64,000 nt of DNA from Macrostomum lignano (Eukaryota), in the NCBI GenBank assembly GCA_002269645.1, contig NIVC01002286.1, positions 1 to 64,000 of the forward strand, written 5' to 3'. How positions within the stretch are numbered: position 1 is the stretch's first letter; each line of letters starts with the position of its first letter. Made by a program: the position numbers and the translations under genes. Under the pieces are notes generated by a model. That model saw nothing but the letters and a program-made list of their open reading frames with translations, had not been told where the DNA came from and searched no databases. Positions 1 to 64,000 of the stretch are shown piece after piece.

Positions 1-224
1 GCCTTAGTTTCTCGCTTAAAGGATAGGATGCAGCTACTGCAGCCGCTGAATAACACAAAAGACGTACAGAATCGCTTTGAATGAGTAAATAATATTAACT
101 ATATATTTTTAACGATTCTAGCTCTACTTCAGATAATAAATATTTAATGGTTTAAATAACATCTTGGACAGCTTGTCTGGTGCAGCAGAGCATGAATGTT
201 TTTACAAGGGCAGTAAATCGATTG

Positions 225-1535
225 TCAATATGCAAATATAATGGTCAATTTTCTACACCAATTGTAAATAATTAAGTTTGAAAAGTTCAAAATCTGCCTA
301 GTTGTTCTCGATTCAACAAAAACTCTCTGGAATGTCAAATCTCGAGATTCTTGGAGGCGCACTCTTTCGCACCTCTGGCGATGAGTCTGAAGATTGCCGC
401 GGCCCCGAGCGCGTAGACGCAGTGTTATCGAATTCGCGTCAGCTGGGTCAGTGCGCCGCTCTTCATGCTGTTCTGGAATGCTTTCATGGCGACTCGTCGG
501 ATTTTGTTCGCCAACTAAGGAGGCCAGCTTTCGAAACCGCTCGCTCTGGTTGCCATCCGCGCCAGCTTCAGTTGGCAACGCTGTGCTGATAAGCTCTTTC
601 GACGTGGCGAAAATTGACAGCAAAATGTCCTCGCATTTTTCCCCGGCCAAGTACCGTCTCAGTGCGTCGAGTATCGGAACAGAGTCGTTCGATGACGCAA
701 CATTGCCGACTTCTTCCGAGCTTCCAGCCACGTCAGCCAGGTCTGTTAAATTGAGGGTTGCGCTGTTCCGCAGATCTGGTTGGGTTTGCGAAGATGCGTG
801 ACTGCGGTCGGTGGCAGCTTGTTGCATCTGGAGACGGGTGTCTGTGGTTCTGCTTTTCATATAACAGCTCTAGATGCAAGTGGCAACTGTCCTTGCAGTG
901 ACACTCCAGCTCCTGCCTGCAGCCGGTCCAATTGCAACCGGAGCTAGAAAATTTGCATGCGATCGGAGCTCGGGGACACGGCGACGCCAGGTGAGCAAGG
1001 AACTCCGGTCGGTTCAGCGGACCAGCGCTGTCACAGTGCGGACACAAGGCTCTAAACTTGCTACAGCAGCTTTCGAGCGCAGGTTTTTGTGATGGCTGGT
1101 CAATCGGTACAGCGGCACTTCTTGCTCACAAAGATCACATTCGGTCAGTTCGAACTTGCACTCAGTTTTCAAGTGATTGTCGACATGTTTTCTCGCACAG
1201 GTGTGCTCGCAGCCGCGACTCTTGTTCGGACAGCTGACAGTCAAGTTGTTGACTTCACGGCGCGTGGCCGTGTCTGGAAGGTAGGGCGTCAGACGAAGAC
1301 TCAGGCAATCGCCGGGCTGATCGTCTTCGCCGCAGGGGCAGTGGTTGGCGACGTCGCGTTGCCGTTTCCATTCGGTGGCGCAGGCCGTGCACAGGCGGCA
1401 CCCGTGCCAGGTTTGGTAGCAGTTGACCGCGATGCCTTTGCACTGTTGGCATTTCAAGTGTTCGGCAACTCTCGATCCTTCCGCCAGATCCGCCGCGGCC
1501 GCTCTTTCAGAGACCTCTTGTGGTTCGAAATCCAT
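225..1535 (-). pseudogene. TRAF-like RING + TRAF-type zinc-finger gene interrupted by two frameshifts (pseudogene or assembly indels); no MATH/TRAF-C domain visible
   Basis: From the ATG at 1535 (MDFEPQ): RING-like CQQC..QTWHGCRLCTAC..CPC, then a TRAF linker (PDTATRREVNNLTVSCPNKSRGC) and zinc finger CKFELTECDLC. The next finger (CPHC..HLASPCPRAPIACKFSSSGC..HLELL) is in another frame (ORF 733-1047), and the tail is ORF 225-860. The shifts fall near homopolymers at 1084-1088 and 836-838. A possible 5'UTR exon donor (GTAAGT) lies at 3369. Confidence 0.7.
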
Positions 1536-2550
1536 GCAATAGATTGTTGAAGGAAAAACTCGCTTGCAAAACTTGCAAAACTGATTTTGCAAATATTTTC
1601 GCAGAGGCAATTCCACGAAATTTCCACGGACTTGCCTTTTTCATTGTGCATAGCAGCAGTGCAAACCCTGGGACGGTGCGCCTAAGAATTCGTGCAAGTG
1701 CAGGAGCACTGGCTTGCGTGCGTCTTATCATAATCGTCATTCTCTGACTAACTATTGCACTCTTTCATTCTGCAAATGCGTCAAAGCAAGTAGCCTTTTG
1801 TGTCTGGGTGAAAGCAAAATACAGAGTTTTGCGAATCCAATATAGCTATCTGGAGCTTGCCCTGGAGACAGGAAAATTCTGTGGTCAAAATAGCCACTAT
1901 TGAGAATTGACAAGTTCAGTGCCAGCTGAGTGCAAAGCCCGCGAACACGAGAGACAAGTGCCTAGGCTCCAGATCAAATTTTGCTGTCAGTGACACTCTC
2001 GTTGCGTGGACTATTTATTTTAAGCCCAATTTTGCTTACGGTAAATTATCGGCATAATAACTAACCTACATTTACTAAGAAAGCACTGAGCACACATCAT
2101 TTTAGTTTTGTTAGAGGCAGGGGGCTGTGTACACCCTTTGCGCCTTTGCGCACGTTGTCACATAACCGGCAAGAGGCATTACTGCCCATCCGCCGACTCC
2201 CCTGAGCAGGCACACAAGCGCGTTGGATACATACCCAGTCATACGCACAGGCACACACTCACACAGGAGTGTACAGCGGCCCTGACTTTATTTATCCTTA
2301 GGCATGTACACTTCACGGTGCCTCGGGGAGGGGGTTTAGGCGTTAAGGGCGTTAATTGCACGAGTAGAGCCCTGCCGGGATTCCAATACAGCCCCAACTT
2401 AATGTGGCTGCACTTTGAATCGAGCCTGGCCTGCTGGCACATCAGAGCGGACATTTTCCAGACAGACATTTCGTGATGTTGCATTGATGTTGCAACAAGG
2501 TAACTCCTTGTTGACCATTGTTGCTGGGTTAGGGCCCATGCTTTTTATTG

Positions 2551-2759
2551 TTAGTTCGAGAGAAAAAAAACACTTTCTTTATTTTAGTCTACTAACAGTA
2601 GACAGTTTGAAATTAAGTAGTTAGTTCGAGAAAAAAAACACTTTCTTTATTTTAGTCTACTAACAGTAGACAGTTTGAAATTAAGTAGTTAGTTCGAGAG
2701 AAAAAAAAACACTTTCTTTATTTTAGTCTACTAACAGTAGACAGTTTGAAATTAAGTAA
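2551..2759. repeat. Tandem triplication, ~70-bp unit containing the hairpin GTCTACT-AAC-AGTAGAC
   Basis: TTAGTTCGAG recurs at 2551, 2621 and 2689; the copies differ only in A-run length. Confidence 0.9.
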
Positions 2760-5351
2760 AATCCAACACTCAAATTGAGCTGCAATCTTGTACTCTGGAT
2801 TTGAAACGTAGGTTTAGTTAACCTCTCACAGTTTGTAATCGCGCATGGCAAATGCGCGCAATAATTCCAATTTTTAATAATAAATTTTACGTTTCCAGGC
2901 ATATTAAGACTGAATAGTTGCCTTTAGAGATAACACGGTTAATGCCATGTATTTATGAACATATTCAAGATAAATGATCTTGATCCACTGTTTTGATAAG
3001 TTCTACAATCAAGTTGGTATAAATGTTGGATAGCAGGCATGGTAGGCATGGGAAAGAGGATATATTGAGATACATGTATTAGATCATAATACAGATTGCA
3101 GGACCTGGTTAAGAATAAGGCTCAGGTATCACAACGATATGTAACAGATCCACACAGATGTTTTAGCAAATCAATGATGATGTAATACTGGTGCTGCACT
3201 TCAATGACTCCAAAGTAGCTCACCTGCTGCAGTCCACCTGAGTGTGTTGATCTCAGTTAAGTCTTTATCATATTAACAACAATTACAGTCCGAGCTCAGC
3301 CTACTCAGGTGGTTAAGAGCTTAGCACAGGATTAATGCTGTCTTATACAATTTCTCAAATTCAACTTACCGCATTAAATTTTTGAATTTTTTTATTTCTT
3401 TTACTGGAACGCTGGATGGTCGGGCGGGCAGAATTTAGAAATTTTATTTATATAGCCGAGAGAGAAGAGCCGCTCTCAGGCTGAGTAAGCTCGGAGCAGC
3501 GAGTGGCCCTTCAGACCCATCTGCGCAGTTTATTGAACTGATTGGGCCAAACTGCTTCGGCCGCCTGAGCCTGGCGCTGCTGCATGGCAGGTGAAGGTGG
3601 GCACTGTTGTGCGTTTCTATGAATGACTAATCCACTGGAGCAGGATTAAAATTGCATTTCAAATGTCAAGGTGCAAGATGCACGTTTTATAAATAGGTCC
3701 TTGATTTTTAAGAATGTTCAAAACTGACTTGGTAACTTTTGAGTGCATCTCTAGAGGCTGTGTTTATCAGACCTTGGTCTGAGTCCATCTATTAAACCTA
3801 CTAAAGCTTTTTAATTTAATTAATTAAAAGCTTATATTTGCATTTACAAAGCATTTTTAGGTAAAACAATTAGTGTCTACGAAAAATGGAGGCATTGGTC
3901 AATTCGCAGGCAAGCTTAGGCAGTAGATTACATATAGACAAGTTACACATTTGTCTTTTCAAGTTGCTATAATATTCATATGTTTTCTATTCGTATAACA
4001 CGCCTACATAGAATGGGGTACTCTGTTGACACCTGAGACCTAAAATCTACATGTATGGTAATAACTGTCTGAAGTCCAGAACACGTAACACTAACTATGG
4101 ATGAAGGAAGTAACGGATTGCTAGCCTATAGTCGTTTTCGGTGTCAAGCGTGTGACCTTCCTACTTTTGCTTTGTTCTTTTGCTTCCTTTATCTATGGGC
4201 AAGAATTTATAGTTCTCACGGCGTAACACCACGGATTAAAAAAAGAAATGGATCCGCTGGAAGCTCCAGGCCAGTTTAGTATAACATATTACAGCGTCAT
4301 TCGATTTCTTTGGCCCGACAATTGTATTAACACCACTACCTGCTGGTGGCGTTAATCTGAGAGCATGGAAGATTTTCCTCTTCTCTCACTGCGGTCGATC
4401 ATTCTTTCTTGAGCTCTCTTTAGTCTATGGTCCATCCTGAATGTCTGTATTAGTTTTGCTTTTGTCAGCCAACAAGAGGAGAATTCCTATTTGGCAGCAG
4501 TAGATTTGGCCTTGCCCATAGACAGAAAAATACAAACCAAAGTTGATAATTCAGCCATAGACATCTGCTGTTGAAAGATGCCAGCAGCCAGGGGCGTCGC
4601 TGTGGATTTTATGGTTGGGGGGGGACAAGCCAAGAACTCTTCATGTACATAACATGTACATTTTTTAGAATCGGTGTTCTTAGCACTCATTTTGGCGCCG
4701 AAGGCGCTATATTATGGCGCCCTGAAGCAAAGTTATTGATTTACACAATGGGTCCCAATGTGGGTTGGGTGGGGGACTCTCAGTTTTCGAAACTGTTATT
4801 GAAATAATGCTTAAATATCGATGTCCATGCAGTAGCTCGTAAATACCAGAATTATCGAATCGCTTGCCATTTTTTCCGTCTACGATGTATGACATTTTAG
4901 CGAAACAATTACATCCTCTTGCTGACTCAGACGGACAAAATGCGAATTACTGTCCCCATGGCCCACCAGAGAGCGACCAGTTCGCACTAAGCTCGTAACT
5001 ATGATAAGCTGGTGAAAAATGCCGCAGGTGCAGTCGTAAATTTAGACCCACGCTGCGCAATTCAATAATTAATTTATAAGCAATCCTTTTAGACAATTTG
5101 CTGTGCCAATCTGTATTTTGTGAGTTTTCAAATACATTGATCCAATTTCGAGTGGCAGAAAATATGCGTCAGGAATTTTATCGCACATAACTGTAGAAGC
5201 TACGCACGAGGAACACGCTGGGCTGCGAAATTGAATTCTTTTGTATTGAGAATTCATTCTTTGCCGGGAGCAATGCAGATGGCCAGCAGAGCCAGTGCTG
5301 AGGCAATTAAATCAGTTTTTTAAACTGGCACTGTCTTCTCAGAATCATAGA

Positions 5352-7165
5352 CTCTGATTCAGCACACTACAGATCTGATTCAGCACACTGCAGATCTGAT
5401 TCAGCACACTGCAGATCTGATTCAGCACACTGCAGATCTGATTCAGCACACTGAAGATCTGATTCAGCACTGCAGATCTGATTCAGCACACTTCAGATCT
5501 GATTAAGCACTGCAGATCTGATTCAGCACACTGCAGATCTGATTCAGCACACTGCAGATCTGACTCAGCACACTACAGATCTGATTCAGCACAGTGTAGA
5601 TGTGATTCAGCACACTGCAGATTTGACTCAGCACACTACAGATGATTCAGCACACTGCAGATGATTCAGCACAGTGTAGATGTGATTCAGCACTCTGCAG
5701 ATCTGATTCAGCACACTACAGATGATTCAGCACACTGCAGATGATTCAGCACACTGCAGATCTGATTCAGCACACTGCAGATCTGACTCAGCACACTGCA
5801 GATCTGATTCAGCACACTGCAGATCTGATTCAGCACACTACAGATCTGATTCAGCACTCTGCAGATCTGATTCAGCACACTACAGATCTGATTCAGCACA
5901 CTGCAGATCTGATTCAGCACACTGCAAATCTGATTCAGCACACTGAAGATCTGATTCAGCACACTGCAGATCTGATTCAGCACACTGAAGATCTGATTCA
6001 GCACTGCAGATCTGATTCAGCACACTTCAGATCTGATTAAGCACTGCAGATCTGATTCAGCACACTGCAGATCTGATTCAGCACACTGCAGATCTGACTC
6101 AGCACACTGCAGATCTGATTCAGCACACTACAGATCTGATTCAGCACAGTGTAGATGTGATTCAGCACTCTGCAGATCTGATTCAGCACACTACAGATGA
6201 TTCAGCACACTGCAGATGATTCAGCACACTGCAGATCTGATTCAGCACACTGCAGATCTGACTCAGCACACTGCAGATCTGATTCAGCACACTGCAGATC
6301 TGATTCAGCACACTACAGATCTGATTCAGCACACTGCAGATCTGATTCAGCACACTACAGATCTGATTCAGCACACTGCAGATCTGACTCAGCACACTGC
6401 AGATCTGATTCAGCACACTGCAGATGATTCAGCACACTGCAGATCTGATTCAGCACACTGCAGATCTGACTCAGCACACTGCAGATCTGATTCAGCACAC
6501 TACAGATCTGATTCAGCACACTACAGATCTGATTCAGCACACTACAGATCTGATTCAGCACACTACAGATCTGATTCAGCACACTACAGATCTGATTCAG
6601 CACACTGCATATCTGATTCAGCACACTACAGATCTGATTCAGCACACTGCAGATCTGATTCAGCACACTACAAATCTGATTCAGCACACTACAGATCTGA
6701 CTCAGCACACTGCAGATCTGATTCAGCACACTACAGATCTGATTCAGCACACTGCAGATCTGATTCAGCACACTACAAATCTGATTCAGCACACTACAGA
6801 TCTGACTCAGCACACTGCAGATCTGATTCAGCACACTACAGATCTGATTCAGCACACTGCATATCTGATTCAGCACACTACAGATCTGATTCAGCACACT
6901 GCAGATCTGATTCAGCACACTGCAGATCTGATTCAGCACACTGCATATCTGATTCAGCACACTACAGATCTGATTCAGCACACTGCATATCTGATTCAGC
7001 ACACTACAGATCTGATTCAGCACACTGCAGATCTGATTCAGCACACTACAAATCTGATTCAGCACACTACAGATCTGACTCAGCACACTGCAGATCTGAC
7101 TCAGCACACTACAGATCTGATTCAGCACACTGCAGATCTGATTCAGAACTGCAGATCTGATTCAG
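5352..7165. repeat. 21-bp minisatellite (GATCTGATTCAGCACACTGCA)n
   Basis: Directly visible periodicity; produces the spurious IQHTADL/LNQICSV ORFs. Confidence 0.97.
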
Positions 7166-7749
7166 CACCGTGCAAATCTTATGCAGACCTTACCGCTGAA
7201 AAGAACCGAGTCAAAGTCTCAGATTCCAAACCAGATACTTCTATGCAAAAACTCAGTCCATGCAAAGTGCCAACAAGTTGGTGAATTATATATTATTATT
7301 AATATTTACGCTTGCATCATCAAAAAAAGAAAACTTAGCCAGTCACAAACCGACCGAAATAACAAAGAAAAACACATTTAAATTTAAAAGTACACGAGAA
7401 AAAATACAAGGGCATTGCAGAGGCCACCCTGTAAGATGGAGGGCCTCTATGCTAAAAAATTAATTTGCACATTACGAATTCCTACAAAGCGCATCAATCA
7501 GGACTGCTCAGCAATGTGTACAGGAGAATTGCTTTCAATCAGCTTGGGCGCAAAAAACATGATTAGAAATTTGCGCAAGTGTTAACTTGGCTACTAGCAG
7601 AAAGTAGTGTGGTTGGAGTAGTACGCTCGTATAGGTAGGACATGCATAACGGTAAATTAGTCATTTCTTAAATTTACGCGTATTAACGAGAATGAGAGAA
7701 ATTACTGATAAAATAGACTGCTATTTTCACCTACTTTGCTTGCTTCTTG

Positions 7750-8866
7750 TTGTCACTCCTAACCCAATCTGCAAGGATTGTGTCACTCCTAACCCAATCT
7801 GCAAGGATTGTGTCACTCCTAACCCAATCTGCAAGGATTGTGTCATTCCTAACCCAATCTGAGAGGATTGTGTCACTCCTAACCCAATCTGCAAAGATTG
7901 TGTCACTCCTAACCCAATCTGAGAGGATTGTGTCACTCCTAACCCAATCTGCAAAGATTGTGTCACTCCTAACCCAATCTGCAAGGATTGTGTCACTCCT
8001 AACCCAATCTGCAAGGATTGTGTCACTCCTAACAAAATCTGCAAGGATTGTGTCACTCCTAACCCAATCTGCAAGGATTGTGTCACTCCTAACCCAATCT
8101 GCAAAGATTGTGTCATTCCTAACCCAATCTGCAAAGATTGTGTCACTCCTAACCCAATCTGCAAGGATTGTGTCATTCCTAACCCAATCTGAGAGGATTG
8201 TGTCACTCCTAACCCAATCTGCAAAGATTGTGTCACTCCTAACCCAATCTGCAAGGATTGCGTCATTCCTAACCCAATCTGCAAAGATTGTGTCACTCCT
8301 AACCCAACCTGGTAGGATTGTGTCACTCCTAACTCAATCTGGGAGGATTGTGCCACTCCGAATTCAACCTGGGAGGATTGTGTCACTCCTAATCCAATTT
8401 GGGAGGATTGCGTCACTCCTAATCCAATTTGGGAGGATTGTGTCACTCCTTACCCAATTTGGGAGGATTGTGTCACTCCTTACCCAATTTGGGAGGATTG
8501 TGTCACTCCTTACCCAATTTGGGAGGATTGTGTCACTCCTTACCCAATTTGGGAGGATTGTGTCACTCCTTACCCAATTTGGGAGGATTGTGTCACTCCT
8601 TACCCAATTTGGGAGGATTGTGTCACTCCTTACCCAATTTGGGAGGATTGTGTCACTCCTAACCCAATCTGGGAGGATTGTGTCACTCCTTACCCAATTT
8701 GGGAGGATTGTGTCACTCCTAACCCAATCTGGGAGGATTGTGTCACTCCTAACCCAATCTGGGAGGATTGTGTCACTCCTTACCCAATTTGGGAGGATTG
8801 TGTCACTCCTTACCCAATTTGGGAGGATTGTGTCACTCCTAACCTAATCTGGGAGGATTGTGTCAT
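7750..8866. repeat. 30-bp minisatellite (GTGTCACTCCTAACCCAATCTGCAAGGATT)n
   Basis: Columns align at 30-nt period in the sequence listing; the variant drifts to ..CCCAATTTGGGAGGATT at the right end. Confidence 0.97.
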
Positions 8867-9387
8867 TTAATCCACTCTGAGAGGCTTGAGTCAGTCCTAG
8901 CCCATAGTGACAGATTACCAAAAACCAAAGTAACGCGAATCTGTCATAATAATTCACACGCATGAATGCCATTCGGTTTCGCATAGAAGTATGGCAACAA
9001 AAAATCGAAGCGAGCAAGCACGGCAGACTACTATCAGTGCTATCACGACAACAAAAAAAGAAATTGAAGCGCACGTCTGTACAGAAACCAATCGGTGTAA
9101 GCTGCGGAGATGGAGAAGAGAATAGGAGAGATTGACACAAATATTGCGCAGATGGCTACCAACACATATATTGCTAACAGTAGGCTGATTAGAACATATT
9201 GCAAAACATCCTTCAAACTGCCGCACAGCCGACTTTTGGACATCAATAGAAGGCGCTACTCTCTCTCTCCCCCCCCCCTCTCTCTGAAAGACTGCGCAGC
9301 CCCGACAAGCAGTTGGTAAGCAAGCTTGAACGCCGCATTATCAGTCTAGTCTAGGTCAAGATCGGGTCAGAATAAAGGCCAAAGCTC

Positions 9388-10282
9388 TCAGGAGTACTTC
9401 TGCACGTAGTTATAGGGGAAAACCCCCCGCCGGCCGTCCTGGGTCTGGCCGAGCCACCAGCTGTCATCCTCCCTGCCCAGCACGGTGATGATGTCGTTCT
9501 GACGGAACCGCAGCTCGTCCGGGTCCTGCGGATTGAAGTCGAACAGGGCGATGACCTGCTGGGGCATTGGGGCGGGGCCCGGGGCCGGCGCCGGCGAGGG
9601 CTCGCTGGAGTCGGTCACCATGTCCCGGAGCAGCATGGTCTGGTTGGTTTGGCTCACCGAGTGAGTCCGATGGTGCTGAATGATTTTATTGATGCTGTCA
9701 AACTTGCTGTACCACAGGTAGTACTGGTTCCTCTCGTCTTTCAGCACCTGCGGGCAAGCGGGCCGATGGTTCAATTGCGTCAGTCACAGCATATCTAGCC
9801 CAGTGCCAGCCAATCACAGCATATCTAGCCCAGTGCCAGCCAATCACAGCATATCTAGCCCAGTGCCAGCCAATCACAGCATATCTAGCCTAGTGCCAGC
9901 CAATCACAGCAACGGTAGCCCAGTCTCAGCTCACCTTAAAATGCTGCACCTGACCGCCGTACTTGACGCTCAGGCTGAAGTCGGGCGCGGTTGTCTCGCT
10001 AGTGCGCACTAGGAAGGCGCCGTCGGGCTGCACGTAGCCGCCCCGGGCGTCCCTCCGCAAAAGAATCTCCTCTGCTTTGGTGCGGCTGCAGTTAGGTACG
10101 TACCAGGAGTGCTCCTGCATCCGCACGTAGTTATTTGGAATGAGGCCGGTGACGCCATTAGCCTCAGCCAGGTACCAGCCGGGGTCCTCTTCCATGCTGA
10201 GAATTTTCAGCACCTGGTTTCGGGTGAACGGCAGCTCGTCCGGGTTGCCAGGATTGAAATCGTGCAGAGCCACAGCTTCCAT
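9388..10282 (-). CDS. GRB2: GRB2/Drk/Sem-5 SH3-SH2-SH3 adaptor, 235 aa; exons 10282-9935 and 9747-9388
   Basis: MEAVALHDF..ELPF..WYLAE..GLIPNNY (SH3), GAFLVRTSE..DFSLSVKYGGQVQHFK|VLKD..YYLW (SH2) and ALFDFNPQDPDELRF..WWLG..GVFPYNYV (SH3). Phase-0 intron GTGAG(9934)...CAG(9748). Confidence 0.96.
9782..9925. repeat. 30-bp minisatellite filling the GRB2 intron (CACAGCATATCTAGCCCAGTGCCAGCCAAT)n
   Basis: About 5 copies inside the 187-nt intron. Confidence 0.92.
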
Positions 10283-10328
10283 GCCTTTGCATGTGGTGAA
10301 CAGGGCAACATAATTTGATACATTGAGA

Positions 10329-11020
10329 AGTTGGGACTGATTTGAGCACTGAGTAGCTAGTTGGGATCAATTTGAGCACTGAGTAGCTAGTTGGGATCAA
10401 GTTGAGCACTGACTAGTTAGTTGGGATCAATTTGAGCACTGACTAGCTACTTGGGATCAATTTGAGCACTGACTAGCTACTTGGGATCAATTTGAGCACT
10501 GACTAGCTACTTGGGATCAATTTGAGCACTGACTAGCTAGTTGGGATCAATTTGAGCACTGACTAGCTAGTTGGGATCAATTTGAGCACTGACTAGCTAC
10601 TTGGGATCAATTTGAGCACTGACTAGCTAGTTGGGATCAATTTGAGCACTTGTTAGCTATTTGAGCACTGACTAGCTATTTGGGATCAATTTGAGGACTT
10701 GTTAGCTATTTGAGCACTGACTAGCTATTTGGGATCAATTTGAGCACTGACTAGCTACTTGGGATCAAGTTGAGCACTGACTAGCTACTTGGGATCAAGT
10801 TGAGCACTGACTAGCTACTTGGGATCAATTTGAGCACTGACTAGCTACTTGGGATCAATTTGAGCACTACTAGCTACTTGGGATCAATTTGAGCACTGAC
10901 TAGCTACTTGGGATCAATTTGAGCACTACTAGCTACTTGGGATCAATTTGAGCACTGACTAGCTACTTGGGATCAATTTGAGCACTACTAGCTACTTGGG
11001 ATCAATTTGAGCACTAGTAC
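10329..11020. repeat. 30-bp minisatellite (TTGGGATCAATTTGAGCACTGACTAGCTAC)n upstream of the GRB2 ATG, probably in a 5'UTR intron
   Basis: Visible 30-nt period; possible acceptor ..TGCAAAG|GCATG just before the ATG. Confidence 0.93.
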
Positions 11021-12608
11021 TAGTATCTTAAAAGATGAATGCAGTAAAAAAATAAGACACGAAAGCAACAGACACGTGAAATAGTAGGATGCATCGCACG
11101 GCAGACAGACAGACAATATGTGTGGTGTTATATTTAGCATGCTCATTCATCGCCAATGGGACGCTGCCGCATAAATATGTATAATTTGATGTATTATGTT
11201 CGTATAGCAAATATTCCTCACTCCAGTTAAGCAGATAAATGCTTACGAAAACAAATACACGGAGCGGGCCATCGGGTGCTGCTTGGGGATTTTGTCTTTA
11301 AAAAAGAAAGTGATAAACAACTCAAATGACGATTCAATATAACGATATAATTATTAATAATAGCTTATTAATATTTGTCGGTTAACTTCAGCCTCCCACA
11401 GACTGCAAGACAGTAGGCTTTAACACAGAGTCTATAAAATTGCTAATAAACAGACACAAACAGTGGCATTAGAAGGGAATGGCTAGCCCGGACACTTTAG
11501 TCGCGCATTGTACTACTCGCTAGTAGCGAAACCGCCGCTATTTTTTCTAATATTAAAAAAACTGTTAGCAAAATTGCATTCCAATACGGCAGAGAATCTC
11601 AATATAAACCTGTAATGTCTTTACACACACGGGGCGCTACTGTATACAGGCAGCGGAGCTGGCGGCGCGCTTCACTCATTTACACGAAGCGCCGGCAGCA
11701 GCAAAGAAGAAAGAGAGAAACAAAGGAGCTGTTTTGGGGGGTTGGGGGGGGAGGAGACGCCAGGCGGACAGGTATAATACAAACCACATATATATAATAT
11801 AAACACATCATACTAGAGCAGCATTTATACATATAAAGCAATTCTTGTTTTGGTTTTCTGCAACAAAAAAATGAGAGAAAAAAGAGAAGAAGATCGAAGT
11901 AAAAACTGCGGGAACAAAAGCTTAGTATTTGCTAGTTTTACTTATTTATACGAAACAACAGAAATATGCGGTGACATCAATTAATCGATGAAATCAAATC
12001 GATCAGTTGAGAATGAGTGACGCGGACTAAACATCGGTCTGGGGCGCGGGCATCGGGCCAGCTGCCCAGCTTGATAACACAGAAGGCGCGCGGGGACCAG
12101 AAGAAGACAATGAGAGAGTGGCTAAGCAAGAGTGTAGCGAATATATGTTTATTACTGTTATCACCTATAGAATTAGTAAATTATTTCACCCAAGCTCTCG
12201 GTGGCTCTGTTCAGATCTTATTCAGCACTACTAAGTATGCTTGCAGTATTCTGTCTATTGTCAAAATAAACTCAAAAAATGTTAAGCTTGAATATACTCG
12301 CACTTTACATAATATACTACTTTTAACAATAAATTGAAGTAGAAAAATCGAGTTCTTATTACGATTTGTATTATAAATTAAAAAAATTAAATTACACAAG
12401 AAAAATCTGATAAATGATTTCTCGATTTGAGGGTTCATATTGTACTATTTAGCATTACTCACGAGTACATATGCACAGATACATGGCCGCACAGGTCGTC
12501 ATCTCACAATACAGGCCCCAACTCCGCTTGCTTTTCAACAGCTATTTCATTACTTTGCATGGGGAGGTGGCGGGGCCGCTGGGTGCAGGGGAGGTTGACG
12601 CGGCGCTC

Positions 12609-15600
12609 TCACGAGGTGCCGCCCGCCCCGCTGCTGCCAACAAAGCCGCTGCCGGACCCGACGCCGCCCACAACTCCGCTGCTGCCGGCTCCGCCGACGC
12701 TGGCACCGCTGGCGGCTCCGGGCACGGCGGCGCCCAGGGTGGTGCCAACGCTGACGTGATGGTCGGGATAGTTGCAAGGCGACTGGTCAATCTGGTCGTA
12801 ATAGATTGTCAGCGACTTCTGCTGGCGAGTCCAGGTCTTCGTGTCCCAGTAGTAATAGAATCCGCGCTCGCCCTGCGGCGCCGGGATCTTCTCAACATTC
12901 TGCTGGCAGCGGGTCACCCACAGCTTCTCGCTCTTGATCCAGCGCCACTCGCGCCTGTGCAGCTCCTTGGCGGCGCTGAGCTGCAGGTGGTCGCAGGTGC
13001 AGTTGTAGAACAGCCAGAACAGCGTCTCGAACTGCAGCTGGTCGAGCGGAGGCGGCGGCAATTTTTCGCGAATCTGACTGCCAACCAGGTACTCCTGTGG
13101 CACCGGATAGTCGATGTACTGCGGCTTGGCTAGGCACTGCTCAGCCCACGGAGAGCCCAGGCAGGAGTAGATCTCGCTGGGCAAATGCGGGCACAGGGTT
13201 CGGAGCATAATGCAGTGTGGTTGAGCATACTGACTAACAAGTAACTGAATGCGATTGGATTTAGAGCGAATTCGGGCATCTGGGTCACCGATTTGGGTAT
13301 CCGGGTCACTGATTCGGGTATCCGGGTCACTGATTTGGGCATCTGGGTCACCGATTTGGGCATCTGGGTCACCGATTTGGGCATCTGGGTCACCGATTTG
13401 GGTATCCGGGTCACTGATTCGGGTATCCGGGTCACTGATTCGGGTATCCGGGTCACCGATTTGGGCATCTGGGTCACCGATTTAAGCATCTGGGTCACCG
13501 ATTTGGGTATCCGGGTCACTGATTCGGGTATCCGGGTCACTGATTCGGGTATCCGGGTCACCGATTTGGGCATCTGGGTCACCGATTTGGGCATCTGGGT
13601 CACCGATTTGGGTATCCGGGTCACTGATTCGGGTATCCGGGTCACTGATTCGGGTATCCGGGTCACCGATTCGGGTATCCGGGTCACTGATTCGGGTATC
13701 CGGGTCACTGATTCGGGTATCCGGGTCACTGATTTGGGTATCTGGGTCACCGATTTGGGCATCCGGGTCACTGATTCGGGTATCCGGGTCACTGATTCGG
13801 GTATTCGGGTCACTGATTTGGGTATCCGGGTCACTGATTCGGGTATCCGGGTCACTGATTTGGGTATCCGGGTCACCGATTTGGGTATCCGGGTCACTGA
13901 TTTGGGCATCTGGGTCACCGATTTGGGTATCCAGATCACTGATTTGGGCATCTGGGTCACTGATTTGGGCATCTGGGTCACTGATTTGGGCATCTGGGTC
14001 ACTTATTTGGGCATCTGGGTCACTGATTTGGGCATCTGGGTCACTGATTTGGGCATCTGGGTCACCGATTTGGGCATCTGGGTCACCGATTTGGGCATCT
14101 GGGTCACTGATTTGGGTATCTGGGTCACCGATTTGGGCATCTGGGTCACTGATTTGGGCATCTGGGTCACTGATTTGGGCATCTGGGTCACTAATTTGGG
14201 CATCTGGGTCACTGATTTGGGCATCTGGGTTACTGATTCCGGTATCTGGGTTACCAATTTGGGTATCTGGGTTACTGATTTGGGTATCTGGGTTACTGAT
14301 TTGGGTATCTGGGTTACCGATTTGGGTATCTGGGTTACTGATTTGGGTATCTGGGTTACCGATTTGGGTATCTGGGTTACTGATTTGGGTATCTGGGTTA
14401 CTGATTTGGGTATCTGGGTTACCGATTTGGGTATCGGGGTCACCGATTTGGGTATCCGGGTCACCAATTTGGGTATCGGGGTCACCGATTTGGGTATCCG
14501 GGTCACCAATATGCTTTTCAAAGTTATTGATTCGGGTATCCGGGTCACTGATTCGGGTATTCGGGTCACTGATTTGGGTATCCGGGTCACTGATTCGGGT
14601 ATCCGGGTCACTGATTTGGGTATCCGGGTCACCGATTTGGGTATCCGGGTCACTGATTTGGGCATCTGGGTCACCGATTTGGGTATCCAGATCACTGATT
14701 TGGGCATCTGGGTCACCGATTTGGGCATCTGGGTCACTGATTTGGGCATCTGGGTCACCGATTTGGGTATCCAGATCACTGATTTGGGCATCTGGGTCAC
14801 TGATTTGGGCATCTGGGTCACTGATTTGGGCATCTGGGTCACTGATTTGGGCATCTGGGTCACTGATTTGGGCATCTGGGTCACTGATTTGGGCATCTGG
14901 GTCACCGATTTGGGCATCTGGGTCACCGATTTGGGCATCTGGGTCACTGATTCGGGTATCTGGGTCACCGATTTGGGCATCTGGGTCACTGATTTGGGCA
15001 TCTGGGTCACTGATTTGGGCATCTGGGTCACTGATTTGGGCATCTGGGTCACTAATTTGGGCATCTGGGTCACCGATTTGGGCATCTGGGTTACTGATTC
15101 CGGTATCTGGGTCACCGATTTGGGTATCCGGGTCACCAATATGCTTTTCAAAGTTATTGATTCGGGTATCCGGGTCACTGATTCGGGTATTCGGGTCACT
15201 GATTTGGGTATCCGGGTCACTGATTCGGGTATCCATGTCACTGATTTGGGTATCCGGGTCACCGATTTGGGTATCCGGGTCACTGATTTGGGCATCTGGG
15301 TCACCGATTTGGGTATCCAGATCACTGATTTGGGCATCTGGGTCACCGATTTGGGCATCTGGGTCACTGATTTGGGCATCTGGGTCACCGATTTGGGTAT
15401 CCAGATCACTGATTTGGGCATCTGGGTCACTGATTTGGGCATCTGGGTCACTGATTTGGGCATCTGGGTCACTGATTTGGGCATCTGGGTCACTGATTTG
15501 GGCATCTGGGTCACTGATTTGGGCATCTGGGTCACCGATTTGGGCATCTGGGTCACCGATTTGGGCATCTGGGTCACTGATTCGGGTATCTGGGTCACCG

Positions 15601-17711
15601 ATTTGGGCATCTGGGTCACTGATTTGGGCATCTGGGTCACTGATTTGGGCATCTGGGTCACTGATTTGGGCATCTGGGTCACTAATTTGGGCATCTGGGT
15701 CACCGATTTGGGCATCTGGGTTACTGATTCCGGTATCTGGGTTACCAATTTGGGTATCTGGGTTACTGATTTGGGTATCTGGGTTACTGATTTGGGTATC
15801 TGGGTTACCGATTTGGGTATCTGGGTTACTGATTTGGGTATCTGGGTTACCGATTTGGGTATCTGGGTTACTGATTTGGGTATCTGGGTTACTGATTTGG
15901 GTATCTGGGTTACCGATTTGGGTATCGGGGTCACCGATTTGGGTATCCGGGTCACCAATTTGGGTATCGGGGTCACCGATTTGGGTATCCGGGTCACCAA
16001 TATGCTTTTCAAAGTTATTGATTTGGGTATCGGGGTCATCGATTTAGTATCGGCAGGGTGACTGCTGAAAGCCATAACCATAGACTTACGAAGTATTATT
16101 CAGCGGCAAGCCCAAAGAGTTGAGGTCGATGCCGGGCGCTATGATAACAAAGTTGGGATTCTCGTCTCCCACTTTTATTAGCGACAACAGGCCGATCATG
16201 CCGAACTGGTCCCGAACCATGCTCGCCGGGACGCCAGTAATGGAGCCGTTCTGGTGGTACACCACTGTGCTGCGACCCAGAGGTGTCATGGGGTCCGCTG
16301 AGCCGGGCAGACCCGCCGAAGCCGCCGCTGCAGCGGCCGTCCCGCCGTCGGCAAGGCTGCCGCCTGTCCCGGACACGCCAGCCGTCGCTAACGATGCTGA
16401 GTTCGGCGGCATGGCGACAGACGATGAGGCTGCAACGGAGCCAGGCGCGGCGGAAGTGGCCGGCTGAGTGCCCGGCAAAGCGGGGAAATCCTCCTGCTGG
16501 ATGCTGAACTCCTCGGGTGCTTTGCTAGCCGCGGAAACGAAGTTAATGCGGCCGGACACTCCGGCCGAGGCTGGCCGGCCAAGCATGGGAAACTCGGACG
16601 GGTCGGGTAGCCGCTTCTGCCCGACAGGGGCCTGCAGCATCAAGCCGGGGATGCTCCGCGCTTGGCTGCCGCCGCTGCCGCTGGCCAAGCCGAGGCCGCT
16701 TCCGGGCGGGACGCCGGATGCCAGACGGCCGCTGCCGACGCCGACAATCCCGACGCCGCTGCCGCCGGCGCCTTGTAGCTTGCCCGAGGCGCTGATCTGG
16801 CGCGAATAAGTCGCCATGGACGAGGCTGGCGAGCCAACGGACGACAGCAGGCCGTCGCTGAAGTCTGCTGACGAATGGTCGAATAGCTTACTGGCGCGCT
16901 GCTGGTCCGGCTGCGAGGACGGGCCCGGCGCTCCCAGCTGCTGGGGGAACAGGCCGGAGTTCGGCTGCTTGCCCACTGCCGAGTTCAGCGGCATGGAGGA
17001 TTGAAATCCTGCACCAATTATGCCGCCACCGCCACCGCTGCTCGATGACGGCACTGGGCTGGTGTTGCGCATCAGGCCGGGGAAGCCGCCGTCATCTGGC
17101 GACCAGCCGTATTGGTCCGTGTTGCTGAAGGCTCTGGGGACGGGGATGGGCGATTAGGAGATATACTACTGATACAGTAGCTTATAAATGATAATCTAGA
17201 GATACTACTATTACAGTAGCTTATAAATGATAATCCAGAGATACTACTGATACAGTAGCTTATAGATTATAATCCAGAGATACTACTGATACAGTAGCTT
17301 ATAAATGATAATCCAGAGATACTACTGATACAGTAGCTTATAAATGATAATCTAGCGATACTACTGATACAGTAGCTTATAAATGATAATCTAGACATAC
17401 TACTGATACAGTAGCTTATAAATGATAATCTAGACATACTACTGATACAGTAGCTTATAAATGATAATCTAGACATACTACTGATACAGTAGCTTATAAA
17501 TGATAATCTAGACATACTACTGATACAGTAGCTTATAAATGATAATCTAGACATACTACTGATACAGTAGCTTATAAATGATAATCTAGACATACTACTG
17601 ATACAGTAGCTTATAAATGATAATCTAAAGATACTACTTATACAGTGGTTTAGTTATAGCAGTTAATACAGGTGGAAAAGTCAAGCGAACTCACGGTCCT
17701 AATCCTGCCAT
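12609..17711 (-). CDS. CNOT2: CCR4-NOT subunit 2 (NOT2); coding exons 17711-17695 (exon 17786-17695), 17133-16090 and 13176-12609
   Basis: FSIQQEDFPALPG, DQFGMIGLLSLI..GIDLNSLGL.LN and NOT-box SPWA..IDYPVPQEY..LFWLFY..QLSAAKEL..REWRW..ERGFYYYWD. Junctions are phase-consistent (TC|gt..ag|C = Ser; CC|gt..ag|A = Pro). The start codon at 17711 is tentative. A probable 5'UTR exon donor GTAAGT lies at 23174. Confidence 0.92.
13273..16040. repeat. 21-bp minisatellite (GGGTCACYGATTYGGGYATCY)n filling the 2.9-kb CNOT2 intron
   Basis: Visible period; lies between donor 16089 and acceptor 13177. Confidence 0.97.
17158..17645. repeat. 39-bp minisatellite (TACTACTGATACAGTAGCTTATAAATGATAATCTAGACA)n in a CNOT2 intron
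   Basis: About 12 copies; internal hairpin CTACTG-ATA-CAGTAG. Confidence 0.95.
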
Positions 17712-20700
17712 TGGATGGTTGAATTGTTGCGCATGGAATAATGGCAAGGCGCTGGGTTCAATGCGAGGCTGCACTTGGAATTCAGGCTGAAAATGCAATT
17801 AAAAAACTGTAATTAAAATAAACTATAGAAATCCTATGTATACTCGTAAAAGGCGAAACTTGATGTAGGAACAAAAGATAAAATAAACAGTAGATCCAAT
17901 GCTAATAGGATTCCTGGATGCTAAGGGAAATTCAGATACATTTTATGGCTAAAAACCTTGACACCAGGGGTAATGTATTTTTAAGGGCTGCTATTTTTTA
18001 ACCAATAGGCCCACATCTTTACTTTTTATTCAATGAAATGCACCTAAACAAATGCTAACCCCATCCCTTCAAGTTTGTGGGAATTAAGGCCCCCAAATCC
18101 ATGTTCTATAAACTTGATTCTTAATGCTCCACTTCCTTTAAAGCCTTAAATCTGAGCACAACATGCTTGCAATTGCTCAAGCACCCCTGCCTTTCCTCAA
18201 GATGTGCCATATATTGTCCCATCTTTAACTCCCTCCCTTCATTTATGAGTTACAAGCCTACAAACCCAAATATTTTTTACTCTTCAAACTAAAACATCTG
18301 TTCTCCAGTCCATCTAAAGCCTTCTCAAATTTAAACAATATGCTCAATTGTTATGCCTCATTCCTCTGCCTTTCCTCAGAACACAACTGTCTCTAATTCC
18401 TTCCCGATATTAATGAGCAAAAATCCTGCACCAACACAAAACCCATGACTAGTTCCAAATATTTTCCTTATATCAAAGCAACTATTCTATATTGAAATTA
18501 TCAACTTTCTAACTCTGATTTGAACCAAATATTTGGTTGATTGGATTTGATTCTAAATATTCTGAATATTCATTGATTCAATACTCAATGATTCAAGTCT
18601 AGTCATATATATAGGCCTATTTGTTATCTTTATATATATACCATATTGTCTTATTTTAATGAAGTTAATTAATATACTAGTAGTTTGATATAATAAAATG
18701 GTATACATAAAATCTATAGATATTGCATAAAATGATGATTTGAGGTTTTGGCATATTGAGGTTATATCTTAAATAATAGTCTAGACCAATGTACATGGTT
18801 TACTAGAAAGTGTTTATGGTTAGCAATGCTAACCATTTGCTAACCATTGAGATTAAACACAGTACTCTTTTAAAAAGGTTTTTTAAGTTAAATCTTTTAG
18901 ATAGACCATATACAAGCTTTTTAGACTTTAGATGTTACAACTTCTTTATAGTTTCTATAAAGAATTTTAAATAAAAAACTAAATAGTATTTATAAGATAA
19001 AAATACCAAAAAATAAACATTTAAAATCTAGTTAATATATTAACTTGCTAGCAAATCTTATTATTCAGATAATTGATTTTTTGCCCTTTAACTATTTTAG
19101 TAATAGACATTTTGCTTAGACTTTGTAGTCTATATAGATCATTTTGCCCCAAAGCAAAATCAACCATAGAATAGTTTGGCCATATTAATTAAAAATTAAT
19201 AGATTCAAACAAGCTAAAATAGTAAGGATATACATAATAGCAACTCTACCAAGATTTTGAAAGTTGCACTATGGTAATTTTTGCCAAAACACTTTTAGTT
19301 TTATTAATATTTTTATTAAACTTTTTTACTCAGTCTGACCAATTTCTATATCCAATGTATCATTTTTTAGCCTTTCTATTACTAATCTGTTGATAAGAAT
19401 AGGTACAGGTCACATTGGCAAAAAGAAAATTTAGTAAGTCATTTTGGAAAAAGTCAGTTCAATGAAAGTCATTTCAGAGAAAGAATTTATATAAAAAGTT
19501 ATTATAAAACATCTTTAAACAAACAAAATACAATTGTATTATGCTATTGATACCTAGGATATTTATTTAAGATAGTTTAGTATATTAAAAGTTATTTCTT
19601 AACTGAAAAAAACAAAGCTAATTTACTAAAAAAGTAAAATGATATAGTCTATCAAAAATTATATTAATATTTAATAAAAAATTGGTTAAAAGTTGAAAAA
19701 AATTTAATAAATTTCTTTAGCATTTTATATTTAATTTTGTTAGAAATTTTCATTTGTGTTTAATCAAAAATAAAGAAACTTTAATTTTTGTGAATATCAC
19801 AATTTTAATATGGTTTTTTTCATAAAGAAAATAATATAATTTATTATAATCCCAATGAAGACCAGAAATTTATTTATAAAGTTTTTATCTATGAAATTTT
19901 GGCAATCCTTTACTTTTGCACATTTAATTATTTTTTTAAATAATGACTTTTTTAATTACTGCAAGTAAATATTTGAACTTGTGCAAAGGTAAGATGTCTA
20001 CTAGTTTAAGGTGGCCAAAACCTACTATTGCTCTGCTATTTAAGTTTTGGCCATAGACAATTGCTCCTTGTTTTTTTGAAAAGGCACTAGGACAAAAAGG
20101 ATGGGTGTTGCATTCTTTGGTATATGCATGCTAGTGGAATGGTTAACTCTATTATTGATTCTTATTACTAGCCTATGACCACCCCTCTCTGTCAGTCTTT
20201 TCCCATGTATGCACTTGTGAGGATGGCTACATACTTGTAGACTGCCCAGCTAGACATACTACTCGTAAATATATATGAGTCAGGAGGCCACTGGCCCAAG
20301 TACCTTTCTCTTTCTTAGTTGTTTGAAGATAGAATCTCAGAGTCTCAGAACATAATTGTTATTTTTACAGCAATGGGTATTCTGAGAGATTTATTGCCTT
20401 GCTTGTTTTCTTATCATCTTGAACAATAACTATTGTGCAATCATGGCTGGATACCCTATAGTACCCACTAGTATAATTCCAATTGCAGATATTCAACTTG
20501 CAGCAGACCTTATATAACTTATACCTAACAATGTGTAAGCTTACTTATAGCCACCAACATGCCCACAATGCTGGATTTAGGCCTCAATCCAAAAAGGGTC
20601 CTTTTTTGAGTCTAGCCATCTGCCTTTGACCCAGAAAATTAATATTATATACTAGTAGGCAATGTAGGCCAAGCAAGAAGACACCTAGTAACAATATGAA

Positions 20701-23700
20701 AATATTACTATTTAGACCATTATGGATTGGCAAAACTTTATCTACAATATCTATAGTTAGTATCTGCAAGATTATCTATTGTAGCTAGAGCTAGGAGGGC
20801 TTAGTGTCAATGTTAAAATCAATGAAAGCTATTTCTTTTATTGCAAATAGGCCCTGCTATCAAGGCCAATGTTGGCTAGACTAGTAAGTTTAAAGTATAA
20901 TCAAATTGCGCTCTACCTGCTGCATAATGGTGGCCATACTAGATTGTAGTGCAACTAGCATCTTGCCCCTAGTGCAATAGTATATGCTGCCTGGGATTAT
21001 AGATAAAGTGGCAAGCATACAATCAGCTGCCTAACTATCTAACAATTAACTACTAGCTGCATTTTATTGACCCCAACAACCCAACAACGGTGATCTTGTG
21101 TGCGTGCTTTCAGCTTGATTGGCTCGCTTTGCTCGCTCTTTCTCGCTATCTACTATCTATAGCCAGGACCTGCACCGGAGCGGTTACGAAAATTAGATTT
21201 CTCAGTAGTTGCACGTACTCTTTTGCACTACTTGAGTAGTCTGATTTTCGTTCGGCATGGCTGGTTCTAGCAGGTAGTTCCTCTGGATAAAAGCGCTTAC
21301 TGCGCCCATTGGCTTTCCAGCTGCCTTAATCATTTCCGGTGATCTTGTGTGCATGCTTTCAGCTTGATTGGCTGTGGCAAGCAAGCTCGAAAAAGCTCAC
21401 TTCGCTCACTCTTTCTCGCTATCTACTAACAATTAACTACTAGCTGCATTTTGACCCCAACAACCTAAATATTTATATTAATACAATTAAGGACATATGA
21501 GCCTATGCTAAGACTTAGTTTAAGGCTATTTATGGCATATCCAAGGCCCTGTTCAATATCCACCTAGATGAGTTTCTATGGCATTATTGCCACTTGTGCA
21601 ATACCTTTAGCAACATTTTTCTAGGTGACACACTATTATAATACCTAATGCAACCAAACATGAAATAATAAACTTGTTAACTATTGTTAAACTTTTATTA
21701 AAACTTTGTTCAAAATTTGTTAATGTTACATTTATTAAATATAATTAAATCTACAAAAGTAAAGGATTGCCAATTTTTTATTTTCTTTTTAGTTTATTAT
21801 ATTTGCTTTTAAACTCTAATATAATCTATGGTCAGGAAAGTGCAACAAAAGTTACATATGTAATTTTAAATGTTTTTTTAATTTCTGTTTTGAGTTTAAA
21901 AAATGATTGTTGTAATAGTTTTTCAGGTATAAATATAATGTTACCATAATTTAAAAAACCTTTTTGTGCCATTTTAAATTGAAAAAAGCAAGTTTGTTAT
22001 TGTGTTTCATCTTTTATATGTGAATAAGATGTTAATACAATATAGACAGCATTAGGTAAAATGCTCTATGTGTTATATGTGTATACACGTCACACAATAA
22101 ATTTTTTTCTGTGCCATTTGCGCCGTGTGCCAAAAAATCCTTTGTGTGTGCCCCAATTTTGTATGAAATCTATCACCTTCCTGATTGTGGGATATAATTA
22201 TATTGCAAATTTAGTCAATTTTAGGACCTTTATTGAAGTATTTACAATATAAGATATAAACTAAAAATTGATGTACTTTGCTATATTCTAATAATATTCT
22301 TAATAAACCTCAATAACAATATTATTATATTTAAGTTATATAGAGCATACCTAGCCTAAGCAAAAATTGATTCTTATTATAGCATAGGCTTAGATATTTT
22401 AGAGGAAAAAATTAGGCCTACACCAAACAAAATTAGCAATATAATAGGAAAGATAATAAAATACAAAACAAATAGATATTAAGATGTGATATAAAATGTG
22501 TAGCCCCTAGCTGCTAAGCTAGGCTAGGGCCAAGGCCTAGGCCTAAACTATAATTTAAAATTAAGCCCTAATTATTTTTTTAACAATCAATTTGCAATAT
22601 AATAAGGGCCTTATCAAGGAAAATAAATTAATATTCAAGATATCCAAAGATCATTAGGAATGAAAAGTTTTGCATCCTCCACTGCACAGTCTAGATCATA
22701 CATAACATAGACTGGTATATCTGTTGCTTGCTTGCTATAGTTGGCATTGGATTGGACACTGGCAACAATAAAAAATTGATATAAATGTGCTATGTTTCGT
22801 TTTATTATTATGCCTGCGCTTTATTTTTTCGAATCAGGTGTTTTGGACGGATACAAAAATGTCAGATTATTCTTCAAGAAACCCACACATTTCCAATTAA
22901 TCATTAATTAAAGAATTAATGCAAAGAATTCTTTGGGCTTGGTTTTTGGGGGATTCAGTCTTCCATGACTTGTGATTCTTTTCTTATGTTTATTATCATA
23001 AAAATTACTTCTCTAAAACTGCTTGTTTAAAATTTCTATCATTTCTATCAGGCTCAGAAATGTTTAAGAACAAACCGTCCAAGCTGCTGGTTGAACAAAT
23101 AAAGAACCGCTGAATTCGCTGATTTTAGAAAAAATATTTTTTTTGGATTTTTTTAACTTTTAAACAAAACTTACGTTGTCTAGAACAAGAAATAGATTAA
23201 AATAGTTTCGTAGCAGAAGATTTAAAATGTTTGCATTTATTTACCACATTCCAAGAAACAAATTTGTTTCTTATTGCTCCTACTCGTACGCCGATTTGAT
23301 GATTTACTTTTCAACACTACGAGTACATTCAGAATATATTGTTGCAATTATTGATTATACTTAAGGAATCTTACAGCTACTGCCAACTGGGTTTTATAAA
23401 TGGTTGTCTCAAAATAGTGCGAGCAAATTTTGTTTAAGGGTTTAGTAACTTAATAAGTAGCAAAAATTTTTATGCTGCAAAGCCAGAGCGAGAGACATGG
23501 CACAGAGGGCGGCGCGCAGATAAATAAGCGGGTGAGCAAACACCCCCCCCCACCCCACGAAGGGGTAGAGAGGAAGGCGCACAAAGCGGCACAAGTACAG
23601 CGCGAGCTGGAGTGGATGGCTAACACCCATTTCAATTCACTCATAAAGGAGCCCTAAGAGAAATGGAAGGCATTATACCCATTACAATATTGTTACTATT

Positions 23701-25397
23701 TGCTGTAGTACACAATTATTACCCATCACAGTAATGCTACTTTTGTACATTCAAGTACATAAAACATGCGATTTGCCTATAGTTCTGTACTACATTTATA
23801 CTCATAGTATTCCTACACAAGTATGTATGTTATGTATGTTTATAACAAGTAGTTAAGTAAAGACCGCTGGGTTTTCCTGAAAGACATGATTTAAGACCAT
23901 CGATGACATCGGTCCTAAACTATAGCTCATGAGTATAAAGAAGTAGAGAACGAAAACGATACCCAAAATATCCTCATTGGAAACAAAGTCGACTAACTAA
24001 GGCGGGTAGTCATAGTTAAGTACAAAATAAACGACGATACAAAAAGTACGTTTTAGTTTCTGATACGAGCGTATTTAGATTTGCAACCATAACAGAGTTA
24101 AAAGCTTTACGTTAATGAAAACGTATATTTAAGTGCTGAACTATTTTAATTAAATTTTATACCGGTACAGGTATAGAGATTAGAGATATCCCAATAGTAG
24201 CAAACAAGAAAGGCCGTGCCAAAATTAATAAGAAATAAAGATGCGCTCTTAGCTAGAAACAATTAAGCATAACGTGCAACAATAAAAGCGAAGCCAAACA
24301 AAAATCGCAGCAATAAAGTTGTAACAAAACGACACAACAGGAACATTAATTTTATAAACATAAATAGCAAAAACTTCTTTCGGTCTGATAAATATGCATC
24401 AACAACGATAACTTCTAGCGCGAAATGCTACTTCCACATACACTAAGTATCTAAACAGGTAACGCATAATAGAAACAATTTTGACTACCAACTAACGACC
24501 AGAAGAGAGCATCGTGCAGCTACAATCAAGCTGGGCTTAGAGGTGGAGCATACCGTAAAATACTTTGTCACGCATTAACGAATAAGCAGACGACCACACG
24601 AGTTAAGACAATTTATCTGCTCGCAAGCTGACGGACAACTTTGATGTTTTTCTATTTCTTCTCTAGAACTCATATACTCAGCAACATTGAAACACGCCAC
24701 ACTTTTCCCCAGTGAGCAGTGTCTCGATCATCGTCTATCACCTGGCCAACCATTTTGAGATGAAAAATGCTTGGAAAAAAAACAATGACAACCGGGCGGA
24801 AGCTTCAATCCATCCAATTTTCGCCCTCCGATCGTCCCAAGTCCCTCCTCACTCAGCCCAACTCTGCATCGCGTGGCGCAAGTTGTGTCACTCAAAAATC
24901 AACACTGAGCTGAAATTTACTGCGCACTCTCAAAGGTGGCGACTTTTTAATGTTGTTGAGTATATAATCCAGAGCAACACCAATAGCTAAAACTAACTTT
25001 ATGTTTAAGCGGCAACGGCATTAAAAAGCTAGAATGGATTCGAAGTAATGACAAGGATAATACGGCAAAGTTCAGTCCGCTGTTAAAATTGTTTAAGCAA
25101 TTGCGCTGCCAGAAAACATGCAAGTGGGACACAAAACAATAAAGTAAATTTTAACAAATTAAAAACTAAGAGAAGTACATGCGGACAGCCGATTCGCTAT
25201 GAGGCCAGTTTTATAGTAAACCTTTTACATTGTACATTACAAACTCGTGTTTTTCGTGTTAATTTACATTATTATTTTATGGTTTTGCAGTTCGCTAACA
25301 GTCTGACCTATGAACTCGATTTTTTGCTTTGTTAAAGTCTAAACACATCCTAATTAGATTCGCGATTAAGAGTAAAAAAGTGCGCCACTTGTTGCAT

Positions 25398-25925
25398 TTA
25401 CGAGCGCACCCCGGATGCAGCATTTTCTGCTACAATTGGAGCAGCAGCAGTTGGAGCATCCACAGCAGCAGGTGGAGCGGCGGCAGCTTCTCCGCCATTG
25501 TTGACTGCCTGAGGCTGAGCTGCTGCCTTAGTGGCAGCGGCAGCGGCGGCCACCTCGGTGGAATCGGCCGGCGGCAGGTCGGACTTGGCCACCTGGACGA
25601 AGCCAACAAGAAGGTCGCCATCCGCGCCCTGAGCAGCCACGGCGGCTTTGACCTCGGCCGAGTCGGCGGGCGGAACGTCAGCGCCGTTTACCATTTCGAA
25701 ATCATCGGTGGCAACATCCCTGACTGCAGCTGGCGGCTCCGCCGGCGCCTTAGCAGGCGATGTGGACCGCGGCTTCGCCGACGGAGTTTTCTGCTTTTTA
25801 GCCGGAGATGGGGCGGCAGGCGGCGGTGGCGGAGGCTGCGGCCGGGATGCCAGACGGCCGGAGCGGCGCTGCGGCTGGGCGTTGGCCGAGTCGGTAGCGG
25901 CGGCGGCAGAACGTTTTCGTGGCAT
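25398..25925 (-). CDS. 175-aa intrinsically disordered basic/acidic protein with an HMGN-like nucleosome-binding motif (PQRRSGRLASRP)
   Basis: GC-rich coding-like island. ATG at 25925 (MPRKRS) follows a strong acceptor CAACTTTCAG at 25973; stop TAA at 25398; a long CpG-normal 3'UTR-like region follows. The HMGN assignment is inference from motif and charge architecture. Confidence 0.8.
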   Translation of the reverse strand: MPRKRSAAAATDSANAQPQRRSGRLASRPQPPPPPPAAPSPAKKQKTPSAKPRSTSPAKAPAEPPAAVRDVATDDFEMVNGADVPPADSAEVKAAVAAQGADGDLLVGFVQVAKSDLPPADSTEVAAAAAATKAAAQPQAVNNGGEAAAAPPAAVDAPTAAAPIVAENAASGVRS

Positions 25926-28900
25926 GTTGCTTATAAAATCAGCTGATTGCAATTTACAGCTGAGCTCTATGGCTGAAAGTTGATGAAAACAGCGCATTAC
26001 TCAAATTTGACTCAAATTCCTAATTGCTCAACAACAAAAAGTCAAGCTACTTTGTCAGATTTTTACTGCCCCTACTTAAATACTTTTTAGTCGATGATAG
26101 CTGTGTCATTTGGCATTCTAAGTCAAAACTCAAGATGCCAATTTTGAATGCCAGGATGCCAGACTGACATCGGTCAAAAAATATATCAGCATCTCTACCT
26201 TATGCCTTAACATTGTTGAGCCTCTCTGATCCACAGAAGCTGCAAGTCTACAGATTGTTCAGATTTGACAATCCTAAGAACCTAATATACTTATATAATT
26301 ATTGAAATATCCAATGAAATATGAATTTAAAAAGTACAGAACTTATATTAGATAGCATCTGGCTTGGAAAACTGGGGTGGCAATTTGACAACTAGGATGA
26401 AAAATTCAAGATCCAAAATTTTAAGCTGATGTGTTATAAAACACATAGACTAGATAACTACACTTTGGTGCCAAACACTGATTTTAAGCCATATGATAAA
26501 TGTCTAGTTGTAAGGCTTGTTATATATTAGAATGTTATTATTAGTGACTGCAATAAAATTTGCCTTGACACTTTTAATAATTATTTTTTATAATTTTGAG
26601 GTAGGCCTTGTTATTAAGAAATGTTTTCTCAGAAAGTGTTGCATTTGAAAGTATGCTAATTTGTTTAAATGCATAAAATATTAGAAATACTGTAAATATT
26701 TTAATTTTTTTAAATCACACTAAAAGGGCTTATAAATACATGAGCAGCTAGCAAGAGACGAATCAACTTGCCTTGTGCTTGAGACTTGTTCCATTCAAAA
26801 CCTTAAGCAATACTACTGAGTTAAGTTATTTAAAAGCATCAAAGCCTCAAGATTGGGAGAAGTTGATCCATTCTTAGAGAACAATATATCCCGATTCATA
26901 ATCTAAAAAGTCACCTTAGAAGGTAGAAATCCTACCACAGAGTAGAGTAATCTAGACTCAGGGTCTGGGAAACCTGCCTCAGGCAAAATACCTAGCAAGT
27001 AAGCTGTGACCCTCTGATCCTGAGAATTCCTAGGACTGAATGAATAAAAATTGTTAGAGTAGTATAGAAATAGAGTCGACAGTGCCATAAGACTGCTCAG
27101 GCTAGTAGATAAGTACATGCGCTACCAGTAGATAATTACATATGCTACCAATATAAAAAGTAAACATATAGGCAATAAGTACATTCATGCAACACCTGTA
27201 AAAGTACAAGTAATATAAAAATCATTATAACAACTTAGTGGCCGCTTTTTAAAAAGAAATTTATAGGGAAAGAAGAAACAGCCTTATCACAGCTGGTATC
27301 AGAAGTAAGATCATCCCAGAGGATAGAAATTAGCCCTGGGACAAATTTGTTTTTTTATTTATATAAGTTTTAGAGAAAATAGCAAATTTATTGTTTCTTG
27401 TTATTTTCAAGTAGTAGTTAATTTTAGGTGTGAATTTTTTTTACAAATTTCTTTTATAATCATATGCATTTTGTTTTTTTGTGGCACAAAATTTTTTGCC
27501 CATTGGCTAGAGTATTAGCACCCATTAAAATGCAGAATCTATAGTAGAATTAGAATAGAATAATAGTTAAAAATGCAGAATTTGAAGCAAAATTATAAAT
27601 TGTAAATTTAAAAAAAATAAAGTATAGAAAAAGGCAAAATATTTGAATCAATCAAAAATAAGTAAATTTCTAAATTGATATATATATATCTATGAGTAAA
27701 AAATATTTTTATTTAAAAAATACATTTAGCCTTTACAGCAATATAACCATATAAAAATAAATTTATAGTATAATATGATTCTACATTAGGGCTAGGAATA
27801 CTAAACTAAACTATAAATAGCAACATATAGGCCCTATTAGGCTATTAGTAATTAGGCCTATTAAAAGTAATAAATATAGTTTCCTTCATGAATAATATAG
27901 CTGATAAGCAAGCAGGTAGCCAGGATTCATGTTAGAGGGAAAAGATAGAGATATAAATCCATCTTCAATAGAAGTGATGGAAGCAAAATATAAAAGCAAT
28001 AAAAAATCTCTAATGTCCCCCTCTTTGTGTCCATTGCTACACAGATAGATCCCTAAAAGATGGCCTTTACCATAGTCAGGATCATGTCATTGTATATGCC
28101 AGAATAAAAAGTCCCCTAAAAAATCTATGCCACTTCATACTGAAATGTATGCCAAGGTCCAAGGAACTTACGCCAGGTTTTCTAGGCTTTGCAACAATAA
28201 ATGACCTTTTTTTTACATGTTACATTTTTAACAATAAAAATTTAACAAATGTGTGGTTTTCCTTTAAAGTAAATTTTTGTTTAATTTTTTGTTTAAGTTT
28301 TTTTTAGAAAATCAACACAATTAGTTTGCATGGAATTTTAATTTTTTATAAATCACGAATAGTTATGAACTTTCATCTTTGCTTACTAGTTTTACGGTTT
28401 TTATGATTTTATAATAAGATTCTGAGGTTACGGTGTTATGCCAACAATTGCTAATATTAACTTTAGCGTAAAGGTATGCTGCTTGGCATATTTACGCCAC
28501 GGCATCACGCCAAAAGGTACGCCAAATATATTTTGCCTCATTTTTTTATGCCAATTGTATGCCAAAAAAGTAAAATTTTCAATTGTACGCCGGAAATTTC
28601 CGGCGTAATGTACATCATCTTGACTATGAGGCCTTTATAGCTTTGGGGTCTGCATCCTCCCCAATGGCTATATGCTAGCTATGCATGCCTAGCACACTGG
28701 AAGTCTCTATTATCTTTCAGAATGAGGTTCTCACTATTAGCTCCTACATAGCAGTGCTGATTCACTTGCAAAACAAGGAAGTGGCAACTCCCTTTATATA
28801 TCCTTGCCTTTGGCTCTGATCTCTGCAGCTATAATCAATTGCAACATTGATACTTGGGCCTCTGCCTTGCATAGGGACAGATGGATGAACCTTACTAACT

Positions 28901-28969
28901 AGGCCTATTGCCAATCTTGTGCAACAGTCCTTTGTCTATCTTAAAAGCTCAAAACTATTCTTCTGAACC

Positions 28970-29531
28970 TGTAGCGACTTTCTTCATTTGTTCCACCTTC
29001 TCGCGTATGTTTGTATGTCTTAATTCTGATTGGCTGCCTCTCTGTGCTTATCTGATCCTTCAATTAAATAGTCTGTAGTTTTCTCTTAGTATTTTCTCGA
29101 CATGGCGCCCAAACAGGGACTGTCCACTGTCTCTTCTATCTGAGCTCGATGTCTTTGCTTCTCTTGGTTTCCACTTTTTTATTTGTCTTGATTGAATCTA
29201 ATGTGTTTTTTGTCGATCATTTTGCCACCAATTATTCATGGAATTCTTTGTTATCGTTTCGTTTCGTTGCGTTTTTTGTTGTTGTTTTTTTGTTGTTTCG
29301 CTAATCTCGCAAAGCTTCCTTTTTTGGTCGTTTCTGACGCTCTTTTTTGTTTTTTTTTCCGACAGAAATGACAACAAGGTCTTTGTCATTTGGGGGAGTG
29401 TAGCGACTTTCTTCATTTGTTCCACCTTCTCGCATATGTTTGTATGTCTTAATTCTGATTGGCTGCCTCTCTGTGCTTATCTGATCCTTCAATTAAATAG
29501 TCTGTAGTTTTCTCTTAGTATTTTCTCGACA
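28970..29531 (+). mobile_element. Complete miniature non-autonomous LTR retrotransposon (TRIM), 562 bp
   Basis: LTRs 28970-29102 and 29399-29531 (133 bp, TG..CA, one mismatch); PBS TGGCGCCCAAACAGGGAC at 29103-29120; PPT GGGGGAG at 29392-29398; TSD GAACC at 28965-28969 and 29532-29536. Confidence 0.93.
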
Positions 29532-30204
29532 GAACCAAAGCAGAAAGGATATCCAAGCTTTTGCTATAACCCTCATTAGCCACAGCCATAGCTACTTTGC
29601 TAGGCACTGCTTTTTCCAGGGTGACATCCAGAATGAACTGTCTCTTGTGGCTATGACAATGAAGATGTACAGCTCTTCGTCTGTGAATGTTCATTCTTCA
29701 CTAGAAAGTGGCTAAACTACCTTGGTCAAAATCCATCTAATGATGATGTGATGTTTGCAGACTCAAAAATATCCCACAACTCATCATATTCCTTTGAGCA
29801 ACTAGATAAGCCTCTTTCTTCTCCAATGAAAAAATGCTGCCCTTCACCATTGTCAAACTGGGTCACCAAGGTTTAGTAGAAAGGGCAGCCTATAGACTTG
29901 AATTGAAAGCTATTTCAATAAGCCATGGGGATAACTGGAAATTATTGACATGGATCCGTGTGGATAAAATTGGAATTATTGGCATGGGACCGTGGGGATA
30001 AGCACTTCCAATTAATAAATGGAAGAAAAAATGACAAGTGCAAGAATCGCGAAAAAGTTTTAGACCAAGGGCCTGGCAATCTCCTAAATTACTGCATTAA
30101 ATTATTTTTCAGTTTTTTAAACTTTTCACTACACTAGGTGACTAGCAGACAAAAAAAGAATATTTTTAGACTCATAGAGACGAGCAAGGCATAAATGCAG
30201 TTTC

Positions 30205-30397
30205 CTGCGTTAAATTATTTTATCGTAAAATTACGAAATTGTTTCTCCGGAAAAACACGTCGCCACATGAATTCGCCAAGGTAGCCTCGAAGAGCCCATC
30301 ACTGGTAGGTACCATACATCGTGCGGAAGTTGCGCTTCAAGTGGGCCCACAACCCTTCGATAGTGTTGGTCGGTGCAGGTGGACGTTGCGTTGGAGC
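30205..30397 (-). mobile_element. Merlin (IS1595/ISXO2-like) DDE transposase C-terminal remnant
   Basis: Translation TNTIEGLWAHLKRNFRTMYGT..YLGEFMWRR matches the IS1595/Merlin C-terminal motif (TNTIE.W..LKR..YL.EF.WR). It carries an in-frame TGA and small indels. Confidence 0.75.
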
Positions 30398-30557
30398 TGA
30401 AATAAAGGCAAATTTAAACGAAAAAATAAGTTAACGCGGGAAACTAACTGAACAAAAACGTTCGAAGAAAAACGAAGTCAAAAAAATACTTGTACCTTAT
30501 AAGAGATACCTAAAGACAATTTAAAATACATTTAGGTAAATTAAACAACTTTCTTAC

Positions 30558-30811
30558 CAAGTTATTAATGATCTGTGTCCATTTTTGTGTTTAAATTTGT
30601 TTATGTTTGGTTTTAATAGCAACGCAATTTAATAGTTCAAGGGTTTAATAAATGAATTTATTTGTACAACTCGTATTTCGTGCGCATCATAGACGGATCA
30701 TCAATTAAGTAGAATTACTCGAATAAACCTAAAATCATCGTGAAATAATAACCTTTTATTATTTTATATAATAAAATTTATTTATAAAATAACATTCTTC
30801 ATTTTTTTATC
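30558..30811. promoter_or_regulatory. Putative bidirectional promoter: MYCBP (+) and the 5'UTR exon of the HMGN-like gene (-)
   Basis: Local return of CpGs; minus-strand donor TTG|GTAAGA at 30557; MYCBP ATG at 30812. Confidence 0.45.
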
Positions 30812-32839
30812 ATGACATCCTACAAGGTAAAAATCAATTTTATTGTTCCTTATTGAATAGACTCGCTGTGAATTCGGAAAACTTTTTACTTTCATACATA
30901 GGCCTACCAGTGATATATAATATAGCCACTGCCCACTGTACCTATCATGTATTTTACTGTACTGTACACTAATATAACCAGTATTTAGTACTTAGTTTTT
31001 TTAGTGTAGAGGAAATATCATATTAGATTAGGATATTGTGTTAATAAAGGTAATAAAATAGTTTACACTTGAATGGACAGTGATTGGATGGAGTGACAGA
31101 GTGAGTAGTATTGACTAACACCATTGTATTGAAAGAATTAATAATTGATTATACATTATTCTTCTTCATTGTTGCCAAATTTATTTGTCACTGAATTGGT
31201 CAGCACAGCATCTATTTAGAAATTACTTACACTTCATTGTGATAATTAAAAAAAAATTTTTCAAAATTTTTAAGACTTAAGCAGTGACAAATCTAGAGGG
31301 AGGGCAACTCCTAGGTCCCTATTGTGTTGCAGATGCCCTTCCCCTCTTTCACAAGCTTTGCTATGGCTAAACTTATATATAAAGGAAGAATATTGCAATT
31401 TAGGCTTATTTGGGGCTTTTTTGGGCCAACCCAAGAACTTAGGCCAAAATGTCCCCTTATTTTAAAAATCCTAGATCAGCCACTAGACTTAATATCTATA
31501 TTTTTTAGGTAATCAAGATTCAAGATTAAGCCTAATTAGCATCTGATAAGGCCAATTTGCACTATTTTGTCTATCAATATTAATATTGTTACTTGTTAAA
31601 TATAGAATAATGATAATCAAAAGTGGCAGATAGAGCAGCAGATAGAGAGATGATAGAGTAGTAGATAAAAGCTAGATGCTAGAGCATTTTCTGATACCAT
31701 TTTTATCCATTTTGGTCATAGGCATCATTTTTTACTATGGCATTATGTTGTAGCACCAATTCAAAATTAAAAATAATATTAGGAAACAAATTAAAAGACT
31801 GCCATAACTGCATAATATTATAGTTACAAATATTCATGAAATTACAAATCTTTACTTTTTTGAGATCTCAAAGATTAAAGTGCCAAGATCTTGTTTAACC
31901 CCTAACATACCTATTTGAAATATTTAAAATTTAAAAAATGTTTGCATATATGCTAGAAAATTTGAATATACAGAGCAGAAAGATCTGGTATAAACTATTA
32001 GTATACAAATTGGCATTTAAAAGGCCTGTTATACCCTTTGGCATACTATTTGGGATAGTGCAGAACAAGCAAAGGGATAATTAGGGACTCCACTATATGA
32101 GCTCAAGTTGACAGGCCCTTTATTTTCAATATAATTGTTTAATACTATATTGTTAGGTTGACTGACTTGTTAGATTTGTTATGCTTCTCTAATAATCTCT
32201 TAATTAAGGCTGCTGACTCCAAGCGAGAGGAATTTAGAAAGTACTTGGAAAAGGCTGGTGTGTTGGATGCCTTGACTAAAGGTAAGCATCTTAATAACCT
32301 TTTTTACTAATCCAAGTCTCACCATATACTAGAAATGCATTGCATTGCCATCTTACCAAATTCTCAAATCCAGCTACTTATCATAAATCGGTCACGATTC
32401 CTTGCAATTCACCCACGCTCTCCAACTGCAGTGCTTGTTGGCCTGTACGAAGAGCCAGAGAAGCCCAACAATGCGCTGGAGTTTCTCAAGCAGCACCTGG
32501 GCACTGCCGGGCCAGACGCCCCAGACGTTGAGGCTATGAAAGTTGAGATCACAGAGCTGAGGACCCGGGTTGAGCAGCTCGAGGCTGAGAATCAGGAGCT
32601 GCGCGAGAAGGTAGGCCACATGTGGCTCGCGAAGCCTCTCTAACCAGCCCTCGCTTCCTTTAAAACTTCGCGATAGCAATCCCATCTGCTCAACGTTGGT
32701 GTCTCAGATCTCTCTCTCTCTCTCTCTCTGAGGTTCTGAGGTTCCATAACTAATCGTTGAATATTAATTTGCCAATAAAACAAATTTTCAGGTGCAACAG
32801 TACGACCCGGCTGGCGGAGCTGCTGCAGCCGCTGAGTGA
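30812..32839 (+). CDS. MYCBP: c-Myc-binding protein (AMY-1), 104 aa; exons 30812-30826, 32209-32281, 32432-32610 and 32792-32839
   Basis: MTSYK|AADSKREEFRKYLEKAGVLDALTK|VLVGLYEEPEKPNNALEFLKQHLG..ELREK|VQQYDP; all introns are GT-AG and phase-consistent. Confidence 0.95.
31282..31485. mobile_element. hAT-type MITE (~204 bp) in MYCBP intron 1
   Basis: Degenerate 15-bp TIRs CAGTGACAAATCTAG / CTAGATCAGCCACTA; 8-bp TSD GACTTAAG / GACTTAAT (7/8 match). Confidence 0.65.
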
Positions 32840-33506
32840 TGCCAAATGAGTGCGCGAGTGCGATTCCTGGAAACAATAACTGTTTGCTGGCCAATTAGCA
32901 AACTGGAATCAGAATCCCTCTGCTGTTTATCCAATCCCCTTTTTTATTCTTTTCGTCTATTTGATTTTTGTGTCCGCTATACTCTCTTCGTGTTCTGTCT
33001 TTTCTTTCTTTACACAAAACAAAAAGCTCTTATCGGTTTTTAATCTGTGTTTTTATTTGTAGCAGATGCTGTTACACTACTTTGAGTAGGCGCGACGTTG
33101 TAATTTTCCGCGCGTTTTTTCACTTCGATAATTATAGTGGTGTTTTTTTATTTTTTATTAAAAATCAGTTCTTAAGCTGACCACAGTTTTATTGGGGCTG
33201 GGCCATACAGTAAGGCAATCAGCTGTTTCAGACTCGCAGTGTTTTCATATCACAACGAAATTACCTTGGTGGGACCAAGCGAATCTGTTAGGTTTGTTAT
33301 TTCCAACAGTAGATATTTTGTTTGTATCTCAAATCCCAAACCTATTAAAATACATTGTCTCTTTATTTAGACTACACAAATATATCACGTGTCTCGACAT
33401 GACCATGCAGCGTGCTTTTGTATGTTTTGTTCCTAGGCGGAACCAAATTTTCTCTTACAGTTCCTTTGCATTGCTTTTTAGTGTAGATTTTTAAAGAGTT
33501 TTATAC

Positions 33507-36500
33507 ATCCCAATCAATGGGAGTTATCCATCACAATCAATGGGAGTTATCCATCACAATCAATGGGAAATATCCATCCCAATCAATGGGAAATATCCAT
33601 CCCAATCAATGGGAAATATCCATCCCAATCAATGGGAAATATCCATCCCAATCAATGGGAAATATCCATCCCAATCAATGGGAAATATCCATCCCAATCA
33701 GTGGGAAATATCCATCCCAATCAATGGGAGTTATCCATCCCAATCAATGGGAAATATCCATCCCAATCAATGGGAGTTATCCATCCCAATCAATGGGAAA
33801 TATCCATCCCAATCAATGGGAGTTATCCATCCCAATCAATGGGAAATATCCATCCCAATCAATGGGAGTTATCCATCCCAATCAATGGGAAATATCCATC
33901 CCAATCAATGGGAGTTATCCATCCCAATCAATGGGAAATATCCATCCCAATCAATGGGAGTTATCCATCCCAATCAATGGGAAATATCCATCCCAATCAA
34001 TGGGAGTTATCCATCCCAATCAATGGGAAATATCCATCCCAATCAATGGGAGTTATCCATCCCAATCAATGGGAAATATCCATCCCAATCAATGGGAGTT
34101 ATCCATCACAATCAATGGGAAATATCCATCCCAATCAATGGGAAATATCCATCCCAATCAATGGGAGTTTTCCATCCCAATCAATGGGAAATACCCATCC
34201 CAATCAATGGGAGTTATCCATCACAATCAGTGGGAAATATCCATCCCAATCAATGGGAGTTATCCATCCCAATCAATGGGAGTTATCCATCCCAATCAAT
34301 GGGAGTTATCCATCCCAATCAATGGGAAATATCCATCCCAATCAATGGGAGTTATCCATCCCAATCAATGGGAAATATCCATCCCAATCAATGGGAGTTA
34401 TCCATCACAATCAATGGGAAATATCCATCCCAATCAATGGGAAATATCCATCCCAATCAATGGGAGTTTTCCATTCCAATCAATGGGAAATACCCATCCC
34501 AATCAATGGGAGTTATCCATCACAATCAATGGGAAATATCCATCCCAATCAATGGGAGTTATCCATCACAATCAGTGGGAAATACCCATCCCAATCAGTG
34601 GGAAATATCCATCCCAATCAATGGGAAATATCCATCCCAATCAATGGGAGTTTTCCATCCCAATCAATGGGAAATACCCATCCCAATCAATGGGAGTTAT
34701 CCATCACAATCAATGGGAAATATCCATCCCAATCAATGGGAGTTATCCATCCCAATCAATGGGAAATACCCATCCCAATCAATGGGAGTTATCCATCACA
34801 ATCAATGGGAAATATCCATCCCAATCAATGGGAGTTTTTCATCCCAATCAATGGGAGTTTTCCATCCCAATCAATGGGAAATACCCATCCCAATCAGATG
34901 GAAATACCCATCCCAATCAGTGGGAAATATCCATCACAATCAGTGGGAAATATCCATCCCAATCAATGGGAAATATCCATCCCAATCAATGGGAGTTATC
35001 CATCCCAATCAATGGGAGTTATCCATCCCAATCAATGGGAAATATCCATCCCAATCAATGGGAGTTATCCATCCCAATCAATGGGAAATATCCATCCCAA
35101 TCAATGGGAGTTATCCATCACAATCAATGGGAAATATCCATCCCAATCAATGGGAAATATCCATCCCAATCAATGGGAGTTATCCATCCCAATCAATGGG
35201 AGTTATCCATCCCAATCAATGGGAAATATCCATCCCAATCAATGGGAGTTATCCATCCCAATCAATGGGAAATATCCATCCCAATCAATGGGAGTTATCC
35301 ATCCCAATCAATGGGAAATATCCATCCCAATCAATGGGAAATATCCATCCCAATCAATGGGAGTTTTCCATCCCAATCAATGGGAGTTTTCCATCCCAAT
35401 CAATGGGAAATACCCATCCCAATCAGATGGAAATACCCATCCCAATCAATGGGAAATATCCATCCCAATCAATGGGAGTTTTCCATCCCAATCAATGGGA
35501 GTTTTCCATCCCAATCAATGGGAAATACCCATCCCAATCAGATGGAAATATCCATCCCAATCAATGGGAAATATCCATCCCAATCAATGGGAAATATCCA
35601 TCCCAATCAATGGGAGTTTTCCATCCCAATCAATGGGAGTTTTCCATCCCAATCAATGGGAAATACCCATCCCAATCAGATGGAAATATCCATCCCAATC
35701 AATGGGAAATATCCATCCCAATCAGTGGGAAATACCCATCCCAATCAGTGGGAAATATCCATCCCAATCAATGGGAAATATCCATCCCAATCAATGGGAA
35801 ATATCCATCCCAATCATTGGGAAATATCCATCCCAATCAATGGGAAATATCCATCCCAATCAATGGGAAATATCCATCCCAATCAATGGGAAATATCCAT
35901 CCCAATCAATGGGAGTTATCCATCACAATCAGAGGAAAATATTCATCCCAATCAATGGGAGTTACCCATCCCAATCAATGGGAAATACCCATCCCAATCA
36001 ATGGGAAATACCCATCCCAATCAATGGGAAATACCCATCCCAATCAATGGGAAATATCCATCCCAATCAATGGGAGTTATCTATCCCAATCAGTGGGAAA
36101 TATCCATCCCAATCAATGGGAGTTATCCATCCCAATCAGTGGGAAATATCCATCCCAATCAATGGGAGTTATCCATCACAATCAGTGGGAAATATCCATC
36201 CCAATCAATGGGAGTTATCCATCCCAATCAATGGGAGTTATCCATCCCAATCAGTGGGAAATATCCATCCCAATCAATGGGAAATATCCATCCCAATCAG
36301 TGGGAAATATCCATCCCAATCAGATGGAAATATCCATCCCAATCAATGGGAGTTATCCATCCCAATCAATGGGAGTTATCCATCCCAATCAATGGGAGTT
36401 ATCCATCCCAATCAATGGGAAATATCCATCCCAATCAATGGGAAATATCCATCCCAATCAATGGGAAATATCCATCCCAATCAATGGGAAATATCCATCC

Positions 36501-36810
36501 CAATCAATGGGAAATATCCATCCCAATCAATGGGAAATATCCATCCCAATCAATGGGAAATATCCATCCCAATCAATGGGAGTTATCCATCCCAATCAAT
36601 GGGAAATATCCATCCCAATCAATGGGAGTTATCCATCCCAATCAATGGGAAATATCCATCCCAATCAATGGGAGTTATCCATCACAATCAATGGGAAATA
36701 TCCATCCCAATCAATGGGAAATATCCATCACAATCAATGGGAGTTATCCATCCCAATCAATGGGAAATATCCATCCCAATCAATGGGAAGTATCCATCCC
36801 AATCAGTGGG
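33507..36810. repeat. 3.3-kb 23-bp satellite (ATCCATCCCAATCAATGGGAAAT / ..GGGAGTT)n
   Basis: Visible period with two alternating variants; internal inverted repeat TCCCA-N5-TGGGA. Confidence 0.98.
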
Positions 36811-36903
36811 AATTGGAGAGCATCCGATAGAGCATCTTTTGAGAGCATCCGATATGTATCGATAGCAAACTATTTCGGCACCCACAGCAGCACAAATAGA
36901 AAA

Positions 36904-38397
36904 ATGTCGTCTTCTTCCTCCCTGTCAATGCCGGTCGCTGATGAGTCCGAGGATGCAGAGGAGAAGCTGCGCATTCTGCAGCAGCTGCTGGCCTCGCAAG
37001 ACTCCGGCGCAGCCCCAGCCGCCGCCGGTGCCCCGGCCAGCCGTCAGGTGGCCTACGAGCCCGGGCTGTGCATCAAAACCCGTCAGGAGCCGGGCGGTGC
37101 CAAGCTGTTCATCAACTTGTGCCGCAGCGCCGACCTGCCGGCGCCGCCAGAGGCCTCGGACGAGCAGCTGGCCAAACTGCTGGAGGATCCGGACAGCCAC
37201 GCGGCCAGATTCCGGGTGCCGCTGAGCATCGGCGAGCCGCGGGCCGAGCGAGATCACGCGGGCTCCGCGTGCACAGCGATTGACGTTGTGGCCCACCCGA
37301 GCCTGCTGGACCGGATGCGCGCCAGCGACCTGTACCGGAACTTCGCCATCAGCTTGGCTGTGGAGGGCGCCGAGGCCAAGCACGGGTTGAGTTTGAGCAG
37401 GCGGGATCTGACTGTGCTGCGGAATAAGAAATACGTTGGCAGCATTGAGCAGCAGGCGGCGCAGCACTTTGTGCGGTCCGGCGGCCCGCCAAAGCCGTTT
37501 ATTCAGGTAAGACCGTTTTCTTCTGAAGATCGCCCATTGGAAATCTCCCCTAAGATTCCAACCTTGGAAATCCTCTCTATCTCTAGAAATCGCTCATTGG
37601 AAATCTCCCCTATCTGAGAATCGCCCATTGGAAATCTCCCCTATCTGAGAATCGCCCATTGGAAATCTCCCCTATCTGAGAATCGCCCATTGGAAATCTT
37701 CCCTATCTGAGAATCGCCCATTGGAAATCTTTCCTGACAATTGCCCATTGGAAATCTCCCCCTATCTGACAATTGCCCATTGGAAATCTCCCCCTATCTA
37801 AGAATCGGCCATTGGAAATCTCCCCCTATCTGACAATTGCCCATTGGAAATCTCCCCCTATCTGAGAATCGCCCATTGGAAATCTTCCCTATCTGACAAT
37901 CGCCCATTGGAAATCTCCCCTATCTGAGAATCGCCCATTGGAAATCTTCCCTATCTGAGAATCGCTCATTGGAAATCTCACCTGTCTCCCGAGAGACCCA
38001 GAAAGTCCCCATCTCCCCAGCTGAGTTCAATTGGAGTCGCACCGCCCAAATCCAGGAAGTGTCTGGCAGCGAGGCGACGGCCCCACAGCCCGGCTCGTCT
38101 CCCTCCGTATCGTCGAAGACGCCGCCCCGGCCGGAGTTCCGGCTGGTGCAGAAGCCGCCGTACGGTTCGCCCAGCCATTTCGTGTGCGAGATCCGCCTGC
38201 CGCTCATCAGCTCTGCCGGCTCCTTGCAACTGCAGGTTGGCGGCGACCGCCTGCTGCTCACCTGCCGCAGCCGGGCCTACCGGCTGGACTTCTACCTGCC
38301 CGTCTGCATCGACCAGGCCGCCTGCTGCGCCCAGTTTGATGCCGATAGCAGACTGCTCACCGTTACTATGCCTGTTGAGGGTGGGCCTGCCGCGTAG
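36904..38397 (+). CDS. PIH1D1: PIH1 domain-containing protein 1 (R2TP co-chaperone), 314 aa; exons 36904-37506 and 38056-38397
   Basis: PGLCIKT..KLFINLC..FRVPLSIGEP..CTAIDV (PIH1-N domain) and a C-terminal CS domain (EIRLP..YRLDFYLP..AQFD..LLTVTMPV). Phase-0 intron CAG|GTAAG..TCCAG|GAA. Confidence 0.94.
37532..37980. repeat. 30-31-bp minisatellite (CGCCCATTGGAAATCTCCCCTATCTGAGAAT)n in the PIH1D1 intron
   Basis: About 14 copies starting ~25 nt after the donor. Confidence 0.93.
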
Positions 38398-38445
38398 CTT
38401 GGCGTGTGTTCGTGTTGTTGCTTTGGTGTGCGCGACTGTTGGCTG

Positions 38446-39026
38446 CAGTGACATTGGCTGCCAGTGTGATATTGACTGCCAGTGTGACATTGACTGCCAG
38501 TGTGACATTGACTGCCAGTGTGACATTGACTGTCAGTGTGACATTGACTGCCAGTGTGACATTAACTGCCAGAGTGACATTGACTGTCAGTGTGACATTG
38601 ACTGCCAGTGTGATATTGACTGTCAGTGTGACATTGACTGCCAGTGTGATATTGACTGCCAGTGTGACATTGACTGTCAGTGCGACATTAACTGTCAGTG
38701 TGACATTGACTGCCAGTGTGACATTGACTGTCAGTGCGACATTAACTGTCAGTGTGACATTGACTGTCAGTGCGACATTAACTGTCAGTGTGACATTGAC
38801 TGCCAGTGTGACATTGACTTTCAGTGTGATATTGACTTTCAGTGTGACATTGACTGTCAGTGTGACATTGACTGCCAGTGTGACATTGACTGTCAGTGTG
38901 ACATTGACTGTCAGTGTGACATTGACTGCCAGTGTGACATTGTCTGCCAGTGTGACATTGACTGCCAGTGTGACATTGACTGCCAGTGTGACATTGACTG
39001 CCAGTGTGACATTGGCTGCCAGTGAC
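38446..39026. repeat. 18-bp minisatellite (CAGTGTGACATTGACTGY)n immediately 3' of the PIH1D1 stop
   Basis: Visible period; produces the spurious CQCDID ORF. Confidence 0.96.
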
Positions 39027-39528
39027 ATCTTAGCACATTACACAATGACACCATTTTTCATCGTGTTGAAGGTCTGGAAGGTTCGTCAGGTCGAGAAAGC
39101 CGCTAGTTGACTACGAGGGTATTAGAGCGAGAAAGTTGATTCTGTGTGCAAACTCTCCGTCCAGCATGTACTTGTATGAAACTTGTATGAATCAATGTAT
39201 CTGTGCCTGCAAAGATTATTGATTTGCAGTTAATCCTTAGCTGCTGGCAGCTGTTAATCATATGAGACGCTTTGCAATTTTTGCATAACCATTTTTTTCT
39301 TAAAAAGAAACCGATTGCGATAAGTGATTTTGAATTTCACTTTTAGTTTTTGTACTTTTTGTCTTCTTTATTCAAAAGTTTGTAGATATTTTGTTGATTA
39401 TCACATAATTGTTTTGCCTGTAACTGGTTTCTCAGACAGAAAATAATTTTTTGCCTCTGATTAGTCAGAAAGAGGTCTGTCTGTCTCTATCTGGTCCAGA
39501 AAACATTGTCCTCTGATTCGTCAGAGAA

Positions 39529-40045
39529 AATGGTTTGCCAGTCGCTGATTGGTCTAGAGAGAGAAAATGGTTTGCCAGTCGCTGATTGGTCTAGAGAGAG
39601 AAAATGGTTTGCCAGTCGCTGATTGGTCTAGAGAGAGAAAATGGTTTACCAGTCGCTGATTGGTCTAGAGAGAGAAAATGGTTTGCCAGTCGCTGATTGG
39701 TCTAGAGAGTGGTTTACTAGTCGCTGATTAGTCTAGAGGGAGAAATGGTTTACCAGTCGCTGATTGGTCTAGAGGTCTAAAGAGAGAATGGTTTCCCAGT
39801 CGCTGATTGGTAACGGTTTGCCAGTCGCTGATTGGTCTAGAGAGAGAGAATGGTTTGCCAGTCGCTGATTGGTAACGGTTTGCCAGTCGCTGATTGGTCT
39901 AGAGAGAGAGAATGGTTTGCCAGTCGCTGATTGGTCTAGAGAATGGTTTCCCAGTCGCTGATTGGTCTAGAGAATGGTTTCCCAGTCGCTGATTGGTAAC
40001 GGTTTGCCAGTCGCTGATTGGTCTAGAGAGAGAGAATGGTTTGCC
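39529..40045. repeat. ~35-bp variable minisatellite (AATGGTTTGCCAGTCGCTGATTGGTCTAGAGAGAGA)n
   Basis: About 15 copies, each with GCTGATTGG (CCAAT box on the minus strand). Confidence 0.9.
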
Positions 40046-40219
40046 TGTTGCTTCAATAAGCTTTTACTTTGTTTCCATGTTTATCTGGCTTGTCTAAGGT
40101 TGGCATTTTCTGTCTTTATTAATAACCGGAAAATATTCTGAAAACATTACGACCCCTCAAGCCAATTCCAGAGTTAAAGCATCGCTGAGCTCTCCAGGCC
40201 GACAATCCGCCCAGCTCCC

Positions 40220-42500
40220 ATGGCCGCCGCCCCGCCCGCTGGCAAGACGCCAATCAGCTTACTGCAGGAGTTCAGCGTCAAGCGCTCCATCACCCCGGTG
40301 TACGATCTCATCGCCAACGAGGGCCCGGTGCACGAGCCGCTGTTCGTGTTCCAGTGCCGCGCTGGCGCCTTCTCCGGCATCGGCCGGGGTGTCAGCAAGA
40401 AGCGGGCCAAGCACAATGCCGCTCACGCCACCCTGCGGAAGATGCTGAACGATGGCGCTGCCCTCACCGAGCCTGAGTGCGCCACCATCAACCAGCTGTG
40501 CCAGGCCGACTCTGTTGCACCTTCGGGCAGCTCCGCGGCTGCGGCCGCTGCTGCTGCCAGCGCTGCCGCTGCTGCCGCTGCCGCCGCCGCTGCCGCTGCT
40601 TCAGCTGACGGCGGCGACTACGAAAACTCAGCTGCTGCCGCGGCTGCCACCGACGCGGCTGCCGCCGCTGCCTACCTGGCCAATCTGGAGGAGGACGACG
40701 AGGAGGCGGCCGGAAATCCCGTCGGCGAGCTGCAGGAGCTGTGCCAGCGCCGGCTGTGGCCGCAGGCCGCCTTTCACTTCGCCTGCTCGCCGGGCCCGGC
40801 GCAGACCCGCCAGTTCGTCTGCACTGCCAGCCTGTGGCGCTGGGAGCAGCAGGCCTGCGCCAGGTCCAAGCGCCTGGCTAAACGGCGGGCTGCTCAGGTG
40901 AGGCTGCGAACTTGAGTTTTGGCTGCGGGGGAACTGCGCAGATTGTTGGGGAGCTGCTCATATTGTAGGGAAATTGCTCACATTGTAGGAGAGCTGCTCA
41001 CATTGTAGGGAAACTGCTCAGATTGTTGGGGAACTGCTCAGATTGTTGGGGAACTGCTCAGATTGTTGGGGAACTGCTCAGATTGTTGGGGAACTGCTCA
41101 GATTGTTGGGGAACTGCTCAGATTGTTGGGGAACCTCTCAGATTGTTGGGGAACTCCTCAGATTGTAAGGGAGCTGCTCACATTGTAGAGGAACTACTCA
41201 TTGTTGGGGTGCTGCTCACATTGTAGAGGAACTACTCATTGTTGGGGTGCTGCTCACATTGTAGAGGAACTGCTCATTGTTGGGGTGCTGCTCACATTGT
41301 AGAGGAACTACTCATTGTTGGGGTGCTGCTCACATTGTAGAGGAACTACTCATTGTTGGGGTGCTGCTCACATTGTAGAGGAACTGCTCATTGTTGGGGA
41401 ACTGCTCACATTGAAGAGGAACTGCTCACATTGATGTGGAACTGCTCACATTGTAGAGGAACTGCTTACATTGATGTGGAACTGCTCACATTGTAGAGGA
41501 ACTGCTTACATTGATGTGGAACTGCTCACATTGTAGAGGAACGGCCAAGAAGCGTCCCAAAGTCACTTGCGTCGCCTCAGATTGGTTGCAGATAACACAG
41601 GTAAAATAGGAAAGAAGTGACTCTGAACGATTTTTAAAAACGACAAGATGTCACGGTACAAGTCGCCAAAAAATTGTCAGAGTCCAAGAATCAGTTTGAA
41701 ACGTTTTATTGTCTGCGACTCTGTAACGACTCTGGGGCCATAGAGTCGTATTTGAGCTGTGTTAGAGTCGCACAGCTCACTGTACCGGTAGCGTCACAAG
41801 AGTCGCTAGAGAGTTGTTTGCAACCACTTTTTAGCGATTCTTGTCACGGTACCGTTTTCAATGGGTTAGTGCTCGACAGGCGACAGACAGAGAACAGTCA
41901 AAGAGCTCATACTCCTTTCGTTAAGCCCTCTCCCAACGGCCAGAGTAGGTGTGGTTAATGCAGAACGGTATATAAATCCCTAATTCTGCTATTCCAATCC
42001 CAGCAGCACCCGCCCGTCTCCCACAGGCCCTCCTAGACCGAATCCGCGCCGAGAAGCTGACGATCCCGCAGGAGGAGCTGGACCTACTCGAAGAGGCCGA
42101 AATCCCCGTCGGCCGGGGCGCCGGCGAGGCCGGCCGCTCGTCCAGTCCGGCCAGGCTGTCCGCCACGGCCGGCACCGAGATCAACCGGCTGTTCGCCGGC
42201 CTTCGCGCTCGCAAAGGCGGCCCGACGCTCGGCCAGTTGGCCGAGTCGGCAGGTGGCGATGCCGACTGTCCGAAGGCGAGGCTGGAGGCGCTGGCGGCCG
42301 CGCACCGGTTCGCGCTGAACTTTCACGACTTGGCCGCGGGGCGCAGCGGCAAGGCGCCCTGCCTCCTGCGCCTGGGCACCGCGCCGCCGCTGGCAGCCGC
42401 AGGGTCCGGCGCCACGCCGGAGGAGGCGCGCGTCGAAGCCTGCCGCGCCGCTTTGGAGGCGCTGGCGGTGCTGACGGACCCGCACGGGCGGCCAGTCTAA
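40220..42500 (+). CDS. TARBP2: TRBP/PACT/Loquacious-family dsRNA-binding protein with three dsRBDs, 383 aa; exons 40220-40897 and 42027-42500
   Basis: dsRBD1 KTPISLLQE..EGPVHEPLFVFQC..GRGVSKKRAKHNAA; dsRBD2 NPVGELQELC; dsRBD3-type LEALAAAHRF..CLLRLGTAP..GSGATPEEAR..ALEAL. Phase-0 intron CAG|GTGAG..CACAG|GCC. Exact orthology among TARBP2, PRKRA and loqs is not resolvable here. Confidence 0.88.
40930..41540. repeat. 20-bp minisatellite (GATTGTTGGGGAACTGCTCA)n in the dsRBP intron
   Basis: Visible period starting ~30 nt after the donor. Confidence 0.93.
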
Positions 42501-44529
42501 ACTGACTGTTGGAGTGAACTGCTGTGACTGCTGGGGCTGTTGGAGTGACCTGCTGGAGCTGTTGGAGTGAACTTCTGGGGCTGTTAGAGTGAACTGCTGG
42601 GGCTGTTGGCGTGAACTGCTGAGTTTGGGAATCCTGTCCCTCTGGTCTTACTCCAGAGCAATATTAGAGTAATTGCATTTTATTAAACGTTTAAACTTAA
42701 TAATTTATTGTTAGGCACTTTTTTCAATTGTCACTCACATTGTGAATTGAAATTTTAAAATGTTGAATTGCTGCAATGTTTGTGTACAAACCTGCTACTT
42801 ACAGTAGATATCATCAATGATCCAAATTGTTGCTGCGATGCAGTCTGAACTGTCATTTTTCAGTTAGTTTATATCTCATATTTTTATTAACTTGAAATAA
42901 ATATCATTTCGCCAGAAGACAGACTTCTTGTAAATCAGCTGGCACACTTTAACAAGTTTGAGACTCCGTTTGGTTGTTTAATTTTCTTAGAAATGCATTC
43001 ACACATAAAGTGCATTTACATGTACTACTAATGGTGCTCCCAACGACTCAATTAGGACAGGGATCTTCGGCTGAGTTTTTTAACTAGAAGAATTCTCAAT
43101 CGAGTCCGTTTATTATTCGCGCAAACCCAGTCCCCAAATTGTTTTCTGAGAAACACAACTTTCCCGTCTTCTACTTGAGTCGTCTTTGGGTGGTCCTTGA
43201 ATTTTTCAGAGTTTCGCGGTCCCCGCCTGCAATAAAAATTCTCTGAGAACCGGGTCCAGCCGGCTATCCTCAGGTTCGAATGCTGAAAATGGGGAATAAT
43301 ATTTTTCTGAGAAGCCGCCGATGAGCAACCCGTCAAAATTGCCTTGCTGCTTTCTTTGCTTTTTTTAATTAGTGATTAGGCTTTGGCAGCGCGGAGGCCT
43401 GACTGACGCGTCACGCAGAGTCTCGCGAACCGCGGTGGCATCAGCTGCTGTGCCATTGTCGAGTCTCAGCTCTGGTCTGTCCTCCTCTTTTTCAACTCGA
43501 CATCGCGTGCTGCAAATGTTAGGAACTGTTCACTAATTACCTGAGCAGGGCCGTGTTTTGCTGCTGTTTTTTTTTAAGGGAAAACACGATTCTTCGTTGC
43601 CTTCTAATAATCCATCTGTTTCTTCTGTCGAGTCTGAGAGTGCGATATCCGATTATTCCGTGAGGCATGTAATTCAGCCTGACATACTATATTTGGAAGT
43701 TAAATGATTTTGAGACAGTTTGTCGTCAGCTTTCATTCTTTGGGAAGTTCAAGGAAGTGCGCAGGAAGAAAATTAGTCTGGCAAACTGAGGCCAGAATTC
43801 AGGAACCGACAGTGGCTTCCCCAGCAGGTAGACATTCGAATTATCCCGAGTATGCTGATGCCGCAGCGACAGCCGGACATCCCAGAATTGATGAATGCTG
43901 CTTGGGGGATAATTATCACACACGAGCCGGCTCGCCCCACAATGAAAAACAAAGTCCGGCAGGGAAATTTTATCACGCAAAACTAGGAGACGACAGGCCT
44001 TGCTCTAAACTTGTATTTTCGAGGGAAGTCTGCAGTGTTGTAAGCAACAGCATATACATGTAGATGTAGCTCATCGATTTTGATGTCCCGTCGAAGTAAA
44101 AGTACATTTAGCTCGTAGCTACCATCACTGTTTCTGCTGGTTAGAATATTTACTCTCGTACCCCCCTCCCAATATGTGCTTGAATTTATAGCAAAACTAA
44201 CTATTCTATAATTAACTATTTTGATGGACAAATGCTAGCAAACACTGTGTATAAGTTCGTATATTATTGATTGCATATTAAAACAGTGAAAAGCACAGGT
44301 CAGAAAGTAACTTACCTTGCCTGGTACGCAAATCACTAATGCTCGCCCTTCGCTTTGAGCGACTTAATACAGAATAATTTTCTGAATTCTGCAGCTTGAA
44401 GTAAAACCTTAACGGTCGAGAAGATGCGTTGAACGAAGATAAAAAACATCGAGAATTTTGGGAGGCGGGAAGTGTCTGACATTATACTGTATGTAAGCCT
44501 ATCCCACTTAGCAGAGACGAGAATAGTGC

Positions 44530-44935
44530 ACACTACACTCTAACCCCACCCCACTCTGCGGGAGACGAGAATCGCGTACACTACACTCTAACCCACCCCA
44601 CTCCGCGGGAGACGAGAATCGCGTACACTACACTCTAACCCACCCCACTCCGCGGGAGACGAGAATCGCGTACACTACACTCTAACCCACCCCACTCCGC
44701 GGGAGACGAGAATCGCGTACACTACACTCTAACCCACCCCACTCCGCGGGAGACGAGAATCGCGTACACTACACTCTAACCCACCCCACTCCGCGGGAGA
44801 CGAGAATCGCGTACACTACACTCTAACCCACCCCACTCCGCGGGAGACGAGAATCGCGTACACTACACTCTAACCCACCCCACTCCGCGAGCGCAACCTA
44901 CACTCTAACCCCACCCCACTCCGTGGGAGACGGAA
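44530..44935. repeat. 47-bp minisatellite (CACTACACTCTAACCCACCCCACTCCGCGGGAGACGAGAATCGCGTA)n
   Basis: About 8 near-identical copies. Confidence 0.95.
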
Positions 44936-45689
44936 TCGCGAATACAGCTAAAGCAGAAAACTTGACCGCTCACAGAATTTGAACCGTACAATTTAAATCA
45001 AATTATTCGGCGACTTATGGCTACCGAGAATATTCACGATGCAAATTTTATCGATCTACTTTGTCTCAATCTAGTTTTCTCAATATTTATTCGTAATAAA
45101 GTAGGTGGTTAAAGAATGGGCTGTCATCATTTCAAATTATCGAGCTACCTCGTAGCTGACTGTCCCCTCCCATTGAGTCGCATATCCACTTGAATATTTT
45201 ATGAGGCCTACGAGCTAGCGAAATGCACTGCCCTGTTTTCAGCGAGAACATTTAGTGGGGTGGAGTGAAGGGAGAGAGGAAAAAGCAAGACTAATCGCTG
45301 AGTCCGTAAGCGCTTAGCGGACTGAATCTGATGAAGTTGGACCCCGCTAAGCAGAAATCGGAGTCAAAGAGGGGAGCGAAGAATCAATACGCTTGAGGCT
45401 CTGAGTCCCTGAATTCCCTCCCCTCCGCATTCTATCAGTCACGGAATATTCCAGATTGCACTTTTATAACTTTTGAGTGCGGCTTTCTTTAGATCTCAGG
45501 ATCTGAGAATCGGTCGCATAACTGCCTTAATAAAGTTGATTGTCGATTATTGTCCCCGGTTAATCGATTCTGCGGCTTGAACTTTAAAAGCTAAATTAAT
45601 CTTCACATTTTGCAGAAAAATTATTTATCAACTTTGGGCTAGGCTGTTTTATGCCACTGTTGATAGAAAACTTGTAAAGGAGGTCACCC

Positions 45690-46030
45690 TGAAGGATCTC
45701 TGGGGTAGCAGGGGTAGCAGCGTTCTGAAGGATCATAGATGAGGGGTAGCCCCGCTCTGAAGGATCATAGATGAGGTGTAGCCCCGCTCTGAAGGATCAT
45801 AGATGAGGTGTAGCCCCGCTCTGAAGGATCATAGATGAGGGGTAGCCCCGCTCTGAAGGATCATAGATGAGGGGTAGCGGCCCCCTGAAGGATCATAGAT
45901 GAGGGGTAGCGGCCCCCTGAAGGATCATAGATGAGGGGTAGCGGCCCCCTGAAGGATCATAGATGAGGGGTAGCGGCCCCCTGAAGGATCATAGATGAGG
46001 AGTAGCAGCGCCCTGAAGGATGATAAGATG
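45690..46030. repeat. 32-bp minisatellite (CTGAAGGATCATAGATGAGGGGTAGCCCCGCT)n
   Basis: About 10 copies. Confidence 0.93.
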
Positions 46031-47294
46031 AGGAGAAGTAGAGGATAAAAAGCAAATGATGGAAAGTCAACAGTCTCACAATGAAGCCCAGACCCCCGGA
46101 CCCCCTCTTACAGCTGCATCCAATGGTCCGTGACTTTTGCTCAGTTTTCAGCTACCAATTAGAAACAATTAAGCTCTCAGTCGTGCCGGCATCCGACTGT
46201 TGACTCAAATAACAAGCAAAAAACAAAAATCCCACCGCTACTTGCGCGGCTCCCCTTTGATCCACAGTTCCTCTGTTTTCTGAAAAAATTATTTTCCCTA
46301 TAATTTCTCTGCCAATGCCGCTTGCAGCCTCCCAGGCTGGCTTCATCAATCAGGGATGCAAGAAAGGTAACAATTTTCTGCAGATGAATAATCGATATCT
46401 GCTTTGAGTCGGTCTCTGCTGTTTGAGATGGGGGGCATTTTCACCCAGCAAGATCTGTCTTGTTCCTGGGACTTTGGAAACATATGCCATTTTCTCTGCT
46501 TGAAGAAGCAAGATAAATTGGCACCAATTATCACCTTGCGCTGGCGGACCCACTGCTTCAAGAAGCGCAAATTCATGGTTCTCAAAATCGCAACCCATAG
46601 TTAAAACAGACCATTGAGTCTGTAAGGTCTGTGCGCTGCTCAAAGTGATGCAGCTGCCTGCTGGCCTGCCTCCCACTTAGTCCTCAAGCGGATGTCATTC
46701 AGATCGGTTGGTTTGCTGAATCCCCCCTGGGGAGAGACTCCATCATGGATCTGAGGGCCTGCAGCCTCACTCAAATGCGGATTCGACAAAACGGGGGTCG
46801 AATATTAGACAGTCTGCCGGGCGCGGCAATTAATCCGATGGGGTGCATGCAAATTTTGTAACCTGAGGTTGAGGCTCAGCCTGAGTAGCTGAGTGATGAC
46901 GGAAACTGGGAAGAGCAGGGGTGTCAGCGGGTGCGGTTCTGCGGCTTTCTCATTAAAATGCGGAATGTCTTTGGCTTCCCAGCATGCCATGCAGCTAAAT
47001 AGTTACTGGGTCAGCGCCAGTCCTCCCTGTTCTCAGTGCGACTGGCTGCCAATCAGATTACTTTGAAAACCTGAGCAGGCTTTGGGAGGATATTAAGCAA
47101 TCTTATCTGGACAATGTCAAGACTGAAGCATTGCTGCTCTTATCGGACACTACATCCTGCTGGGTTGCCTGCATTCTAAAGTGCGCCAAAATACTGGACA
47201 GACTTTGAGTCTGCTCCCGGGGAATTTCGATAGATGAGTGAGCATAGCGACTGACATCTGCTTGCACTTTTTAGCCCGACTTTTAGCCCCAACC

Positions 47295-47990
47295 TCTATG
47301 AGTTTAGTATGAACCCCCATCTCTATGATACCCCAATCTATATGAACCCCAATCCCTATGATCCCCAATCTCTATGATCCCCAATCCCTATGATCCCCAA
47401 TCTCTATGATCCCCAATCTATATGATCCCCAATCTCTATGAACCCAATCTCTATGATCCCCAATCTCTATGATCCCCAATATCTATGATCCCCAATCTCT
47501 ATGATACCCAATCTCTATGATCCCCAATCTCATGATCCCCAATCTCTATGATAGCATAATACATCAATCGATATGATCCCCAATCTCTATGAACCCAATC
47601 TCCATGATCCCCAATCTCTATGATCCCCAATCTATATGAACCCAATCTCTATGATACCCCAAACTCTATGATCCCCAATCTCTATAAACCCAGTCTCTAT
47701 GATACCCCAATCTCTATGAGCCCAATCTCTATGATCCTACAAACCCCAAACTACACAAACCCCAAACTACACAAACCCCAAACTACACAAACCCCAAACT
47801 ACACAAACCCCAAACTACACAAACCCCAAACTACACAAACCCCAAACTACACAAACCCCAAACTACACAAACCCCAAACTACACAAACCCCAAACTACAC
47901 AAACCCCAAACTACACAAACCCCAAACTACACAAACCCCAAACTACACAAACCCCAAACTACACAAACCCCAAACTACACAAACCCCAAA
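47295..47990. repeat. Two abutting 16-bp minisatellites: (CTCTATGATCCCCAAT)n then (ACAAACCCCAAACTAC)n
   Basis: Switch at ~47740; both have a 16-nt period and share CCCCAA. Confidence 0.93.
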
Positions 47991-49122
47991 CAGTACACTC
48001 AACCAGCCTGAGAAATTCCCCCAAAAAGTGCTATTGGTGTATCAATATTCCACAGAACTCCATAGTTAATCTCGGAGCAATGGAGCTCAGAGCAATAAAA
48101 ATGGTTTTCTGTTTATTTCATCTCATGCTAATGCCCAAACACTATGTGATATTCGTATGCAGAATTTCTACTCAGCTTTTTCACCTGGCCTAAACTCGTA
48201 TGTTGCTCCTGAGCATCATACAGAATGGGGAAAAAAGGTGCTCGGGCAGAAATATTTCTGCCTCAATTTATTGATGGCCTGGCCAGGCGCTTGAAGCGGG
48301 CCAGCAATGTGCGCCAGGCGGCCGCTTTCCCAGTTCCCTGCTTTCACCTCTCACGCGGCTATCCCGTTCCCAACGCATTTTTCTCCCAAACCGTCCCCCA
48401 TCGCCCCCGGTGAAAAGTTCTTCCCATTCCTTCTGGGCCGAGGATCCTAAAAAAGCCATCGGGGCTATTAGTTTCCATTGGGATAAGTTTCCCAACCCTG
48501 ATCCTACAGCAGAACAGCTACCGTAGGGCAGAAGCTTACTCAGCAAACCTTACCTTTAGAACCACCTCCTTCCAGTGCAGCTGCATGACTGACTCAATTT
48601 AGGGAATCGAGTTGCCCGGGGGGATTAATTCAGTTAATCCATCAGTTTCAGCTGCAGCTCGGGGGGGGGCGCAGCGGTGGAAGAAGACGACGGCTCGATG
48701 AAAGCGGCGCGCACCGCAGGGTCAACAAATGCGTGCGGCACGGCAGGGCGGACCCTCCAACCGCCCGCTCGGAGTGTCGCCCCGGCCCTGCATGTTACAC
48801 TGAAAAGTTAAAAGTACAATCGGTTCGTTCGGTCTCCCCCCCCAGGTGAGGGCATCGCTTTCCCATCCGTCAGAGAAATGCAAGCAGCAAAGCCGTTTTT
48901 GCTTCGCATTTTCGCTGGGGACAGCAGAGTTAAGCCATAATAACAGTTCAAGTCCCGCCTCCCGCAACGCAACACACGTGAGTGCCGATCCAAAGTTGAT
49001 GCAGCTCGCGGAGAGGCTGCAACTTTATTGCCAAAGTCCCATTTGTAGCCGCTCTTACCAAACATTGGAACTGAAGCTGAAGAGGGACTTAAAAAATGAA
49101 ATAAGTATCTGAAATAAACAGA

Positions 49123-50770
49123 GGAGAGAAGGGGAGAAGAGAGAAGGGGAGAAGAAAGAAGGGGAGAAAAGAGAAGGGGAGAGGAGAGAAGGGGAGAGGG
49201 GAGAAGGGGAGAAGAAAGAAGGGGAGAAAAGAGAAGGGGAGAGGAGAGAAGGGGAGAAGAGAGAAGGGGAGAGGGGAGAAGGGGAAAGGAGAGAAGGGGA
49301 GAGGAGAGAAGGGGAGAGGAGAGAAGGGGAGAAGAGAGAAGGGGAGAGGGGAGAAGGGGAAAGGAGAGAAGGGGAGAGGAGAGAAGGGGAGAGGAGAGAA
49401 GGGGAGAGGGGAGAAGGGGAAAGAAGAGAAGGGGAGAGGAGAGAAGGGGAGAGGAGAGAAGGGGAGAAGAGAGAAGGGGAGAGGGGAGAAGGGGAAAGGA
49501 GAGAAGGGGAGAGGGGAGAAGGGGAGAGGAGAGAAGGGGAGAGGGGAGAAGGGGAAAGAAGAGAAGGGGAGAGGGGAGAAGGGGAGAGGAGAGAAGGGGA
49601 GAGGGGAGAAGGGGAAAGAAGAGAAGGGGAGAGGAGAGAAGGGGAGAGGAGAGAAGGGGAGAAGAGAGAAGGGGAGAGGGGAGAAGGGGAAAGGAGAGAA
49701 GGGGAGAGGGGAGAAGGGGAGAGGAGAGAAGGGGAGAGGAGAGAAGGGGAGAAGAGAGAAGGGGAGAGGGGAGAAGGGGAGAGGAGAGAAGGGGAGAGGA
49801 GAGAAGGGGAGAGGAGAGAAGGGGAGAAAAGAGAGGGGGAGAGGAGAGAAGGGGAGAGGGGAGAAGGGGAGAAGAGAGAAGGGGAGAAAAGAGAAGGGGA
49901 GAGGAGAGAAGGGGAGAGGGGAGAAGGGGAGAGGAGAGAAGGGGAGAGGAGAGAAGGGGAGAGGAGAGAAGGGGAGAGGGAGAAGGGGAGAGGGGAGAAG
50001 GGGAGAGGAGAGAAGGGGAGAAGAGAGAAGGGGAGATGAGAGAAGGGAGAGGGGAGAAGGGGAGAGGAGAGAAGGGGAGAGGAGAGAAGGGGAGAAGAGA
50101 GAAGGGGAGAGGGGAGAAGGGGAGAGGGGAGAAGGGGAGAGGAGAGAAGGGGAGAAGAGAGAAGGGGAGAGGGGAGAAGGGGAGAGGAGAGAAGGGGAGA
50201 GGAGAGAAGGGGAGAGGGGAGAAGGGGAGAGGAGAGAAGGGGAGAGAGGAGAAGGGGAGAGGAGAGAAGGGGAGAGGGGAGAAGGGGAGAAGAGAGAAGG
50301 GGAGAAAAGAGAAGGGGAGAGGAGAGAAGGGGAGAGGGGAGAAGGGGAGAGGAGAGAAGGGGAGAGGAGAGAAGGGGAGAGGAGAGAAGGGGAGAGGGGA
50401 GAAGGGGAGAGGGGAGAAGGGGAGAGGAGAGAAGGGGAGAAGAGAGAAGGGGAGATGAGAGAAGGGAGAGGGGAGAAGGGGAGAGGAGAGAAGGGGAGAG
50501 GAGAGAAGGGGAGAAGAGAGAAGGGGAGAGGGGAGAAGGGGAGAGGGAGAAGGGGAGAGGAGAGAAGGGGAGAAGAGAGAAGGGGAGAGGGAGAAGGGGA
50601 GAGGAGAGAAGGGGAGAGGAGAGAAGGGGAGAGGGGAGAAGGGGAGAGGAGAGAAGGGGAGAGAGGAGAAGGGGAGAGGAGAGAAGGGGAGAGGAGAGAA
50701 GGGGAGAGGAGAGAAGGGGAGAGGGGAGAAGGGGAGAGGAGAGAAGGGGAGAGGAGAGAAGGGGAGAGAG
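49123..50770. repeat. 1.65-kb essentially pure polypurine tract (GAGAAGGGGAGAGGA)n
   Basis: Almost only G and A on the + strand. Confidence 0.97.
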
Positions 50771-51599
50771 CCCGATAAGGTCTAGCTGGTGAAAGTGAAG
50801 CAGTGCAGCAGCATCCCCAAAGGATGCCCAGTTCTGATGGATTCACCTTCGTGAGCCCGCAAGCCGCCCTCTCTAGTTGTGTCCCCTGGAACCGGTTCGC
50901 ACTGTGTCCCGGGATTTTCGCAAAAACGCCATAAACTGCGGCAGCTTTGATCTTAGATAGCGAAGCGGCATTGTATCGGATTAATTAATTAAGCGTGGTA
51001 AAAAATACCGAGCGCTGCGGTGCTCCAGTGATGGATCTGCTGGTTATATCAATACATTGTTTAACTTTTCCATTTATTTAGAATGATAGCGAGATATGCC
51101 TGGGGTGGGGGGCAGCAGTCACCCAGTTCATGCGCACACAGACAGGCAGGGGAGAGTCCTTGTCACTCAGGCTGCTCCAGGCTTAAGCCGGAGACCGCGG
51201 GGCCCTGGAATGTGAGCGACTGGACAACAGTGCGGGCTGCTAGAGTGGGGATGGCTTAGTGCTCTCTCATGCCGCATCCTCAAAATCAGGTAGATGTACA
51301 TATCGGACGGCTGTTTCACCTCGGACAGCTCAAGTAAAACTTTTCCATCTTTGAAAACTAATAAAACTTTGAAAAAATAACTTCCCAAGCTCGCTAGTCC
51401 TTGACTAGCACTGCATTGCCTCTAACGCCGACAAGTTAAGCTTATCTGACAGAGGTTAGTACGCAGCCGGATAGACTGCCACCGTGAACTACATGAAATG
51501 GCTTTGAAGTGCCAGAGTCCCCTCTACTTGAGCTGTCCGAGTGGGTGATAAACGCTTGGGGCACCGGACCCCTGTCTGTCACTCAGCCTCCCCTGTCTG

Positions 51600-52715
51600 T
51601 CACTCAGCCTCATTCTTCAACTCCACGGGCAGCAGCGGCAGCTCTCGACTGCCCGCCATCGCCGCGTCGTTACTCCGACGCTGCTGCAGCTGCTGGAGCT
51701 GCTGCTGCTGACGAGCCCGACGTTCGCCGCTATTAACGTTGGAGCACTCCGGCGTCACCATCGTGTGGAAGCTGGTGCGGAACTTCCTGTCAATGGGCAG
51801 GTAGATGAGGAAATTCACCGCGTTGTTGGTGTAAGACAGCATCATCAGGGCGTTGTTGAGAAGGAAGCTGCTCCGGCTGGTGGAGTAGTTGATGAAGGAG
51901 TGCGAGAACAGGTAGATCGCGCTGGGCAGGCTCGTGACCAGGTGGACGGTGCCGCTGACCAGAGCCACCTTGGCCACTGCCAGCTGCTTCTGCCTGCCGT
52001 CCTGGCTGCGCTTCCTGGTCTGAGCGGCCACGGTCGCCGCCGCTTCGCTTCTGGCCTCGCCGGCCGCCCTGGACATGGCCCTGGCGTGCTTCCGCAGGCA
52101 GCAGAAGATCGCCACGTTGAAGATGAGCAGCAGCGAGTCCGGCAGGGCGAAGTTTAGCAGGCTGTCAACGATGACGTAGTACTTGAAGAACTCGTTGTTG
52201 TACATGCAGCGCGGCTGGCCGGGCGGGGCCGTGGCGTTCCACGTGTGAGAGCGGACCAGAGGCACGTCCTTGACGCACAGCACGGCCAGCATCGCCAGCA
52301 GCACCTTCAGGACGTTGGCTTTGGTCATGAGCAGGCGCGACCGGATGGGGTAGGTCACGGCCAGGAACCGGTCCAGCACGATCAGCACCAGCACCCAGAT
52401 GGCCGAGTCGACGCACAGGTACGTCAGCGGTACGTGGGCAACGCAGACGGCAAAGCTCAGGTCCCGGATGTCCATGCTGAGGGTCTGCTGGATCCAGTAG
52501 CGAGTCACCGCCACGAGCAGCACGGAGCTGTCGGCGATCTGCAGCACAATGAGCAGCAGGTGGGTGCTCTCCTTGAACACGTCCGAGTTCCAGAAGATCT
52601 TCAGGCTGAGCATGTTGCCCACCGTGCCGAAGAAGACGATGACGGCTCCGTAGACGGAGACGCCGATGTTCACCGGGAAGATCTGGCTGGGCTGCTCCGG
52701 GCTACTTGAGTTCAT
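51600..52715 (-). CDS. Intronless orphan rhodopsin-family (class A, peptide-receptor-like) GPCR, 371 aa
   Basis: Seven hydrophobic segments; GTVGN (TM1), LQIADS (TM2), LDRFLAVTYP (TM3), LP (TM5/6), NNAVNFLIY (TM7); Cys pair at TM3/ECL2; N-terminal NSS glycosylation site. Confidence 0.93.
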   Translation of the reverse strand: MNSSSPEQPSQIFPVNIGVSVYGAVIVFFGTVGNMLSLKIFWNSDVFKESTHLLLIVLQIADSSVLLVAVTRYWIQQTLSMDIRDLSFAVCVAHVPLTYLCVDSAIWVLVLIVLDRFLAVTYPIRSRLLMTKANVLKVLLAMLAVLCVKDVPLVRSHTWNATAPPGQPRCMYNNEFFKYYVIVDSLLNFALPDSLLLIFNVAIFCCLRKHARAMSRAAGEARSEAAATVAAQTRKRSQDGRQKQLAVAKVALVSGTVHLVTSLPSAIYLFSHSFINYSTSRSSFLLNNALMMLSYTNNAVNFLIYLPIDRKFRTSFHTMVTPECSNVNSGERRARQQQQLQQLQQRRSNDAAMAGSRELPLLPVELKNEAE

Positions 52716-52807
52716 GATGATGTCGATTGTCTTCTTCTTTGGCGATCTGTTGTTCGGGGTGTTTCAGTCGAATGGCGTAGCTGGGTGGCTGCCCCTGGTC
52801 TTTAGTG

Positions 52808-52848
52808 CTTTATAAGCTCGATAGGTTTTCCAGCCGGCCTCTGATTGG
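52808..52848 (-). promoter_or_regulatory. CCAAT box (52848-52844) plus TATA box (TATAAAG, 52814-52808) upstream of the GPCR
   Basis: AGCCAATCAG lies 30 nt upstream of TATAAAG, which is ~95 nt upstream of the ATG at 52715. Confidence 0.55.
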
Positions 52849-53394
52849 CTGCGAGTCTCTGCAGCCCAGTCTCCCTTTGCCGGGAGATTAAATCTTGGGA
52901 CAAGACAGAGACGGCAGCTGCCGCTTCTTTTGTGGTAATTAACGGCTGAGCTCGAGAAGCTTTTGTCTCCTCTGCCGCCCCTTTGTCGACAACTCTTGTT
53001 GGTAGCTCTTAGATTGCTAATCCTCTTTGCTGTCTCCTAGTAGGCCCTCTGATAAGCGCTATTCCCGATCTGCACTCGTTCTGGGGAGTCTTAATCTGTT
53101 GCAAGCTTTAATCTCGGCATTTCACATCGGGTTTCGGTTTAAACAATGTCTGGCTTGCAGACGTAGGAAATTTTTCTTCATCGTCGCCTTAACCCCCTCC
53201 AAATCTTGGAGAAAATTCACTTAAGATGAAGATATCGAGATTGGCGCTTTGAGATTTAATCAAAGTGCCTTATTTCGGAAATTTCTTTCAAAGATAAAAA
53301 ATCCTTTGACAAATCTTGCCCTTTTCTGTTGTGATAGAGCTGTGTTCTTGTTTCTTCATCTTCCATATTAATCTTTCTGTCTGTCTCCTTCCAC

Positions 53395-53910
53395 TCTCCT
53401 CCTCCCCTCTCATCCCCATCTCCTCCTTCCCCTCTCCTCCTTTCCCCTCTCTTCCTTTCCCCTCTCCTCCTTTCCCCTCTCCTCCTTTCCCCTCTCCTCC
53501 TTTCCCCTCTCCTCCTTTCCCCTCTCCTCCTCTCTCCTCCTTCCCCTCTCCTCCTTTCCCCTCTCTTCCTTTCCCCTCTCCTCCTTTCCCCTCTCCTCCT
53601 TTCCCCTCTCCTCCTTTCCCCTCTCCTCCTTTCCCCTCTCCTCCTTCCCTCTCCTCCTTCCCCCTCTCCTCCTTCCCTCTCCTCCTTCCCCCTCTCCTCC
53701 TTCCCTCTCCTCCTTCCCCTCTCCTCCTTCCCTCTCCTCCTTCCCCTCTCCTCCTTCCCTCTCCTCCTTCCCCCTCTCCTCCTTCCCTCTCCTCCTCCCC
53801 CCTCTCCTCCTTCCCTCTCCTCCTTCCCCCTCTCCTCCTTCCCTCTCCTCCTTCCCCCTCTCCTCCTTCCCTCTCCTCCTTCCCCCTCTCCTCCTTCCCT
53901 CTCCTCCTTC
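53395..53910. repeat. Polypyrimidine tract (TTCCCCTCTCCTCCT)n
   Basis: Only C and T on the + strand. Confidence 0.95.
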
Positions 53911-54473
53911 CCTATCACCCACCCAATGTCTGTGGCAATACAAGGAATGCGATGACCCAAGCAAGGAAACGAAACGGCAGTCTTGAATGAAAAGATTTTT
54001 TAATTTACAAAACTTGGCTACAGTTCAATGCCTTTCTTCTCGTCTTGAACGATAAAATTTCAATAACTTTTGTAGGATAAAAATTCAAACTGCAAGTACG
54101 CAATTCGAGCGAGAAGATGGTCAATATTTTTACTTGAGCATTTCATCAGCGTTTTAATGCTTTATAGTTTGATGTGTATTTACGTATTTATTAGAATTGT
54201 AGCGAAGCCAATATGCATGGAATAGCAATAAGCGAAATATGAAGCATTGAAAAATGAAATACGCTAAAAAGCGTAAAAATGAATTAGCCGAAAATAATAC
54301 ACATAGATGCGGTTCTGGGTTATTAAGGTTAACCGTCAAGTCTCCCAGAGGGAGGCCACGGAGAGCAAAACAACAGGATTAAATCCAGTCAAATGGTATT
54401 GAGACTTTGCTTGTACAGTTAAGGCCATGCAGACCCTCTCCTGTGCAGCTGAGGCATGCCCTTCATTCCACTC

Positions 54474-54916
54474 GTCACTCTCCCCATCACTCTACTCATC
54501 ACTCTCCCCATCACTCTATCGATCACTCTACCCATCACTCTACCCATCACTCTACTCATCACTCTCCCTATCACTCTCCCCATCACTCTACTCATCCCTC
54601 TACCCATCACTCTATCGATCACTCTACCCGTCACTCTACTCATCCCTCTACCCATCACTCTATCGATCACTCTACCCATCACTCTACCCATCACTCTACT
54701 CATCACTCTCCCCATCACTCTACCCGTCACTCTACCCATCACTCTATCGATCACTCTACCCATCACTCTACCCATCACTCTCCCCATCACTCTCCCCATC
54801 ACTCTACCCGTCACTCTACTCATCACTCTACTCATCACTCTACTCATCCCTCTACCCATCACTCTATCGATCACTCTACCCATCACTCTACCCGTCACTC
54901 TACCCGTCACTACCCA
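54474..54916. repeat. 12-bp minisatellite (CATCACTCTACC)n directly after the ETS stop codon
   Basis: Visible period. Confidence 0.93.
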
Positions 54917-57900
54917 TCACTCACCGTCCGGCACCGGGTGCGGCCGGACCCCGCATCGCTGAAAGAACTCGTCAGGCGAGCAGCGCACGATGTCAAACAT
55001 GTCCCGCGCGAAACGGTAGACATATCGCTTGCCGGAAGTTTTCTCAATGATGCGCTTGTCATAATAGTACCTGAGGCCTCTGCTGAGCTTCTCGTAGTTC
55101 ATCTTGGGCTTATTCTTCCGCCGGCCCTGCGGAGTAGAACGGAGAAATTAGGTCAAAGAACAGCGAAACAATTTGTAAAATGATCTCGAACTGAGTCATT
55201 TTAATATCCAAGTAACTCCCTTCTGATCCCAAATCCCAATGATCCCAAATCCCAATGATCCCAAATCCCAATGATCCCAAATCCCAATAATCCCAAATCC
55301 CAATGATCCCAAATCCCAATGATCCCAAATCCCAATGATCCCAAATCCCAATAATCCCAAATCCCAATGATCCCAAATCCCAATGATCCCAAATCCCAAT
55401 AATCCCAAATCCCAATGATCCCCAAATCCCAGTGATCCCCAAATCCCAATGATCCCAAATCCCAATGATCCCAAATCCCAATAATCCCAAATCCCAATGA
55501 TCCCCAAGTCCCAATGATCCCCAAATCCCAATGATCCCCAAATCCCAGTGATCCCTAAATCCCAATGATCCCCAAATCCCAATGATCCCCAAATCCCAAT
55601 GATCCCCAAATCCCAATGATCCCCAAATCCCAATGATCCCCAAATCCCAATGATCCCAAATCCCAATGATCCCGAATCCCAATGATCCCCAAATCCCAAT
55701 GATCCCCAAATCCCAATGATCCCCAAATCCCAATGATCCCCAAATCCCAATGATCCCCAAATCCCAATGATCCCGAATCCCAATGATCCCCAAATCCCAA
55801 TGATCCCCAAATCCCAATGATCCCAAATCCCAATGATCCTCAAATCCAAATGATCCCCAAATCCCAATGATCCCCAAATCCCAATGATCCCAAATCCCAA
55901 TAATCCCAAATCCCAATGATCCCGAATTCCAATGATCCCAAATCCCAATGATCCCAAATCCCAATGATCCCCAAATACCAATGATCCCCAAATACCAATG
56001 ATCCCCAAATCCCAATTATCCCCAAATCCCAGCGATCCCTAAATCCCAATGATACTAAAATCCCAGTGATCCTCAAATCCCAGTGATCCTCAAATCCCAA
56101 TGATCCCCAAATCCCAATGATCCCCAAATCCCAATGATCCCCAAATCCCAATGATCCCAAATCCCAATGATCCCCAAATACCAATGATCCCCAAATCCCA
56201 ATGATCACCAAATCCCAGTGATCCCTAAATCCCAATGATACTAAAATCCCAGTGATCCTCAAATCCCAGTGATCCTCAAATTTCAATGATCCCCAAATCC
56301 TAATGATCCTCAAATCCAAATGATCCCCAAATGCCAATGATCCCCAAATCCCAATGATCCCCAAATTCCAGTGATCCCCAAATCCCAATGACCTAAAATT
56401 CCAGTGATCCTCAAATCCCAATGATTCCTAAGTTCCAATAACTAAGAAGTCCCAATGATCCCAATGTCCCAAAATCCCAAAGAACCTACTAAAGTCCCAA
56501 TGATCCCAGAGTCCCAGTGATCCCAAAAATCCCGAATTTTCCGAAAGTCCCAATGCTCCCAAAGGCCCCATGATCCTAAAGTATATTTGTTAAAAATTAA
56601 GAAATCCAGAAACTTAAAATGGTTTGTCGGTGGTATCTATCTATGTCTGTCGGTGTGTGATCGTTTCGTTTCGATCATTTCGTAGAAATATGCAAAAACG
56701 GCCTTGTATGTAGCTGCTTTTCTAAGGGGTTTTCTGGACCTGGACCTGTTCTTACAGAAGTGCTGCGGCCTGCTATTGTCTATCAGCAGCAACTGTTACT
56801 TCACTCCGCAATGGCTGAGTCTGAGTCGTTAGCGGGGGCGAGCTCTGAGCGTTGGTGTATTAATGGATTAGCATAATCTCCGATGCAGGTGAAACTTAAT
56901 GCAATTTTTCCATTAAAATAATTACAAAAGTCAGACAGGCCCTGTCTAGGCATAAATTTTTAAGAAACTTGAATCAAAATTTCAGTATTTTGAGTCCAAT
57001 TTTTAATTAAATAATGCACGGAACATCCGTCTGTCTGCCACAATAGCATTGCACTACGAGTATTGACCTGCACTACACTAATGAAAGTAGGACTTGTGGG
57101 ACATTTGTTTTAGAAAGGGGCATTGAAGAGAGCGGAGAGGGTGGGGACAGGGGGAGAGTGGCGGGTAGGGGAGAGTGGCGGGTAGGGGGAGAGTGGCGGG
57201 CAGGGGGAGAGTGGCGGGTAGGGGGAGAGTGGCGGGCAGGGGGAGAGTGGCGGGCAGGGGGAGAGTGGCGGGCAGGGGAGAGTGGCGGGCAGGGGGAGAG
57301 TGGCGGGCAGGGGGAGAGTGGCGGACAGGGGGAGAGTGGCGGATAGAGGCAAAGTCGAGGCCGCATCCAGCACAGCACAGGCCCAGGCCGCTCACCCATC
57401 TCTTTGCCACCTCCTCGGGATCCTTTAGTTTGAACTCCCACTGCGCCTGGCCGGTCCAGCAGATGTAGCTCTCGGAGGCTGGGCTGCTCAGTTCGTCTAG
57501 CAAGAATCTCCACAGCTGGACCTGGCCGCCGCCTCCTCCGCCTCCAACGCCGCCGCCGCCACTGCTGCTGCTGACGGCTGCATCGAAGTCTGCAGCCGAC
57601 GTCGATGCTGTGTCGGTAGAAGCTCGCCGAGCTGCAGCCGCGGCCAGTTTGGACGATTCGCCCGGCGGCAGCAGCCGGACGGTCCGCCCTGAAGCGCCTC
57701 GGTGACTGCCTGCCGCGATGGGAGGGCGATGGGAGGCTGGAGTCGGTGCGAAACCCAGAGAGTAACTCCTCCATCACTCCCTTGTCGACCATTCTCGTCA
57801 ATCTTTTATCCTCTCCTGTCACATCTCCGAGTCACTCCTCCATCGTAAATTGCAGTACTTAACGAGAAATGACCCGCTCAGGCATGCGAGCTCGTATTTA

Positions 57901-60900
57901 TAATATTTATAATACGAGCTTTATGTCAGGCTGCATGAAACCACCACAAATACTAGAATAACTAGATGGGCCACTCAGCACATTTGCGTGTAAACTACTT
58001 TCAGTTCAGTACAGTAAGTTTAACAGAAGCATTTTAATGTGTTTTTAAAGCCAAGGCTCCTTTATTGGCTCTCACCCTCTCTCCCCAGTTTAAACCCTCC
58101 AACCACCGCGCTTTTCCACACTACACCCCCTCCCCCCAGTTTAAAACCTCCAACCACCGCGCTTTTCCACACTACACCCCCTCCCTCAGTTTAAACCCTC
58201 CAACCGCACTTTTCCACACTACACCCCCTCCCCCCAGTTTAAACCCTCCAACCGCGCTTTTCCACACTACACCCCCTCCCCCCAGTTTAAACCCTCCAAC
58301 CGCACTTTTCCACACTACACCCCCTCCCCCCAGTTTAAACCCTCCAACCGCGCTTTTCCGCACTACACCCCCTCCCCCCAGTTTAAACCCTCCAACCGCG
58401 CTTTTCCGCACTACACTCCCGCCCCGCCCCAATTTTTATTGCCTTTCTCTGAATTCCAGCCTAAAGCCGCCATGTACATTTCAGTGGACTGGCTAATGTA
58501 CATTATTGCTGAACCAATTAGCAAGTTATTTACGCCTGCAAAAGTGCAAGCTTGGGCTTCTAAACCTATCAATGTCATTTTAGATGCCTTTATAAAATAG
58601 CTTATGTATTCTTCTTTGCTACTGAACTGAAAGTAGAAAGCTGTTTTACTAAGCATATATGCCTGAGTGGCCCATCTAGTTATTTTAGTTCCTGGACCGA
58701 CGTGAATGCAACTGCAATACCTGGTAATATCTTACTTAAAGTAACAATAGCAGAATATTAGTTTGCATAAAATTATTTACAAGGAACGTTTACTTGATGC
58801 TCTACTGATAGTAGAAATATAAGAAACATACGTTAAAAAACTAACGACACACAACTTACACTTTGCAGTCTTCTGCTGCCGCAGCGGCTGCTGTTGGCAT
58901 TGCTCGGCCGGCTCGGTTTTGAAGTCGTCTTTTGCTGCTACTGGAAAATGCTGCTGAGTCGATGACGCGCCGGCTGTTGCCATGGCAGCACCGGGGAAGT
59001 TGTTGGTTAGAAACATCTGATGCTGTTGCTGGTAAACTGACTGACTGATTGCGGTTTGATAATCAGCTGACTCGGCTGCGCAGATGTATGCCGGTTCCTG
59101 AACTGCTAGCTGGTAGGCTGCGGGCTGGTGCTGCTGATAGTAGTGCTGGTACTGCAGCTGGTGCTGCTGATCGGCTGATAAGAACGCCTGGTCTGCACCG
59201 CGGATCTCAATTGGGTCATCATAGCTCTGCTGTAGATGCTGCTGCTGCACCTGATATACTGGCGGCAGCTGGCACTGCTGATAATAGACAGCAGCTCCTG
59301 TGCGATTTGGGTGGCGCCAAAGCAGTTCAGTGATGTTTTATTGAGATTTTTGTCTATGTTTAATCCAGGACACCTGGCTCACTGTCCGGCTGTGCAAGAC
59401 TAACCATTTGACTGAGTCCTCTATTGAGGTAGAGGGACAAAATCCGCTTCCCATGTCTCATCTCCCCCATTTCTCCTATGTCTCTCCAATCTCCCTCATC
59501 TCTCTTTCCCATCTCTCCCATCTCTCTCATCTCTCCCATTTCCCTATGTCTCTCCAATCTCCCTCATCTCTCTTTCCCATCTCTCCCATCTCTCTCATCT
59601 CTCCCATCTCTCCCCAACCTCACCCATCGCTCCCATCTCTTTCCCATCTCTTTCCCATCTCTTTCCCATCTCTCCCATCTCTTTCCCATCTCTTTCCCAT
59701 CTCTCCCATCTCTCCCACCTCTCCGATCTGTCCCATCTCTCTCCCATCTCTCCCATCTCTCCAATCTCTTTCCTATCTCTTTCCCATCTCTCCCATCTCT
59801 CCGATCTGTCCCATCTCTCTCCCATCTCTCCCACCTCTCCGATCTGTCCCATCTCTTCTCTCATTTCTCCCATCTCTCCGATCTCTCCCACCTCTCCGAT
59901 CTGTCCCATCTCTTCTCTCATTTCTCCCATCTCTCCGATCTCTCCCACCTCTCCGATCTGTCCCATCTCTCTCCCATCTCTCCCATCTCTCCAATCTCTT
60001 TCCTATCTCTTTCCCATCTCTCCCATCTCTCCCACCTCTCCGATCTGTCCCATCTCTTCTCTCATTTCTCCCATCTCTCCGATCTCTCCCACCTCTCCGA
60101 TCTGTCCCATCTCTCTCCCATCTCTCCCATCTCTCCGATCTCTCCCACCTCTCCGATCTGTCCCATCTCTTCTCTCATTTCTCCCATCTCTCCGATCTCT
60201 CCCACCTCTCCGATCTGTCCCATCTCTCTCCCATCTCTCCCATCTCTCCAATCTCTTTCCTATCTCTTTCCCATCTCTCCCATCTCTCCCACCTCTCCGA
60301 TCTGTCCCATCTCTTCTCTCATTTCTCCCATCTCTCCGATCTCTCCCACCTCTCCGATCTGTCCCATCTCTCTCTCTTCTCTCCCATCTCTCCAATCTCT
60401 GTCCCATCTCTTTCCCATCTCTCCCATCTCTCCCATCTCTCCGATCTGTCCCATCTCTTCTCTCATTTCTCCCACCTCTCCGATCTGTCCCATCTCTTCT
60501 CTCATTTCTCCCATCTCTCCGATCTCTCCCATCTCTCTCCCATCTCTCCCATCTCTCTCCCAGCTCTTTCCCATCTCTTTCCCATCTCTCCCATCTCTCT
60601 CCCAGCTCTTTCCCATCTCTTTCCCATCTCTCCCATCTCTCTTATCTCCCTCACTCACCCTGAGCTGCCCCAGTCAGAGCAGCACCATCTGGCCAGCCGC
60701 TGTAGCAACCGGTCCCTGCGGCGGCGGCCATCCTGTTGGCAGACTCGACAGCTTCCGGGCCGCCGCCGCAACTCGGCGCTGCAACGTCAGAAAACAGCAG
60801 GTGCTGCGGCTGAACGAGGGGTCCAGGCTGGTGCTGCAGTTGATAATGACCCACTTCCACCTGCTGTTGTTGCTGCAGCAGCTGCTGCTGCTGCTGCGCC

Positions 60901-60920
60901 TCACTCTGCGCTGACGGCAT
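54917..60920 (-). CDS. ETS1: ETS1/ETS2/pointed-class transcription factor, ~416 aa; exons 60920-60659, 59297-58860, 57736-57396 and 55126-54917
   Basis: ETS domain [32 protein letters not shown]|[35 protein letters not shown]. The RGLRYYYDK signature is ETS1/2-type. All junctions are GT-AG and phase-consistent (1,1,0). Start codon tentative. Confidence 0.9.
55223..56580. repeat. 17-19-bp minisatellite (CCCAAATCCCAATGATC)n in the last ETS intron
   Basis: Visible period; produces the spurious [11 protein letters not shown] ORFs. Confidence 0.96.
57150..57342. repeat. 18-19-bp G-rich minisatellite (GGGGAGAGTGGCGGGCAG)n
   Basis: About 10 copies, ~55 nt into the ETS intron. Confidence 0.92.
58084..58420. 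repeat. 48-bp minisatellite (CAGTTTAAACCCTCCAACCGCGCTTTTCCACACTACACCCCCTCCCCC)n in ETS intron 2
   Basis: About 7 copies. Confidence 0.92.
59450..60650. repeat. CT-rich 10-bp-based array (CTCTCCCATC)n with higher-order blocks in ETS intron 1
   Basis: Starts immediately after the donor at 60658. Confidence 0.93.
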
Positions 60921-61144
60921 CGAATCAGTTCGAGTTGTGAAATTTTCAATCGCTCGCTTTTCCTGTTTTGCCGGAAGAGAGCCGAGACCTCCGCCGTGCA
61001 CGCAGCCTTATGCAGCCCCGTCCGTGTTAGTTGGCCTTTTTTGCATTGGCAATCATGGCCTGCCTCCCTGCCCTTCCAGCTCGCTTCTCATTGGCTGCGC
61101 GAACGCAACGGCTGCGACCGAGGTCGGCTAATGGCGCTCTCTGG

Positions 61145-61875
61145 TGATGATAATGATGAGCGATTCTCTGAGATAACGAGAGATTCTCCGAGATAATGAG
61201 CGATTCTCTGAGATATTGGAGCGATTCTCTGAGATAATGAGCCATTTTCTGACATAATGACCATTTTTCTGAGTTATTGAGTGTTTCTCTGAGATAATGA
61301 GAGATTCTCTGAGATAATGAGCGATTCTCTGAGATAATGAGCGATTCTCTGAGATAATGAGCGATTCTCTGAGATAATGAGCGATTCTCTGAGATAATGA
61401 GCCATTTTCTGAGATAATGAGCGATTCTCTGAGATAATGAGCGATTCTCTGAGATAATGAGCGATTCTCTGAGATAATGAGCGATGCTGAGAGATAATGA
61501 GCGATGCTGAGAGATAATGAGCGATTCTCTGAGATAATGAGCGATTCTCTGAGATAATGAGCGATTCTCTGAGATAATGAGCCATTTTCTGAGATAATGA
61601 GCGATTCTCTGAGATAATGAGCGATTCTCTGAGATAATGAGCCATTTTCTGAGATAATGAGCGATTCTCTGAGATAATGAGCGATTCTCTGAGATAATGA
61701 GCGATGCTGAGAGATAATGAGCGATGCTGAGAGATAATGAGCGATGCTGAGAGATAATGAGCGATGCTGAGAGATAATGAGCGATGCTGAGAGATAATGA
61801 GCGATTCTCTGAGATAATGAGCGATTCTCCGAGATAATGAGCGATTCTCTGAGATAATGAGCGATTCTCTGAGTA
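61145..61875. repeat. 20-bp minisatellite (GAGATAATGAGCGATTCTCT)n
   Basis: Visible period. Confidence 0.96.
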
Positions 61876-62427
61876 ATAATGATTGATTTTTCGGAACAGG
61901 GTTGGTATTTAAAAGTAAAACATATCGGAGCTGATTAGGTTGAGTTTAACCCCCGTCAGTCGCCTTCAATTACTGCAGTTACCAGCAGTAACTGAAGAGT
62001 CCAACTAACAGGCATGCATATTCAAATAATTATTAATAATTCAAATTCCAGTGGTTAGGCAGGCAACAGTTACGACAAGAATTGAACATGTAATTTTGGC
62101 TGCAGTGTCTGCACAGGTGACAGTGCGAACCGGCAGGGGTTTGCAATGCATAATATTTGCATATGAAATTAGTCCTGCGAAATTTCCCTCTATGGCTTGA
62201 ACTGTATCGGGGGCCGCTGGCGGCTTGGATTCTCAGCGTTCGAAGTGTCATCTTTCCTTCGATGACCATCTCCCCTCCCAATCTCGTATCGAGTAACGGG
62301 CAAAAGTTTTATAGAAATTCCTGGCATTGTGTAGAAATTCATTTTGACTCCAAGTTCACGCGTTGAGTGAACTGCAATTTGTACATGCTGATGTTGGAAT
62401 AGAATTTCGTAGTTTGAAACAGCCTAA

Positions 62428-64000
62428 GTACTGAGTGCCATTACAAATTCCCGAGTGCCATGATAAACTACTGAGTGCCATTACAAACTCCCGAGTGCCA
62501 TGATAAACTACTGAGTGCCATTACAAACTCCCGAGTGCCATGATAAACTACTGAGTGCCATGATAAACTACTGAGTGCCATTATAAACTACTGAGTGCCA
62601 TTACAAACTACTGAGTGCCATTACAAACTACTGAGTGCCATGATAAACTACTGAGTGCCATTACAAACTACTGAGTGCCATTATAAACTACTGAGTGCCA
62701 TTAAAAACTCACGAGTGCCATGATAAACTACTGAGTGCCATGATAAACTACTGAGTGCCATTTTAAACTTCTGAGTGCCATTATAAACTACTGAGTGCCA
62801 TTTTAAACTACTGAGTGCCATTTTAAACTACTGAGTGCCATTTTAAACTACTGAGTGTCATTTTAAACTACTGAGTGTCATTTTAAACTACTGAGTGCCA
62901 TTTTAAACTACTGAGTGTCATTTTAAACTACTGAGTGCCACTTTAAACTACTGAGTGTCATTTTAACCTACTGAGTGCCATTTTAACCTACTGAGTGCCA
63001 TTTTAACCTACTGAGTGCCATTTTAACCTACTGAGTGCCATTTTAAACTTCTGAGTGCCATTATAAACTACTGAGTGCCATTTTAACCTACTGAGTGCCA
63101 GTTTACCCACTGAGTGCCAGTTTAAACTACTGAGTGTCATTTTAAACTACTGAGTGCCATTTTAAAATACTGAGTGCCATTTTAACCTACTGAGTGCCAG
63201 TTTACCCACTGAGTGCCAGTTTAAACTACTGAGTGTCATTTTAAACTACTGAGTGCCATTTTAACCTACTGAGTGCCAGTTTACTCACTGAGTGCCAGTT
63301 TAAACTACTGAGTGTCATTTTAAACTACTGAGTGCCATTTTAAAATACTGAGTGCCATTTTAACCTACTGAGTGCCAGTTTACCCACTGAGTGCCAGTTT
63401 AAACTACTGAGTGTCATTTTAAACTACTGAGTGCCATTTTAAACTACTGAGTGCCATTTTAAAATACTGAGTGCCATTTTAACCTACTGAGTGCCAGTTT
63501 ACCCACTAAGTGCCAGTTTAAACTACTGAGTGTCATTTTAAACTACTGAGTGCCATTTTAACCTACTGAGTGCCAGTTTACCCACTGAGTGCCAGTTTAA
63601 ACTACTGAGTGTCATTTTAAACTACTGAGTGCCATTTTAAACTACTGAGTGTCATTTTAAACTACTGAGTGCCATTTTAAAATACTGAGTGCCATTTTAA
63701 CCTACTGAGTGCCAGTTTACCCACTGAGTGCCAGTTTAAACCTACTGAGTGCCATTTTAACCTACTGAGTGCCAGTTTACCCACTGAGTGCCATTTTAAA
63801 CTACTGAGTGTCATTTTAAACTACTGAGTGTCATTTTAAACTACTGAGTGCCATTTTAAACTACTGAGTGTCATTTTAAACTACTGAGTGCCACTTTAAA
63901 CTACTGAGTGTCATTTTAACCTACTGAGTGCCATTTTAACCTACTGAGTGCCATTTTAACCTACTGAGTGCCATTTTAACCTACTGAGTGCCATTTTAAC
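62428..64000. repeat. 20-bp minisatellite (CTACTGAGTGCCATTTTAAA)n running off the window end
   Basis: Visible period. Confidence 0.97.

What the first reader, a model, noticed from the sequence alone, without database searches (positions are those of the whole stretch)
25398..25925. HMGN-like nucleosome-binding protein in an invertebrate
Seen: MPRKRS..QPQRRSGRLASRPQPPPP..AKKQK, followed by an Ala/Asp/Glu-rich acidic tail of ~110 aa. Known: vertebrate HMGN proteins begin MPKRK, carry PQRRSARLSAKPAPP (PROSITE HMG14/17 core; the Arg residues dock on the H2A-H2B acidic patch, the Ser is a mitotic phospho-switch), then a second basic NLS and an acidic regulatory tail. The family is regarded as vertebrate-restricted. 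Motif position (residue 18-29), the following proline run and the charge layout all match; 7 of 10 core positions agree. Inference: a deep HMGN homolog or a convergent analogue. Caveat: short RRSxRL motifs arise readily in disordered proteins.
Basis: partly seen in the sequence, partly recalled or inferred. Interest (0 to 1): 0.75.

Follow-up and report, generated by a model that had tools for sequence, protein, structure and literature searches.

The report
Flatworm protein family with HMGN-like motif
The reading frame is a real gene from a protein family found so far only in flatworms; every member starts with a short arginine motif like the one vertebrate HMGN, tardigrade Dsup and yeast Dot5 use to grip nucleosomes, but it fails the formal tests for HMGN membership.

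Summary
The ORF exists as described: minus strand, 25398-25925, 175 aa. It starts MPRKRS, has PQRRSGRLASRP at residues 18-29, a basic head (net +11) and an acidic tail (net -10).

It is not a chance ORF. An exhaustive HMMER search found 19 relatives, and a profile search added more. Every named relative comes from a flatworm (Schistosoma Smp_015530, Clonorchis, Fasciola, Paragonimus, Echinococcus, Hymenolepis and others). All are labelled hypothetical and have no Pfam domain.

All 30 full-length members start MP[RKN][RK] and carry R-R-x-S-A-R-I-A-A at residues 14-20. R20, S22, R24 and A26 are invariant.

The family's N-terminal profile aligns with the human HMGN1-5 N-termini from residue 1 (hhalign 88%, score 31 against a shuffle maximum of 23.5). 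It still aligns at 80% without the window sequence.

Formal HMGN membership is not met:
- PF01101 scores 15.6 bits, below the 23.5 cut-off, and hits none of 11 orthologues.
- The PROSITE pattern is matched at 7 of 10 positions.
- Nothing aligns beyond about residue 30.

The "tail" holds a strongly conserved 45-aa module that HMGN lacks.

Best reading: a disordered flatworm chromatin protein with an HMGN-like anchor for the nucleosome acidic patch. Whether this reflects common descent or convergence is unresolved.

The parts
25398..25925 (-). Complete single-exon coding sequence, 175 aa plus stop at 25398-25400. It is a member of a protein family found so far only in flatworms.
   Evidence: Searches give the sequence and ORF. 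One search finds 19 homologues at E<=1e-3. One search adds profile hits E=5e-72 to 1e-25 among flatworm proteins. The ORF is a GC-rich island (GC1/2/3 = 0.77/0.64/0.59) in AT-rich flanks.
25911..25925 (-). N-terminal MPRKR (residues 1-5), a basic start like MPKRK of HMGN. The family consensus is MPRRS.
   Evidence: M1, P2 and R3 are invariant or nearly so in alignments A1, A2 and A4. All 30 full-length members have MP[RKN][RK]. One cestode genomic copy, not among those 30, reads MTRRS.
25845..25868 (-). HMGN-like core RRSGRLAS (residues 20-27). R24 is the predicted arginine anchor, R20/R21 the second arginine contact, and S22 a possible phospho-switch.
   Evidence: R20, S22, R24 and A26 are invariant across the family. 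hhalign places it on RRSARLSA of HMGN. It compares with Dsup RRSSRLTS and Dot5 RRSARIAT, both validated experimentally (PMC12487698, PMC13347269).
25731..25844 (-). Basic Pro/Lys/Ser-rich segment (residues 28-65: RPQPPPPPPAAPSPAKKQKTPSAKPRSTSPAKAPAEPP). It has SPxK-type and PAKKQK NLS-like elements and is the predicted DNA-contacting and nuclear-import region.
   Evidence: Net charge of residues 1-65 is +11. The orthologous segment is SPAKSPxKSPRRKRQS. The PF01101 match covers residues 4-47. The function is inferred.
25572..25706 (-). Conserved C-terminal module (residues 74-118: DDFEMVNGADVPPADSAEVKAAVAAQGADGDLLVGFVQVAKSDLP). The family consensus is DFEVVxKSDVPxPDSxEVKAAVSAQGEDGxLLVxFVQVxKDExP. 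HMGN has nothing like it and its partner is unknown.
   Evidence: Every significant hit aligns here. Invariant residues are F76, E77, P85, S89, V92, A95, Q99, G100, D102, L105, L106, V110, Q111, V112 and P118. It is the only part with AF2 pLDDT 70-86, with short helices at 90-98 and 100-105. It has no Pfam or PDB relative.
25401..25571 (-). Ala-rich, weakly acidic, poorly conserved tail (residues 119-175).
   Evidence: Residues 121-175 hold 23 Ala in 55 residues with net charge -3. pLDDT is below 50 from residue 136. There is no column conservation beyond a single NG.

Best explanation
The gene encodes a small, mostly disordered protein with nuclear-import-like basic signals. It belongs to a previously undescribed family found so far only in flatworms (the Schistosoma mansoni member is Smp_015530).

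Proposed mechanism, all inferred:
- The N-terminal 30 residues form an HMGN-like nucleosome-binding motif. R24 inserts as the arginine anchor into the H2A-H2B acidic patch (H2A E61/D90/E92).
- R20, and R21 in this species, takes the second arginine pocket (H2A E56/H2B E113), and S22 hydrogen-bonds to the patch.
- The Pro/Lys/Ser-rich stretch that follows (SPxK, KKQK) contacts nucleosomal DNA and serves as a nuclear import signal.
- S22 lies in an R-R-x-S basophilic-kinase consensus, so phosphorylation would release the protein from chromatin, as in HMGN.
- The conserved acidic-hydrophobic 45-aa C-terminal module is the effector end. It either recruits a partner to nucleosomes or folds back on the basic head.

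Shown here: the gene is real, the family exists, both the motif and the module are under strong conservation, the N-terminus resembles HMGN beyond composition, and the protein is predicted to be disordered.

Inferred only: nuclear location, acidic-patch binding, the phospho-switch, and the role of the module.

The protein works like HMGN, Dsup and Dot5 at its N-terminus, but it is not demonstrably a member of the HMGN family.
For: A real, conserved gene:
- 19 hits at E 3.5e-12 to 9e-4 in 1.84 billion representatives.
- 23 profile hits, all named ones from trematodes or cestodes. Cluster names add monogenean and cestode species.
- The S. japonicum member is recorded as an mRNA clone.

Motif conservation:
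- All 30 full-length members have MP[RKN][RK] and then R-R-x-S-[AG]-R-[IL]-A at residues 14-20.
- R20, S22, R24 and A26 are invariant.
- These positions correspond to Dsup R363, S365 and R367, which the cryo-EM study describes as the buried or H-bonding contacts (PMC12487698).
- Yeast Dot5 RRSARIAT at aa 6-13 is nearly the flatworm consensus, and its arginines are needed for nucleosome binding, which acidic-patch mutations abolish (PMC13347269).

Resemblance to HMGN:
- PF01101 is the only Pfam hit, E=0.033 over 24,736 models, residues 4-47.
- hhalign of the family N-terminus against the HMGN1-5 N-termini gives probability 88%, P=3.2e-6, score 31.1, columns 1-28. 300 column shuffles gave mean 9.3, sd 2.1, max 23.5.
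- Without the window sequence the result is 80.5% and score 28.4, against a shuffle maximum of 17.3 in 200.

Other features:
- Charge layout is +11 then -10.
- Disorder: mean pLDDT 57, pTM 0.25.
Against: - No binding, localisation or expression data exist for this species.
- PF01101 is below its gathering score (15.6 against 23.5), and none of 11 orthologues hit it at E<=1.
- Most orthologues lack the second arginine of RRSAR (R-R-T/Q/S-S-A-R), so the register differs from HMGN2, where R23 is a main contact.
- The most conserved part of the protein is the C-terminal module, not the motif, so the main function may lie there.
- R-R-x-S is also a generic PKA/AGC kinase site, and basic clusters are generic import signals.
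The PDB copy and the exact-match collection did not return them. The HMGN2 numbering does agree with PMC12487698.
- hhalign statistics for 28 low-complexity columns are not well calibrated.
- The window sequence was picked because it looked like HMGN, which is a selection effect.
Confidence: 0.6

Rival explanations
1. It is a true HMGN orthologue by common descent. On this view the HMGN nucleosome-binding domain and its N-terminal architecture predate vertebrates, and flatworms kept it while adding a lineage-specific C-terminal module.
For: - The similarity is colinear from residue 1: MP[KR][KR], a spacer of about 12-15 residues, the RRS-A-R-L/I core, then a Pro/Lys-rich stretch.
- PF01101 is the only Pfam hit.
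- The layout is a basic head and an acidic tail.
- The window protein, whose neighbouring gene is closest to free-living Macrostomum among named hits, is more HMGN-like than the parasite proteins. This would fit erosion from an HMGN-like ancestor.
- PMC12487698 argues that the motif predates the protostome-deuterostome split.
Against: - It falls below the Pfam gathering score, and no orthologue hits PF01101.
- There is no confident alignment beyond about 30 residues. A greedy alignment that reaches the ENG motif has zero confidence.
- The C-terminal module is absent from HMGN.
- The gene is intronless here. The S. mekongi gene has three micro-introns, none in the first 42 codons. Vertebrate HMGN genes split the binding domain over small exons (my recollection of the HMGN gene literature, not tested here).
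- The same short motif sits on unrelated scaffolds in Dsup (C-terminal) and Dot5 (a peroxiredoxin), which shows it can arise or move independently.
Confidence: 0.2
2. The N-terminal basic motif is only a kinase, 14-3-3 or nuclear-import element and does not bind nucleosomes. The protein's function lies in the conserved C-terminal module, which acts as an adaptor peptide. Its D-D-F-E-M-V start fits an LC3-interacting (LIR) or SUMO-interacting type of motif.
For: - The C-terminal module is the best conserved part and the only part with pLDDT above 70.
- R-R-x-S is the classical basophilic kinase consensus (established knowledge).
- [DE]-[DG]-F-E-[VM]-[VI] fits the LIR consensus and resembles the ULK1 and ATG13 LIRs (from memory, a lead only).
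Against: - Invariance of R24, I/L25 and A26 downstream of the serine goes beyond a kinase site.
- The flatworm consensus is almost identical to Dot5 RRSARIAT, which is validated experimentally (PMC13347269).
- The motif sits at a fixed distance from the N-terminus in all members.
- The two readings are not exclusive.
Confidence: 0.15
3. It is a chance ORF in a GC-rich island, or the antisense 205-aa ORF is the real gene, and the motif is noise.
For: - GC-rich sequence gives long ORFs on both strands.
- GC3 of the minus frame (0.59) is lower than in neighbouring genes (0.61-0.91).
- No exact or near-identical protein is on record.
Against: - The minus-strand translation has 19 significant homologues, with the same two conserved blocks in the same order.
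- The start codon coincides with the family's conserved MPRR start.
Confidence: 0.02

Closest known systems
Vertebrate HMGN1-5 (Pfam PF01101 HMG14_17; PROSITE PS00355)
   Same: - The N-terminal basic start is alike (MPRKR against MPKRK).
- The arginine-rich core lies at residues about 20-27 (RRSGRLAS against RRSARLSA) and is followed by a Pro/Lys-rich stretch.
- Both have a basic head and an acidic C-terminal half.
- Both are intrinsically disordered.
- PF01101 is the only Pfam hit, and hhalign gives 88% over columns 1-28.
   Different: - The Pfam score is below the gathering cut-off and the PROSITE pattern is not matched.
- Orthologues read RRxSARIAA and lack the second Arg.
- There is no similarity past about residue 30.
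- It carries a conserved 45-aa module that HMGN lacks.
- It is longer: 175 aa here and 220-325 aa in most full-length orthologues.
- The gene structure differs.
- So far it is found only in flatworms.
Tardigrade Dsup HMGN-like motif (PPRRSSRLTS, residues 360-370; PMC6773438, PMC12487698)
   Same: - It is an invertebrate, disordered, highly charged protein with an RRSxRL core.
- The family-invariant R20, S22 and R24 match the Dsup residues R363, S365 and R367 that contact the acidic patch in cryo-EM.
- The parasite consensus uses the Dsup-type register, with the first Arg four residues before the anchor.
   Different: - The Dsup motif is near the C-terminus of a 445-aa protein. Here it is at the extreme N-terminus behind an MPRR start.
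- There is no other sequence similarity.
- Dsup is tardigrade-specific and linked to damage protection. Nothing suggests that role here.
Saccharomyces cerevisiae Dot5 N-terminal HMGN-like motif (RRSARIAT, aa 6-13; PMC13347269)
   Same: - The motif is at the extreme N-terminus.
- SARIA(T/A) is nearly identical to the flatworm consensus SARIAA.
- In Dot5 the arginines are required for nucleosome binding, which acidic-patch mutations abolish.
   Different: - Dot5 is a folded nuclear thiol peroxidase with the motif as an N-terminal extension. The flatworm proteins are disordered and have no enzymatic domain.
- The flatworm consensus has one extra residue between RR and S.
Other arginine-anchor acidic-patch binders (KSHV LANA 5-22, CENP-C motif, IL-33, RCC1)
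   Same: They are short basic peptides with an R-x-S/R-x-R type anchor that bind the H2A-H2B acidic patch. This is established knowledge, referred to in PMC12487698 and PMC13347269.
   Different: The sequences are not alignable beyond the anchor arginine, and none shares the MP[KR][KR]-spacer-RRSxRL layout.

Membership tests
HMGN (HMG14/17) family | Match to Pfam PF01101 at or above its gathering score | tested here: not met
   The window protein scores 15.6 bits against a cut-off of 23.5, E=0.033. None of 11 orthologues hit at E<=1.
HMGN (HMG14/17) family | Invariant core RRSARLSA, or PROSITE R-R-S-A-R-L-S-A-[RK]-P | tested here: not met
   The window has RRSGRLASRP, 7 of 10 positions. Orthologues have RRxSARIAA and one has RRRSARLAG. 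The pattern is taken from the finding text and from PMC6773438 (RRSARLSA).
HMGN (HMG14/17) family | N-terminal MPKRK-type start with the binding core about 15-25 residues from the N-terminus | tested here: met
   MP[RKN][RK] plus the core at residues 14-20 is present in all 30 full-length members. hhalign aligns columns 1-28 with HMGN columns 1-30.
HMGN (HMG14/17) family | Similarity along the whole protein, including the C-terminal regulatory domain | tested here: not met
   The confident alignment stops at about residue 30, and the greedy extension has zero confidence. The C-terminal module has no counterpart.
HMGN (HMG14/17) family | Basic N-terminal half, acidic C-terminal half, intrinsically disordered | tested here: met
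   Net charge is +11 for residues 1-65 and -10 for residues 66-175. AF2 mean pLDDT is 57 and pTM 0.25.
HMGN (HMG14/17) family | Multi-exon gene with the binding domain split over small exons | tested here: not met
   The CDS here is a single exon. S. mekongi has three micro-introns, none within codons 1-42. The vertebrate gene structure is from my own knowledge and was not checked here.
HMGN (HMG14/17) family | Two molecules bind one nucleosome core particle, independent of DNA sequence, through the acidic patch | not testable with these tools
   This needs EMSA or cryo-EM. PMC12487698 reports that AlphaFold 3 gives only low-confidence models even for HMGN2 with the nucleosome.
HMGN-like acidic-patch-binding motif class (Dsup, Dot5) | Arg-rich core R-R-S-x-R-[LI] or a close variant with a conserved anchor Arg | tested here: met
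   RRSGRL is at residues 20-25. R20, S22 and R24 are invariant in the family. The reference motifs are RRSSRLTS and RRSARIAT.
HMGN-like acidic-patch-binding motif class (Dsup, Dot5) | Motif conserved among orthologues, which indicates selection | tested here: met
   30 of 30 full-length members carry it, across trematodes, cestodes, a monogenean and the window species.
HMGN-like acidic-patch-binding motif class (Dsup, Dot5) | Arginine-dependent binding to the nucleosome acidic patch | not testable with these tools

The most novel reading that the evidence does not exclude
Flatworms keep a genuine descendant of the ancestral HMGN-type architectural chromatin protein. If so, the HMGN nucleosome-binding domain with its N-terminal layout dates at least to the bilaterian ancestor, and HMGN is not a vertebrate invention. 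The flatworm family would be the first phylum-wide invertebrate HMGN lineage, and it would come with experimentally tractable members (Smp_015530 in Schistosoma, plus planarian and Macrostomum models).
Probability: 0.2. Interest if true: 0.8.

Novelty: new variant of a known kind. Interest (0 to 1): 0.55.

Why it matters
HMGN proteins are described as vertebrate-only. [quoted passage not shown] This finding supplies a concrete candidate from that realm. It is a whole family, found here in trematodes, cestodes, a monogenean and the window species, that shares the motif with HMGN. It also shares its N-terminal position, the MP[KR][KR] start and the basic-then-acidic layout. That is more shared architecture than Dsup or Dot5 show.

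If binding is confirmed, three things follow:
- It would give a third independent lineage for asking which motif positions matter. The flatworm consensus drops the second arginine.
- It would make the descent-or-convergence question testable.
- It would put a function on a 'hypothetical protein' present in the major human and livestock flukes and tapeworms.

The unknown C-terminal module would then be a new nucleosome-tethered effector.

Tried and rejected
- **First word-indexed search.** The full-length protein found nothing. Only the exhaustive HMMER search found the family.
- **Exact look-ups.** Both ORF versions and the neighbouring GPCR are not on record. Smp_015530 isoform P0029 is not on record either.
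- **PDB searches by sequence.** The protein alone gave nothing. The N-terminal family profile gave only a chance hit to a toxin at E=0.68. The module profile gave only chance 15-residue matches to an FMN-binding protein at E>0.2. The PDB copy does not return HMGN2 even for an HMGN2 query, so these negatives say nothing about HMGN.
- **Checking my recalled HMGN1-4 sequences.** The exact look-up did not find them in the collection, so they remain unverified.
- **Fold search.** Not run, because the model has pTM 0.25 and would give meaningless matches.
- **Source labels for homologues.** The labels 'CAP-ZIP_m domain-containing', 'Nucleolin-like', 'Mucin-5AC-like' and 'futsch' are not supported by Pfam scans of the members I scanned. 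I treat them as low-complexity artefacts.
- **Extending the HMGN alignment.** An attempt to reach the C-terminal ENG motif aligned it to the family's conserved LNG, but with zero confidence. Rejected.
- **Closest relative of the module.** P0005 turned out to be a cestode-like gene with the usual RRQSARIAA first exon. It is not a close relative of the window species.
- **Species identification.** The SRA run of the 85%-identical NOT2 homologue (SRR31628394) is not mentioned in any paper I could search.
- **Key evolutionary paper.** The paper on HMGN evolution (Gonzalez-Romero 2015) is not held.

Full report
**1. The observation**

The reported ORF is real. It lies on the minus strand at 25398-25925, 175 codons plus the stop, and translates to MPRKRSAAAATDSANAQPQRRSGRLASRPQPPPPPPAAPSPAKKQKTPSAKPRS... 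exactly as quoted.

It is a GC-rich island in AT-rich DNA. An in-frame ATG 24 codons upstream, at 25997, lies in the AT-rich flank. It is not the start, because every homologue begins at the MPRR position.

The pattern RRS.R[LI] occurs once in the six-frame translation of the whole window. Residues 1-65 carry net charge +11 and residues 66-175 net -10. So the description holds. One correction: the 'tail' is not just low complexity (section 3).

**2. Organism**

The window is metazoan. It holds a rhodopsin-type GPCR, NOT2/CNOT2 exons, a PIH1 domain, a dsRBD protein and a TRAF-type zinc finger. Minisatellites make up an unusual share of it.

The NOT2 exon has two hits. One is an unnamed SRA-derived protein at 85% identity. 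The other is Macrostomum lignano at 55%. All named relatives of the ORF come from flatworms.

The source is therefore probably a flatworm, and apparently not M. lignano itself. Its proteins are not in the indexed collections. 'Invertebrate' is supported.

**3. What the ORF is**

A word-indexed search found nothing. An exhaustive phmmer scan of 1.84 billion representatives then found 19 proteins at E 3.5e-12 to 9e-4. A profile search added further members at E 5e-72 to 1e-25.

The named members come from:
- trematodes: several Schistosoma species (S. mansoni Smp_015530), Trichobilharzia, Clonorchis, Opisthorchis, Fasciola, Fasciolopsis, Echinostoma, Paragonimus, Calicophoron;
- cestodes: Echinococcus, Hymenolepis, Mesocestoides, Spirometra, Sparganum;
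- a monogenean: Protopolystoma.

All are labelled 'hypothetical' or carry labels that look like low-complexity artefacts, and none has a precomputed Pfam domain. The S. japonicum member is recorded as an mRNA clone. Smp_015530 appears in the literature I could search only as a 'hypothetical protein' in a list of predicted miRNA targets.

The alignments show two conserved blocks in fixed order.

Block 1 is the N-terminus: MPRRS, about 10 variable residues, P-x-x-R-R-x-S-A-R-I-A-A, then SPAKSPxKSPRRKRQS. All 30 full-length members have MP[RKN][RK] and the core at residues 14-20. In window numbering, R20, S22, R24 and A26 are invariant. Position 19 is R except in the window protein. Position 21 varies: R in the window protein and in P0018, otherwise T/S/Q/V/M/A.

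Block 2 is a 45-residue module, DFEVVxKSDVPxPDSxEVKAAVSAQGEDGxLLVxFVQVxKDExP, at window residues 74-118. It has 15 invariant positions. All the database hits align to it.

The parasite proteins have an extra acidic, Ser-rich linker of about 80-100 residues between the two blocks, which the window protein lacks. The window protein ends in an Ala-rich tail that is not conserved.

AlphaFold2 run with the family alignment predicts disorder (mean pLDDT 57, pTM 0.25). The exception is the module, at pLDDT 70-86 with two short helices. The module has no relative in Pfam or the PDB.

**4. Is the N-terminus HMGN-like beyond chance?**

PF01101 (HMG14_17) is the only Pfam hit for the window protein: E=0.033, 15.6 bits, residues 4-47 against profile positions 2-48. 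That is below the gathering score of 23.5. None of 11 orthologues reaches E<=1.

At the profile level the picture is stronger. hhalign of the family N-termini (A2) against the N-termini of human HMGN1-5 (A5) gives probability 88%, P=3.2e-6, score 31.1. It aligns columns 1-28 with 1-30 and puts RRxSARIAA on xRRSARLSA.

- 300 column shuffles of A2 gave mean 9.3, sd 2.1, max 23.5.

There are three caveats. The aligned stretch is short and compositionally biased. No confident similarity exists beyond about residue 30.

A rough estimate from typical residue frequencies, which is my own inference, runs as follows. RRSxR[LI] alone should occur about 20 times per proteome by chance. Requiring it within 30 residues of an MP[KR][KR] start brings the expectation well below 0.1 per proteome. 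Conservation across the whole family is the stronger argument that the motif is functional.

**5. What is known about such motifs**

HMGN proteins are reported only from vertebrates. Their RRSARLSA core binds the H2A-H2B acidic patch through R23 and the anchor R26 of HMGN2, and pS24 is predicted to repel the patch (PMC12487698).

The same paper and PMC6773438 show that tardigrade Dsup binds nucleosomes through PPRRSSRLT. R363 and R367 are buried, S365 hydrogen-bonds, and R364 is only loosely attached. The family-invariant flatworm positions R20, S22 and R24 are exactly these three Dsup positions. The variable position 21 corresponds to the loosely bound Dsup R364.

PMC13347269 shows that yeast Dot5 carries RRSARIAT at residues 6-13. 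Its arginines are needed for nucleosome binding, which acidic-patch mutations abolish. This is nearly the flatworm consensus, and it also sits at the extreme N-terminus.

HMGN-like motifs outside vertebrates therefore have precedents. No paper I could search mentions a flatworm one.

**6. Mechanism proposed**

All steps here are inferred.
- R24 is the arginine anchor.
- R20, with R21 in this species, fills the second pocket.
- S22 contacts the patch. Because it sits in an R-R-x-S kinase consensus, it could act as a phospho-switch.
- The SPxK/KKQK-rich stretch contacts DNA and directs nuclear import.
- The conserved acidic-hydrophobic module is the effector end. It either recruits a partner or folds back on the basic head.

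I put about 0.6 on nucleosome acidic-patch binding.

**7. Membership against mode of action**

As a member of the HMGN family it fails the tests that were run:
- the Pfam gathering score;
- the PROSITE core;
- full-length similarity;
- gene structure. The gene is a single exon here. The S. mekongi gene has three micro-introns, none in the first 42 codons. The vertebrate structure is from memory.

It meets the layout features: the N-terminal start, the motif position, the charge pattern and disorder.

As a member of the looser class of HMGN-like acidic-patch motifs (Dsup, Dot5), it meets both sequence criteria. The binding criterion cannot be tested here.

Descent or convergence stays open. I give common descent about 0.2, for three reasons:
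- the motif is short;
- it sits on unrelated scaffolds elsewhere;
- no linking sequences are known.

**8. Verdict**

It should be described as a new flatworm protein family with an HMGN-like N-terminal nucleosome-binding motif and a new C-terminal module. It should not be described as 'an HMGN in an invertebrate'.

Interest is moderate to high for chromatin specialists, because it is a concrete entry into the predicted 'untapped realm'. Dsup and Dot5 have already removed the surprise of finding such a motif outside vertebrates.

Noticed in passing
window 5353-7186, 7751-8904, 10340-11015, 13270-15997, 33502-36812, 38448-39024, 49120-50768, 53385-53912, 54475-54922, 55224-56580, 59459-60641, 61156-61877, 62429-63999: Minisatellite arrays are unusually dense. 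Periods run from 9 to 62 bp, with up to 144 copies at 76-100% match, and together they cover roughly a quarter of the window. Many are free of stop codons in several frames and create spurious ORFs of 200-1366 aa on both strands.
   Followed up: partly
window 12609-13208 (-), 16086-17072 (-), with array 13270-15997 between them: A NOT2/CNOT2-like gene lies here. The exon at 12609-13208 matches PF04153 at E=1.6e-25. A Ser/Gly/Ala-rich ORF on the same strand at 16086-17072 has no Pfam hit, and I only guess that it is an upstream exon of the same gene. A 2.7-kb, 21-bp-period minisatellite separates the two and would then sit in an intron. The best named homologue is Macrostomum lignano at 55% identity, and an SRA-derived protein (SRR31628394) is 85% identical.
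   Followed up: partly
window 33517-37617 (+): A 1366-aa ORF runs straight from a 3.3-kb array of 23-bp repeats into a PIH1 N-terminal domain (PF08190, E=6e-28). The repeat is open in all three plus-strand frames, so the real start of the PIH1 exon is unclear.
   Followed up: no
window 25689-25706 (-), residues 74-79 DDFEMV; family consensus [DG]FE[VM][VI]: The start of the conserved module fits the LC3-interacting-region consensus: acidic residues, then F-x-x-V/I. From memory it resembles the ULK1 and ATG13 LIRs. The later LLVxFVQV stretch, flanked by acidic residues, also looks like a SUMO-interacting motif. One member (P0018) has D instead of F. This is pure pattern resemblance and was not tested.
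   Followed up: no
window 25973-25989 (-): The sequence ttttcatcaactttcag lies about 48 nt upstream of the start codon. It looks like a 3' splice acceptor, either for a 5'-UTR intron or a trans-splice site, which is common in flatworms. No canonical AATAAA follows the stop codon in the first 200 nt, only variants such as AATAAT and TATAAA.
   Followed up: no
window 51600-52715 (-): A single-exon rhodopsin-family GPCR of 371 aa (PF00001, E=3.5e-23; weaker matches to nematode Srsx/Srw-type models) has very high GC3 of 0.91. It is flanked by purine/pyrimidine-rich minisatellites.
   Followed up: no
window 40220-40915 (+) and 1014-1616 (-): One exon encodes a double-stranded-RNA-binding domain protein (PF00035, E=1.3e-19) with a poly-Ala tract. 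Another ORF has a weak match to the TRAF-type zinc finger, below that model's cut-off.
   Followed up: no
L002 871-1203 (+) and 2062-2376 (+) (GCA_052426985.1, contig JBNOXG010322878.1): An unannotated genomic copy of the family has a first exon reading MTRRSTGSSESPAPRRQSARIAAAAATKPTTPSPVKKTPKRAAK, with Thr in place of the otherwise invariant Pro2. Its module lies in a separate exon about 1 kb downstream, and the gene caller reported only that fragment.
   Followed up: partly
L001 3001-3955 (Schistosoma mekongi CM068305.1): The schistosome orthologue has three micro-introns of about 30-35 nt. Two of them keep the reading frame, so the unspliced sequence reads almost as an open frame.
   Followed up: partly
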